From Yuukianura sp. NJ FZ-2021 (Eukaryota), in contig CM102287.1 in assembly GCA_046563655.1 (NCBI GenBank), forward strand, positions 5,208,001 through 5,272,000: a DNA stretch of 64,000 nucleotides, read 5' to 3'. The position numbers and the translations under genes are program-made. The notes beneath the pieces were generated by a model, which did no database searches, was not told the origin of the DNA, and saw only the letters and a program-made list of their open reading frames with translations. Numbering within the stretch: position 1 is the first letter of the stretch; every line of letters starts with the position of its first letter. This document shows, piece after piece, positions 1 to 64,000 of the stretch.

Positions 1-3000
1 TCCTTTCTGGCTACGCTCGGTCAAAGGTCAAATTCCTCAGTCGTCCAGCAGATTTTTTGAAAACCCGGCAGTTTTTCTGCTCCAAAAACTTTTTGTTATA
101 GACAGATGCTTCAAAATCACATTTTGAGTGAGAGAGGAGACAAGGTCGTCAGTCGGCCGTGTTAATTGACATCCAGCTTCAATTAACTTTTAAGCAATAT
201 GCAATTAATTCAATTCAAGTTTCACAGTCTTTGATTTCTGCGGAGTACTTAAGCTGAGTATTTTGCGAACTCTTTGAGTCATATTGTGAGTAGAGTTGAA
301 AGTTTTTGAAAGTTTTTTGGTCGCAGTAGACTTCAAGTGTAAATTGGATTTCACTGGTGACAGCGTCCTTGTAATAATTTAGAAAACACTTCCATATTTC
401 CAAAAGCATCGTAACACTCCGTCTTCAGATTGTTGTTCCATCCAAGTTAGTTCTGAAAATTAAAACAAGATTTCAGAATTTCTGAAAAGTGACACTTTCA
501 TTTTCACATTTTTGGCATTTCCAAAATTGTGACAGGATGGTGGTTTGTTTTCTTTTGAAGTTAGGATAATAGGTTAGCCTAATTGTGTTTCCGAGATTCT
601 TGGTGAGTTAATATTTTGGGTTATTGATTCAGTGTGATAAAGTTAAGCTGAGAGACTTTAGGTAAAGCCTTTCAGTTTCAATTAACGTTTAAGTAGTGTT
701 TGTCCCACTTTCACTTCCGAGGATTCCGTTACACAGGGTGCCTCCTTTCCATTATTCCATCCCTTTCAATTAGTTAATCAGAGCATACGTTTCCTTTGGG
801 GTTCACCCTCCCGGAATGGTTTCTAAACCTTAACCTAACCAACATAAGCTAAAATTACTCCAAGAAGCTCATAATCCACACAACAAAGTGACGCGTGCTA
901 TTGCTCAACCTAACTTTTAGCCTTAAAATAACCTAACAATACAAAGCTCCAGCCTCCAAAGTAAAATTTCTTTCAAGCTTTCCAAACATAACATATTCAC
1001 AGTATCTTTTTACACAACTTAGTGAGAGGATTTATAACATTAAGTCGAAGTGCTAGTAAATTTAGAGGTGGAAAAAAAATCGCATCGAAAATATTTTTGA
1101 ATAAACTTTTTAATTTTTCTTCCCAGTTTTCACATGAGTGGATGAGAAAGCCACAGATTTGGTTTCATTTAAGCGTCGTGCTTTCTCTTTGTTATAGTAA
1201 GTCAATCCACTTTTTTGTGACAAAAAAGAAACTTTTTTTTCACTTTGTTTTTCAAAAAGTGGTCAAAGGTGAACCACCAACTTGGGTTGTTACGCACTGA
1301 AACCAAAAATTTGGTTAACTTTTCCGAACTGACAAAAAGGAAGCATATTGTAACTAGTAGTCAAGAACTTCCAAAAAAAGTAGTGTGAACAAGTTCGTTT
1401 TTGATTTGGAAGAGACTTTGGAATTGACAAAAGGGAAGAACCAAGTAGTGGTAACAAAGTAACAGTGGGAAGGAAACGGAACGAAACACTTTAACACTTT
1501 AGACTTTTGAGGATGAGGGAGTAACTTTAGACAAAAAAAGAGAGAGAAAGTTTTACTCTTTTGAAAAGCCCGGGAAAGTTGAAAACAGTTTTCAAAGGAA
1601 GAGCAGCGTCCTTAAGTATTCTTCAAATGCAACTCCTTTACTTCTCCCTCCTGTTCAAAAGTTTCTAAGTTTAAAAAATTCAGGAACATTTGGTAACAGT
1701 AAAAGTAGAAAGGAGGAGACACGGTTGGACAAAATAGAGAAAAGTTTGTACTTTACTTTTTAGTAACCTTTTTAACTGTGATTAAGAACCAAATCTTCAC
1801 TTTTACCTTATCCTCCCTCCAGCCTAACTAGCCTAAAGTTTTTAAACGAACCTAGTTTTTGTCTCATCTCGAAAAAGTTAGGCTTTTCACTTGTTTTCAA
1901 ACTGAATTCAGTTGCCAAGAAATCTTAAGATACTGCTATAGTCTTTGTTATAATGGCTCTTCATTAGTAAAAACCGCTCACAAATGAGGCTGTAGTTACT
2001 CCCGCGGAAATTTCCTACTTTCATTTCCTTTCCGTCCAAACACATGTTGCTCTCTACTTTCACCTGGATTTCACTCTTACATTTGTTTCGAACTTAGTTT
2101 ATTTTTTTGTTTCTATTTTTAAAAATATTTTTCAGTATTTTTATGTATTGTTCACGATAATTCGCTTTCTTTTTTGTTCCAGTTTTTCCTTAGTCTTTTG
2201 GTTCGTTTTATTGTTATTTTGTTTTCACTTGTTTTTCTGTTTCATTCTTGTTTTTGTTTTTGAGTGAAAGTGGAAGTTAAAAAGTTAAGACAGAGGATGT
2301 TTTGTAGCGTTGGAAGTCAATTGAATTACATCCGTTGCTGTCTGAAGATAAAAGTGTTTTGGTATATGGAAGTGGTGAGTGAAAGTAGTAATGGGATTGC
2401 ATGAAACACGAGATCCACCCACCTACCTAAAAAGTCAGTTTGTTCCATTTGGGAGTTCTTACTCGGAATGACACGATGATTGATTGATGAGTCAATTAGC
2501 AACCTTCTACTCAGACTACAAAGAAATTATTACCCTCACACCATATAACTTAACCTTCTCGCGCTCATTAAACAACAATAAACCTATCTCTAATGTTTTC
2601 CAACCTTAACAAACAACAAATTCTGAAATTTTCAAAAAAAAAGTAAGCTTTTAAAACTCTTGCCTTGTCACTTGAAAATGTGAAAGAAGAAGATTGAACA
2701 TTTTTCCGGAATAAGTTCAGGTTTTGTGGTGAATTGAAAAGAAAAGTAAAAAAAAACGGGAGAAAGTGAAACAAACAGGGAGAAAATTTAAAATGTCGAA
2801 CCATTCAAAGTTAGCACATTACCAAGCTGCACAACTTCCCAATTGTTCCTCGAGAGTTTGAAAACTGAAAATTTGATATTGTAACCGACTTGGATTTTTG
2901 GACTTGTTGAGAGTTTAATAACATTGATAGTTCTTTTGGTAAGATATTTTTAACATTTGATTTGTAATTGATTTGCTTTTAGTACTTCCGGAGCGTGAAA

Positions 3001-3509
3001 AGGTCAAATGTCAACTTCTGAAATCAATAACACTTGCCAGTTGGTCTAAACTTCAAATTTCTTTGATTTTTTCAGCCATTCATCTTTTCAACTTCAGGCG
3101 CGTGAGAACATGCAAAGTCTCTTTTTATTTCTTGAGAGAGAAAGTACAGAATGAGAAAACTATTGAGAGAAACTTTTGATATTTTTTATTCACGAAGAAA
3201 TTGAAGTACTTTTACCTTTTCCTTAACCAAAACTTTTCCTTTTAATATTTTGAATCAACGAGAGGAAAAGCACTGGAGCCTATACGGATTATAATCACTT
3301 CCAAAAAATCAGTTTTCTTTCATTTCCACTAAATTTTCCCACCAAATGAATAAAAGTTGACAGGGACAGCAGCACACATGCTACAGAGTACTTTCTTCAA
3401 CTTTCTTTTTGGAACTTCGAATGGAAAAAGTCATCAATGGAATTCAGAAAGTGGCGAGAAAGTGTCACTTCCAACTTCTTCACATGAATCTCCTTGATTG
3501 ATTCTCCAC

Positions 3510-3663
3510 TTCAACTTTGACCTAGCACGCAACCAGCAAGAAGGATGCTACTCGCAAAGCAACTCGAGGGGTCAAAGGTCATGCGCAGTGTGATTCACGC
3601 GAACTATTCAGAAGTCAAAAGTCATTCTCGGAATAATTCAGAAACTGTTGAGGTCAAAGGTCA
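3510..3663. promoter_or_regulatory. Cluster of nuclear-receptor DR1-type sites
   Basis: GGGTCA-A-AGGTCA (3569-3581), AAGTCA-A-AAGTCA (3612-3624), perfect AGGTCA-A-AGGTCA (3651-3663) and a TGACCT half-site near 3518, all within ~150 bp. Confidence 0.35.
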
Positions 3664-4777
3664 TACGACAATTACCCCTTGGAGGGCTTTCCACACTTCA
3701 AATGCTTTAAATTTGTTATATTTTCTTTTACTTTCACTATGCACAGCATGTTCCATTTGAAACTTCAAGCTTGTGGAGTTTTTAATTGGTTAAAATTGTG
3801 CGTGAGCCAGAAAATTCGTTGACTCTGTAGACGTCGCGGTTGGAATTTTACAGAAGGAAGCTGCAGATCGATGATCTTCCTCTGGAAACTGTAGCTGTAA
3901 GCAGATGCCTCAGCTGTTTTGTGGAAATTTTTAACGTTTTCTCTGGTTCACTCCAAAACGTAGAACAAAATTTGAACAAAATTTTGAAACTCAAATGGAC
4001 CTACTTACAAGAGCTCACTCAATCAAAATCAAGCATAAACTCAATGGCAGCTTACCGGAATTTTTAGATTTACAGCCGAATACTTAATTTTTTCCGCTAA
4101 TACGCATATCGCAAATCGATTGGTTAGTTCGGTACTATAATTGGATGATTGTATTGTTACGCGGCAGATTCCGCTTACATAACATAACATAATCATTTCA
4201 GTTCGCCTTACATAGCATAATCACGGAGTCTAACATGGTCCCTAACTAGCCAAACCTATTTGCAGTTTAACCTAATCAAAGGAGCCAAACGAGCAAGAAG
4301 TGCATTTGTGGAAGTTTTGTCACCTCAGAAGACATGACAATATTCATTGGAGTGTCAAACGACATTGGTGACCCAATTTCGGGTGGAATTGGGGCGTAGG
4401 GTGATGTGTTAGTTTATGTATTGACAGTATTAGTTGGTAGTCGGTGGTCCATGGCTAAGAAGAGGCCATTGCAGAAAGTAATCCGGTGGAAGATGGGAGT
4501 TTGGCAGAAAGGTCATAAAAGTTCATGTTAGGTTGTAGTAGTAGAGTAGGCGGATGGAATTGGGAAGCAGAAGGAGCTTTCTCCTTGTTTTCTCCCACCT
4601 AACCTCACCAACACTCAGCGTCATAAACTATGGTTTAGGAAGATTGAAATTAAATATTTCATGAGGATACAGCAGTCCCACCCACAGCAACACTCGTCTT
4701 GTCTCATTCATACCAACAGAAATCAAGGACCACTATCGTCCAATTCCAGACCATTTTGGCACGGAAAGTATTGCGCG

Positions 4778-4794
4778 AGGATGTCCATATAAGG
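4778..4794 (+). promoter_or_regulatory. CArG box (SRF site) with adjacent GGA(T) ETS-like core
   Basis: AGGATGT-CCATATAAGG; CC(A/T)6GG consensus at 4785-4794. Confidence 0.35.
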
Positions 4795-6589
4795 CGTTGT
4801 TCATTCACGGAACTATGTCTTAAGTCGTATTGTTTATGTAAGAAAATGTAAAAAGAGATAATTCGCTCCTAAAATGTTTGTCGGTCCAGGTTATGTCCAG
4901 GCACAGAGTCATTTTGGTACGGCAGTATCCGTGCAGGAGTGACGCTTGACGATATACCGCCTGCTTTCACTCCCTGATTTGTCCGATTGTCCGAGTTTTG
5001 TTCCAATAGAACAGTACAAGTATAAGTTTCTAATCAAAAGTTATGGGTCAGTCCAAAACTTCAACTGCTCACAACAAAAGAATCCAATCGAAAAAAGTTT
5101 CGGAAACTGCGGAATTTGGGTCACATCGTTCCGAAAAATTTACCCTAGTTGTTTGTCGCTTGTGTGCGAATTTCATTCAAAATCACTTTTTATATAAACA
5201 ATAAGTTTATGTAACTTTGTAAAGCTGAATAACCCGTTTTGTCTTCCACAATTCTTAACTTATCCTAAAATAAAATAGAATCCACCTAAAGTTTGAAAAT
5301 TAATTATTGTATAAGGGTTACAACTTAAATATTACAGTTTTGTGGAATTTTTTGATAAACGAAGATTTTAGCAACAAATTTTGGAAAATAGTCAAAATTT
5401 AAAACACAACAATCGAGGAACGAATAAATTTAGTTCTAGCAAAATACAATTTTCAAGCTAGTGCTGCATAACATAGATACATTATAAACTCAACTCTTGT
5501 TAAACTGTAATAAAATTTCATTTTCAAATTCAAACCTTTTTCCAAAGAAGTGTTATTTATGAAGACAAATTTTAAAATTTCGTTGTAATTTTACAACTTT
5601 GAAGTTCCACGTCGTCTAAAAAGTCAACATTTTCCTGGCAGGAAAATCGACAGAAAAATTCTGATTTTTGTTCAAACGGAGTGAAAATCTCGCTAGGAAT
5701 TTGTCAACAAAGGGTGAACAAAAGGAACGAAAATGGGAACTGTCGTACCCACGAGATTCTAGAAGAAAGGAAGCCCTACGTAGTCTTTCGTTCTGTCTAG
5801 GAATTTTGTATCGATTGAATTGACTTACTAGAACAACAGTTGAGCAACCTCCGCCTTCAGCCTCTTTTCCACCATCACCACTTTCCACCAGCATCGAATC
5901 TTCTGTCCGTCATTTGAACACTCCAATTTTCAAAAACTTTCATCCAATTCCCAAAAAAGCTCCAAAATCCTGAATTTCCAAAACCTTGAAGCTCCAAAAA
6001 ACAAAACTTTCACTTCCTCTGGAATGCTGTGTAACACACCATTTTGGTTGAACCGTGTTGTAGGAACCACACCTTGGAGAAACAAATTGAGCCTTCAAAA
6101 TCTTTTTCAAAAAACTTCTAGCAAAAATGACTCTGTAGGAGCACAAACTGAACTTAGTTGCTTCGAAGGTCAAAGGTTATCCAGAGATTTTTCGAAAAAA
6201 GCAAAACGATGAATGAAATGCCAGCTTAAACTGGATTTCGCAGCAATTTAGGGTGAACTTTGACCCCTAAACTTTCACTTAACTTTTGGAATTGTCGAAT
6301 TGTGGCTGAGGGAGGTCAGAAATGGGTCAAAGGGAGCCATGGAACAGGGTTTAGTGAGGGCAGTGTAGTTAGGGTATCGTATCTTCTTCTTTTTGGGTGT
6401 CCAAGACCAGGACCACCGTGGGTGAAAGTGGAATGAAGATTGGTAGTGGTGTGGATCTCCCACTGAAGACGACCAGAAGATCTATACGGAGTCTGTGGAG
6501 GGGGCATAGTATTCGGGGGTTCCAAAAAACCTACTTTCTCCAAGCTAGGTTTTGGCAGAGGAACCTTATTGCTCTGCACAATGCCCGAG

Positions 6590-6900
6590 TCAAGCACGGT
6601 GGGTTTCACGGGAGTGAGGGCCTGTCGGCTGCACGGCAGCGGCCGCGGGGCCGTCGCGGCGGTGGGAACAGTTACTCGATCTCTGGTCCAGGAAGAGGCG
6701 CAGTTGCTATGACGACGGCGCGGCGGTGACGACGGACCCAGTCTGGACCGAACACCTTAAGGTCTAGGTACTGCCTAGACTTTCTCCAAGGAGAAAGTAA
6801 AAAATTGGGCTGCTCAGCGCCAGATCAGTCTCAGTTTGCACAGCCTCCGTTCGACTCGTTTCCCGGAGCAACGCAGTCTCCAATTTCCGAATTCGGACCG
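6590..6900. promoter_or_regulatory. GC/CpG-rich promoter-like patch
   Basis: Locally very GC-rich (gcacggcagcggccgcggggccgtcgcggcggtggg), repeated TGACG half-CRE motifs (~6710, ~6727) and tandem TCAGT initiator-like motifs at ~6826-6836. Confidence 0.3.
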
Positions 6901-9900
6901 AACTTTCTCTTTTTGGCAGAAGCTACCCGCTTTTGAATCTTCCCGTTTTCCGGTTAAACCAAACGGAGAAACATCCAAGAGCCGCTCTGTGCTCTACAAT
7001 CTCCTGCTAAGCTCTCACCCATCGCAGATCCTCTCCCGTGCCTCCTTCCTTTCCCACCGAAAACCCAGCATCCCAAACCTTAAATCCGCGGATCTCCTGT
7101 AACAAACCCACAGAAAGCAGCGGTCCCTTAAGGTTTTTAGGCTCTCTGTGTCCTACAGACCTAACCTAAAAAGAAACCTAACATTCATTTCCCCCTGCTC
7201 ACTCTTCGCCTTAATACTACTACTACTAACTCGCCTACTTCCGGTTTATGATCTCTTCTCAAACACACCGGGCCTCAACACCCCCCAAATCTCCGAGCGG
7301 AAATGAACCAAAGGGAAAAGCCATACTAAACCTCTGCACAAAAACACACTGCAAAAGGAAAGTTAGCTTAGGTTAGGCTCAGAAACGGAAAGAAAGAAAG
7401 TGGTAATGAAGAAAACCGAGAGAAAACACCAGCAGGAAGCTCCTTTTGCTCTTTTCTTTGAAGGGCCTTATGGATTCCGATATGGGCCATCAAACCCAAA
7501 TCCAATTCGCATTTTCATTTTGAACTTTTCAAAAACTTTGAAAAAGAAAGCTTAGACGAGATAAACAGAGAGTGAAATATTTCGGATTTCCGAAGATTTC
7601 CCAGTGACCTTTTGACGTTTGACCTCACGATCATTTAAGCAATTTTTACACTTTTTCCAACAAAAATTAAAAAAAAAGTGTAATTTTCCTTTTATTTTTT
7701 CCTTTTCGACTTTCTCCAGTTTCTCCAAAAATTTAAACCAAAACAAAGTGTTATGTTTGTCATATTTTCATACTTTGCGTTTAGTTGTTGCTTTCACCCT
7801 AGTTTTGATTTTTTTTTGGAAACACGGTGTATTTTTTAGTCTATTTTTGGTTAACCTATGCTTTCTCCCTTTCCACAAAATGTTCCTGACGCCTCTAAAT
7901 GGGCGTCATGAAAGGTGAGCAATATCCGTTCCTTCCTGTCCGGATCAATGAGACTGGAATTTATCCAAGCTAGGTTAACCTAACATATCCAAGTTCTATG
8001 CTCGTGCTGTTTCTCTGAGTAATCAACATTGAGGGAATGAGGCACGAAACTGGAGAAAGCATTGGTCGATTCCTAGGGGAAAACTTCTTTTTTTTTCTTT
8101 TGAGTAAAAGTGTTATGAGAAGGCCGACACATGGGTGTATAGTCCTGTGCGTGTCTAAACAACTTTTGTCCAAGAAACTAAAATGTTATTAGAAAGAACC
8201 TTCTCGCCCTGTTCCCTGTCACTTTTTTCTTTGAAATGAACCACAAGGTCCCTCACAGTACTTGTTGATTGGCAATAACTCAATTCACTACACTGTTTCC
8301 GCTTGGCCCTGCCCTTTGACATCAAAAGAAAGCTCTAATGACTCTATTCTAAACATATAAACAAAGAGACAAGCAGATTAACAAGCGGTTGTGTTTTCAA
8401 ATAAAAAATCAGTTCAAAATTTTTTGTTTTAAAAAACGATGACCAACATTTCGGACTGACCACGCAGATAACGCTAAGCCACACCAAAATAACATTAGGC
8501 GACATTGAAATAAGTTAGGTAGCATCCGGGTAACGTTTGGTAACATTTAATGTAAAGCGGAAGAGTGTTTTTAAGTAAATTTGAAAGAAGCTGAAGGAAA
8601 GTGAGATGATTTGATTATGAAGTGGCTGTCTAAGGCTCTTGCCATGTCGATATCCAAAGTAGGAATGAGTGATTGAAGTCTGTCTGAGTCTGGGACAGCA
8701 TCACTTCTCTTCTGCTCTGTTCTAAAGTGAAAGTTTCAAAATTTGAATCTCCCTCTCTAGCTTCGATTGTACTACTTTTTGGGATGCTGGAGATGATGAT
8801 GGACCAAACGTAAAGTTTTACAACTAAGCACACGAGGCCTACTGCTCCCCTTCTTTTCAGAGAGAGAGCCTCAAGGGCTCCAGAAAGATTCCATCGATTT
8901 TCACGTCCATCGATCCACCCCTCACTTTCTCCATTTAGGAGACTCACGACCGTTTTGGTCCAGCAGCGATCTTCTGGAGGGGCTTCCAGGAAGTAGACGC
9001 AACCAAAATGGAAGTGCCACGAGGAACTGCCGGCTTTGGGAACACCCAGTAACACGATACTTCTTAAAGGAAACTTAGGAACTGGATCCTACATCAACAG
9101 AACGCTTTATGTCGCACACTACATCCAATACAGCTTCAGTCGCGGAAAAAAACTTATTCAGGTTGAGTTAGAATATGTGCGTCATGTGTAACTGCATGAT
9201 TCATAAGTGTCGGTTCGTAAGTGGCCGTACAGAAGAGTCCGGAAAAGGAACGACACTTTCCTTTTGCAGAGAAAGTGCAGTGTACGGATGTGTGAATTTT
9301 GCAATTTAACGACACGGCAACTACAGCCCTTTTCCTTGTTCCACCTACACGCTTTCCATCTGTTTTATACGAGTTCTTAGCACCTCATAAATTATTCCAA
9401 ATTTGTAACAAATTTTTGTAGAATAGTTTCAGATAAAAGAAAAGTTACACTTTCTATGCAAGCATAAAGTCGAAAAATAACAATTGCGACCAAATGTTAA
9501 AACATGGACCATAGGAAGTCCAAATTTTAAACAAATGTGAATTTTGATGAACTTAGGACATCGATCCTACAAATTTAAGTTTTCCTTAACTTTCTTCATG
9601 CAATTCAATCAACCGAACGAAACTAATAGTGAAAGTATGCTGAATTTATCAACGCGGTGCAGAAAGTATGGAATGGCATCTATGCTACTCAGAGGCAACT
9701 GAAGTGCTACGAAAGTTTTCTCTAGTTTCCAATTTTTGGAAAACTACCCGAAAGAGAGCACTGCTGCGGCAGAGGGTTTTGGAAAGCCACTTTCTTACGA
9801 AACGAAATATTTTTGCGAAGAATTCCCATTGGAATTCCGAATTTCGAAAAAGAAATCAGCAGAAGAAGCCAGTTAGGATTTTGTTTAAACATTTTTTAAG

Positions 9901-10456
9901 CAAATTAAAAAACTATTTTTTTAAAACTTTTTTTCTCTAAAAATTAGAAGTTATTTATAACAGTTGTCAGTTGCGTCTGTAATAGAGAGAATTTAACTAA
10001 AAGAGAAGATGTAATTTCAGAACTACTTAAACTGAATTTTACGAAGATTTTGGTGTCAGATTTACTAAAAATTATGGTAGGTGTTAAAAAGAAGAGTTAA
10101 ATTTAGGATTTGCCATGAACTTATTGTTAGCGCTTATGTAATCGCATGCACCATTGTAATTTGTTGTTGAAAAACATGTTCTTTTCTTTCAAAATGCAAA
10201 CGAAAATGCAATAAAAGTGGATTGTGTGGGCTGAATCAATTCAAAGAAAAAATCGTGAAGAGAAACTCCACTGTCACTTCCGCTAAATGTTTTTGTTAAA
10301 TTCAATTAAAGTTTTAAATTTTGTGAATTTGAATTCGAGAGTTGAAATCCAAAATTTCTTGCTCCTTTTTTCTGTTTTTGAGAACTTGATTACTACTAAA
10401 TTATTACGGCAAAGGAAAAATTGTTACCACCGATTTTGTCATCGATCACCTTCACC

Positions 10457-10876
10457 ATGGCCAGCAATGCAAATATTCCTTTGACAAGCAGCTTTGGTAA
10501 GGCAAGTTACAACTTACATATTACATAAAAATACGAATTTTAAGAAAATATCAAAATTCATTCAACTTTTTTGAAACTACGCTTTTCAGTAATCCAACAA
10601 CAATGTGTGCTGCAGCAGCTCGTTGTGACAAGTTTTTTGATTCAAAATCAATGCGTACAGTGCTACTGCTTTGCAGTCAACACTTCTATTTGCTCCGTAC
10701 TACCGAACTTCAACCTATGTTCAGGTGGGACAATTGGGGTGGTCACTCCAACGCCAATCGGACCCACCGCTGTCCCACCGAATCCGATTCCTATACCCAC
10801 GGCACCCACCATTGCCCCACCACTAGGAACAGTCGTTGCTCCAATTCCAATTGCAGCCACATTTTTACCTAATTGA
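10457..10876 (+). CDS. Small Cys-rich, Pro/Thr-rich orphan protein (~108 aa, 5' end uncertain)
   Basis: Exons 10457-10496 (G|gtaagg) and 10590-10876 (ttttcag|) join in frame. Six Cys spaced C-x15-C-x2-C-x-C-x7-C-x8-C, then a P/T/I-rich tail; AATAAA at ~10977. Confidence 0.5.
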
Positions 10877-11116
10877 CATTCAACTTTTTTAGTTGAAATC
10901 TCCAACAATTGTAATTTAAGATCACAATTCAATTTTAAAGAAAAAAAATGTTTTACTTTTTTGTTGAAAATTTCAAATAAAACCCAACAAGTGTTTTCTC
11001 CATGTCCAATTTTTTGTGCAATTAACTTTTGTAAGGGTAACAACAGGAGTCCTGTGTCACTTAACAATAGAGAAGCACAAAAAACTAAAATAACACACAA
11101 AAAATTTGGGTTAAGG

Positions 11117-11323
11117 GATCGTTGTCCTAAAAAACCGTGTTCCACCCTTTCCCCGTGTCCCTGTTTTTTCTAAAAACGTGTTTTTTAGACAGGGTGACAA
11201 AAAATAGGGGTGGGCCCTTACATAACTGGTTCGTTTCGCTTTTTAGAAGTGGTGGTTCATAGGCACTTAACCCCTTCCCCTCATAAAGACTAAAAAAGGG
11301 GTTTCAGTTTTTTAGAACAACTC
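11117..11323. mobile_element. Possible degenerate MITE
   Basis: Imperfect inverted ends GTTGTCCTAAAAAAC (~11121) and GTTTTTTAGAACAAC (~11307); TSD not clear. Confidence 0.25.
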
Positions 11324-12636
11324 AATTGTGTGAGTTATTGAATTTTTCGGGGCTTCAAATTTAGAGAACCACTGAACCACGCCCACAAAACACGCAATTC
11401 ATTTCCCTCTGCTGACGCTTTCTCCACTCCCACTTTTCAAAATTTCAAAAAAATTCAAGTCTTAATTAGATTTTAAAGCTATTTACTTCAAATTACTGAA
11501 AAACCTCACACCTAACCTTACCCTATTCTGCGTTACATAATCTGATTTTAACAAAAATCATAATAGAGCAAACAATCAAACAAGTTTTCATCTGAGAACA
11601 TCAAAATTTCAACTGAAATTTCATAATTCCATATAATTCTCATCAAAATTTAAAAATTTTGTCAAGATCTGTGAATCCTAAAACTGACAAACTCTGATTC
11701 TATTTTCAGTCTGACGGATTCTGAACATGAAGTTCAAAATTTAGTTACAAAAACAAGCAGACGGTGGCTTTTATGACTCACCACCACCGCAATTTCGAAA
11801 TTTTTATTGAAATCTGCTTTTGAGGGTTTTCCAACCCCGCAGAGGGTTCTCGGAAATTGTAAAACCGAAAAACCTTTTCTTGTTCGAAATGTTCAAAATC
11901 TCGTTTTCTAGAAAACGAGCGCAGAGGAAGCTTTTTTCCCAAAGCCCCTCAAAAGTTTTCGGCTACTTTTTTCATTTGAAATCATATCAGTATCCCTCTA
12001 GTCTATCTCGAAACCTTCCAGGAACTGGATCATATCCACCCAGAGTCTGTTAGAACTAGCCTCTGTTCTGAACAGACTCCGAACAACTCTAAAACTCAAA
12101 CCCAAAAAATCTCTATGTGAAAATTTATTTCTCGACATCCTTGTAATATTGAAGGAGTCAGCGGAAGGGAGGAGGAGGAGAGAAGCTCTTTTTCAAAAAC
12201 TTGTCAAAATTTGAGGAGAATAGAAGTTTTGTTCAACTTCTTCCTTGAAAGAAGTGAAGAAAAGACGAGAGGCTGAGGGTCCTTTGGTTCAAAAACTTCC
12301 AAGTCAAGATTTTGTTTGTCGGTGGTATGCTTACAGTTGGAGGGAGTTCAACTACGCATATTCAATACAAAAACTAGAACTGAGTAGGACACATTTCCAG
12401 CTTTTTCGAAAAAGTAAACCTAAATCTACGTCTGCCTCAGCCCGCACTTTCTATTGTCTCCGTAAAAGACTTTCACCTGTGCAAAAAAAATTCTGTTCAA
12501 ATTTTTAGCACTCTGGTGACACCATCAAAATTTAACTCACCGTTTTGATCTTTAATTGCACTTGTGAACAGAACTTAGAACACGAAAATTTTAAAGTTTG
12601 GAATTTTGAAATTTTGAAAACTAAAAATTTTCCAAC

Positions 12637-15600
12637 ATGACGGAAGAAACGGGGTCAATTTCTGAGGACAACACGGGAACAACGTCACCATCATCATCAG
12701 CTGGATCGAGTCAACTCAACGGTGAGTTTAAAAAAAATGAAATCAAGTTTCAAAAATTCAAAATTTTTCAAAATTCGAAACTGAACACAAAAAACTGCCA
12801 TAGTTCTCAAATAATTTGTGAAATATTGATGAAGTTACATCAATGGCATGTGCTGAAATATTTCTAAACTTCCTTTTTCAAATTATTTTCGAAATTCGAA
12901 ATTTTTTGAAAATTGAATATATTATACAAGGTATAACAATTTGAAAAGGAAATCAATTTTGCCCAAAACGTCACTTCTTATAAATTTTATCGTAAAAACA
13001 GGCAGAATTTTAGCAAATTGATACCGGTTGATTACAAAACAGCATAGGATTCTAAAAACGGAAGGTTTCATAATGTCTATGCATTTTTTCAGAAATTTTA
13101 ATACTTGAAATTTTTATTTTTACTTTGAAAATTGAATTTTTGGAAATCCTAGTTAATTTGGCTCGTTCAATTAGAATTTGTCACATTGAATTGGTAACAA
13201 AAGATCAATTGAAGGGGGCTGGATGATGACGGCGTGTCGGCACAAGGCCACTGTAGTTTTTCTAAATCCTTAAAAAAGTCCTCCCTCCCTTCCAGCCTCA
13301 ATTGAAAATTTTAAATGAGTAGGTAGACTTTGAAGGGGAGGGGGCCCTTGTTGTTTAGGCTCCTTTTTTAACAATTGTGTTGATGACACGGGAAGAAAAG
13401 CAGGGGGCTTGACACGCGTCAAATGGAGTTAAGGTTCACAAAAATTCAAAAGCTGTTTCGGCAATAGTTTCAAAATCCACCAAAGGACCCTTGGCCATAA
13501 AATTCAAGTCCCCATTGTCTCAACCACTAAAAAGTGAAGGGTCCCCTGTTTAATAGAACGTCCACAATAGCTTCCTATTTTTTAGAATTTTTTTTTAGAA
13601 ACCTACTCTCCGCTGGATCCCTTAACTGGGGCCCTTAGCCTCTGCCGCTAAACAAAAACGGTTGAAGTAGGCATGAAAACTACCTGTGACGCCCTACACT
13701 TTTGTCTTTTTGAAATTTCGTAAAATGGAACAATTTTGAAATAAAGTGGCCTAATTGCGACACATTTGAAACACGAGCGTCACACACGGTCACAGTCAAA
13801 TCACTTAATTGAAATTTGAATTTTTTGGTTTTAAGTTTTTAAAAGATGTTTAAAATTTAGAATTTGCGTACACAGAAATTTTCAGAAAATTTAAATTTCT
13901 ACGCTGACGATGAGTGAATTGCCACATAAAATTCATATTTATCAGTTTCCGGCTATTTTTATTTTCATATGAGTCGAATCTTTTAAAAAAGCGGAAAACA
14001 TGAGAGAGAACTGTTTTTTATGCCTGAAATTACGATGACAAATCTATGAAAACAAAATCCGAAGGTTCATTGTTGACCCTGGAATGGGGAAAAATATAAA
14101 AAGGCGTCTGCCGAAGAGGGTCAAATTGTATTTTAAAAAATTGGTATGAAACCAATGATTTAGTTGTAAAAAAATCGAACCTATTTACTCCCAGTACATC
14201 AAAATACGATTTATCATTTTTACAATCTACACCTAACTTCAAGCCTATAGTCAGCTGTCATTTTTAAAACATCGTAGCATTCTAAAATATAAAATTTCAA
14301 ATTCTTCTTCTTTTTAAATATTAGCAAAATAGTGTTTTAAAAAATTTGTCCAGTTGACACATGAAGTGTTCCAGTGATTACAAGAAGTCCAACTATTCGT
14401 TTCAATTTACAAGAGCTGAAGATTCTCACGTTTTGTTTTCAGCGGCGCTATTACAATGTTACTCAAATTTTGATTTCGATTTTGCATTTTAGTGGAAAAT
14501 GCTGATTTATGGTGTATAAATTTTTGAAATACATTTAGCAAACAACTGCTTTTCAGTAGTTGCATGTAATTTTGAAATGCATGAAATATAATTTGAATTG
14601 AATAAACCCATGAAGGAAATTTAAAATAAATTCTATTGCTAGAAATAATCGTTGAAGAAAAATTTGAAAAATTCATGAACTCAGTATGTGAATGTTTCGG
14701 AAGTTAATTGTTTGTGTAGGGCATTTTCTCTTTCCAAAATTTAAAAAGAATTGTTTTCATCATTCTTCATTCATCTTGTTCCGCCATTTTCAATTTCAGC
14801 GATCAATCATAAATCACCTATCAGTTAACTAGAAATTAAGATTGCTTTTTTCAAATTATCTTTAGTTTTAAACAATTTTAGCTCAAAAAAAGAAAAAAAT
14901 ACTTCAAAAACTTTCCATTTTCCTCAAAAATTGTAAGAAACCTTAAATATTTAAAATATGACTTTAGAGAATCAGTGCCTTTTGTATTGCACAAAAGTTG
15001 AACTTTTGGATCCAACTTTTGTGTTTCTCTTTTTCAAAAAATCTAGAAAATCGATATGATCAGAGATGTCCATGTCGCATCAACTCCTTTTTCGATTCGA
15101 CCAATAATGGATCTCCAAAAGTTGATGAGTGGAGGGGGGAGAAGGGGGGCTAGAATGGCCGACGACGCTGGCTTACGTTTCTAAGTTAGAAAGAGGAACC
15201 AACGGGGAGTTATGACATCTTTTAGATTTTGGAGTCTGACAGTAGTGAAAGAGGGGAGAGAAAGTTTTCATAAAAAGTATAGTTTCACTCAACCTAAGCA
15301 TTAGGTTATAGCTCTAGCTCAACTTTTCGTTTTGAAGTTGGAGGGAGGAATGGGAGGTTTTGAGAGGGGAAAAGAATAATATGGTTGGAAAAATAGAAAG
15401 TTGAAGGTTTAAGCTTCAGGACGGCAGAGAAAGCAAAAACTCTAAAAGTATAAAGTATAAAATCGATTTGAGTCAAGAGGATGCGAGTATTTTTTTCTTC
15501 CAGAACAAAAAATATAGGCAGGAGGTTTAGAAGAAAGAAGGGACACTTCGGATATATCCGTAGCTTTGCATCCGAATTTCCCGAATCCTGGCAGGAGAGA

Positions 15601-18600
15601 AAGTTTCCAGACACTTTCCAGTGAAAGTTCGAAAAAAAAAGTAAAAAGGCCGTCCCCGAAAATTTTTTGGTTTGAAAACTCCGCCTTCACTTTAATAATT
15701 CGTCCAATCCATTTCAACTTTCTCCAAAAAGAAAAAAAAAGAAAGCTCTCAAAAAAGTTCCTGGAAGAAGATACATTCAATTCCGAAAGGAGAAAGGAGG
15801 AGAAGAAAGTAAAAAATGAAATGATGAATCATCCGAGCTCTTGCTTTTCTTCCTTCAAACATGATTGTTTTCTCCAGAGCCAATTCCCTTACATTTTTCC
15901 AGAGAAAGTAGAAAGTTATCGATTTTACTTTTTTTTTTTTATTATTGGAACTCACAAAAACTCATTTTTTTCGAAAGAGGAAAAAAAATTATGAACCGTC
16001 ATCTTTCTCCTTCAGAAATTATATTAGATTTTTTTCTTCCTTTTGTACTTTATTACCCCCCTTTCTCTCAACTTTCACTTTCTATCTCCTTTGCTCAAAA
16101 AAGTTTTTTTTTCAGAGTTTTCTTCTGTTTGAAATGGATCGAAATCATGATATGAAATAAAATGAAAGTCTTTTCTCTCTCCGTCTTCCTTCCATTTTCA
16201 TTGCCATGGTGACATTTGGACCAAATCTAATCCAAGTGAAGGAGAGAGTGAAAGGTAGCCCCTCCTGATACATCTTCCCCTCCCCACTTTACACTTTAGC
16301 TTTTAGCAGGAGCAGTGGAAAGTACAATGGAAGTTTTTCGGTTTCCAGATTTCGTTTTTTTTGTTACTTTATACTTTTACTTTCTCTCCCCCTAACAGCT
16401 ACGCTGCCTATAAACTTTTAGGTTTTTGAACTAGCACATCCATCCCTCCATTTCCAAATGAAATTACACTTTCCCTTTCCCCGCCGCAACTCAAAATCTA
16501 ATACATATTACCATTCTATTGCTACTACCCTCGGAAAATGGCCGCCAATTCTAATGTTTTAAAATTTTGTGATAATAATAGTTTAAAAAAAAATAATTTT
16601 CAAAAAATTAATTTTTAATATTTATTCAACAAGAAATTGTTGCTCAGTTTAACAACTTAAAAATTGTGAATGTAAGATTTATGAATCTCTTTTCAATATT
16701 TTTTTAAGATTGAGATTTCTTTTTAGGAAATGAGCACCGAAAACGTGGAAAATGCAAGTGGTTTAACGTAGCGAAGGGATGGGGATTCATTACGCCGGAA
16801 GACGGAAGTCAGGAAGTGTTTGTACATCAGGTAAAGCAATCTAGCAAATAATAAAAAATCACAGTAGCTGCATTTCTGAATATCCAAAAATTTGAAAAGT
16901 GAAACCTTATTTTATTTTACTCCAAAATTTTGGGATTTTCAAATTTTAATTTTCGAATTTTTAAACGTGAAAAAGATTGCAAAGGCACATGTCAGACACC
17001 GAGTGCGAGGGGAAGTCAGGTATCTTCCTCTTATTACACAAATTTAAATATGAAATTTGATAATGTTTTAACGGAAGCGCAACTTCATCAAGACGGTTTC
17101 AAAACTCATTAACATTTAAATCCTCTCTGTTGTATTTCCTTGGACGTATGGTTGCTTTAAAAGCCGATTTTTTTGAACATTGTAAAATTTAGAGCCTTGA
17201 CAAACAGCAGAAGGCCAAAATTTTGGGATGTTTTTGAAAAACAGTCGACAGAGTCCTTGGGCCCTTCATGTGTCCCTTGACTCTCCATTGGTCCAAGGGC
17301 CCCCTTTATTCTGAACTTTAACAATGACAACTTGGTAAAAGGAGACAAGGAAATTCCGTTTTGTTTGAATTCTGTCAATTCGCAGTTGAGGCACAAGTCA
17401 AAAAACTTTTCAAAATTATCACCACACTCAACGACATTGTGCATCATCCAAAGGAAAAATCGAATCATCCAAACTTTTCCAAATTTTTATTCTGATACCC
17501 TTACCAAATCTGTAGTTACTCCCACCAGCCTTTCTAAACTTTCTACTCTATAACTCAAACCAAAATTAATATTTTGTGTTTCAAAAAGCCAAAAACGAAG
17601 AAACTTAATACACCCCTTTGCATTTTAATTTGAAATCCATGTCTGAATAAACATGAGGGAGACTGCGGATTCTGCATTTAAGTACCCCTGGACCCTTATT
17701 CCAAAAACTCGGAAAATATCCGCTTTCGAAATGAAACAAACACGATAGTCTCTGTTCTCTTCCCATGCAGATTCCATTTCCATTTGCCAAGGGCCCACAT
17801 TGTTATTGAAATAGAAAATGGCCACATGCAGATGCGAGGCCCTTGGTTCAAAATGAAAAATAACCTCAAGGTTTAGACCGAACGAATGGAAAACAACAAT
17901 GGACAAGGACCAAGGGACCGTTGACCATGACAAGGTTAGGCTAAGGGTTTGTCCAAAACGCTACTTTCAGACCAGAACAGGGCCCTTTGAAATATCTATT
18001 AAGCTAATCTCTCCGTAAGCGATGGATTTCATTATCCGCCAATTCAATTTGTAAATGTTCCAAAATGGCTTCATGAAAAATTTGAGAAAATTTCGTTCCA
18101 TGCATATTTGCGTTTTGAGTTTAAGCATTTTTTGGATTTCCAAATTGAAAGCGATTTCTGCATTAATTTTTTACATTAGCTAAAAATTTGGTTGTGAACG
18201 TTATTGAATTGAATCTGTTGCAGAGTGTGATTCAGATGCCTGGATTCCGGAGTCTAGGGGATGACGAGGTGGTTGAATTTGAGTTCAAGGAGTCTGACAA
18301 AGGAATTGAGGCTACTCTGGTCAAGGGTGTGAATGGAGGGGACTGCAAGGGCTCTCACAGAAGGCCTGCTTCCAAAAAGAAAGTCAAAAAAATTAGGTAA
18401 AGGAAAACGCCATTTCAAAAATTAAGTTAACAAAAGCTTGAAAAATTTAAGAGTTTCATAAGTTGGTAGACGTATACGAAACTCATTTTTTAAAATACGT
18501 TGAAAAATTAATGTCAGAAGAGTCAATACTTTAATTATTGCCTATCGAAACTAAATTGTTGATTCTAAATTTCTTAAATTAAGGTCAAGTATTAAGTTTT

Positions 18601-19228
18601 AAATATAATTTATATGGCAAATCGGAACTCGAGGGACAACCTTAATAAACTTTCTTTTTTAAATTGGAAGATGCTACAACTGCGGAGACTTGTCGCGACA
18701 CATTGCGTCGAAATGCAGTCTGGGTCCACAACCTAAGCGATGTCACAGTTGCAAATCAGATCAGCATCTCATCGCTGATTGTCCCAAAAGAATTGACCGC
18801 AACAAAAATAACAAAGTTAGTACAAAAAACGAACAGACTTTTTTTTTAGATCAATTTTAGCTGTAACGTTTTTTTTTAAGTTAAAACTATTTTAGAATGT
18901 TTTAACTTAGAAATTAGCTTTTACCGATAGGAAAACTATTCAACTGAATTTCAAAATGAAGATTTTGTGTTGAATTTTAGCAAATGAAAAATGAAAATCC
19001 AACTACAAATGGAAACTGCAATGGAAATCAAAGCCACTCTACCTCTCCCACATTGCTTTCTTCCGAAACTTCAAATTCCTCTGGTAAAAATTTACCGAAT
19101 ATTTTTTGTCGAAATTTTCAAATGAGGTACATTTTCAAAAAAAAAATTCATTTCCAGGTACGTTTTCTCCAGTTCCGAATTCCGATTCACCTCAACCTGA
19201 GACAAACACGATTGCAACAACTGGCTAA
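12637..19228 (+). CDS. lin-28: Lin-28 homolog (cold-shock domain + two CCHC zinc knuckles), ~226 aa
   Basis: Exons 12637-12721, 16727-16830, 18224-18396, 18671-18815, 18981-19083, 19158-19228, all GT-AG and in frame. CSD motifs [33 protein letters not shown]; knuckles [15 protein letters not shown] and [14 protein letters not shown]. Confidence 0.96.
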
Positions 19229-20250
19229 ATTGGACCAAAGCCATCTCCAAAATTTCGAATGCAACAACACAAAAGTCACAACAAAATTTGTAGCAATCCA
19301 AAAATTCTATTCCAGTTGAAATGTATTCTTTAAAGTTCACCTCCCGGTACAATCCCAATTTACTTTTAGTAATTTAATTTTAATTCATCTTTTAAGTGTT
19401 TTTAGAAATTTTCAACATTAAAATTTTTTAGTCACTTTCAAAATATTCAACAAAAACCACAGTCAATTCCAAAAAATCATTTTTTTTTAAACAGCCTACG
19501 TCTGTGTAACAAATAACAATATTTTTTAGTTTGATTTCAACAATTAAATAGTGTAAAGTCTTTATGTTTTAAGGCAACTAATGTTAGTTTAAGGACGGGT
19601 GGAGTGAATGGATTAACTTTAAAGGCAAGTGAATGACAATAGACGTTAATTGAAATTAAAATCAATGTTAATTAATGTTAATTAATTATTAACAATTACC
19701 CAATACTAGTTTGTCCTTGTTCGTTGTAAAATGTGTTTAGATCTTCAACATTTCCCATCTTGTAGGCCAAATTCCAATGTTGAAGTCCGATTTTTAAATG
19801 AGTTTCAGTCTCTCTCCGTTCTTGAAGTTCTTACATATTCACAGGGTATTCTGGAAGGATAAGGAAAATGATCTTGTAAAAGCATGCGCTAATGTTTAAT
19901 TAACTTAATTAATAGCTGTTAATTAATAGTTAAAAGTGTTAGTGAAATAGCAAACAGAAATATTCTTTTTAGGACAGAGTTGGAAGCTGATGGAAGTCAT
20001 TAGACAAGGTCAAGGGTCAAGAGTTGCACAAAAGTGTAAACAAAAAGCGTGTAGTTTTTAGTTAAAAGACAATATGGAAAGCTTCAAATAAAATCTTGAT
20101 TTATTTAAAACTGGTTTAAAGAGAGAGAAAGAAAACTAATAGCTCTGCGATTAAACTTTCTAGAAAGTATTAAGTACTGCTCTCAAAAATGAAAACATGA
20201 GGTCAAGGGTCATCAAGGTAGTCTGAGCAAACAACAAGTGCTATTTAGCA

Positions 20251-23200
20251 TTATTCGTCATCCAAAAATGCCCCATTTCTTGAGACAACTACAAACCCGG
20301 GTTCGCTAACGAGTCCTTCGTGTTCGTCTGACAACAAAGCAGGCAGTACTGGACTATCGTCACGTCGCAACTGGCCCAATTGCTCTCTCAATTTTTTGTG
20401 AAATTCGGCTAAACTTTCCTGCAAATCACAAAAACAGCCACCGTTTTGTCAGAAATTGACGAAAATTTTGAAACTTGAAACTATTACTGTTGAAATGGGG
20501 AACCTCACGTTTTCACTTTGTCTTCTCCTGAGTTCATGGTAAAATTCTTCAGGCCTGAGCCCTTCACGCTCTTTTGCAGCAAGTTGATTTTCTAAGTCTT
20601 GCTTCTGTCTTTTCAGACTATCAATTTCGGCAGTGTACTCGAAATATTCTTGTGCAAGCTAAATCAAGAAAAAAGAAATTCAGATTAACTTCGTAGCTCC
20701 AGGAATTAAAAATTTATAATGCTGATGTGATGATTTACCTTTCTGTGCTGTTCAAATATCCTTAAGGATTCGGGTAGGTGGGAAGCTGCTGGAATCGGCT
20801 GAAACTCAGGTTCCAGGAAGTAGTACGCATGATCCATGGAAGTCTTTTGTTCTGCAAAATCAAAAAATAAGCCAGATTATTGCAAATTCGCATATTTCCA
20901 AAAAAGGACAACCTAAACAGTGTTACCGCGCTTAGCAGCATCGTCACACAACCTAAATACACAGTCCAACAAAGCTTGCTTCGTTACAGCGACTCTGTCA
21001 ATGTCACTGTCAACGTCCCTTTCACGGAACATAGATCGTGTTAAAATGTTAATGTCATCACGGTAGCATACGACTAAACTAAAGTCAAAACGGAACTGCC
21101 TACACAGCCTATGTGCTCATAAATCTTTCCAAAATTAGATTGTACTCGATGCCAAAATTTGTGATTCACCAGAAGAGAACTACCTATGCTGCTAAAAACA
21201 AAGAGGCTGCAAACACTCACACATCAAAAATCATACTAAAAGGATCTTCTCAGAAAGAAAAGAACAATGTGCTAAAGAGACTAAAAATAAATTGTCTAAA
21301 CATCTAAAACAGAACCGAAAAACTGCACAGCACCATTTCATAACTCAAACTCAAAAAATTGTTTCTTTGAGAATCTAAAATTCATACCTTGCCGTCCATG
21401 TGAAGGCGGTGGGAGGAAAGCTTTGTCTGGTGTTGGGTAATCTCTGAAATCGAAGGTAGAGCCATAAGATGAGGAGCGTCTGTGACCTAAAAATCAATTA
21501 AAAACGATAAAGCAACTAAAGAGTTCTCCAAATTTTAGATTAACTTAAGATTTTAAATTACCCGCAACAGGATGTCCACGACTTTGACTAGCAGAATCAA
21601 CACGGTTGCGCAGCACTGGCTTTAAACCAGCGTCGACCACCTCACCACGGTCATATTCGCTCAGATTTTGTTGACTTAGGAACTGACTCATGTCGGCAGC
21701 AAAAGGTTTTGTCGGAGGAACACCTTGTCCTTGCTGCTGCCACGCCGGCGGATACTTGTTGCCATCTCTGACGACATTTCGTGGCGGCGGGATAGGCCGT
21801 TGAACGCGATTAGTCTGATTTGGAACGACAAGGTCGCTGGCAGGAGTTGTAGAACGCTTAGTTGGATTCGGATTCCAAATCTGTGGAGGACTCGAGATTT
21901 GTCTGGCTGGTGGGAGTTTGATTTTGCCGTCGTCACTGTCAGGTGAGATTTGATTTTCATATGAAGCAAATCTTCCTGGGAACTGTCTCGGCTTTGTGCG
22001 AATTTGAGGTACTGGTGATGCAGGTATTTTGAGATTTTCTGGTGAAATGCGTGAGGAATCAGCTTGTTGCGGCTGTGGGTCGGGCGTTCGCTGCTGCTTG
22101 CATATTAAAATGTCGTCGCTCTCTCCTCCAAACTTCCAAGCATTCTAACAGAAAATTGTACGACATAAGTTCAAAATTTTGAAAATGTTAAAAATCAAGA
22201 ATTTACTTACAGCTTCAGTTTCTACTTGGAGCGGAGGCAAGTCTTTGGGAACATGTATAGGCATGACTTGTGTTGTTTTTATGCCGTGAAACTCTGGAAA
22301 CGCATCGGAATCATCGTTGTAATTATAATTGTCTTCAGGATCATCCTCCAGTGTTGTATCGACGGCTTCCGTTTTTTCTAAAAACACTTTCGAATTAATT
22401 GTTTCGAAGTAATTGAATTGAAGTAAGAATTTAGTCTCTTCACTCACCAGCAGGTTGTTGTTTCCATACGTCCGTAGTAGTAGCCGCATCCTCCGTAGCT
22501 GAACTAACTACTAATGGAACATCTCCACCGGGAAAGAACTGACATAGAAGAGTCATGATCTTCACTACTTTCTCCATCGACGGACGAAGTTTCGCATCCG
22601 CATCCCAACATCTGAAAAAGCGTTGCAAAAATCACACAAAAAAAAATTCACATGCATTCACAACTTGTGTTATCAAGCATTATTGTCTTTTCTTCAGTTA
22701 CGTGGTCATGAGTCTTTCAATTGGAGGTGGACAGTTCTCGATAAGTTGCGGTCGTTTCCCTTTCAGAGCCGCTGCCCATAAAATTGCTACTGAAACGAAT
22801 TCCTTCATTTCTTCAAATGGCTTTTCCCGCGTAAGAACTTGCCATAAAATTATTGCCCAACTGTATACATCGCATTTTTCATCGTAATTGGAACCTGGCA
22901 GACGATGGGGAACATACAACTGAATTAATGTAAAGTGATACTCATAGAAATGAAAAAAATGTTAACGGCAAGTAACCTTTGAAAACTTCTGGAGCCATCC
23001 ACAGCACCGAGCCTTTGTTATTTGTCATATTTGTGTGGTAATCGCAAACTGTTCCGAAGTCACAAATTTTGAGAAGTGTCCCACCAGAGAACAGGAGTAA
23101 ATTAGGAGGTTTCAAATCACGATGGAGGATGGGAACAGGCATGCCATGCAGAAAGGCGACGCCTTTTGCTGTTTGTAACGCCCAGCTCAGCGCATGTGCT

Positions 23201-23727
23201 GCGGTGTATTCATATCGTGGGTTGCTTTGGTGGAGTACTGAAAATGAACATGTGAAAATCATAATAAAATTAGAATTCTTACTTTTAAATTAGGAATCAC
23301 AGCTTGAGCTTACCAGTATAAAGAGAGCCACAATCCGCATATTCAATTACAAGACAAACAGGATTGTCACACTCCCCAAACAGTTGAATAATATTGGGGT
23401 GAGATACCCGTGATAACTGGAGCTTTTCATTTTGTATAGAATTTAAGTCCGCAGCAATTTCGATTATTTGCTTCACTGCAACCAGGTCTCCTCTCCACCG
23501 AGCTTTGTAGACGACTCCAAACGATCCTTTGCCAATCACCTGTAAGAAAGTGTATTTAAGACAAGCAACATTGTGGGATATGAAGTGTGAAGGTGATCAA
23601 TGTCCTCAAAAGTAGTTAAAAAGTGACTTACCGATAAATCGCTAAGTTCGCTGAAGGAAATTTTCTCAATGCCTTGAGGAGGGAGGGAAGATCCACCATT
23701 GGAACGATTCCCGAGGAACGAGGCCAT
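20251..23727 (-). CDS. Tak1: TGF-beta-activated kinase 1 (MAP3K7), ~788 aa (739 without the candidate cassette exon)
   Basis: Exons 23727-23632, 23539-23314, 23237-22977, 22894-22702, 22611-22448, 22377-22211, 22144-21562, 21486-21388, (21073-20927), 20851-20739, 20658-20509, 20418-20251. Kinase motifs [41 protein letters not shown]-terminal LEPEFQPIP...IFEQHRKLAQEY coiled coil typical of the TAB2/3-binding region. Confidence 0.93.
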
Positions 23728-24422
23728 TTCTTTTATGTTCTTGTGCCCAACTTCAATATATCCATTCGTACTTTACCTTTATCCTGGAAAACGAAAAGAA
23801 ACGTTGCAAACTATACCAAATTGACAACTTAGGGTCACTAGAACTCACGATCGATCTCCTCGTCTAGCCACAACCACAACAACATCAATCAGGTCACGAA
23901 TATTTGGTTTGGAAGATAGGCTGATGACAGCTGAGCTTGCCGTAGAACTCTATGCTACTATGTACCTTGCTCTCTTGCGTGTTGCGTCTTTAGAACTGAA
24001 TAAGTTTTAATCACAATTAACTATTTTAAATAATAAATTCTAAATAAATAATAAAAATTTCAAAGTTCTAAAACTTTTTTTTTAGAAAACAAAAAACAAA
24101 AAAGTGAAACATCTGATTTGCCAAGTCACGTGTTGTTGATCGTATTCAAATTTTTAGCGCCAAATTACCGTTATGTTTTTTTTTCAGCTGTGCCTGTCAC
24201 CTGCGCGTGCAGATTCAGCAGATTTACATACTAGTAATATGCATTTTTGACACAAAGTGCAGTCACATTCACTATTCACATCACACGTCACACGTACGTG
24301 ATTGAAGACACTGGAGGCATCCCGAAGGTCAAGAGGTCAACTCAGAAAAAGGCAAGGTCAACTGTAATTGCCAATAAAAACATTAACCTTATTCCATACG
24401 TAAGGAGTTCTAAAGAGTTTGA

Positions 24423-25623
<1,201 letters not shown>

Positions 25624-26363
25624 CAAGCCCAACCTCTAGTAACTACATCAATTAACGGAACTACTCAGTCATGAAAGGCACTGAAAACATGACATCCAAC
25701 TTATGACACCGTCACACATTGTGACGCTATTTTTTACTCAAAACCTTACGCAATTTCAAAACGCTTATTTGATTAACGTGGTTTACAACGACGCAACTTA
25801 TAACGTTAAAAGTTCAAAAGTCAGACAGTCCACAAAACGTAACCCACCCCGTGACCTCACTTGTAATTTTGTGTTCTTATCCGAGTTTTAGTGGACCCAT
25901 TTTTGTTTTAAATGTTAAGTGATTATTGTCGTCTTCCAACAGTTTTTTTTTACTGTGTAACCTTGACCTGCCCTCAACTCTAGTTTTTTATGCGTTCTTT
26001 TTCTCTTATACTCTCATTTTGACTGAACCTATCCCATACCAATACACAAACCTTATGTACTACTTTGCAAATCCTTGATGATAAAGGTCGAAAATATTTC
26101 GCACTTGCTTTATAACTTTTATTAGCAAAATCTCTTTGAGCAGCGTCATCTTCTTCTTCGAGTACTTTTACAGTTATACAAAGATAACGAGGACATTGGA
26201 TCCTTTGAACTGTTCATCTTATAGCACAAAAAACAGCAAGATAAAAAGCGCTTCAATAATTTAAATGCGAATTTTCCGTCATTCTTACGAAAGTTCTCAG
26301 CTTGCGTAGACCTCTTAACCGGAAAATTTTGTTCAAAGTAGTAGTGAAACGAAAAACAGCGAA

Positions 26364-26764
26364 ATGAAGCTCATAATCCTCAGCATCATCGGCGTTGTTC
26401 TGATTGTTATGTCCACTGCGGAGGTCAAAGGTAAAACAGTTGCATAGTTCTAAAAACCTCAAAATGTTTCAAAATTTTCAAGTTTCGGTACATTTTAACT
26501 GTAAATTGGTTTTTAGGTGAACCGAAGCCGGCATTTTTTACGTCCCTGTTTGAAACAATGGGACTTCGTCAGAAGCGGTACCACCATGGAACGTATATCC
26601 CATTGAATGGACAAGAGATGCCGAAGAAACCCAGGACTTACGCCGAACCAAAGGTCATGCACGGTACGATTGGGTCAATGGTGCGAAAAGACTGTCCAGA
26701 AGGCTACGGCAAATCAAGGAGAGGAATTTGTCAGCGAATCTTTGCCTATGACGAATGGAAGTAA
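26364..26764 (+). CDS. Secreted peptide precursor with C-terminal two-Cys motif (GBP/ENF/secapin-like), 104 aa
   Basis: Exon 1 26364-26430 is a signal peptide MKLIILSIIGVVLIVMSTAEVK; exon 2 26517-26764 has a furin-type RQKR site and ends CPEGYGKSRRGICQRIFAYDEWK. Confidence 0.75.
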
Positions 26765-27145
26765 CGATTTTCTTCTCTGCTTTCGAAATCGCTAGAAAAA
26801 TGTAAAGAAAAGCATTTAGTTTTTCTATTTAACCTTAGTTTTAGCATCTTTCGTTTCGGAATTCGTAAATTCTCGAAAATCCTAGACATATCGTTTCCAT
26901 TTGTGACGACGCGAGTTTTTTAATCCAGAAGATATTTATGAAAATCCAATCTCCAAAAAAATTGTTGGGAGTTTCTCGTTTTTGAGAGTTCAAAAAGAAT
27001 TTAAGTGTGTCGTACTCGCTAGGAATGTCGCAATCACATGCACGGAACAGGTTGTGAACTTTTACGAGTCGAGAACTCGTGCCAAAAAACTAGTTTTTGG
27101 ATTTTTTTTCTAGTGAATTCTGTTGATTTTAATCGATTGACATTT

Positions 27146-28164
27146 AATAAACTTCTTGCAAAGACGATGTAAATAAGTATCGTCAGATCAATTATAGACA
27201 GTTCCCGCGCGAGATATTGTTGACCTAGATCTCTCACATTGTTAGAGGTCAAACAGAAATCTTAGTCCTCGCGTCGTCAAACAGCGATGCCTGGAAACCA
27301 CTTCCAAATCGTTGCATCCTTTTCCGAATTATAAAGAAAAGGAGGACCTTGAGGCTTGACCCTGTTAGAGGTCACTAGAAGTGATCAAAATCGGATCCCC
27401 GTAAACCGCTACCAAATCGGTCTATCCGTTTCCCAACTTGTACAAAAAAAAATGTCTTTGACATTTGACCACGTTAGAGGTCACTCAAGGTCATCAAAGC
27501 TGGATTTCCGCAAACCCCTTCCGAGTCTGTCCGTCCGTTTCCCTAATATAAACGGAGCATTACCTTCACCTTTGACACCGATAGAGGTCACTTGAGATGA
27601 ATCCAGAAACTGATTTTTCTCTGAATGAAAGTATCTGACGATACTTAAAAATGTACTTGACCTTGACCTTTCACCCGGAATTTGGCAACTTCCGTTCAAA
27701 CCAGAGACCGATTAGTGAGCCCTCTACCATGTGAAGCTCAACTGCGAAGACAGGTTGAAAATCGGTTAAGTGGTTCCAGAGTTATAGACGCGCGTAGTAT
27801 GAGCGACGCCATTTTGCAACTTGCAGCGTCTATATCTCCAGAACCGTAGGTCAAAGGTCAACATCACCGACAAAAAAGTTGCTCCTCTCATTGAGATGAA
27901 CAACTTTTGTAGAGACCAATTTTCCAAATTCCGTCAAAAATGTACTTGACCTTGACCTTTGACCCGGAAGTTGGCCACTTTCGGTCAAACCGGAAACCAC
28001 TTGTCCACCCCTGGACCATGTGTAGTTCATCTGTGAAGACAGATTGAAAATCGGTCCAGCGGTTCCAGAGATATTGTAGCTAGTATACAGACGGACGGAC
28101 GGACGGACGGACGGACAGACAGACGGACATTACGATCCCTATAAGTATCTGACCATACTTAATA
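27146..28164 (-). mobile_element. DINE-1/HINE-like non-autonomous Helentron-associated element, copy 1
   Basis: Subterminal inverted repeats AAGTATCGTCAGAT / ATCTGAC(G/C)ATACTT, terminal hairpin, (GTCY)n microsatellite near the 5' end on the minus strand (28087-28128), internal ~290-bp tandem duplication, A/T-rich ends, no TSD. Confidence 0.75.
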
Positions 28165-28200
28165 ATTGAAATATTCAACTATATTCAATTTTGTTTTGTT

Positions 28201-29334
28201 AATAAACTTCTTGCAAAGACCATGTAAATAAGTATCGTCAGATCAATTATAGGGAATTCCCGCGCCGGATATTGTTGACCTACACCTCTGATATTGTTAG
28301 AGGTTACTTGAGGTTAAGAACATTCGGCATTATATTAATATTAATGTTAATATTATATTAATTAATATTTAATGTTAATATTAATAATATTAATTAATAT
28401 AATATATATATAATATTAATAATATTAATTAATATAATATATATATATAATATTAATATTAACATTAAATATTAATTAATATAATATTAATAATATTAAT
28501 CCTCGCGTCGTCAAACATCCATCCCCGAATTTCCGAATTGTGGAAAAAAAAGATGACCTTGACCTTTGACCCTGCTGGAGGTCACTCAAGCTCATAAAAA
28601 TCGGATCCTCGCATTCCCATTCCGAGTCTGCCCATCCGTTTCCATGATGTAAATCGAGGATAACCTTGACCTATGACACCAATAGATGTCACTTAAGGTG
28701 AATCCAAAAACTGATTTTTAGTCACCTGGTTTGTAGTTACTCATTAAAAAGCTGCAAGGTCACGAAGTTGTTGTCTCAATGCGATAAACAACTTTTGTAA
28801 GGGTCATTATTTAGATTTCCGTGAAAAAATGTACTTGACCTTTGACCCGGAAATTGGCCACTTCCGGTCAACCCAGAGACCGATTAGTCACCCCTGTACC
28901 ATGTGAAGGTCATCTGCGAAGACAGGTTGAAAATCGGTCCAGTGGTTCCTGAGTTATAGACGCGCGTAGAATGAGCGACGCCATTTTGTAACTTTCATCG
29001 TTTATATCTCCAGAACCGTAGGTCAAAGGTCAAGGTCACTTACAGCAAAGTTGTTCGTCTCATTGAAATGAACAACTTTTGTAGAGGCCATTTGCCCAAA
29101 TTCCGTCGAAAATGTACTTGACCTTGACCTTTGACCCGGAAGTTGGCCACTTCCGGTCAAACCGAAAACCACTGGTCCACCCCTGGACTATGTATAGTTC
29201 ATCTGTGAAGACAGATTGAAAATCGGTCCAGCGGTTCCAGAGATATTGTGGCTAGTATAATCGGACGGACAGACGGACAGACGGACAGACGGACGGCCAT
29301 TACGATCCCTATAAGTATCTGACGATACTTAATA
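28201..29334 (-). mobile_element. DINE-1/HINE-like element, copy 2 (tandem with copy 1)
   Basis: Same termini, microsatellite (29262-29296) and internal repeats as copy 1; separated by a 36-bp spacer; contains an AT-only insert at 28330-28500. Confidence 0.75.
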
Positions 29335-30389
29335 AAAGGTTAGAGTTTAGTAAACCGTTTCAAATTGTGATCGATCACAAATTGGGTTTTAAAAAATTAA
29401 AAATTCATTTTTGGATTGATGAAACGACTAACAAAAAAAAAATCATCTACAGCTTCTCATGTTGGAAAAAAATCAAATTAGCTTCTTGTACTCTACAACT
29501 ATTTAGTAACTCGTTTCGAAGCGAACAAAAGTTTAAAAGTAAAGAACAACAAATTTTCAACATTCTATTTTTTCTCGAATTTTTTTTTTTCAAATTAGCT
29601 CATCATCGCCTCCTCCGCTATTTTCTTTTCTAAGTTTTCTGTTGTTAGGGAACTCTACAGTATCACATCTTTCATCCATTCTGAGATGACAGCTTCCTGC
29701 TGCTACTCCCGAAGTTGCATGTCCATTAGCTCTAATGAACCAACAGACTGCTTCACTGTCACTTCGCAATTAACGCAAAACGAATTCCATTATTCCTGTG
29801 TCATTTTGAAATGAACCCTCCAGGGTTAACTTATACCGAAACGCTGCAGAAAAGTTTATAAAAATGCGTGAAAATGGAAAGAGAAAGCGGAAACAAGGAA
29901 GACGCGAAGCATGTTACTCCTCTGCTTTCTCCAACTTCCGAATTGTGCATTTCTCTCTTCTCTCTCCCAAGCAATACTCGCTAGAGAATTCGCTTTAGCA
30001 ATACTCAAAATGTCACAAAGTGTACTCATTTTGTACTTTCTCACATGTGAGGAAGTATAAAATGATTCTTTTACACAGATACAAAGGTGAAACGGACGAG
30101 AAAGGTGAAATTTGACAACTCCAATTTACAATTTATTGTATTCTGATTTGATTCACAAGCTAGAGAAATTAGGTAAGCAGGAAAGAGGTAAGCATTATAT
30201 TTACGTAAGCTTTAGCAGCATGTTTACTGTTGAGCTTATATGTTTATACCTGGCCTGATCAAACTTAACCAAACCTTAGCTAAAGTAAACTTAAATTTAC
30301 TTTACGTATCGCTTACCTAACTGCATCGCGTAACTAAATATACTGATGACCTCATTTCTCCTTAAGTAATTTTTTGAGCTAATGGGTGC

Positions 30390-31646
30390 TTAGCAAGTTA
30401 GAACCTTTATTAGTCGTGGTGAATTAGCATTACCGACGGATCCTGTGTATTCATACCCGTCATCATACGTGTAGAATATGTGAGTCGTTTGGTCAGCCGG
30501 AATCCTACCGATAAAATTGTACCTTACGTTCTCCCAAGCTGGACCGGTAGCCATGGTTCCCGAGTAGTCTATCACATCCTTAGGTTGGTACGGTTCAACC
30601 CGAACTCCAACCGGCAAGGCATTGGGTGGAATATGTCCATAGAAACCAACCTCCTCATATTTACCTCTAGCATTTCCGCCCGTAAGAATTTCATGGTACT
30701 GACCTTCGCCCACACGGTTTTCAACTCCGCCGTATGGATATACACATTTCCATTGGTCGTTTTCTCGCCAAGCCTTCCCAGGAACAAATATCTTACCGTA
30801 TTTGTCTGTTCGAAGCAAAGCTCTGCAGATATACTCGTCGCGTTGCATTTTCGCGCTTGCACTTGGAACGGCGACGAACGCTTGGCTGATGTCTCGGATG
30901 AGGGAGGGATGCTTGAACCCCTCGTCAGAACATTCTGTGCTACTGCGACCTTTAAGTGTTGAATTTTTTGGGCAGTTGGATTTGGCCTTTAGAGTAGTCA
31001 CCTCTTCGACGGTCATTGACACTGGCTCGCCTGCAGATATAGAAAAACGTCAAAATTCTTGTAAAAAGCTAGACTAGACTTTACGATTCAACTGTAATTA
31101 AAAAAACATACTGTTTTGTTCCATCAGAACAAGAGTAAATTTGACTTCAACCGCCCCTTTTTATATCCAGGTTAAAATGGGTTAAAAAGTGGCGGTTGGA
31201 GAAAAATTCAGGCGTATAATCCGTATCGGGCGTTACTCTCGTGGTTTTTTAAGGAACAAAGCGTTACCTGGACTGTCTTTGGTTCCTGTTACTCTCTGAT
31301 CTGGTGCAACATCCGAACTGTCTCCTTGCGCTTTAACCACAGAATACACTGCATTCTCTAATTAATCAACTAAAAACCTCAAACCTTTCTCCATTTCGTT
31401 TCAATGAGGCCTCGCCTCGGTGCGGCGCGGCCTTAAAACTGAAGCCCACGACAAGAAATGAAGAAAGGACTGAGGTTTTGAGTTGCTTATTTAGAGAATG
31501 AGGTGTAAATGAACAAAATAACAAAATTTGTAAAAAGTCTAAATAAACAAAATTCAAAAATTGTTCGCTGTGTCAAAATTCTGAATCAACGCACGTATAG
31601 CTGACGCCAAAATGATAAACGTCGCGAGTAGGTTAAATGTTTTCAT
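30390..31646 (-). CDS. Secreted DM9-repeat (DUF3421/natterin-like) protein, ~257 aa
   Basis: Exon 1 31646-31595 signal peptide MKTFNLLATFIILASAI (C|gtgcgt), exon 2 ~31348-31268, exon 3 31030-30390. DM9 motifs YICRA...VPGK...CVYPYGG.E...YHEIL and GHIPPNALPVG...FIGRI. Confidence 0.75.
31347..31505. mobile_element. Tc1/mariner-type MITE, copy A
   Basis: ~35-bp imperfect TIRs (CACTGCATTCTCTAATTAATCAACTAAAAACCTCA / TGAGGTTTTGAGTTGCTTATTTAGAGAATGAGGTG), TA on both sides, second copy at 61571-61728. Confidence 0.8.
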
Positions 31647-31880
31647 TCTCCAACGCTGACTGAATCAATTACTCTACGATTTCAAATTGCAGGTAACAAG
31701 TTGTAGGTGTTTGTGTGTTTGCAGTGACCAATTATGTACAATAACGTTATTATTTTCGTATCATCGGTTCAATTTCACTTATTCAAGGCACTTTCGATCA
31801 TAAAATTATCCAGAATTTCTCATTGTCTCTCTGCCAATGATAGCATTTCAACATTTCAATCACTTCATTATTTCTCGCAG

Positions 31881-32550
31881 ACTTGTCTCGCAATGGACAA
31901 AAGAAGCCGAAAAAACCCAGGACTTACGACCAGCCAAAGGTCATGCACGGTACGATTGGGTCAATGGTACGAAAAGAGTGTCCAGAAGGTTACGCCAAAT
32001 TAACGAGGGGAACATGTTTTTGCCTTAATGACGAGTGAAAGTAACGATTTTTTTCTTCTCTTCTCTCGAAATCACCAGAAAAGACAAAAAATTTCTATCA
32101 CAGAGTTTTTAATTCCGGAATTCGTAAATGTGGAAATCCCAGTTTCCATTTACGAGTTTTTTTAATCCAGAAAGTATGAAAATCCAATCTCAAAAAAATT
32201 AATTGGGAGTTTCTAGTTTTTGAGAGCAACCAAGTTTGTCGCACTCGCCACAAATGTCGCAATCACGTGCACGGAACAGGTTGTGATCTTTTTCGAGCGT
32301 ATAACGCGTGTCATAAAACTTGTTTTTGGATTTTGTTTCATGAGTTGTGGTGATTTTAATCGATTTATATTTAATGATCTAATTATTATATAGGCGACTA
32401 CTTTAATAAAAAGGTTAAATTTACAAAAATAACACAAAAAGTGTTAAATTGGTAATGCTTTTCCTCAATCGTTAAGAAAAATTTTGTTCGTAAGATTCCA
32501 TTTTTGGATTTGTGAAATGCCTGATGAAACAAATTAACATAAAAATCGTG
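31881..32550 (+). repeat. Partial duplicate of the peptide gene (3' part of exon 2 plus downstream DNA); pseudo-exon or alternative last exon
   Basis: 31893-32365 aligns with 26607-27145 and similarity resumes after the HINE pair (29331-29445 vs 32405-32550). Frame 31881-32038 stays open: LSRNGQKKPKKPRTYDQPKVMHGTIGSMVRKECPEGYAKLTRGTCFCLNDE. Confidence 0.8.
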
Positions 32551-32946
32551 CAACCTACCCTTTACGGAAGCGTTACTCTCAATTCATCATTATTGCTATT
32601 TTTGCAACAAAAAATCGGAGAATTGCGGAAAACAAGATTCACACCTCGCCTAAAACTTTTGAGATATTGTTGGCGTCTTCCCTAAAAAAAACCAAACCTT
32701 ACCATATAAAATTGTGGATGTTGGAAGGAATTGTGGATGATAGGCGTGTCGCGAGTGCGTTTTGTGTGCAATTTCTTTTGGTGCTTGATTGTGTTGAGCC
32801 TGATGGGAATTCATAATACTCCCATCTTTGGATATCTTCTTGGTCATTGTTTTGAGAGTTGGTTCCTATTCCTCTTCAATCCCAATTACTCTGATGATCA
32901 AGGTCAATTAATTAATTGGGTTTCCGCCCAATGGAGCACCAACTTG

Positions 32947-32983
32947 TATAAATACTCCTCAGTCATGGACTCCATGATTCAGT
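32947..32983 (+). promoter_or_regulatory. TATA box and initiator of the cuticle protein gene
   Basis: TATAAATA at 32947-32954 and TCAGT at 32979-32983, canonical spacing, ~55 nt before the ATG. Confidence 0.7.
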
Positions 32984-33034
32984 AACCTCCCGAAGTCCAG
33001 TCAAGCATTCTCCACCACTTTCTAAACTTTCAAC

Positions 33035-33729
33035 ATGCAGTCTTTGGTTCGTCTAAAAAAGTCAAAATCAAATTCATTTCAGAAAAATTCAGACAAAAAT
33101 TCCAATTTTTTGAAATTACTTTTTAGGTGATTTTCGCCAGTTTGTTAGCCTGCGCCGTCGCGGCTCCCCAGCTTTACACGGCCGCTATTGCACCAGGATT
33201 GACGACTAGCCAGTTTCACGCTCAGGATGAACTGGGACAGTACAGCTACGGATATGCTGGTCAGTTCTGAAATAACAAAGAAAGTTTAAAAAAAGTTTAA
33301 AAATTTTAAAGATTTTTCAAAATTTTGAAATTCTGACCTGGAAAATTGATTGTGATTTCAGGAGGCCCATCAGCCAAGTCGGAAACCAGAACTGCTGACG
33401 GTATTACCCGTGGAAGCTATTCGTACGTCGATGCTTACGGAATTCTTCAAACTGCCAACTACGTGTCTGACCCAGTCAATGGTTTCCGGGTTGCCCGAAC
33501 TGACCTTCCAGTAGGTCCAGCACCAGTACATGCTGCTCCAGTTGTGGCTGCTGCTGGTCCAGTTCCAGTTCAGTATGCTGCTGCAGCTCCACTCCAATAT
33601 GCTGCTGCTGCTCCGTACTACGCCGGAGGTCTACCAATTCCAGTCGGAGATACACCGGAAGTAGCTGCTGCGAAGGCTGAACATTTCAGAGCCCATGCTG
33701 AAGCTCGTGCTCGCGTTGGTGCATTTTAA
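33035..33729 (+). CDS. Cuticular protein with Rebers-Riddiford chitin-binding domain, 170 aa
   Basis: Exons 33035-33046, 33127-33259, 33362-33729. Signal peptide, QFHAQDELGQYSYGY, GSYSYVDAYG...YVSDPVNGF, AAP repeats and PVGDTPEVAAAKAEHFRAH motif. Confidence 0.95.
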
Positions 33730-34112
33730 AAAACTCAAACTTCAAAATTAAATTCATCAACGGACCTCATGACCTCACCTTTGACTGATTTTTCAATCAC
33801 AAATCACAATTTAATTACGTTATGGAACAATTAAGGGTACTACTCTACTTGGTGTAGCGTTGGACAAACTTTTGTGACCGATCACACTGATCATCTAAGA
33901 CAAAAAATACGTTTTCGAATTAAACGAAGAAAAAACGAAATTGAGTTATGAAAATATTTGATTAACTTTTCGATACTAAGTATGGCTAATTAATACTAAC
34001 TTGTCCTAGTCGAATTCCTGCAACTCTAATCTTGTTAAAGCCGTTTCCGGTGTCTTTCGGTGCGTAATTTTTCGTTTGTGTAATGGTTTTGAATTGTACA
34101 ATTCGTACAATG

Positions 34113-35843
34113 TTACCGATGTAGGGAAATGATGAAATCTTCCAGAATTTTGCGACTTGTAGGTGAAGAAATGTATTGATCGAGGCTTCTGATGAAAGAC
34201 AACGTATCTTCTTGTAAGATCTTCAGAGTCCCGTAACATTTTGACTGAACATTTTTGTCGTTTTTGATCTTTTCAAAAATCTAAAAGAAAAAAAAAGTTT
34301 TCACCAATAAAATACGCTGCTCTCGATGATGACCCGCGTTGAGGTCAACAACTCCGGAACTTGCTTTTGTTATTCTTTTTACCTGAATACGATGTTCTGT
34401 CAATATATGAGGCTCTTCTTGAATCTTGAAAACTACTGGCAGCAGCCCCATGTCTATCCAGTGCGGAGTATCCAAAGTGTCTTTCTCAAAAAATACTAAG
34501 TCATCATGCGCCTGATAACACAAAGCTAGAAGCATTCCGAGTTGATATCCAGAATTTCTAATATGATCTCCATGTCCATTGAATCCCAACATGGCACTGA
34601 TCGTTGTTCCCATGATGGATCCAAGTCCTAATTGAGTCTTTTGAAACCATGCGTCGGCGCTGATTTTTCCTTGTCCGAGCATCTTAGGTTTATAGGCAAA
34701 CTCCCCTTCGCAGTAATCCATAAGAAATTGACAGATCATCTCAGAAACTGCTTGGCAATTTAGTGCAGCCATGTGGACACAGATCTAAAGAAAACGCAAT
34801 TTCATGATTATGGAAGAATGATTACAAATGAACAAAGATTTCGAATTGCCTAACCTGTGACCACAACAAGTCTCCGACAAGTGTCGCCGTCTTATTTGCG
34901 TTGTTGATTTCATACACACCAGACGTATTTGGGATGACCTTGTTGCCTGTACCGGAACAAACGGGTCTCGGGAAACTATCACAATCCAAGATTCGTTTGT
35001 GTATTTGTTGTGTAATGTACGCAATTTCCACAATTTTGGACAGTCGAGCATGTCTAGATGAAAATGGAAAGGAAAAAGTGGAATTTAGAAATTGACTCTA
35101 AATCACTCTCCGACAAAGTTCATACAATTTTTAAGAACCTGTCTTCAGTCGTTCTTTGCACTTCCAGCCCAACATTCTGCATTTTGCCTGAAGAGCCAAA
35201 CATGTCCGCCGCCAGCAACGTCATCATTTGCCTCCATAACGGGTAAGGGTTTACAGTGTTCACTCCTCGTTTATAATCTGCCACGGCTTCTAAAATCCTG
35301 CGTAAGTAATTAAACAATGAGTCAGACTTTTAATAAAGTTAGGTTGAGGAATGACTTGAGGAATGCAATGTCATGATTTATGTGCCTTCCTTACCGTGCA
35401 AGAAAAAATAAAGGATGATTCTCATCTGAATTACGTAAAGTGAATAGGCTGATGATCTCGTAGTAATTCCCGATCATATCATTCAATGTTGAATTGATCG
35501 AAAATCTATTTGTTCCCAAGAATTTCTCTGCAGCAGTTCCAATTCTGACTAGTTCGTTACTGGAATCAATGGGGCTTCTGCTATCCGACGTATATGAGAG
35601 CCTGTCCAATCTCTTTTGATCCTGTGAGTATTTGAAGACAGGTATTGGTAAGCGCTTCGGCAATAAATCGCTGTTCTCAATGACTTGTTGCAGTCTAGGA
35701 AATGTGGAGAACGCTGTCATTGCATTCCCCACGTAGTTTGTTCCAACTCTTGGAAAAAACTGCCATTTTGATTTTGAGATGCAATACGAACCTCCAGACT
35801 TGGACGGAATTCCTTGGAAGATATGACTTGCCCTTTTATGCAT
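34113..35843 (-). CDS. Divergent decaprenyl-diphosphate synthase subunit 2-like (trans-prenyltransferase fold), ~458 aa
   Basis: Exons 35843-35395, 35297-35139, 35053-34855, 34784-34383, 34280-34113 join in frame. PDSS2-like blocks AEKFLG...NHPLFFLAR, NKTATLVGDLL, GYQLGMLLALCYQAHDD; no intact DDxxD; basic, mitochondrial-like N-terminus. Confidence 0.7.
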
Positions 35844-36898
35844 GATGAAACGATTTCTCCAGAAGACGATGCAAAAACGTTTCTCTAAATAATACATATA
35901 GTACACATGATACTTGTTTTTGTTCTAGGAATAAAAATAGCATCACCATTCACGCATCACGATTCACGCCTTCGAGTTCGAGTTAAAAGAAAACAAACTA
36001 AAAATGGCTTACTCTCGCCGTCTCGCCTCGGCCTCCTCGTCTTGTATTTTAATCGGTGCAGGTACACTAATCAACCTTCTACACGGTAATTATAAACTTC
36101 GATGAATTACAGCTTATGAGAAAGCTTGACCCCGGGATGACCTGACCTCCACCACCGCAAAATGGATTGTATGATACGATACGAAACAACGTTAAAACTC
36201 GGACGACCTGCGCTGCAAGTAGAGAGAAGTAAATGAAACATACAAAACTGAACAAAACAATTGCCAATTATCAATTCAAATTCAATTCAATTTGATCTGT
36301 CATACCCATACCTCATACAGACTGGAACTTCCGGTTCCGGTCCGGAAGCCAAATTAGATTTGATGATTTGAAATGATTTCCAAATTTTTATGGTAAATTA
36401 TTTCCCGGTGTGTCTCACATGTGTTGGTTGTTATAAAAGTTGTAACCACGAATACACTTTTTCATACCGCAATGGGCATGTTGATATTTTGTTTGTAATA
36501 TCTTGTGACTAAAAACAAGTAATCCTGCTAACATTAATTCAATTTTAATTAACTTATACGTTTTCAAACATTTTAGTTAATCATTGTAGTTAATCTTAGT
36601 AGCACTAATGTTGTAGTTTACTTCTGAACGCACTACCCAACTGTGATGCATCGGCACTTGAGGTGCTGTTTATTTTTCCTTCATTTTTCATCGGTTTATA
36701 TTCGGCTTTTTTCCGATCGGTTGTTTAGAAAAACAAAAAATCTGAAATTCATTCGCAAAAACTTGGGTAAACTTCTTTCAACAATTTCAATTTTCAGTGT
36801 TCATAAATTCATAATTTAAAACTGTTCCAATTACTAATTTAACAAGTGAGAGGGAGGTGTCAATTTCCAATTTCAACTAACGCTGCCTACTTTGAAAA

Positions 36899-38712
36899 AT
36901 GGACTCCGATTCATCTTCGTCGCCACAAGATGTAGCAATGGACAGTGACGGAGAAGCCCCAAAAATTGCTGCGTCAACTCGGAATATGCTGGAAGAAGAT
37001 CTTGCTGGTATTTCAACAGTTCAACTTGTATCGTTTATTTTGATTCAAAGCGGAAACTAATTTTTCTTAACACTTTTCTTTTTTCAGTTTCCGGCTCAGA
37101 CTCTGATTCGTCAGCAGCCGGTTCCGCAAAGCATTCGGGATCAGCAAGAAGCCGAAGTCCAAAATCCGTACGATCTGGAGCTTCGAGTCGTTCATCACGA
37201 AAATCCGGATCAAGATCGCGGTCTGCCAGTTCTGGATCTGCATCGCCTGGCAGTCCAGGTTCTGCAAAAAGATCATCCCGAAGCAACAGTCCCAAGTCAA
37301 ATCGTTCCGGAGGTTCACGACATTCTTCACCCAGATCACGAGCTTCAAGTTCTTCTGGATCCCGTTCACCATCTCCAGCAGCACGTCGGGGATCTGACAA
37401 AGGAAGTCGCAAAAGTCGAAGTGGGAGTCCGCGATCTGTTGGTTCGGGATCAGGACGTGGAAGTGCCAAACATTCTTCGCGTTCCGGTTCACGCTCAGGG
37501 TCAGAGTCCCCCGGCTCACCACGTTCGGCTAAACGGTCTCCAGCTAAAAGAAGTCGTAGCGGAAGTCCTAAATCCCAACACTCCGATGAATCAGATGGAG
37601 GAGAACGTATTCCAGAACGCTCACCGCCACGGTTTGACCCCACAGATTCCGAATCTGGAGAATCTAAACCTGGGTCACCGAAATCAATCGATGGAAGAGA
37701 CCAAGAAGACAAAGAAAACGAAGCAGTGGCTGCCGAGGCAAAAGCAGAGGAAGAAGAGGAAACTTTGCCCGAAACTAGAATCGATGTTGAAATTCCTAAA
37801 ATCACTACAGATTTGGGGAAAAGCGTCCACTTCGTCAAACTTCCTAACTTTCTCTCAGTGGAAACTCGACCATTTGATCCAAGCACATACGAAGATGAAA
37901 TTGACGACGAAGAAACGTTGGACGAAGAAGGTCGTGCTAGATTGAAACTCAAAGTAGAAAATACGATTCGATGGCGGGAGAAGTTCAACGAAAAAGGCGC
38001 TTTCGTCAAAGAATCGAATGCTCGTTTCGTGCGATGGTCCGACGGTTCCCTCAGTCTTCATCTCGGCGACGAAATTTTCAATGTGGAGAGACAAGCTCTG
38101 CATGGTGACCATAATCACTTGTTCATTCGTCAAGGAACAGGTCTTCAAGGTCAAGCTGTTTTTCGTACCAAGTTAACATTTCGTCCACACTCCACTGAAT
38201 CCTTTACTCACCGGAAGATGACAATGTCCCTGGCAGACCGAAGTACAAAGGCCCAAGGAATTAAGGTTCTTTCTACTGTTGGCGCTGATCCGGAAGCTCA
38301 GCGTGACGTTTTGATTAAGAAAGAGGAGGATAAGCTCAGAGCTTCTGTTCGTCGTGAAAATAAGCAACGACGTGTTCGAGAACGTGGAACTAAAGGGCTG
38401 AGTACTTCGTATCTGGATGATGAGTACTCCGAAGAAGACAATTCCATTAGTCTGGCAGCGATTAAAAACAGATACAAGAAAGGCGGAGTAAGAGCACAGA
38501 TTTATTCTTCAGATGACGACGAGGGAAGCGATTTAGAACAAGGCAGGAAGCTGGAAAAGGCCAAGCGTCTTAAGGACTCTGAAGATGAAGATGACGACGG
38601 AAGTGACAATGATGCTAGAGGGCGCTCGTCACCCGGAGAAAAAGGAGATTCACCAATGGCAGGACCGTCGTCAACTACCGCCGCGGTGACATCAGCGGTG
38701 GACTCTGATTAG
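36899..38712 (+). CDS. Leo1: RNA polymerase-associated protein LEO1 (PAF1 complex), ~577 aa
   Basis: Exons 36899-37007 and 37088-38712. S/R-rich N-terminus, then [59 protein letters not shown]. Head-to-head with the PDSS2-like gene across CCGGAAG ETS-type motifs (~36325-36350). Confidence 0.96.
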
Positions 38713-40566
38713 TAACAATTTTATTTATTACTTTCTAGAATCTATGAATTAATCAAGCTTAATGAAAAATTTGGAAAGTAACAATAATATTACTTCAAAC
38801 TTCAATGATTTTAAACTTTAAGGTAAAGTCCGTAATTGACTTGAAATTACGGAATTAATTATATACTTTTGAAAATATTTGAAAAAAAATATGATAACTA
38901 AGTTTTAAATCTTACTTTTTCCATCAAAATATTAAAAATTGGGAAACTTTTAATTCAATTTCGTTAAAATCATAGTAATTTGGTCTTTTGTTCAACTAAC
39001 ACTACAAAAGATTTCAATTCCAACGGAGCATGGCAACTTACTAATTGACTCATGTTCTGGATTCTGGAAAATGCCCATACTCAAAGTGCTAATTAAGTTG
39101 CGAGTTTTAATTACTAATTGAACACGGAACTGCGAACGGTTCGGTGAAGATCAATGCGACTCCACGTTTGCAAGCGTTTGCACATTTCTATTCACAGCTT
39201 TGTTCTCTTTCACTCCGTCGTTCTAGATACATTCTCTGGCTTTTCGGATGGAAAAATTGATCAACTGTTGTAGCAACTTTTAGGTGAAAGCTACTCCCGT
39301 GTCAGCATTCACTCCATGATTTTCATTTGCTTTCAATTAAAATGAACGTGAATAACGTGAAAGTCACTTTCAGGGAGAACAAATCTTTACATTCCGCAGC
39401 ATTATAAAGTAGTTTTGGCTCCATTATAACGCTAATATGTTTTCAAATTTAAACTAATTAATTACTGTGAAATTGTCTGAACAACACTTTTCGAAACTTC
39501 AAACAGTATTGCATGACATTGACAGAAACCTCCGCTGAGTCTGAGTCTACTGACTGATTGAATCTAAACAACATGTCTTTTTTGTCATTTTGTTTACAAA
39601 CGAAAGTAATCGTGTTAACATTACCGCGAAATGTTTAGATTAGTTTGCTCAGACCGGCAGGGGTTCAACCAGACCCTGCTTCGTTTCACAGATTAATTGA
39701 AACAGCCAAAGCAATTTCCTTTCCAAGCAAAACAATCCTTACTGCATGAAACAAAAAAGGACAAAAGTAAAACGATCAAAACAAACCGATCAACAGTTTG
39801 AGTAAAGGCAAACAACCATAATCAAGTACAAAATTCAAACCAAACTAATCTTCACCTAATTTTTAAAAATCACATTGAAGTCACTTTCATTACAGTTTTA
39901 ACATGTCTGAACTTTTTGTGCTTCTGTGTGAATATTACTTTTTAAAAATTGAAAAAAGTGAGTTTAAACTTTTAGGCAAAAACATTCGACTCGATTATAT
40001 TCGCTTGAATATGCCTGCCAGGGTAATAATTAGGTAATTACCTTATACTTTCTAAGTTTCTTCGACTTTATTCACCTTTTTGGTTTTGACCAAATTTGTG
40101 TTGACAGTTTTTGTTTGCAAAATCTGTCTCTCCATTATGCTAATTTTATGGGGAAAGGTCCAGTCCAGTGGAATCTTCAATTTGATCTTGAACCTGCTCC
40201 AACAAGTTATCTCAGCGTTAAGATTCAACCTTCCCCCACACTTTCTCCTCATTGCTCCTCCAGACTTTCTCCAGAAAGCACTTCCGCAGCTCCAGCATCA
40301 GGGAAAGCGTCCAATTTCACCGTGGAGACAATATTGCACTCATTACTCACACTTTACAATTACCTAATTTATAATGCAAATTAGATTATTTCAGAAGTGT
40401 TTACCCAAGGTCAAAGGTCATTTTCCCCAACGTTTGCGTGGGTACCCCGTGCTTAACGAAAATCAGCATCAACGAAATTGAAGCGTCATAGTATAATAAC
40501 TTTAGTCTGTGTAAGTTATGAAATTTGGTTGTTCAATTTGTTCATGTTAATTTCTGAAGTGCGAAG

Positions 40567-43500
40567 ATGACTACGGGTGACAGTGACATTGGTGTTCTGA
40601 AAGTGACACAAACTGATGATCCAGGAAGTGTCGTTCTAGACAATGACGCTGCCGACATGTACAGATACCCTGCATGGACCATTGTTATTCTAATTGTCAG
40701 TTACTTAATTGTCTTTCTCCTTGGAATTGTTGGAAATGCTTCTGTTGTTTACGTCATTTTGAAAAACCCACAAATTAGTAAAACTGCGACGAATTTGTAC
40801 GTGGCCAATCTGGCTGTAGCGGATTTCCTAGTGGTCACAGTTTGTCTTCTTCCAACGCTTATCTCCAACATATATGTTCGTAAGTCCACATTTACTAAAC
40901 ACTTATTTTCTAAACTACAATTGTGTCAACAATGTAATGAGTTTGCAAAAACATAATGTTACGGTGCGTTATTCCTCGGACGAATAACCGCACCTGAAAA
41001 CGCTCGAATCTCCTCCCAGAACCTGGAGACTCCTAAAGAAATGACCGCTGACCTCTTGACCTCGATCCGTTATTGAGTCAAATCTTTATTAGAACTTGTA
41101 AAAGAAGATTTTACAAGAGAGAAAACTTTGCTCACCCAGAGCTAAACATTGAATGAATCTTACATTCCAGATCTAGTCTGGAGCAAAACATTTTACAGTT
41201 AGACTGTGTGGGTGGAACTGCAATTCCATCCTCACACACAAATCACATACCTAACGGTAAACCACTAATTGAATTAGCCTAGATTCCTACAACTAGGGGA
41301 GAAAAACACAAAAACAAGTAAACAAGTTGTCCTTGAGGGGTCACAAATGTACATTTTACCAGAAATGTAGCTAAAACTACGTGCAAGAAAACCTCTACAT
41401 AACAGTACTCCGGCGGATTTCTTAGTCACGTCCACGTGACTGCTCAGTTGTTATTGTTGTTGTTGTGGACGGCCGCAACGACGTTCACACGGGGATTGGG
41501 AATGTAATTTGGATTCGGTGGGGCTCCGGGTGGGGGCAGAAGGCGAGGTGGTCTTTGGACCAAACAGTCCGCAGCTAAATGGCCTTGGGCCCTACAAGTG
41601 TAGCAGATACGACGACGTGCGTTTTGCTGATTTCCTCTTCCTTGTCCCTGTCCATTCCCACCACCACCACGGCGAACTCCTCGTCTTCCTCTACGAGCTG
41701 TACGAGCTCCTCGACCGTCATTGATGATGATGACGATCTGCCGTCCATTTCGGTATTCTTGCCATTGAGGCATTCCTCGTACTGGCGGCGGGCGAACTCG
41801 CATCAATGCCACTTGGCGCTGACCTCCAGCGTGACCTCGTCGATTTCTGACGACTGGAGCGACGATCGGAGCTTGAATCACGGGAGCTTGAATCACGGGA
41901 GCTTGAATCACGGGAGCTGGAATCACGGGAGCTTGAATCACGGGAGCTGGGGCTGCTACTGCAGGCACCACGGCAGCTTCGTCATCGTCACTATCGTCAG
42001 CAAGATTGATTTCAGCGATTCCCTCTGCTGGTTGCTCCGGCATCTCCACATCATCTTCACCCAGTAACTCCCTCTCTCGATCCATGTTTCCTGAAACATT
42101 ACACAAAGTTAGCAAAATTGCAAACACAAAGTTAAAACAATGATCTTAAACACAAAGTTTAACAAAACAAACTTTAAAATCGTTAAAAAAAAAAACACTA
42201 AGTTTAGAAAAAAATCAAATTTTTACAAAAACAAAGTTTAAAATCGTTTGAAAAATCAAAATGAAAACTAATTAATAAAAAAAACACTAAGTTTTAACAA
42301 AACTTTCCACATAGGAAATTTCTAATTATTAAAAATTCACAAAGAATTTACAAAAAGTCAAACTTACCAACCATGTTCCTTCACTCAGAAGAAGAACGGT
42401 ACCTTATTGGTTTCCGAATGGTTCGGGCTGACCTTCGCACTGGTACTGCAGTTTGCTGGACTTCCTTCTTCTTGGCCTTCTTCACCACAACTGACCGACT
42501 TGGCTGCTGGACATGGACCATTTTAGCAATGTCCCCTTCGTCAGTGGCAGAGTCCGAGTCCACGTTGACACTAAGTCTAACGGGACTTTTCATTGATTCT
42601 GAGGAATTAGCATTCCTCTTCCTTCCAGACTGACTTTGAATTGGAATTTCTAATTCCGATAGCGACGAGCTAGATGAACTAATCTTTCTAGTTCGCTTCT
42701 TTTTCTTAATTTTTGAAGAAACAAATTCTTCATCAGAACTCGAATTGAATTCACTACGAAAGTGAAACAAATCCCTAACATGCACAATAATCGGCTTCCT
42801 ATTACTACCAATCAATTTGATTTGGTAGTTTACTGCCGATGTTTTCTTAGTCACCACATAGGGACCTTTGGTTTGTGCAAGTAAACATTGGGACAAGCCT
42901 TTCTTACGTACTGGCACTGAGCGCAGTACCTTATCGCCAATGTTAAAACCAACATTTTCCTTGTTTCTGTCAAAACGAACTTTTGACCTCTCATGAACTC
43001 TCCTAGAGTTCAAGGCAGCACGGAAGCGAGCAGCTTCCAGATCTCTAGGGAACTCATCCCTACGATCATTTTCAGAGCAACTAGGCAAATCCATGTCAAA
43101 TGGGAGCCTAGCCTCTCGTCCATGCACTAAGTAAAATGGCGAAAACTCTGTAGTCTCTTGCCTACTCACATTATAGGCAAATGTTGCCGATGCTAAACAA
43201 TCATCCCAGTTGTCCTGACTAGGATTAGCATATTTGGCAATTATTTTCTTCAAGGTCTGATTACATCGCTCAGTCATTCCGTTAGACTGAGGATGAAAAG
43301 GAGACGTGAAGTTGACCTTGAACTTCAGCTCCTCTTTTGCCTGTTTCACTAAGTCGGCAATGAACTGACGACCTTGGTCACAAACAAATTCTTTAGGTAA
43401 CGAATGCCTAAGAATTATCTTATCTTTTATATTAGCTACGACGCACTCAGCGGTAGCGTGGGTGACTGCTACAGACTCAACGTAGCGGGAGAAGTGATCA

Positions 43501-46500
43501 ATAAATATGAGCGCATATTTATTCTCCCTGTCCTTGGACTTCACCATTGGGCCAATAAAGTCAATGCCCACTCTCTCAAATGGGGTCGTGACCTCGTCAA
43601 AGTCTTGCATAAGACCTTGCTCTCGACCTCTACGCACTCTATGTATCTGACAGACCTTACAGCCTAGAACAAATCTACGCACGTCACGATACATTCCCTT
43701 CCAGAAAAAGCGGGATTTCACAGAGCTCCACGTTCTCGTCACGCCAAAATGTCCACTTAGGTCACCTGCGTGTACTGTCTCGAGAACTCGCTTTCTCAGT
43801 CCTTTAGGCACTACTAGCCTCCAAGAGCGACCTTCAGGCTCTAAATTAGCGGAATACAAAATTCCGTCTTTTAATGTGTAATCCTCCATATGACTTATGG
43901 ACGGATTTTTCTTACTTGATCCAGAGGCGCACTCAGCTTGCTCAATGGACTCAATGACCTTCCTTATCCATGGGTCTTGACCTTGACTCTCTTTCCAGTC
44001 CACCCCGTCTAGCACCAAGCATTCTGAGGAATCCATTGCCTCTGGTGGATCTACTGGAAACCTTGACAAGGGGTCAACGTCATTCGCGACCTTTCCAGCC
44101 CTATGGACGATGGTCATGTCCTGTGCCTGCAACACAAAGGACCATCTCGCAAGACGACCATTGGGGTCCTTCACAGAGAAGAGCCACTTCAACGCACTAT
44201 GGTCTGTCACTACGGTAAAATGAGTACCGTACACATAGGGTCGGAACTTCTGTACAGCGTACACAACAGCCAAGCATTCCAACTCGCTAGAGGTGTACCT
44301 CTTTTCAATGTCCGTCATTGCTCTGCTAGCATAGGCAATGACCCGTGGTTGACCTTCCTGGATTTGCACTAAGCTTGCTCCAAGGCCAAATCCACTTCCA
44401 TCACAATGGATCTCAAATGGAATTCCCTCCATAGGAAATGCCAAAATTGGACTAGTCACTAAGGCTAGTTTCAACTTTTCAAAGGCTTCATTTTGCTCAG
44501 CTCCCCACACAAAGTCCTGATCTTTTCTTAAAAGAAAATTCAGTGGAGCAGCAATCTTTCCAAAACCTTTAATGAATCTTCGGTAGTACCCACACATGTT
44601 CACAAAAGAACGAATGTGTGTTGGAGTTTTAGGTACAGGAAATTTAGTCACCGCAGACACTTTATCCTGATCTACCTCGACTCCCTCACTGGAAATGACA
44701 TGTCCAAGATACAAAATCTTTGCCAATCCAAATTTACACTTAGAAATTTTCAATGTCAAGTTAGCGTCACGAAAACGACTTAACACTGTCCTGAGGCGCA
44801 ACTGATGTTCCTCAAATGTCTTTCCCCACACAATTACGTCATCCAAATACACTAAGGTGCTCTCCCACTTAAGGTTCGACAGCACAACGTCCATTAGGTA
44901 TTGGAAACTAGAAGGACTGTTACAGAGTCCCATGGGCAGACGTCTAAATTGGTACAGACCATCCGGCGTCACAAAGGCCGTTTTCTCTTGGTCTTTTTCA
45001 TCCACTTCGATTTGATAAAACCCAGATACCAAATCGAGTACAGTGAAGTACCTAGCGCCACCAAGGCGGTCTAGAGCGTCTTCCATTCTCGGTAACGGAT
45101 ACGCATTCTTCTTCGTAATTGCGTTGATCTTCCGGAAGTCAATGCACAACCTTGATGAGCCATCCTTCTTTGGGACTAGCACAACAGGCGCGGCCCACGG
45201 GGAAATTGATTCTTCCACAATTCCCGCATCGCACAAAGCTTGGACCTTTTCCTTGATCTTCCTGCGCTCAACAAATGATGCGCGGTAGGGGTGAGATCTA
45301 ATTGGAGGATGATCTCCCGTCTCTATCTTATGACGAAACAAATTCGTCTTCCCCACTTTTGATTCGTCAGTCACAAAGACATCAGAAAATTCTTTCACTA
45401 ATTTGAGGACTTCAGTCTTCTCACTTAGAGTAAGATCCTCCCCCAAATCAATTTTAAAGTCATCCTGACTTTGCTTAGGCTGGACCGTTCCCATAGTACC
45501 ATCATGATCACTTAGAAGCATGACGCTGGCTCCCTTTGCACAAGGCGAACCAAATACAATTGTACTATTTCTGGGAAGTCTCACCTTCCCTTTATTCAGA
45601 TTAGTAATCCAAATATCCGTCTTACCATCTCTAATCACAGCGTACACATAGGGCTGGATTACGTTATGTTCAAACTGTAAGTTTCTGTTCGGAGACAGGA
45701 TCACTGAACCAGAAACTATGTCAGGGCAATGAACTGTTACCCTGTGTGCTTCCCTCGGTGGAAGTACAACAGTTTGCAACAAACAAAAGTTCCACATAGG
45801 ACTAGGCTCCTCCTCTTTTTCTGACACATAGTCTAGAGGGTTACCTATAGGCTTGTCACTTAGACTTGACCTTGAACTTTGCTTCGGACTGTCTGACCTG
45901 AATGTCCAATCCGTTCCAAGCAAAATTCTTTCTCTAAAACCTGGCATAACATGGAAACCCCACAAAGTAAGTTTACCATCATATGTCACCATCAACTCCA
46001 CAAAGTTAGTCAATGTTGTTTGTCCTAATGCCGTTGTCACTAAGAGCGGCGGTACCGTGTACTCCTTGTGTACAGCCTCCTTCACCTCCAGCAAAAACTC
46101 TGGACTAACAACACTAATGTTAGACCCCTCATCCACCCTCACAGAATAGGCTTTGCTACAGATAACAAATTCTGTAGTAATCCGGGGCCCTATTCGTTTA
46201 TGGCGGAAGGTTGCTGGGAGTGAATGACCTTCAACACAAGTCATCTCATTAACATCCACAGAGGATGTTGACTTCACCTTGGCTTGACTTTCAAGCTTAG
46301 AGGTTGATACCAGGCACGAGGCTGGTAATGACCTCCCTTGACCTTGCTTAGAACACGTAGTTCTAATTAACCTAATTTGCTTATCTTTCTTCTCCACTGC
46401 ACTGTCAAGCACAAAGCAAGACACAGGAGAAGAATTTACTACACTGAGTTCTGTAAGAAACTGATTCTTACCAACTGCGGAGTTTTTCAGGTGACCCCGT

Positions 46501-49500
46501 TTCACCTTTCTCAATCGTTTTTTGACTTAACGATTTCCTCTGCCGTCTCAGCGGCAACGCCATAGACAGAAGACGACGGTTTCGGCTTCCTGTCTGGACA
46601 ATCCCTTATGAAATGATCATCCTTACGACAACCATAACACAACTTTTTAGCCGGCTTCTTAGCCGTGTCACTCGAATCACTAAGGTTCGATGACCTTGAG
46701 GAACTCGATTCCTCCTTTGGCTTACCCACGGAGGGATTTTTGCTGACCCACTTAGGTTTATCAGCCTTATCCGGCTTGTCCATTTTTCGCAACTTTTGCA
46801 AAAATTCAGTCGGATTTTTCGGTTCTGCGCAGTACATAATGTTGCGCAGCGTGTCGGGAAGCCCTTTGGTCAACTTTTCGACCTGCTTCTTGTCCGACAT
46901 GTTCGGATCCAGCATCACAAAGATGCTCAACTTTTTGCTGACGTACTCCCCAGCGGAGCTACAATCAACAAACTTAATGGCACTGGCAGCCTTTTTCGCT
47001 TCCTTACGAACCGACTCAGGTTCGTAAAACGATTTTAATTGTTGTTTCAACAATTCCCACTTCTGATCCTTATTAGCGTCACTGAGATCGCTAATATACT
47101 TGATCTGCGCAAATTTCCACCAATCCTGTGCTTCACCTTCCAGAAGCAAATGGAAATTTAGGAGCAATAACCTGGAGTCAACTTGCTTTGTCTCCAGCGC
47201 AGCATCACATCTCACACAGAAAAGGTCGACATTCGATTTCCCATCGAATTTAGGAATTGACCTAATGACACTCTTTACATCGCTGGACATGACAGTCGCA
47301 GCGTTAGTGCCTTTACTGGTACCAGTTGCCATCACAAAGTACAACTTCCCTTTTGGCACTCAAACGAAATCTTTAGACAATAACCTTACGTGAGTTCCAG
47401 AACGTATGCCCCCAATCACGAAGTTCGAAGACTAGTTCCGTTTGCTCGTCCACCAAATGTTACGGTGCGTTATTCCTCGGACGAATAACCGCACCAGAAA
47501 TCGCTCGAATCTCCTCCCAGAACCTGGAGACTCCTAAAGAAATGACCGCTGACCTCTTGACCTCGATCCGTTATTGAGTCAAATCTTTATTAGAACTTGT
47601 AAAAGAAGATTTTACAAGAGAGAAAACTTTGCTCACCCAGAGCTAAACATTGAATGAATCTTACATTCCAGATCTAGTCTGGAGCAAAACATTTTACAGT
47701 TAGACTGTGTGGGTGGAACTGCAATTCCATCCTCACACACAAATCACATACCTAACGGTAAACCACTAATTGAATTAGCCTAGATTCCTACAACTAGGGG
47801 AGAAAAACACAAAAACAAGTAAACAAGTTGTCCTTGAGGGGTCACAAATGTACATTTTACCAGAAATGTAGCTAAAACTACGTGCAAGAAAACCTCTACA
47901 TAACAATAAATTGAAATTTTTTGTCAATCAGAAAATTTTTGTCACAAATTGCTCACAAAAAAAATTTGACCTCCTTTTCTTTAGCAATTTGAGTGAATTT
48001 TGAGATGTTGTTTCTAAAATTGGACATTTTTTTTAGAATTTCGGTTTCTAGAAGTTTCAAATCTAGCATGCCTTAACTTTTCTATTTTAACCGCACATGC
48101 AATCAACATCAAAAGTTAAAGTTTACCAGATTGGTGAAGGGTTAATGGAAAAGTATTTTAAGGAAGAAACGTCAAGTTACGAAGTGTAAAAGTAGAACTG
48201 AATAAGCGACGCTTCGTTGAATAATTCGTAAGTAAACTGTCACAAACATTTCTTCACAGTACGAAAAGCTTCACACCAATTTTATACCATCATAACTTAA
48301 TACACAACACAACCTAAATTAAATTTCCTCAAATTCGGAATAAAAAGACAAATTTTTTGGCAAATTGAATTCTTTCCAAACGTAATAAACAATTTTTATG
48401 AGAATCTTGCCAATTGGTAAAGATGCAAATTCAAACAGGATGCATTACGTTCCTATCAGGAAGCAACAAAATCACACTTATTGTTAACCTAAACAAATTC
48501 TCCAAACCGACAAAATTTTTTCAGTCTAAAAAGTTAACATAATTTAATAATCTAACTTAATTTTTGAAAGCTTGGATCCTGGGATGGTTTCTATGCAAAA
48601 CTGTGCCATACGTCCAAGGCGTCTCTGTCTGTGCATCTGTATACTCACTTGTTGCCATTTCCATGGATCGGTAAGCTTTCTCAAAGCATAACCTAACTAC
48701 CGTAACCTAAGCAACCTAATTACTCTAACCTAAGCAGCCTAACCAGCCTAGGTAATCCTACCAGCTTAATGGTGTCCTAATGAACTTAAAACCTAATTTT
48801 GCCAACTCACTGGAACTGCATCATATTTCGACAAGAACAAATTTGATTAAACACTCCCAGCACGAAAACTAATTAAAGATGGTCTTCGTCCGTACATGTG
48901 CAGAATACAAAGTTAGTTCGAAAAGAGAAATCTCTGAAAAGTTAATTCAGGGTGAAATTAGTAGGCGGGATTCCTTTCTTTCTCAAAAAAAGATTCAATA
49001 GTTCACAAAACTCAATAACTTTTAGAATATTTTGAAAATTTCAGTTCACAACGCCAAGTTTCCAAATTAATTCCAGGAAATCTCTAGGCTACGTACTTTC
49101 ACTTTCTTTCACTTTTACAATTTGCTTGCCCTCACTTCAACGAGTACGTCTTTTTTACACTTGTCAAAACAAAATGAAAGAAAAACTGGTGTAGCGGTTA
49201 ACTTAAATTAAACTTTCATGTAAGATTTCAAAGGAAAATAGTCCGAAGGAATTCCAATTTCAAAAATGGTACACTCTGCACCACTTTCTTTTTAAAAGTG
49301 TGTTTTCGCTAGACTAGCCTTTTGAAAATTCTTGTAAAGCTGAGCTTAGTAGTAACACGCGCCGCAAAACCAACAACGTCACGTTTGGCTTTTGATGACT
49401 CCCACTAAATATCCAGGAGGCATAAAAACTTAAACGTAACATAGCAATGTTCTTATCGTTAACTTTCTGTGGGTTGGATTGAACAAGTTTTGAAATTGAA

Positions 49501-50859
49501 CCACTAATTTTCCAATTAGCTCTAAACGTGTATTTTCCAAAATTCTGTAGAAGTTTCGAATTTTTTTTGTAGTTGTCGTAGTCTAAAACGACAAAAGTTG
49601 TTGCGCATTCCAAGTAACTTCAAATTCTAAAGCTGAAGTGAAGACGTTGATTAAAACGGAAGCGTTCAGAGTATGTCTTTGATCAAACGATTCCGTGACT
49701 TGCGTAGCTCGTTGTTAGACACAAATGAAGATTGAAAGGCTTGTCCAGAAATTTAGAAAAGGAAGAAGTACCCAGTAAAGCACAAATTCAAAGAGTCCGT
49801 GATTCTAACCAATTGATTCAAGCATTTCTTCAAATCAAAGGTTAGGTTAAGGCACAACCTTACAGGAGCCTTTGAATTCTCAAGTGACTGAAATAGATTG
49901 AGATCTTGAGATGAAGTGAAACGCCTAAATCCCAAAATACACAGAACGTGCCTGACGTTAATTTTTGAAATTGCTTGTTCTCGTCTACCCCTCAGGCTAG
50001 AATGACACAACTAAGGCTGTAGGTCATAAGGTGAAATGCTGAAAACCTAACTTAAATCTTAACCACTATGGCAACCTAAACTTAATCCTGACGTATAACA
50101 TGTATAACGTAACTGACTAATGTTATTACATGTATTACTTTCACTTTTATCCGCAGATTTATAACAATTTGGTTTCCACTGCGCTGTCAAGCCGAGAAAA
50201 TTCACACGCAAATTGTGATCCTTGGAATATGGATTTTCGCCTGTCTTCTGATGCTTCCTTGGGCTTTCTTCTTCAACATCACCCGATCATATCCCGATCA
50301 TCCCCAGATCGAATTCTGTATTGAAATGTGGCCGTCCTACTTGAATCCAAACGTTTACTTCATCGTTGCCAACCTGTTCGTATGTTACCTCCTGCCACTG
50401 TCCCTCGTGTCCATGTGCTACTTCTTCATTTGGTTGCGTGTTTGGCGCAGATTTTCTCCATCTGACTCCGAGTCCTTTACGTCTGCACAAGTATCTCACA
50501 TGGAACTGGTTCATCAGCGAGCCAAAGTCAGCGTTCTCAAGATGATTCTGGTTGTGATCTTTGCGTTTATGATCTGTTGGCTTCCACTTTACGCAATTTT
50601 CATCAGGGTCAAACTAGGTGGACCATTGAGTGCATCGGAAGAGGAAGTTGTGGCCTTCGTTACACCGATTGCACAGTGGCTCGGATCGTGCAGTTCTTGC
50701 ATCAACCCAGTTTTGTATGGATTTCTTAATGCTAAATTTCGATGCGTGTTTTTGACAATGTTGAGACGTTTGCGGAGGCCACGACACCAACATTTTGTAA
50801 TTGACTATAAAAAACCAATTGTCATCAGACACTCTTCAGTCGTGAGAGCTTCACTGTAG
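40567..50859 (+). CDS. SIFamide receptor-like rhodopsin-family neuropeptide GPCR, ~371 aa
   Basis: Exons 40567-40879, 48571-48670, 50157-50859 join in frame. GN (TM1), NLAVAD (TM2), [53 protein letters not shown]. Confidence 0.88.
40957..41404 (-). repeat. 3' LTR
   Basis: Matches 47458-47905 except for two substitutions seen (40995, 41000); AATAAA on the minus strand at 41090-41085. Confidence 0.97.
41444..42374 (-). CDS. Retrotransposon ORF3: acidic / PVIQA-repeat / Arg-Gly-rich / CCHC-knuckle protein (not env)
   Basis: Main exon 42090-41444 after aatgtttcag|, ATG at 42085 (213 aa); optional micro-exon ATG GTT G|gtaagt at 42374-42368 joins in frame. Knuckle [14 protein letters not shown]; 15-bp tandem repeats at ~41868-41950. 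Confidence 0.75.
42381..46514 (-). CDS. pol: Pol polyprotein (protease, RT, RNase H, integrase)
   Basis: Uninterrupted 1377-aa frame: VDEGS and ILLGTDW (PR), RLCIDFR and YLDD (RT), [17 protein letters not shown] (RH), H-x6-H...C-x2-C, GIDFIGP, DQGRQF, SNGMTER, GPY (IN). Confidence 0.96.
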   Translation of the reverse strand: MRKVKRGHLKNSAVGKNQFLTELSVVNSSPVSCFVLDSAVEKKDKQIRLIRTTCSKQGQGRSLPASCLVSTSKLESQAKVKSTSSVDVNEMTCVEGHSLPATFRHKRIGPRITTEFVICSKAYSVRVDEGSNISVVSPEFLLEVKEAVHKEYTVPPLLVTTALGQTTLTNFVELMVTYDGKLTLWGFHVMPGFRERILLGTDWTFRSDSPKQSSRSSLSDKPIGNPLDYVSEKEEEPSPMWNFCLLQTVVLPPREAHRVTVHCPDIVSGSVILSPNRNLQFEHNVIQPYVYAVIRDGKTDIWITNLNKGKVRLPRNSTIVFGSPCAKGASVMLLSDHDGTMGTVQPKQSQDDFKIDLGEDLTLSEKTEVLKLVKEFSDVFVTDESKVGKTNLFRHKIETGDHPPIRSHPYRASFVERRKIKEKVQALCDAGIVEESISPWAAPVVLVPKKDGSSRLCIDFRKINAITKKNAYPLPRMEDALDRLGGARYFTVLDLVSGFYQIEVDEKDQEKTAFVTPDGLYQFRRLPMGLCNSPSSFQYLMDVVLSNLKWESTLVYLDDVIVWGKTFEEHQLRLRTVLSRFRDANLTLKISKCKFGLAKILYLGHVISSEGVEVDQDKVSAVTKFPVPKTPTHIRSFVNMCGYYRRFIKGFGKIAAPLNFLLRKDQDFVWGAEQNEAFEKLKLALVTSPILAFPMEGIPFEIHCDGSGFGLGASLVQIQEGQPRVIAYASRAMTDIEKRYTSSELECLAVVYAVQKFRPYVYGTHFTVVTDHSALKWLFSVKDPNGRLARWSFVLQAQDMTIVHRAGKVANDVDPLSRFPVDPPEAMDSSECLVLDGVDWKESQGQDPWIRKVIESIEQAECASGSSKKNPSISHMEDYTLKDGILYSANLEPEGRSWRLVVPKGLRKRVLETVHAGDLSGHFGVTRTWSSVKSRFFWKGMYRDVRRFVLGCKVCQIHRVRRGREQGLMQDFDEVTTPFERVGIDFIGPMVKSKDRENKYALIFIDHFSRYVESVAVTHATAECVVANIKDKIILRHSLPKEFVCDQGRQFIADLVKQAKEELKFKVNFTSPFHPQSNGMTERCNQTLKKIIAKYANPSQDNWDDCLASATFAYNVSRQETTEFSPFYLVHGREARLPFDMDLPSCSENDRRDEFPRDLEAARFRAALNSRRVHERSKVRFDRNKENVGFNIGDKVLRSVPVRKKGLSQCLLAQTKGPYVVTKKTSAVNYQIKLIGSNRKPIIVHVRDLFHFRSEFNSSSDEEFVSSKIKKKKRTRKISSSSSSLSELEIPIQSQSGRKRNANSSESMKSPVRLSVNVDSDSATDEGDIAKMVHVQQPSRSVVVKKAKKKEVQQTAVPVRRSARTIRKPIRYRSSSE
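46478..46523 (-). promoter_or_regulatory. -1 programmed ribosomal frameshift signal (gag-pol)
   Basis: Slippery A AAA AAC (46523-46517) just before the gag stop; -1 slip enters the pol frame; followed by AGGUGA-AA-CGGGG-UCACCU-GAAAAA-CUCCG. Confidence 0.8.
46511..47332 (-). CDS. gag: Gag (capsid + CCHC nucleocapsid), 273 aa from first ATG
   Basis: [21 protein letters not shown] capsid-like motifs; [14 protein letters not shown] knuckle. Confidence 0.93.
   Translation of the reverse strand: MATGTSKGTNAATVMSSDVKSVIRSIPKFDGKSNVDLFCVRCDAALETKQVDSRLLLLNFHLLLEGEAQDWWKFAQIKYISDLSDANKDQKWELLKQQLKSFYEPESVRKEAKKAASAIKFVDCSSAGEYVSKKLSIFVMLDPNMSDKKQVEKLTKGLPDTLRNIMYCAEPKNPTEFLQKLRKMDKPDKADKPKWVSKNPSVGKPKEESSSSRSSNLSDSSDTAKKPAKKLCYGCRKDDHFIRDCPDRKPKPSSSVYGVAAETAEEIVKSKND
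47458..47905 (-). repeat. 5' LTR
   Basis: Direct repeat of 40957-41404; followed on the minus strand by TT and the PBS. Confidence 0.97.
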
Positions 50860-51667
50860 AACCGAAATTATTTTTATACTACGTGTAGATTGACATTAAA
50901 TTTTAATTGTAATTAGTTTACTTATTTAAAATAAAGCTGTGGGTTTAAGTGGTGAAGAGTTTTTGTTGTTACCTAAGAAGTGGAACATTTTTTGTGAGTT
51001 GATGATTCAAAATGATTAAAAATGTGTCAGATATGATGTAAACCGACATCTTTAAGACGTGAGCAGAACAAATGAAAATAAAATGAAAGAAATTCGAAGA
51101 AATGCTTTTCTAAATAAATAAGACGCATATCAATATCGTAGAACTTCTGTTCTCGAAGTCTTTTTTGGTATTTGTTCCTTTGTTGTTCCAAACAACACTT
51201 TGAAAGCGTCACATTTCCGCCTACTCCCATCCATTTCACTTTCTCTTTGTTTGCATTGCTCAAGATGATTCTGTAAAAGAAAGAAAGACGGAGACTTTCT
51301 CTGCAGGATTTAATCTCAACATTAAGGAGAGACTGGAGGTCAATAAAAATAACGCCAAAAAACGTTTCGTAGACATGGCAGCGACTGAGAATTTAGAATT
51401 TACACACCACGTAATCATGCAAAACCCGAACGGATGGATTCTTTACGACTGAAATTTTGCACAACCCATGATAACTCGCCAATCGCTGTCTAACTGACAA
51501 CTGACTGACGAGAGAGTGAATAAAAGAACAAAGAACGAAACTGCCTTCTTTTGAATTTTCAAAATCAAAATTCCCACTAGATTCTCAACTCGCCCCAGCT
51601 TACAGTTACACAGTCTGTGAACAATAAACTGTAAACAAGAAAGTCATGAACTTTGACCCAATCTTAT

Positions 51668-51973
51668 GGTGCACTTCCTACGTGATTGGTACGACGCTCA
51701 GAAAACTACGACCACACTTTTCGCATTAGCATAAGCTGCTAATTAATGCAGCGGACAGCTTTTTTACGAATTTTCACTTGCTTTTTTGTAGGAGGCAAAG
51801 TAAGGCAAAAATTCGATGATTTCTGAAATTCTTCCAGAAATCCTTTGATTTCTGGAGGAAAAGTTAAGTTTTCGGGAAAAAGGTGTCCCCTGTCCCAGTT
51901 AGCAGCGTCTGCTACTACGAAAAGTGTGGTCGTAGTTTTCTGAGCGTCGTACCAATCACGCAGGAAGTGCACC
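51668..51973. mobile_element. MITE with ~56-bp terminal inverted repeats
   Basis: 51668-51723 is the reverse complement of 51918-51973 with one mismatch seen; TSD and superfamily unclear. Confidence 0.75.
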
Positions 51974-53267
51974 AAAAGCCCTACAGAAAATCGAATCTAA
52001 ACGAATTTGTCCATCCAGACATTAAGGTAATCTAACATGATGCAGAACATAAAATAACTTTTAGCATAACATATTCATGCAACGTAACTCGTCAAACTCA
52101 AATTTTGGAAATTGGCATGTGCTGAGATTTAGGCGATTTTAGTGTGGCCACTTTTGTTGTCGCAGTTTTCTCCCGAGACTCTTAGCTCTGTACAAACATT
52201 TTATTTTTCGTTTTCTCTTCTTATTAACTCGACCCGTTGTAAAACTCCATTCAAACAAGTTCAGTAGGCAGTAAGGCCTGTTTAATGAGAAAGAAGCTGT
52301 GCTCCCTTTCTAATGCAATCTTCATTCAATCTTCACTTCTTCAAAAGGATGGGAAAGCCTTGAACTGTAAAGTAGTTTCTAATAAGGCGAACATATCAAA
52401 ATTGAAGATGACATGGCACTGGAAAGCGTCTTTAATCTATTTTTGAATATCCAATTTAATAATCCCTTACACGTTACGTTTTCCGCGAGATGTGCCAGCA
52501 TCTGTCCTACTTCTGGTTCATTCAATGCCAATTCTGGTTCGTTTAACACCATTTCTGGTCCATTCGACACCATGTGTGACTGGTTTTGGGTTAAGTTGAT
52601 CATGTTGAACACAGAAGATTTCCAGGAATGCTGCAGCATTACAAGTACTTATGTCAGAAATATCCTCTTTGAAATGGTACTTTCAAAGACTTCTCTCGAG
52701 ATTTGAGGTTTCGGGATTCAACCTTTTTTCCTTCAGTTTAGGCCGTTTTCTAACCTAACTTGAACCTAAAATGTAAGGTTAATGGAGTAGGCTAAGGTCT
52801 CAATGGAAATGTTCCTTACTGATGTGGTTAGTGTTCTGCTGTGTACGGATTTCCAGAAGTTTTCACTCTGTAAACTAAATCTTCATTCCGAGGTTCCTGG
52901 AAACCGAAACGGTGAAGGATTTAACCTTGGAAATGAAAATTACAAATGAAAGACGGAATTTTTGGGTGCTTTTGTTTCCTCTAGCTTTCGAAAACAGATT
53001 CTGCGAAACAATATCGCTGCTGAGTCTCAGAACTCTTGAAAACTCCAGTAAACCGTAAATTAGGTGGATCTTAAATCTTCCAGAAGAGACAACAATTGTG
53101 GGGCTTAGACGTAAAAGGGCGTATATCGTTGCCAAGAAAATAATTTAATTCCATTTGTTGATTCTAAGTGAAAGTGCTAATGTGTGAAAAATGTTGTCGG
53201 TCTGTCCGTTCCTCGTTCGCTGGTTCTGAAAGGGTCCAATTTCCTTTTCTTCTCGTAGTTAGTCCGA

Positions 53268-54733
53268 TCGTAGCAAGTGAAATGCCCAAAACAATTTGGC
53301 CAAAAGTGAAATGGTCAGAGGTGAAATGGCCAGAAGTGAAATGGCCAAAAAGTGAAAAGATCAGAATTGAAATGGCCAAAAAGTGAAAAGGCCAAAATGT
53401 AAAAACGCCAGAATGAAATTGACCAAAAAGTAAAAAGGCCAAAAAGTGAACAGACCGAAAAGTGAAATGGCCAAAATAAGAAAAGATCAGAAAGAGAAAA
53501 GATCAGAATATGAAAAAAAAATTATTTTCAGTGGGTAACTCGGATTTTCTTCATTTTTTTAGAAATACCTATGAACCCCTGACTGTGAAAATATATTTGT
53601 TTTTGACCCGCTCTCAAAGGAATTTCGGATTTATAGAATATTTTGAAAATTACAATTTCCCCATAAGGGCACATGTAAATATTTTCTCAAAATAGGTGTT
53701 CGCTTATATTTGGTTAAGTTAGGTTACGTTTAATAAGTGCTTAGACAATGGCGTTATAGCAGTGTTGGCTTTTCCCCGGGGATTTGATGCTCTCCCCGGG
53801 AAATTGGGGTTATCCCCAAATCCCCGGGGATTTGGGGATTATTGGGGCTCTGGCGATGTTTTGTACAGCGCATGCGCAGCGTCTGCGCAAACCCAGAATT
53901 CAGTGTAGCTCCACCCAGAACATTCCCACACTCCATCCCGTTTTGTTCTTTGTTGTTATCCATCGTTATTAAACTTTTTAAATTGATTCCGGCATTGACT
54001 ATTTTATATGAAATATTATTTATAATAAATAATATAATTATTGTTATATTATTTATAGTATATTATAATACAATTATTATTACTTTATAACTACGTAGAA
54101 TATAAAAGGCAAAGTCTAACGATATTCATAATGTATGTAATATAATATGTACATATATTATTATATAATTGTAATATAATAAATATAATATATTTATACA
54201 TAATATATAATATAAAATATTCAATGCCGGACGTTTAGAATCCCATTATTTCCCTGTTATAATATTGAAAAACACAAAAAAAAGTCAGCCATTTTGGATA
54301 AAAAAAAACGAAATCCCCACACAGCCCCAAATCCCCACCTCCGAGGATGGGGAAAACCCCAATAATCCCCATCCCCGTTCCCAGTGGGGTGGGGGTGCTG
54401 CCAACACTGCGTTATAGCCATTAGGTTACGTTTGGTTAAGTTTCGAAAAATGGGATTTAAAAAAAAAAGAGTGATATTTCCCATTTTCAAAATTTTCAAA
54501 AAATCAAAATCCTCGAGAGCGGGCCAAAAAATATGTATTTTCATAGTCAGGGGGTCATATGTAAAAAAAAAAAATGAAGCAAATCCGAGTTATTCATTGA
54601 AAATAATTTTTTTCCCCAAATTCTGATCTTTTCACTTTCTGATCTTTTCTTATTTTGGCCATTTCACTTTTTGATCATTTCACTTTTTGGTCATTTCACT
54701 TTTTGCGACTTTTACATTTTCGTGTCCATTACG
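53268..54733. mobile_element. Foldback-type element with tandem 15-bp subrepeats and long inverted arms (middle layer)
   Basis: AAGTGAAATGGCCAA arrays at ~53276-53510 and inverted at ~54623-54720; arms continue inward (e.g. TTTTTGACCCGCTCTC vs GAGAGCGGGCCAAAAA). Exact ends uncertain. Confidence 0.65.
53760..54409. mobile_element. hAT-type MITE, copy 1 (inner layer)
   Basis: TIR CAGTGTTGGC / GCCAACACTG, perfect 8-bp TSD CGTTATAG, subterminal CCCCGGGG palindromes, AT-rich core. Confidence 0.9.
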
Positions 54734-55841
54734 AAAATAGATAATGTCGTTATGGATCTCTGAACTGAATTCTAACTTTCGATACTTTTTTACGTTCATT
54801 TCAAATGCAAAAATTGCTTGTTTACAAACTTTTTTGCTAAACAATTTCCGTAGCAACGATATACGCCCTTCTTCGTCTAAGCCCCTCAATTCTTGGAAAA
54901 ATTTGATTTGATTTTTTACTAAAAAAGCAGGTTAAATTAAGTTTGCTCAGTGAAAGTGAAAGCAACAAGTTGTTTTTCTTGCTAAAAAATTCAATGTACA
55001 AAAATGAAAATTTCTCCGAACATGAGCTTTCATCATTGATTTCTAAAGCTAAATTTTCATAACCTTAGAATGGCTTTTCCAGGGAATTCTGTTGCTGATT
55101 GGTACTTGGCAGGCTGTCAGTTAACATAACCTAATGAACTTCATACTTACATAACCAACTTAAGTGTACATAAATCACAGCATAACACTGAACATGAAAA
55201 TAACGGCAACGAGAAAACAATCATAACTGTCTGCTAATTAAATCTCTTAAGTAGTAATCCAAAATATAGTAAGTACATCACATGCAATGCTGAATTTGTC
55301 TGTTTATTTCATTAAATTTTGCTCTTCCCACGCAACGTTACTCCAGAAAATGCTGGAAGTAGTGCTGAGCAAACTTTCAAGGGCCTCGAGCACATTAGCT
55401 GTAGATTCTCAACATTTTGCTGCTGCTGGGTTGAGACCGGAATCTGATAGCTTCCTAAATTGAGCAATTAGTTGATGTATTGAAGCCAATATGTACGTCC
55501 GAAGGGAAGTTCCAACGAGGAAGAAAGTGAGCAGCAAAATGCCACTTCCGGATAGAATCACTACGAGGCTCACCAGGTTAAGGCACCACAGCACCACATT
55601 TCCAAAAAACAAGCACTTCATCAATGCCAGTCTGTTTAATCTACTCGCCTACACACAAAATAATCAAATTTAAATTAGAAAGATGTGATGAGTTCATGAG
55701 CGATTAGGTTAACCTAACATAGTTCCATAACCTAACTTGAGGCTAAAATTTAGCGCTTGAGTTAACATGTTGTGACAAGTGGTGCTTAGTTTAGATTGGC
55801 GCTTACCCGGAAGGTTTCTAGAAACAAGAATGAATCAGCTA

Positions 55842-57500
55842 CAGTGGCGGCCAAAATTATTGGGACACCCAGTGTAAAAATTTTTAAACAACGATAACTT
55901 TTTAACGAAGTGTCATAATTAATAATTCGATACGTCATTTTATTCAGAAAATAGTTCTTTCCAATCTCCCAAGTTTTTAGAACTTGAAGTCAAGCGGTTT
56001 ATTTTATAGAATTTTTTAAACGCAAAACGTCAAAATTTTCGCGGACAAAATTATTGGGACAGCTGGGGTTTTGGAACGAAATCAACAGTTATTGGCATTA
56101 GTCTTCCATCGGTAAGTCACCTAACTTAATTTTTAGTACTTACTAACACTTGTAGTTAATTGTTGATTAGTTTTTCAGAGGTGGTTGGCAATATCAAGGA
56201 AGTTACAGGACCGATACGCGACCTAATCATTCAAGGTTGGGTTGGTGACGAAAATGGTACAAAATCAGTTCGTCAGCTGTCCGAATTGTACCACGTACCC
56301 AAGTCAACAGTACATAGCATCATACAAAGGTACCTCAAGACCGGCCATGTCGAAAACAAAGTCGGAAGGGGCCGTAAACCAATTCTTACTGAGAGGGAAG
56401 TTCGCCTGATCACCAAGAAAGTGAAGCTGGACAATCGAGTAAGCGCCGTAGAACTGTCCAAAACACTCAAAAGTGACCTTGACACCGAAGTCAGCCCCCG
56501 TACTGTTCAAAGAGTACTTTGCAATCAGAATTTGAGAGCTTTCAAGCCGTTGCGAAAACCGTTTGTGTCAAAGAAGAATGCAGCCAAGAGATTGAAGTTT
56601 GCAAAAGAACACTTTATGAAGCCGGTATCGTTTTGGGAAAGAATTTTATTGTCGGACGAGTCAAAGTTCAACGTTTTGGGGTCAGATGGACGAAAATATG
56701 TCCGAAGAGGTATTGGTGAAGCCTTAAAACCAAAGAACCTCAATGTGACTGTGAAACACGGAGGAGGCAGTGTCATGGTTTGGGGCTGCATGGCTACAAA
56801 CGGGGCGGGAACCTTGGAATTTATTAACGGAATTATGGATAAATTCGGCTCACTTCGTGTCAAGGTCACTTTTGAGTGTTTTGGACAGTTCTACGGCGCT
56901 TACTCGATTGTCCAGCTTCACTTTCTTGGTGATCAGGCGAACTTCCTACTCAGTAAGAATTGGTTTACGGCCCCTTCCGACTTTGTTTTCGACATGGCCG
57001 GTCTTGAGGTACCTTTGTATGATGCTATGTACTGTTGACTTGGGTACGTGGTACAATTCGGACAGCTGACGAACTGATTTTGTACCATTTTCGTCACCAA
57101 CCCAACCTTGAATGATTAGGTCGCGTATCGGTCCTGTAACTTCCTTGATATTGCCAACCACCTCTGAAAAACTAATCAACAATTAACTACAAGTGTTAGT
57201 AAGTACTAAAAATTAAGTTAGGTGACTTACCGATGGAAGACTAATGCCAATAACTGTTGATTTCGTTCCAAAACCCCAGCTGTCCCAATAATTTTGTCCG
57301 CGAAAATTTTGACGTTTTGCGTTTAAAAAATTCCATAAAATAAACCGCTTGATTTCAAGTTCTAAAAACTTGGGAGATTGGAAAGAACTATTTTCTGAAT
57401 AAAATGACGTATCGAGTTATTAATTATGACACTTCGTTAAAAAGTTATCGTTGTTTAAAAATTTTTACACTGGGTGTCCCAATAATTTTGGCCGCCACTG
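55842..57500. mobile_element. Palindromic (foldback) Tc1-family element made of two left halves
   Basis: TA-CAGTGGCGGCC...GGCCGCCACTG-TA; arms 55842-56496 and 56847-57500 are near-perfect reverse complements; inner direct repeat CAAAATTATTGGGACA (IR/DR type). Confidence 0.95.
56181..57038 (+). pseudogene. Truncated Tc1-like transposase
   Basis: HTH domains, GRGRKP, SDESKF and HGGGSVMVWGC present; homology stops at ~56846 before the second catalytic Asp and the SPDLNPIE-type motif; frame runs on into the inverted arm; GTG at the expected start. Confidence 0.9.
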
Positions 57501-57883
57501 TAGAACTTGAAACGTATTAATTAGTAAGAGGCTCACAGCAAACCAAAACAAAATTTGATCTGTAAAACAAAATTTCAAAAAATGCGATTAGCCTCCTTTT
57601 GTTCTAAAAATAGCCTCAGGATGGACATCTTACACAAATGTTTCAAAGAGAAAAAGCTTTCCTTCGCTCGTTTAAACAAAAGAAAATACAAAAGAAATCA
57701 AAAGTTTTGGAATTGAATTTCACTGAAACGACACTTGTCTTTTTTGCTTCTGGCTTTCTTTTTCAGAATTTTTGAGAAAACGTCAATTTTTTTAACATCT
57801 CAGTGCGTCAGCATGTCTCACATTGACATGGAATCCCCATTGACAAAAGCTTTTTCTGCTTTCTCCTCGCGTTCACCTGGTGA

Positions 57884-58524
57884 GTTGCCGATCCCCGGGG
57901 ATTATATGCTTTCCCCGGGGAATTGGGGTTATCCCCAAATCCCCGGGGATTTGGGGAAAATCGGGGCTCTGGCGATGTTTTGTAAAGCGCATGCGCAGCG
58001 TCTGTGCAAACCCAAAATTCAGCGTAGCTCCACCCCCGAGCATTCCCACACTCCACCCTGTTTTGTTCTTTGTTGCTATCCATCGTTATTAAACTTTATA
58101 ATTTAAGTCCAATGTTGAATATTTTATATTCTATATTATTTTTAATATATTATAACATAGTTATTATGTTTTATTTTTAATATATTATAGTATAATTATT
58201 ATTATATTATAAACTACAGCATATAAAGATAAAACATAATGATATTCAGACTGTAGTATATCATGTACAGATATTATTATATAAATGTAATATAATAAAT
58301 ATAATGTATTTATAAATAATATATAATATGAAATATTCAATACCGGACTTTTATAATCACATTACTTCAATGTTATTGTATTGAAAAACAACAAAAAATG
58401 TCAGCCATTTTGGATAAAAAAAACTAAATCCCCATCACCCCCAAAATCCCCACTTCCGATGGTGGGGAAAACCCCAATAATCCCCATCCCCGTCCCCAGT
58501 GGGGTGGGGGTGCTGCCAACACTG
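57884..58524. mobile_element. hAT-type MITE, copy 2 (left junction slightly deleted)
   Basis: Colinear with 53760-54409; right end GCCAACACTG followed by GGTGAAAG; left side reads GGTGA-GTTGCC, consistent with loss of ~7 bp across the TSD/TIR junction. Confidence 0.85.
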
Positions 58525-61500
58525 GGTGAAAGCTGCTCTTTCAAATTCCTTGTTCCTGTCATTGCATGACACCAGTAACATGTAAGGCACACGCTATTAC
58601 AAAAATGTCAAAAAATCAACACTAAGAAAACGAAAAAAAATTGCGCAGCCCTACTGTTCCCAAAAGAGAAAGAACGAAAAAATTTGACCTTATTGAACTT
58701 TCACATCTTATATCAACAAAAGTTTGACATTTTCAGCTAAAAAATGCTTCTAGAGCATAAATTTTAGACAAAAATGGGTATTTTATATTTTTTTTTTTTT
58801 AAAAAAAAAGTAATTTTCATCAAAACCAAGGGATTTCTGGAACTTCTGAAACAACAAATGCTCAATTAAGCACAAGGGAAGAATATCTTCGTTCCCTCGA
58901 GGAGTACTTATAACAGAATGCCTAATCTGCAATGTTGCAAAACTTGTTAGTTCTTACTATAAAATTTGTTCATATAATTATAATATATTATTATAGATTC
59001 AAACTTGACAAAAGTCGACTCCCGCTTCCTCATCTCTTTCAACATTCTTCTCAAACTACGTTTTTTGAACCAATTTAATCACAAATCCGGAAGATGACAT
59101 GTGACATTTTGACTTTCGAACAGCAAAAAACGCTCAGCCCGAAACTTATATCTTCCCTAACAATTTCGAAAATCTGCTTTGAATATTTTTTTTTCTAATA
59201 AAAATCAAAATTGAACACAAACTTTTAAAATTTCCCGTTGCAAAGTTTCCTTATTAATGTTAATTCTAGTAATATATAATTTTCTATAGAAAATTAAATT
59301 TTACAATTTCGTTTATTCGTAAAGCACAAAACTCTTTTGAACCATCAATAGGCAAGTCACAAAATTTTGAAAAATTGAAGGAAAGTGTAGCCACCGGAAA
59401 AGCCGATTTCAAAATACTAGTACACGCGTTTTTTCTGATTTTCTAAAACCGTCAAGGGAGAAATTGAATTTTTTTAAAACTGTTTTCTATTTACTTAAGA
59501 GTGAATACCATTTTTTTTCATTGAAGGACTTGTTGGAAGCAGAAGAATCAAGGCAAAACTTAAGTCAGAGTTACTTTCTCGTAAGTGTATTTACCTCCTT
59601 GAAATCAAATTTGCATGAAAGGTTACTTTCTCTTAAGAAGACTTATTCTGTCATCAGTATGACAAGTTTATTTACCAAAAAAAACTTTACACACACAGTT
59701 CGTTTCAACATGACAAAACGTCTTAAGACGACTTAAGGAAGTACGGGATTTTAAAGCTCATTTAAAATTGGGACTTACAAACTTGTGACAAACTTCTGGA
59801 AGTTCAACTTTACATTCAAAGTAAACCTTTCAAAATCACATCTTGTTTTCAATTCATACTTGAATTGAATTCCTGCGCAAATGGTGCGAACAAAGGAAAG
59901 CTTTTAGTTTTTAAACAGAAATTTCGTGCGTGGAAGAAATTTCAAACGTCCAAGGCATTACGTCTGTGGGAGTTGTTTGTTTGCCTTGAAAACTTCAGTT
60001 TTCCATCAAAATGACAAAGTTTAACTGAAAACGGTTAGATATTTACCATTTCCGGTGTAATAAATCATGTAGCGATCGTAGATGTAGAAACTGCCTTCTA
60101 CTCCATCAGTACTTTCACCCCAGGGCATTGTTCTTAACAGGATAACCGTTCCCAATGAAATGAAAAACAACGACAGAATCTAAAAGGAAATAAAACAAGA
60201 GAAAGTTTATATAAACAGAAACTTGTTTCTTCAATGCTTAAATTTTCAACGCTCCATTTCCATCAGAAATTGGGTTTTGTAATATGCTTTTTAGAAAATT
60301 GAAAACGGTGTAAAATGAAAATCCGTTTCATTTCAACCAGGTTTCTGTCCAAAATGTCATAAAATTAGAAGCACATTTTGAACCAAAAGGAAAGCTTTCC
60401 ATAAATCTCATTCATTAAATTCCATTTTCTGAATTAACCTTTTGTTATTTTGTATTAAATTTGTGTGTTTTCTTACAAGTCCAAGGCATGCAGAATACCG
60501 CAGGCAGAATTTGAGTGAAAAGCCACAAGAGAATCCAAGAGTGTCACTTTGAGTGTCATGTTCCTGTTGTGGGTTTGTTGTTTTTGTGAACAAACTAGTT
60601 TCGACTTTTGACCAAAACTTTGTGTTCATTGTGTACTTACTTTAAGTCTTCATGACTAACAAGAAACTAAATTCTGAGCACCTTTCACTTGGACTTTCAC
60701 TTTGGAGTGAAACTAATTCTCTCTACAGAGTGCAATAGCCTTCAACACTAATCAAAATATGGATTTTGGTTTCAGGGTGTTTGGTTTAACTTAAAGCGCA
60801 TCTGGTGATAGACAGAAAACCAATTTTAATACAAAAGACTAATTTCCGGTGGCTCTTCCTTCTGTCCATCCAGCCCACCGGTTCCCACGAAACAGGAACC
60901 AAGGACATCCGTTTTTCTTGGACGTTGTAAACGGAATTTAAAGCACAATCGCTAATAACCGTGAAAAATTTGAAAAAAAAAACGATCATTCGTTCAAGAA
61001 ATTAAAAACTTAAGGTTTTAAAAATTATAAATAAATAGAATTTTATATTTCAATTTTTTTTTGACACTTATGGCGAGAGTTAAGTGTACGGATTGCCAAA
61101 GCGGATGGGTAGAGTTATTATGGTTCTTTATATTATATTTTGTTCATATTTACTATATTACTGCATTCTACACATTATGTTATGTTAAAAGAAAAACTCA
61201 TATGCGTACTTTAGCGTCGTAGTACCGCTTAAGATTCTTCGGCAAAAAAAATGAATTTGATGGAAAGCTTCCGATTTATTCTTAACTTTTTGCGTTGTAT
61301 TTGATATTTTTGGAAAAAGTCCTTTTGAAGGAAAGTATGGATAATGAATAGGGAGAGTGGAATTAGTAAGGCTACGGAAAGTGAAGGTTGAGTTGACTTT
61401 CACCTAGTCAGCACCAAAAATGTCTTTCATCTCCAGCGCTTCATTACTTTCGCCTTATTAGCCTTTTGGTTTTGAATTTAATTTAATTGGTAGCAGAGTA

Positions 61501-61570
61501 TAACAAGTGCTAAAAATGAATCCGGCCCAAGGTTAGGAACTTTTATTTTGGTTTAATACAGGAACCATTA

Positions 61571-61728
61571 CAGTACATTTGCTAAATAAGCAACTAAAAA
61601 TCTCAAACCTTTCTCCATTTCGTTTCAATGAGGCCTCACTGCGGCCTTAAAGGAAGCCTCACAGCGGCCCACGACAAGAAATGCAGAAACGGCTGAGGGT
61701 TTTAGTTGCTTATTTAGAGAATGAGGTG
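61571..61728. mobile_element. Tc1/mariner-type MITE, copy B
   Basis: Similar to 31347-31505, inverted ends CTAAATAAGCAACTAAAA / TTTTAGTTGCTTATTTAG, TA flanks. Confidence 0.8.
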
Positions 61729-61974
61729 TATTGACATTTTGAACTTTAGAAATTTCAGACAATTTGAGAAAAAGACATAAAAAACTCGCAATAATAACGG
61801 TTGAAAATTATGCTGGATTTTGTTGCGTACAATTCAGAATTTCAACTTGAAGAATTTGTGTTCTTTCTTTACTCGTTCAAAATCCTGGCTATTCCAAAAT
61901 TGTGCAACTAAAAAACTACAATTCGCTAAAATTGCTTACACTTTGGTTTGATGTTGGAATCTTTTAGGTTGAAA

Positions 61975-62646
61975 TTACGTTTCTCTTGGAATAGAATTGA
62001 ATGTGATAAGCAGCATTCCTAGCAGCATTCCAGCTAGATTGCCGAGGGGAAAGTGTTCCGAAGAAACTACAGGGGCTTTAGCTACACCATCAGAGCCACC
62101 ACCAGATCCTCCAGCAGAGCCATCAGATCCATCCTTTCCTCCAGGAGAGCCACCAGATCCTCCTTTGCCTCCAACAGAGCCACCAGATCCACCTTTGCCT
62201 CCAGCAGAGCCACCAGATCCACCTTTTCCTCCAGCAGAGCCACCAGATCCACCTTTTCCTCCAGCAGAGCCACCAGATCCACCTTTTCCTCCAGCAGAGC
62301 CACCAGATCCACCTTTTCCTCCAGCAGAGCCACCAGATCCACCTTTTCCTCCAGCAGAGCCACCAGATCCACCTTTGCCTCCAGCAGAGCCACCATCTCC
62401 ACCTTTGCCTCCAGCAGAGCCACCAGATCCACCTTTTCCTCCTGCAGAGCCACCAGATCCACCTTTTCCTCCGGCAGAGCCACCAGATCCACCTTTTCCT
62501 CCGGCAGAGCCACCAGATCCACCTTTTCCTCCGGCAGAGCCACCAGATCCACCTCCACCTCCGCCATCTGCTGTTTGTGTGGCAGTACAAACGATGCTGC
62601 TCAAAAGGATCAACACAGCAGCATCGTACAAGCTCCTGTTCGCCAT
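61975..62646 (-). CDS. Secreted, probably GPI-anchored glycine-rich repeat protein, 223 aa
   Basis: N-terminal hydrophobic signal (AAVLILLSSIVCTA), 14 GGSGGSAGGK-type units plus one degenerate unit, C-terminal hydrophobic LAGMLLGMLLITF; upstream acceptor tttttactgtcacag|. Confidence 0.8.
   Translation of the reverse strand: MANRSLYDAAVLILLSSIVCTATQTADGGGGGGSGGSAGGKGGSGGSAGGKGGSGGSAGGKGGSGGSAGGKGGSGGSAGGKGGDGGSAGGKGGSGGSAGGKGGSGGSAGGKGGSGGSAGGKGGSGGSAGGKGGSGGSAGGKGGSGGSAGGKGGSGGSVGGKGGSGGSPGGKDGSDGSAGGSGGGSDGVAKAPVVSSEHFPLGNLAGMLLGMLLITFNSIPRET
62104..62553. repeat. 30-bp coding tandem repeat (~15 units)
   Basis: Unit ccagcagagccaccagatccaccttttcct; variation mostly synonymous in the Gly-rich frame. 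Confidence 0.95.
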
Positions 62647-63269
62647 TGCACTTGTGGGCAGGTTTTTGCTCTACTGTGACAGTAAAAAAAAGACAGTCGT
62701 GTCATTTCACAAGAGTTGAAATGTTTTTATAAATAATAATATGTTAATATTTAATTACTGAATATTGAAACGTCGTTTGCTGCTCACTCTAACCTTTTCG
62801 AAGTCAAAAAACTCGCAACGCCGAAGAACAACCGACCAGCGCTTTGCTTATTCTTGCGAACTGCAGTTTCAAGTCCAACTTATGATGATGATGCATCATA
62901 ATGGGGATGGCAATCGTGGTTATTTGTTTTAGCAGTTGAAGTGTTTTTAATTACAAAAAAATACACTGCTGCTATTGACATTTTTTAGAAATAGAAGCTT
63001 TGTAAAAGTTTTCGTTCCGCACTTCTTTTTAAAACATTTCTTTTAGTTATTCAGTTTAAAATCAACGAAACGTGCTGCTGCATGATGAACAGATCCTAAA
63101 AATAGAAAGTTTTAGAAAGAAAAAAAGTTTTTGTACAGGAAGAGTTTTCTGTTAAAGTTCAGTTTTTTGAATGAATCCAGACTTTGTGCGCTATGGAAAT
63201 CGTGTACAGTGGTACAACATAACTTTCTAGAGTTCCAAAGTTGAAGAATTGAACTCAGAAATCTAAGAA

Positions 63270-64000
63270 ATGGAAAGTCTATTGAACGCGAATGTGAAAG
63301 AGACCAGTCGAGGTCAGTTGAAAAGTGACAGAGAGGTCATCGAAGGTCAACTCAGAAGTGACAAAGACAAAGTTCAAGACATGTGTCACCTCCATAACGT
63401 GACTTCACAGTTTCATTTGAAGTGCCAAAATCAGTCTCAAGTCAACAGCACTGTTTTCGCAGACAAAATAGACTTCATCAGGGCACTCAAGGACCTCTTC
63501 ACATGGACTTCCCCATGTAGCCCCCCATTCATCAACCTCCTAAAAAGTACAACATCTTACTATTTTATCTTTGTGTCCTACTTTCAAAATCCTGCGCATA
63601 CAGCTTAATCACTGACCCTAATCGTCTCAACATGCTCCACTTCCCAAAATTTGCAAAACTTTGCCACTTTCCTGAAGCCTCATTTTCTTTAATCTCCATT
63701 TTAAATCTATTCTCAGAATATGAAAAATGTGGCGAAACATCAACGCAGTTCCGGCAGCGTGGAAACGAGGCCTATCGTACTCGGAACTTCTCGGAAGCTC
63801 TTCGGCAGTACAATTTAGCCATTATGTTTGGACCACCAGAGGGGGAGTCGTTGGCCTTGGCTTATGGCAATAGGGCTGCCCTCCTTCTGGAAATGGGCCA
63901 CCCCGATCTCAGTGTCCAGGACATTGACAGAGCGTTGGAGTGTCAATGTCCTGAGGGCTTCAAGATCAAGTTGGATGCCAGAAGGACGAGAGCGAATAAC
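63270..64000 (+). CDS. SMYD4-like SET/MYND protein, N-terminal TPR region (runs off window)
   Basis: Probable exon 63270-63546 and exon from 63717: FRQRGNEAY...ALRQYNLAI...SLALAYGNRAALL...QDIDRAL...KLDARR, the TPR pattern of SMYD4-type N-termini. SET domain not visible. Confidence 0.7.

Follow-up and report, generated by a model that had tools for sequence, protein, structure and literature searches.

A Ty3/gypsy element with a putative nucleocapsid-like accessory gene between pol and the 3' LTR

The stretch of DNA analysed here (64 kb, hereafter the window) contains a Ty3/gypsy element whose third open reading frame (ORF3), judged from its sequence, is probably a lineage-conserved, nucleocapsid-like accessory gene. 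With moderate confidence, we regard ORF3 as a genuine gene inherited within its clade, which would encode a disordered acidic/basic zinc-knuckle protein, be expressed from a spliced message and act in trans on the RNA of the element. The third ORF of animal gypsy elements is usually assumed to be env, and the preliminary description of this DNA had proposed a different kind of gene in that place. The features of the element, in their order along it, are as follows.

47458..47905, minus strand: 5' LTR, 448 nt, with TG...CA ends and a TTAT flank
47444..47455, minus strand: primer-binding-site-like TGGTGGACGAGC, 2 nt after the 5' LTR, by direct reading
47388..47389, minus strand: leader donor-like CAC/GTAAGG, 57 nt before the gag ATG, a motif only (slashes in motifs mark the putative junction)
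46511..47332, minus strand: gag, with a Retrotrans_gag domain and one CCHC knuckle
42381..46526, minus strand: pol, with protease region, RT, RNase H, integrase and a Ser-rich tail
42086..42380, minus strand: AT-rich spacer (22% GC) from the pol stop to the ORF3 ATG
42091..42096, minus strand: acceptor-like TTTCAG, 5 nt before the ORF3 ATG
41444..42085, minus strand: ORF3, 213 amino acids plus stop (ATG at 42085, stop at 41446-41444)
41868..41948, minus strand: 15-nt tandem repeat in ORF3, 5.4 copies with 96% matches, coding for PVI(Q/P)A five times
41669..41713, minus strand: Arg-rich stretch of ORF3, residues 125-139, with 8 Arg in 15 residues
41564..41605, minus strand: CCHC zinc knuckle of ORF3, residues 161-174, an exact CX2CX4HX4C
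40957..41404, minus strand: 3' LTR, starting 39 nt past the ORF3 stop

The element is complete, comprising both LTRs, a target-site duplication (TTAT) on both sides, gag, pol and ORF3. The LTRs measure 448 nt each and differ by 2 mismatches (450 nt at 99.56% in a BLAST comparison of the element with the window), and with this identity and the TTAT duplication the element is young and intact. Its LTR ends, target-site duplication, pol order and gag domains all fit membership of Ty3/gypsy (Metaviridae), as the preliminary description had it. In Pfam searches, gag matched PF03732 at 26.5 bits (cut-off 24.1) and carried a CCHC knuckle, while pol, which overlaps gag by 16 nt in a different frame, matched RVT_1 (residues 451-611, 115.5 bits), RT_RNaseH (703-800, 118.9 bits), Integrase_H2C2 (906-963, 71.2 bits) and rve (982-1079, 44.4 bits), with the integrase last. 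Rfam and tRNA scans of the 64-kb window gave no matches. The spacer between pol and ORF3 holds an 8-codon upstream ORF (ATG at 42374), the sequence G/GTAAGT, repeats of 14 nt and longer, and tttcag/ at its downstream side.

ORF3 occupies the space from this spacer to the 3' LTR and is an intact sense frame in the env position, as had been reported. From its N-terminus it consists of an acidic head (net charge -14 over residues 1-40), the PVIQA repeat, an Arg/Gly-rich stretch, a CX2CX4HX4C knuckle and a Pro-rich tail that terminates in six Asn residues. The five repeats, the passage from an Arg-rich to a G/N/Q stretch, the exact knuckle pattern and the Pro-rich tail all agree with the preliminary description. 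Against Pfam zf-CCHC (PF00098), the knuckle scored 20.1 bits, just below the 20.8 cut-off, and together with its basic flank it found HIV-1 nucleocapsid as its best PDB match (E 0.0098). Much of the protein is of low complexity, and the repeat expansion is recent. Structure prediction was uninformative (pLDDT 42.6), and an antisense open frame of 162 codons overlaps ORF3. We read the product as mostly disordered and built of two parts, an acidic head and a strongly basic, Arg/Gly-rich tail bearing a retroviral-type CCHC knuckle. Such a protein may serve as a free-standing nucleocapsid-like binder of nucleic acids.

The earlier statement that ORF3 has no transmembrane segment holds in so far as a membrane helix is unlikely, because proline occurs at about every fifth residue of the repeat; the A/V/P-rich repeat does nevertheless reach a Kyte-Doolittle value of 1.72 over 19 aa. 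This Pro-rich repeat is the only hydrophobic stretch among the 213 residues, no membrane anchor is present, and the non-env character assigned to the third ORF is upheld. ORF3 is not a long glycoprotein of the errantivirus type with signal peptide and membrane anchor, and an env remnant was likewise rejected on the missing anchor and on the stop 39 nt before the LTR.

None of 2000 shuffles of positions 41405-42380 reached the open run of 233 codons, the longest run in these being 216 codons. GC contents at codon positions 1, 2 and 3 of ORF3 were 0.74, 0.50 and 0.43, respectively, with a pol GC3 of 0.44; a GC3 close to that of pol, with GC1 far above GC3, would fit a sequence long resident in the element better than one captured recently. 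In an element so young, the intactness of ORF3 carries no information on selection. A recent duplicate of gag was ruled out, since the similarity of ORF3 to its own gag is confined to the knuckle (7/17 residues, E 1e-4).

Database searches returned no host-like homologue over the full length of ORF3. A word-indexed search found none among 2343 candidates, and HMMER found no full-length homologue among 1.84 billion protein representatives. By their matched ranges, all 48 HMMER matches are confined to the knuckle or to the P/A repeat, and the eight that were inspected were all multi-knuckle or unrelated proteins. A search of the ESM Atlas gave no usable match, and none of five related assemblies searched for ORF3 matched.

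The closest element found (L001) shares with that of the window 45% identity in pol and 60% in the RT-RH region. It carries an ORF of 115 aa that begins 26 nt after pol and combines an acidic head with two CCHC knuckles (zf-CCHC score 33.6 bits), the second of which matches the knuckle of the window ORF3 at 10/15 residues (E 9e-7). This ORF is intact in all three database copies, one of which shows four substitutions in it, all outside the knuckles; as a search query, it returned only itself. The ORF in the window, its composition and knuckle, the ORF in the same place in this nearest relative and an acceptor-like signal common to them are direct observations. In the next closest element (L002), the ORF after pol begins acidic (net -12 over 34 aa) and then meets the contig end; judged from the part in view, this element probably carries a comparable ORF3. 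As regards the conservation in sister elements on which the preliminary description depended, the first relative has a CCHC ORF3 in the corresponding place and the second an acidic start on an incomplete contig.

In an RT-RH tree of 26 rows, the element of the window groups with L001 (SH-aLRT 98) and then with L002 (SH-aLRT 98). Among 27 loci with the pol stop in view, a CCHC ORF after pol occurs in one (L001), env-like ORFs in five and C2H2 ORFs in five; loci outside the clade formed by the window element, L001 and L002 have an env-like ORF3, a C2H2-finger ORF3 or none, the env-like ORFs measuring 750-884 aa (L003/4, L016, L019, L021). Scans of viral contigs with pol and with a pol alignment, and a first scan of genome contigs, found no relatives, and the family to which the window element belongs was represented by this single copy. 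Beyond the 15-residue knuckle, the ORF3s of the window, L001 and L002 do not align; we infer homology across the clade beyond it. When 29 other knuckles were ranked against that of the window ORF3, the L001 ORF3 came to 10/18 and two gag knuckles to 9/18, a weak margin.

ORF3 would most likely be translated from a subgenomic RNA in which the leader donor is spliced to the acceptor that precedes its ATG by 5 nt, in the manner of the env mRNAs of retroviruses and errantiviruses. The donor at 47389 was found exactly where it had been described, but it is not distinctive, being one of 19 donor-like hexamers on the sense strand of the 6.9 kb element. The L002 leader has ATAG/GTAAAT 58 nt before its gag ATG; donor-like sites of the GTAAG or GTAAA type thus lie 57 and 58 nt before the gag ATG in the two leaders in view. 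The acceptor at 42091, described earlier as clean, is exact in position but has 10/15 pyrimidines upstream, below a 12/15 filter. A signal of the form TTT(C..)YAG, followed after 4-5 nt by ATG, stands at the start of all three ORF3s (window, L001, L002); the pattern was defined after viewing these three sequences. Across all DNA examined it is found before 61 of 17254 ATGs (0.35%), and within the three elements before only 1, 1 and 2 ATGs. The protein made from such a spliced message would bind RNA of the element and, acting in trans, serve as a chaperone, a condensing factor or a packaging helper for it.

ORF3 could also be a real gene expressed by a route other than the leader donor, such as a promoter in the spacer, a 277-nt intron (42367-42091) removed from a message beginning at ATG 42374, spliced-leader trans-splicing at the acceptor, or reinitiation downstream of pol, which we consider unlikely. 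The micro-exon of the preliminary description is present as stated, with the pol stop at 42383-42381, an ATG six nt further on at 42374 and G/GTAAGT next to it. This GTAAGT, with its GT at 42367, is the only perfect GTAAGT donor in the element and pairs with tttcag (42091) across DNA of 22% GC; by direct reading, joining 42368 to 42090 would leave the upstream ATG in frame. Among the splice signals of the host itself, one GPCR donor reads GTAAGT and a LEO1 intron of about 80 nt illustrates its short, T-rich introns; L002 has a GTAAAT 59 nt upstream of its ORF3 acceptor. However, L001 has only 26 nt from the pol stop to the ORF3 ATG, with no donor there, and the micro-exon is therefore not a feature of the clade. 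As for trans-splicing, the best named relatives of the host are arthropods, most of which are without it. Expression of accessory ORFs without splicing is known from the Drosophila MDG1 group (bioRxiv 10.1101/2025.03.14.642691, in the part of the text used here). Separately, a pol-ORF3 fusion through AAG/GTACCG near 42402 was tried and rejected, the joined frame stopping after 11 codons.

A rather improbable reading is that ORF3 does nothing for the element, being a CCHC fragment taken from the host, an old duplicate of the gag nucleocapsid or a low-complexity frame that drifts neutrally. The LTR identity of 99.56% leaves no time for decay, and the low complexity, the recent repeat expansion, the overlapping antisense frame, the lack of a homologue beyond the knuckle in the searches above and the weak margin in knuckle similarity would all suit such a frame. 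Against this stand the L001 ORF, which keeps a CCHC knuckle and the same acidic-then-basic layout at only 60% RT-RH identity and is intact in 3/3 copies, the acceptor-like signal before the ORF3 ATG in 3/3 elements, the GC3 equal to that of pol and the absence of gag similarity outside the knuckle. If neutral, ORF3 would reduce to one more lineage-specific open frame.

A wider proposal, decidedly improbable in our view, would make this animal gypsy clade a group of "complex retrotransposons", in which a spliced third gene with an acidic head and an Arg-rich knuckle region supplies a trans adaptor for unspliced RNA, serving export, packaging selection or shielding from silencing. If true, a functional analogue of retroviral Rev and nucleocapsid would have arisen outside Retroviridae, and a neighbouring clade, with its C2H2-finger ORF3, would have reached a solution of this kind independently.

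A separate proposal, an adaptor like Rev, Rex, Rec or Rem whose Arg motif binds unspliced RNA and whose acidic head recruits an export receptor through a nuclear export signal (NES), in a "complex" retrotransposon, appears very improbable. ORF3 resembles these proteins in being small, Arg-rich (8 Arg in 15 residues), non-structural and near the 3' end, and its disordered two-part build also suits the role; they are spliced, as is proposed here, and the gene position and acceptor-like signal are compatible with a spliced accessory message. Furthermore, unspliced RNA of the element would need help in export if the element has introns. A classical leucine-type NES has four spaced hydrophobic residues, and the string IAEINL, described as NES-like, is present but supplies only three of the four positions, the fourth being Pro/Ala. 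Because this match is incomplete, a Rev-like export role is speculation. The acidic head of the window ORF3 shows no alignment to those of L001 and L002, no sequence relation to Rev-type proteins was found among the 1.84 billion representatives or in the PDB, and the CCHC knuckle is a nucleocapsid feature absent from the Rev family, which leaves the Rev/Rex analogy of the preliminary description weak.

A nucleocapsid-like accessory protein, the reading that we favour, has a close counterpart in the nucleocapsid domain of Gag (zf-CCHC, PF00098), with which ORF3 has in common a basic flank and a CX2CX4HX4C knuckle. In contrast to that domain, ORF3 is a separate gene after pol in which the module is joined to an acidic head; the gag of the element retains its own knuckle. 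A free-standing protein of this kind beside the gag knuckle would suggest an undescribed trans-acting RNA function, and a full-text literature search returned no report of one for such elements. The element would also offer a simple system in which to study how full-length RNA is protected in retroelements that contain internal splice sites.

ORF3 is probably a variant on the known theme of additional ORFs in LTR retrotransposons. Plant sense aORFs lie between pol and the 3' LTR, with the same position and orientation as ORF3; some are expressed from spliced messages, as in Bagy2, and roles as accessory proteins are discussed by analogy with retroviruses (PMC7264820, in the part of the review used here). 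As described there, they are env-like with transmembrane segments, unlike ORF3, whose host is moreover an animal, and the terms "zinc" and "RNA-binding" are absent from the text of that review. Bdelloid rotifer LTR retrotransposons are metazoan gypsy-like elements with a family-specific, non-env ORF3, as here (PMC5408684, in the portion drawn on). The types given there are GDSL esterase, DEDDy exonuclease, coiled-coil and transmembrane proteins, typically expressed from spliced messages; these enzymes or membrane proteins have no sequence relation to the window ORF3, and "CCHC" and "zinc" are absent from the paper's text. Among arthropod gypsy elements, the Drosophila MDG1 group has small translated non-Env accessory proteins, a nuclear sORF1 with a predicted helix-turn-helix and a transmembrane fusogen, sORF2; unlike ORF3, both lie upstream of gag; they showed no splicing and, in the part of the preprint used, are without a knuckle (bioRxiv 10.1101/2025.03.14.642691). 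Along with the ORF3s of rotifers and the small ORFs of the Drosophila MDG1 group, the ORF3 described here is further evidence of varied accessory genes in LTR retrotransposons.

A complete LTR retrotransposon is located on the minus strand of the window and is of the Ty3/gypsy type, as indicated by its pol domain order (RT, RNase H, integrase zinc domain, integrase core, then a C-terminal module of the GPY/F type). When the region was compared with the 64-kb window by BLAST, 40955-41404 aligned with 47456-47905 at 99.56% identity over 450 nt, of which a repeat finder gave 300 nt only, and no second copy of the element was seen in the window. TTAT flanks the LTR pair on both sides. A rhodopsin-type (neuropeptide-like) receptor gene hosts the element in its first intron, some 75 nt past the exon and in antisense orientation. 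The following features were identified:

40957-41404 and 47458-47905, minus strand: LTRs of 448 nt each, ends read directly (TG...CA)
Two bases past the 5' LTR, minus strand: primer-binding-site-like string TGGTGGACGAGC, read from sequence
47332..46511, minus strand: gag, with a Retrotrans_gag domain and one CCHC knuckle
46526..42381, minus strand: pol, overlapping gag by 16 nt in a different frame
ATG 42085 to stop 41446-41444, minus strand: ORF3, an open reading frame of 213 aa
40567-40880, plus strand: first exon of the rhodopsin-type receptor gene, ending TTC/GTAAGT
36949-38712, plus strand: adjoining LEO1/Atu homologue, containing a ~80-nt intron

Among named proteins, those closest to the LEO1 homologue come from arthropods (68-73% identity), and two further database proteins were 92-94% identical; the host is accordingly an animal and probably an arthropod. 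Within pol, the protease active-site motif is non-canonical one residue past the catalytic Asp (window ~46090-46130, pol residues ~133-145), so this copy may be non-autonomous despite its open frames. Short repeats make up the AT-rich pol-ORF3 spacer (42122-42302; 3.2 copies of a 14-nt unit, plus three copies of a 57-nt family). Immediately 3' of the ORF3 stop, shortly ahead of the polypurine-tract region, the sequence GTCACG tgga CGTGAC (41421-41443) forms an inverted repeat of 6 bp without mismatch.

All features listed for ORF3 in the preliminary description were present: an acidic head (net charge -14 over residues 1-40), a PVI(Q/P)A repeat encoded by a 15-nt unit (x5.4, 96% identity), an Arg-rich 15-residue stretch, a Gly/Asn/Gln stretch, a CCHC knuckle (Pfam zf-CCHC 20.1 bits, slightly under the 20.8 cut-off) and a Pro-rich tail. 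The open run of 233 codons was reached in 0/2000 shuffles of 41405-42380 (maximum 216). GC at codon positions 1/2/3 was 0.74/0.50/0.43, the third value equalling that of pol (0.44), as expected of a coding frame long resident in the element. The A/V/P-rich repeat (KD 1.72 over 19 aa) is sufficient to trip a crude membrane-helix threshold; such a helix is unlikely because Pro occurs at about every fifth residue. Predicting the structure from the single sequence gave no useful information (mean pLDDT 42.6). Antisense to ORF3, a low-complexity, Ser/Thr-rich open frame of 162 codons (41579-42067, plus strand) is probably a by-product of ORF3 composition.

No full-length relative of ORF3 was found in any search made. 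The word-indexed protein search scored 0/2343 candidates, and the ESM Atlas returned no usable match. HMMER against 1.84 billion representatives gave 48 matches at E <= 0.001, spanning only residues ~130-205 (knuckle) or ~10-107 (P/A repeat); the 8 of these 48 that were examined were multi-knuckle or unrelated proteins. Among solved structures, the best match was HIV-1 nucleocapsid (residues 150-178, E 0.0098). A recent duplication of gag, which had been raised as a possible origin, is ruled out, since similarity to the element's own gag is confined to the knuckle (7/17 residues, E 1e-4).

Related elements were sought in metagenome contigs with the window pol as query, returning 4 loci among 86 pattern matches. 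The preliminary reading depended on ORF3 recurring in sister elements, and a CCHC ORF was indeed observed at the same place in the closest relative, L001 (pol 45% identical). This ORF of 115 aa starts 26 nt past the pol stop and combines an acidic head (net -7 over residues 1-40) with a basic tail bearing two knuckles (zf-CCHC 33.6 bits). It was present in a protein collection from three sources, intact in 3/3 copies, one of which differs at 4 residues, all outside the knuckles. Its second knuckle matches that of window ORF3 at 10/15 identical residues (14/15 positives, E 9e-7), and among all 29 other knuckles in the DNA examined, ranked against the latter, L001 ORF3 came first by a single residue (10/18, with two gag knuckles at 9/18). 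In the second relative, L002 (pol 36% identical), an ORF opens 94 nt past pol with a net charge of -12 over the 34 residues up to the contig end. The three ORF3s showed no alignment outside the knuckle, which, like the narrow lead in the knuckle ranking, calls for caution in relating them. This clade-level comparison provides real support, as judged from the sequences of three elements. All three pols end in a long Ser-rich tail and a basic RRSxRxxRxPxRY/F motif right before the stop (window 42384-42450; L001 4700-4760; L002 5740-5817); the protease motif of L001 and L002 has the usual form, unlike the window copy.

A second contig scan, with the alignment of these three pols as query, recovered 35 further gypsy loci (L005-L039). 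In a quick RT-RNase H tree of 26 rows, omitting 14 loci with stops or short matches, the window element grouped with L001 and then L002 in nested clades (SH-aLRT 98 each). Post-pol ORFs were surveyed in the 27 of 39 loci with a locatable pol stop. A CCHC ORF was found in one (L001), env-like ORFs of 509-884 aa in five (L003, L004, L016, L019, L021) and C2H2-finger ORFs of 155-215 aa in another five; several loci had no post-pol ORF, and some were rearranged or too short to judge. From this survey and the tree, ORF3 type appears to track pol clade, the knuckle type being that of the window's clade. The C2H2 ORFs, from a neighbouring clade, carry one or two fingers at the start and an acidic end, and are thus another type of short ORF3 that bears zinc fingers and is not env:

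L006 6626-7093: C2H2 post-pol ORF
L008 8890-9363: C2H2 post-pol ORF
L009 6591-7064: C2H2 post-pol ORF
L011 10134-10607: C2H2 post-pol ORF
L012 6791-7438: C2H2 post-pol ORF (zf-C2H2 43.1 bits)
L017 9208-9654: related ORF without a finger

All 35 records of L005-L039 carry a bacterial MAG label. The gypsy elements in them are eukaryotic and in some cases include env-like genes (L005/L007 lie in a 1.09-Mb record, for instance, and L030 in a 2.57-Mb contig), which points to contamination of the bins with host DNA.

Regarding expression, a TTT(C..)YAG signal lies 4-5 nt ahead of the ORF3 ATG in 3/3 clade members: TTTCAG-GAAAC-ATG in the window, TTTCACACAG-TTATC-ATG in L001 and TTTCTCGTAG-TAAA-ATG in L002. 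It precedes 61/17254 ATGs on both strands of all DNA examined, and 1/110, 1/129 and 2/130 on the sense strands of the three elements, a contrast that is large yet inflated, the pattern having been set after viewing the three sites. In the two leaders available, a donor-like site lies upstream of the gag ATG (window CAC/GTAAGG, 57 nt; L002 ATAG/GTAAAT, 58 nt). Inspection by eye showed no ATG from the LTR polyadenylation signal to the window leader donor, so the first ATG of a 47390>42090 message would be that of ORF3. Such putative splicing is consistent with how retroviruses and errantiviruses produce env mRNA. The coordinates previously assigned to the two donor-like sites and the acceptor-like site were exact, and the motifs are weaker evidence than had been implied, with 19 donor-like hexamers on the element's sense strand (only GTAAGT at 42367 is unique) and 10/15 pyrimidines upstream of the acceptor. 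The L002 sequences before the gag ATG (TTTCTCATAG-AAA-ATG) and the ORF3 ATG are alike (187-247 and 5852-5917), each with GTAAAT 54-59 nt upstream; either one donor may be used alternatively or there may be two short introns. The preliminary description also proposed a micro-exon (42368>42090). Its ATG at 42374 would be joined to ORF3 across a 277-nt, 22%-GC segment. The motifs of this alternative are unusually good, and the host receptor gene likewise uses a GTAAGT donor. In L001, however, the corresponding space is too short for an intron of this kind, which therefore cannot be general to the clade. Expression might also proceed from an internal promoter, by trans-splicing or by reinitiation.

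The ORF3 product is predicted to be a disordered protein with a nucleocapsid-like tail and a strongly acidic head. As its most likely role, we favour, with moderate confidence, a trans-acting nucleic-acid-binding accessory protein (chaperone or packaging), spliced expression included. A Rev-like export factor, as first proposed, is possible on a thin basis: the classical export signal includes a fourth hydrophobic position, which IAEINL lacks, and the L001 and L002 heads fail to align with that of window ORF3.

No published report of a zinc-knuckle ORF3 was found in the full-text collection searched, which includes few subscription journals. Sense additional ORFs past pol are known in plants; these resemble env, and splicing is recorded for some of them (PMC7264820); bdelloid rotifers have non-env ORF3s encoding esterase, exonuclease, coiled-coil or TM proteins (PMC5408684); and Drosophila elements of the MDG1 group have, ahead of gag, two small accessory ORFs that are translated (bioRxiv 10.1101/2025.03.14.642691). 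A zinc-knuckle ORF3 is mentioned in none of the three accounts. With support from three elements, ORF3 would represent a variation on the additional ORFs already documented.

Follow-up and report, generated by a model that had tools for sequence, protein, structure and literature searches.

What is the element at positions 55842 to 57500 of the window, by which we mean the whole 64-kb stretch of DNA that was analyzed: a natural hairpin silencer of its own transposon family, as a preliminary description had proposed, or one copy of a defective form that transposition has spread? We assign a probability of roughly 0.78 to the reading that it is a non-autonomous foldback derivative of a Tc1 element of the IR/DR group, which arose by gap repair with a template switch and then moved by means of its two left ends. 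It is composed of the following parts.

55842 to 57500, plus strand: whole foldback Tc1 element, 1,659 bp, Tc1-type (IR/DR)
55842 to 56496, plus strand: left arm, with terminus, IR/DR, leader, and first 105 codons
56497 to 56846, plus strand: 350-bp spacer (hairpin loop), i.e. transposase codons 106-222
56846 to 56847, no strand: rearrangement junction, bridged by contigs X2 rec15, X3 rec22, and X4 rec29
56847 to 57500, minus strand: right arm, an inverted copy of the left arm in place of the normal right part
55842 to 56061, plus strand: left 220-bp stretch, the normal terminal inverted repeat, with outer DR 55847-55867 and inner DR 56041-56061
57281 to 57500, minus strand: mirror 220-bp terminal repeat, with inner DR 57281-57301 and outer DR 57475-57495
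55840 to 55841, no strand: left TA of the target-site duplication; the empty-site contig retains one TA
57501 to 57502, no strand: right TA of the target-site duplication

Repeat finding located inverted arms at 55839-56485 and 56857-57503 (647 nt, 99% complementary, 371 nt apart), and an ungapped comparison counted 5 mismatches in the 647 positions. Gapped blastn aligned 55842-56496 with 57500-56847 (655 bp, 98.93% identity) and introduced one 1-nt indel. The arms differed from each other at 7 positions, and their least faithful part was the 11 bp adjoining the junction, with one indel and one mismatch. Within the 64-kb window, the 26-nt terminus had two occurrences, which are the two ends of the element; 0 of 100 shuffles contained a match. 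The 21-nt direct repeats, two per arm (55847 and 56041, mirrored at 57281 and 57475), were 95% alike. No second copy of the foldback element was detected elsewhere in the 64-kb window by blastn, and contigs of another family form matched the window only from 57281 outwards. Judged by the frame that runs into it, the spacer is not foreign DNA; it is the transposase gene continued, with the inverted left end replacing the sequence beyond. The anatomy given in the preliminary description was thereby reproduced: the right half is an inverted copy of the left ~650 bp with few mismatches, the 350-bp spacer and the junction at 56846/56847 coincided exactly with the gapped alignment, the arms include the first ~105 transposase codons (105 per arm when counted from the start-codon position at 56181), and both ends are intact, each with the 26-nt terminus and a flanking TA.

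The IR/DR group is defined, in the available part of PMC5224488, by terminal repeats of ~200-250 bp with two direct repeats, the binding sites, in each. The features of this group were present in the element, namely the TA duplication, ~220-bp repeats with two DRs, and a paired-like HTH, and so were those of a foldback or long-TIR non-autonomous derivative, in that both ends stem from the same parent end and the transposase is incomplete. Those of a MITE were lacking: the element measures 1,659 bp and has a 222-codon frame, as opposed to a few hundred bp of non-coding sequence. Its coding part comprises two features.

56181 to 56846, plus strand: truncated transposase frame of 222 codons, from Pfam and alignment to 346-aa relatives
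56112 to 56178, plus strand: putative intron-like stretch in the leader (GTAAGT...TTTTTCAG), ending 2 nt before the start-codon position, as read from the sequence

The frame 56178-56846 matched the Pfam family HTH_Tnp_Tc3_2 (PF01498) with an E value of 1.5e-17, above the family cut-off; the match to HTH_SB (7.4e-5) was below its cut-off, and other HTH families were weaker too. Among 5.8 billion proteins, the nearest relatives were 346-aa proteins with 52-54% identity, some of which are named Tcb1 transposase and come from the springtail Folsomia candida. With the read-through frame as the query, no relative exceeded 54% identity. The frame aligned with residues 1 to ~222-225 of the 346-aa relatives and then departed from the family. 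In this alignment, the first catalytic D (SDESKF) was kept, and the DNDPKH and PDLNPIE blocks were missing because of that departure; a complete DDE/D catalytic domain is absent, only the first of the three catalytic residues being there. By its coding content, the element is a non-autonomous derivative and not an autonomous member of Tc1.

A truncated transposase may nevertheless act as a protein. The P element is repressed by the truncated KP protein, and foldback copies with an ATG would encode 222 transposase residues plus a 63-residue tail that might compete for the binding repeats. The open frame 56160-57038 indeed crosses the junction, and the HTH domains are intact. The contigs covering 56181 and its mirror letter 57161 carry A and T, respectively, giving the ATG that most family contigs have. 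The copy in the window, however, has GTG at this position in both arms, so that a protein repressor would be possible for the ATG copies and not for this one, and the 63-residue tail is antisense-derived filler. We regard repression at the protein level as improbable.

Five sequencing runs contain the stretch, none of them recorded as RNA, and the kind of all five being guessed only ("DNA?"). Four runs were compared with the window; X1, X2, and X4 represent one sample, and X3 comes from another study and bears another organism label. The junction was bridged in contigs of three runs from two studies.

56456 to 56886: contig X3 rec22, depth 130.2, crosses the junction
56766 to 56886: contig X2 rec15, depth 155.6, crosses the junction
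56810 to 56896: contig X4 rec29, depth 6.9, crosses the junction

Four X3 contigs of the left flank had depths of 2.5-3.7 as compared with 130.2 at the junction, i.e. roughly 40 times single copy, contig depth being a proxy only for copy number. This ~40-fold depth implies that the foldback is a multi-copy form and not a one-off. The X3 junction contig started and stopped 30 nt within the perfectly repeated parts of the arms, the edges that a k=31 graph yields for an inverted-repeat loop. In X2, the path forked at 56846, with a depth of 155.6 through the junction and 53.9 into another contig. This alternative contig of 566 nt (81 + ~446 + 39) left at 56846, rejoined the window at the inner edge of the inner repeat (57281), and would fit a normal element of ~1.67 kb with some 120 further codons. 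The junction form made up 74% of the depth at the X2 fork and was the sole path in X3 among the contigs listed. Among those listed for X1, X3, and X4, none exited at 56846, contigs being prone to lose rare variants. At the termini, six loose ends ran into other flanks, and no contig tied the junction to a named other site; from depth and flanks, we infer that the same junction probably lies at different TA sites. A 33-nt junction pattern had 0 exact matches in metagenome contigs, and the 26-nt terminus had 0 in each of three contig collections (metagenomes, viruses, and prokaryote genomes). We conclude that the junction truly exists and that the foldback recurs within the family, of whose copies it probably makes up the majority.

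At 56807, every covering contig of all four runs reads T and the window reads G. This change is synonymous in the transposase frame, and it is either private to this copy or an assembly error. Because of the T at 56807, the junction contigs derive from other copies of the family and not demonstrably from this one. Both arms differed from the majority contigs at four mirror pairs (56022/57320, 56038/57304, 56181/57161, and 56205/57137); differences confined to one arm numbered three, two in the left arm (55926 and 56008) and one in the right (57353). For the symmetric changes in what is a minority copy, arm-to-arm gene conversion and a separate foldback lineage are the candidates.

The four shared mirror differences indicate that the arms are copies of each other and not the ends of two elements. 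Nested and adjacent insertions are frequent in the window and would lend themselves to a history in which two elements came to lie head to head, or one inside the other, before a deletion joined them. Such a history would nonetheless need two events plus a deletion that left the outer ends exact, the four variants common to the arms are absent from the majority contigs, and the single junction is multi-copy. We consider an origin of this kind highly improbable.

Some long-read library preparations are known to generate artificial palindromes, and mis-joined repeat reads could have produced a false one here. No single record covers the entire structure; among the reads and contigs of the four runs, none spanned flank, arm, loop, arm, and flank. 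For the complete structure at this locus, we therefore depend on the assembly. Against an artefact stand the high depth of the junction in three runs of two studies and the position of both ends, which border on two halves of a single exon that fit together and on a duplicated TA. Moreover, the arms differ at 7 positions, yet deviate alike from the majority contigs at the four mirror sites. An artefact is, in our judgment, barely credible. The preliminary description had named an assembly artefact, with no reads across the foldback, as a refutation of its reading; as far as the junction is concerned, the bridging contigs of three runs from two studies speak against this.

The element was further said to reside in exon 3 of a host gene, and this was borne out by a four-exon model on the minus strand.

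60477 to 60629, minus strand: host exon 1, 153 nt, with the ATG at 60629
60047 to 60179, minus strand: host exon 2, 133 nt; splice phases fit, homology weak
55807 to 57559, minus strand: host exon 3, 92 nt without the element and one TA (57559-57503 joined to 55841-55807)
55409 to 55648, minus strand: host exon 4 and stop codon, 240 nt

The model comprises 618 nt, i.e. 205 codons and a stop, without an internal stop, with GT-AG borders at all three introns and with fitting phases. By blastp, it matched P0121 over 173 residues (33% identity, E value 4.2e-24) and P0125 over 169 residues (31% identity, E value 5.1e-16). The 79-aa minus-strand open reading frame 55648-55412 had four matches with E values of at most 0.001 in a HMMER search of 1.84 billion proteins. 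The best of them was P0121 (1.4e-7), 191 aa long and unnamed, from the springtail Allacma fusca; P0124 clusters with P0125, an uncharacterized 365-aa protein of Folsomia candida. One of the four matches, P0122, is an ankyrin-repeat protein and was set aside as due to chance.

The first three exons were also compared individually with shuffled sequences. Exon 1 scored 47 against P0121 (0 of 3000 shuffles as good) and 48 against P0125 (2 of 3000), and exon 3 scored 42 (0 of 2000) and 50 (1 of 5000), respectively. Exon 2 was weak by homology alone, with 33 against P0121 (76 of 3000) and a non-significant 27 against P0125 (739 of 3000). The exon 3 peptide ranked first among 390 30-mers from local six-frame translations, with a score of 55 followed by 43 for the next; against P0123 it was not significant (458 of 2000 shuffles as good). 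A simple frame test of the empty site gave 46 aa as the longest frame across it, Pfam returned nothing for four flank open reading frames, P0121 has no Pfam family, and a search with P0121 returned only itself. A reading without any exon, based on the 46-aa frame and the Pfam result, was overturned by the HMMER search and the splice model.

The host gene is predicted to encode a small four-helix membrane protein like uncharacterized membrane proteins of springtails. The element interrupts exon 3 between ...TFQV and LADS..., within a predicted membrane helix, and the frame with the element retained stops after residue 126.

Other repeats and genes were seen around the host gene. Two copies of another repeat (57892-58533 and 53773-54418, 85% alike), one of them in intron 2 of the host gene, reached X1 depths of up to 8,484-22,843, and their contigs extended upstream with a CAGTGTTGGCA-type end; they seem to represent a short element of very high copy number, which may likewise be of Tc1/mariner type. 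An LTR retrotransposon at 40955-47908 has 453-bp LTRs that are 99.3% identical (40955-41407 and 47456-47908) and long gag- and pol-like open reading frames on the minus strand (46511-47359 and 42381-46526). It separates the plus-strand open reading frames 40558-40956 and 50113-50859, the front and back of an apparent seven-helix receptor gene, and seems to be a further case of a young insertion in a gene. At 62087-62562, tandem 60-bp units, 87-91% alike, lie in an open frame that encodes PPAEPPDPPF repeats. Several direct repeats of up to 500 bp, 79-90% alike, occupy 27647-29335 (e.g. 28825-29335 versus 27647-28165). The open reading frame 33337-33729 has a tail rich in alanine, proline, and valine and contains a motif that we take to be the chitin-binding consensus of arthropod cuticle proteins.

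A contig of X1 linked 55839 directly to 57501 with a 2-nt overlap (TA), which is the exact empty site. Its depth was 96.1, compared with 93.9-94.6 for the alternative haplotype of the flanks, which several nearby differences distinguish; its shorter side of 28 nt is under the 31-nt rule, which makes it good but not firm evidence. From this contig, the insertion is probably polymorphic or heterozygous, present in one haplotype and absent from the other, and young. The suggestion made at the outset that two left ends may leave the element mobile is supported by the multi-copy junction together with the empty-site contig. The flanks contain a second haplotype with dense differences at 55500-55680 and 57580-57810. 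It has a 3-bp deletion at 55618 in host exon 4 that keeps the frame, and six of the ten substitutions listed for exon 4 (55527-55641) fall on third codon positions.

For the origin of the foldback, abortive gap repair with a template switch is the most likely, because most economical, explanation. A break made by transposase would have been followed by repair synthesis on a normal element, beginning at the left end and proceeding as far as codon 222. There it would have changed templates, continuing on the complementary strand from codon 105 back outward to the left terminus. A second, inverted left end would thereby have taken the place of the right 0.67 kb, which had contained the normal right end and two catalytic residues out of three. 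Because both ends keep two transposase-binding repeats and a cleavage site, cut-and-paste transposition is possible, and a foldback with four binding repeats and both cleavage sites could have been moved by transposase from intact relatives, presumably normal copies like that indicated by the alternative X2 contig. The foldback would have multiplied in this way until one copy recently hit the TA in exon 3 and truncated the product after residue 126, the same TA on the other allele still being empty. A transcript starting from the host promoter or from the leader of the element would form a long hairpin that is nearly perfect. The structure, the multi-copy junction, the location in the exon, and the truncation are observed; the template-switch origin, the mobilization in trans, and the hairpin RNA are what we infer.

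There is precedent for such an origin. In Goblin, which derives from the Tc1/mariner element Ozma of Aedes aegypti, both subterminal regions come from one end, and template switching has been proposed in the available text of PMC3814204. The same text holds that many long-TIR and hairpin-like elements require an explanation of the template-switch type.

Could the element also be a natural hairpin silencer, analogous to Mu killer? Transcripts from the promoter of the host gene or from the convergent promoters of the element would then yield long transposase dsRNA, and siRNAs made from it would repress the family, the source itself being mobile and spreading. Arthropods possess a route from hairpin RNA to siRNA, and Okamura et al. 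reportedly found in 2008 that long inverted-repeat transcripts of Drosophila hpRNA genes are diced to trans-acting endogenous siRNAs. As modeled, the idea is structurally sound. The predicted fold of 56062-57500, which corresponds to a transcript that begins only behind the inner repeat, has a stem of ~435 bp at -968.9 kcal/mol, and since the element lies within an exon, host transcription (minus strand) would cross both arms. A transposon end is inverted and duplicated together with 5' transposase sequence, which is the design of Mu killer, an inverted terminal repeat plus 5' transposase within a flanking transcription unit, as given in the available part of PMC3440606. For Ac/Ds, the accessible portion of a preprint (bioRxiv 10.1101/2020.01.07.897926) states that inverted duplications from alternative transposition start siRNA silencing. 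The excess of the junction form over the normal form (74% of the X2 depth, and the sole X3 path listed) would be consistent with a shut-down of the family, but defective copies are often abundant in families of DNA transposons without any silencer. Moreover, piRNAs are the chief means of transposon control in animal germlines. According to the available part of PMC12076837, transposon expression in Aedes is affected only to a limited degree by the siRNA pathway. We hold a silencing function of this kind to be unlikely.

Far from being a unique killer locus, the site holds one of the insertions of a foldback form that is repeated. A role in silencing, if there is one, would hence be a property of the family, and the foldback structure can exist without a flanking promoter. 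By analogy, one may think of a mobile Mu killer: the foldback would spread via the transposase of the family, and those copies that come to lie in transcribed places, such as the exon here, would make RNAi hairpins against intact elements. We regard this extension as doubtful. If it were true, it would amount to built-in negative feedback, the transposon family itself generating and scattering the silencer that acts on it, and it would explain why the junction form exceeds the normal form in the reads.

The reading that we prefer, a non-autonomous foldback formed by template switching and moved in trans, has value irrespective of silencing. Even without it, the element would be a clean, dated example of a template-switch origin and the later spread of a foldback, and the insertion would be a natural knockout allele of an uncharacterized membrane-protein gene. 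Its presence or absence at an exonic site provides a natural contrast between carriers and non-carriers for small RNAs, family expression, and excision. To our knowledge, the first recognition and shut-down of a newly active DNA transposon is poorly documented in animals. Clear examples exist in Mu killer and rearranged Ac/Ds, both of them immobile plant loci, whereas here a foldback with a perfect transposase-leader duplex potential of ~430 bp is multi-copy in an arthropod, which its closest protein relatives suggest is probably a springtail.

Among known systems, the Drosophila hpRNA genes also consist of long inverted repeats, but they are fixed host genes aimed at host genes; the element described here is mobile and would target its own family. 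Tc7/CeleTc1 is a foldback with Tc1-type termini and TA targets that depends on Tc1 transposase, and its arms are not derived from transposase. The element described here shares such termini and targets and differs in that its arms carry transposase sequence. The available part of PMC3814204 places Tc7/CeleTc1 of C. elegans among the long-TIR or foldback relatives of Tc1. In the same source, Goblin resembles the present element as a non-autonomous, multi-copy member of Tc1/mariner with subterminal regions from one end, but is miniature, of right-subterminal origin, and non-coding. The present element, by contrast, measures 1.66 kb, stems from the left end, and holds 105 transposase codons in each arm and a further 117 in the loop. 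Elements of the Sleeping Beauty type, as described in the accessible sections of PMC5224488, likewise have repeats of ~220-230 bp, two binding repeats per end, a TA target, and a paired-like domain; unlike the present element, they encode a complete transposase, and their left end differs from their right end. Among the substrates used in that work was a construct with identical left IRs. Mu killer (Muk) of maize, according to the available part of PMC3440606, similarly combines an inverted terminal repeat and 5' transposase with possible read-through from a flanking gene into a long hairpin. It differs in that it belongs to Mutator, is a single immobile plant locus, and has proven siRNAs and heritable silencing, whereas the present element is multi-copy and probably mobile. 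For a foldback derivative of Tc1/mariner, arms that carry transposase coding sequence and a form that is repeated are uncommon; the multi-copy junction and the probable empty-site allele go beyond the preliminary description.
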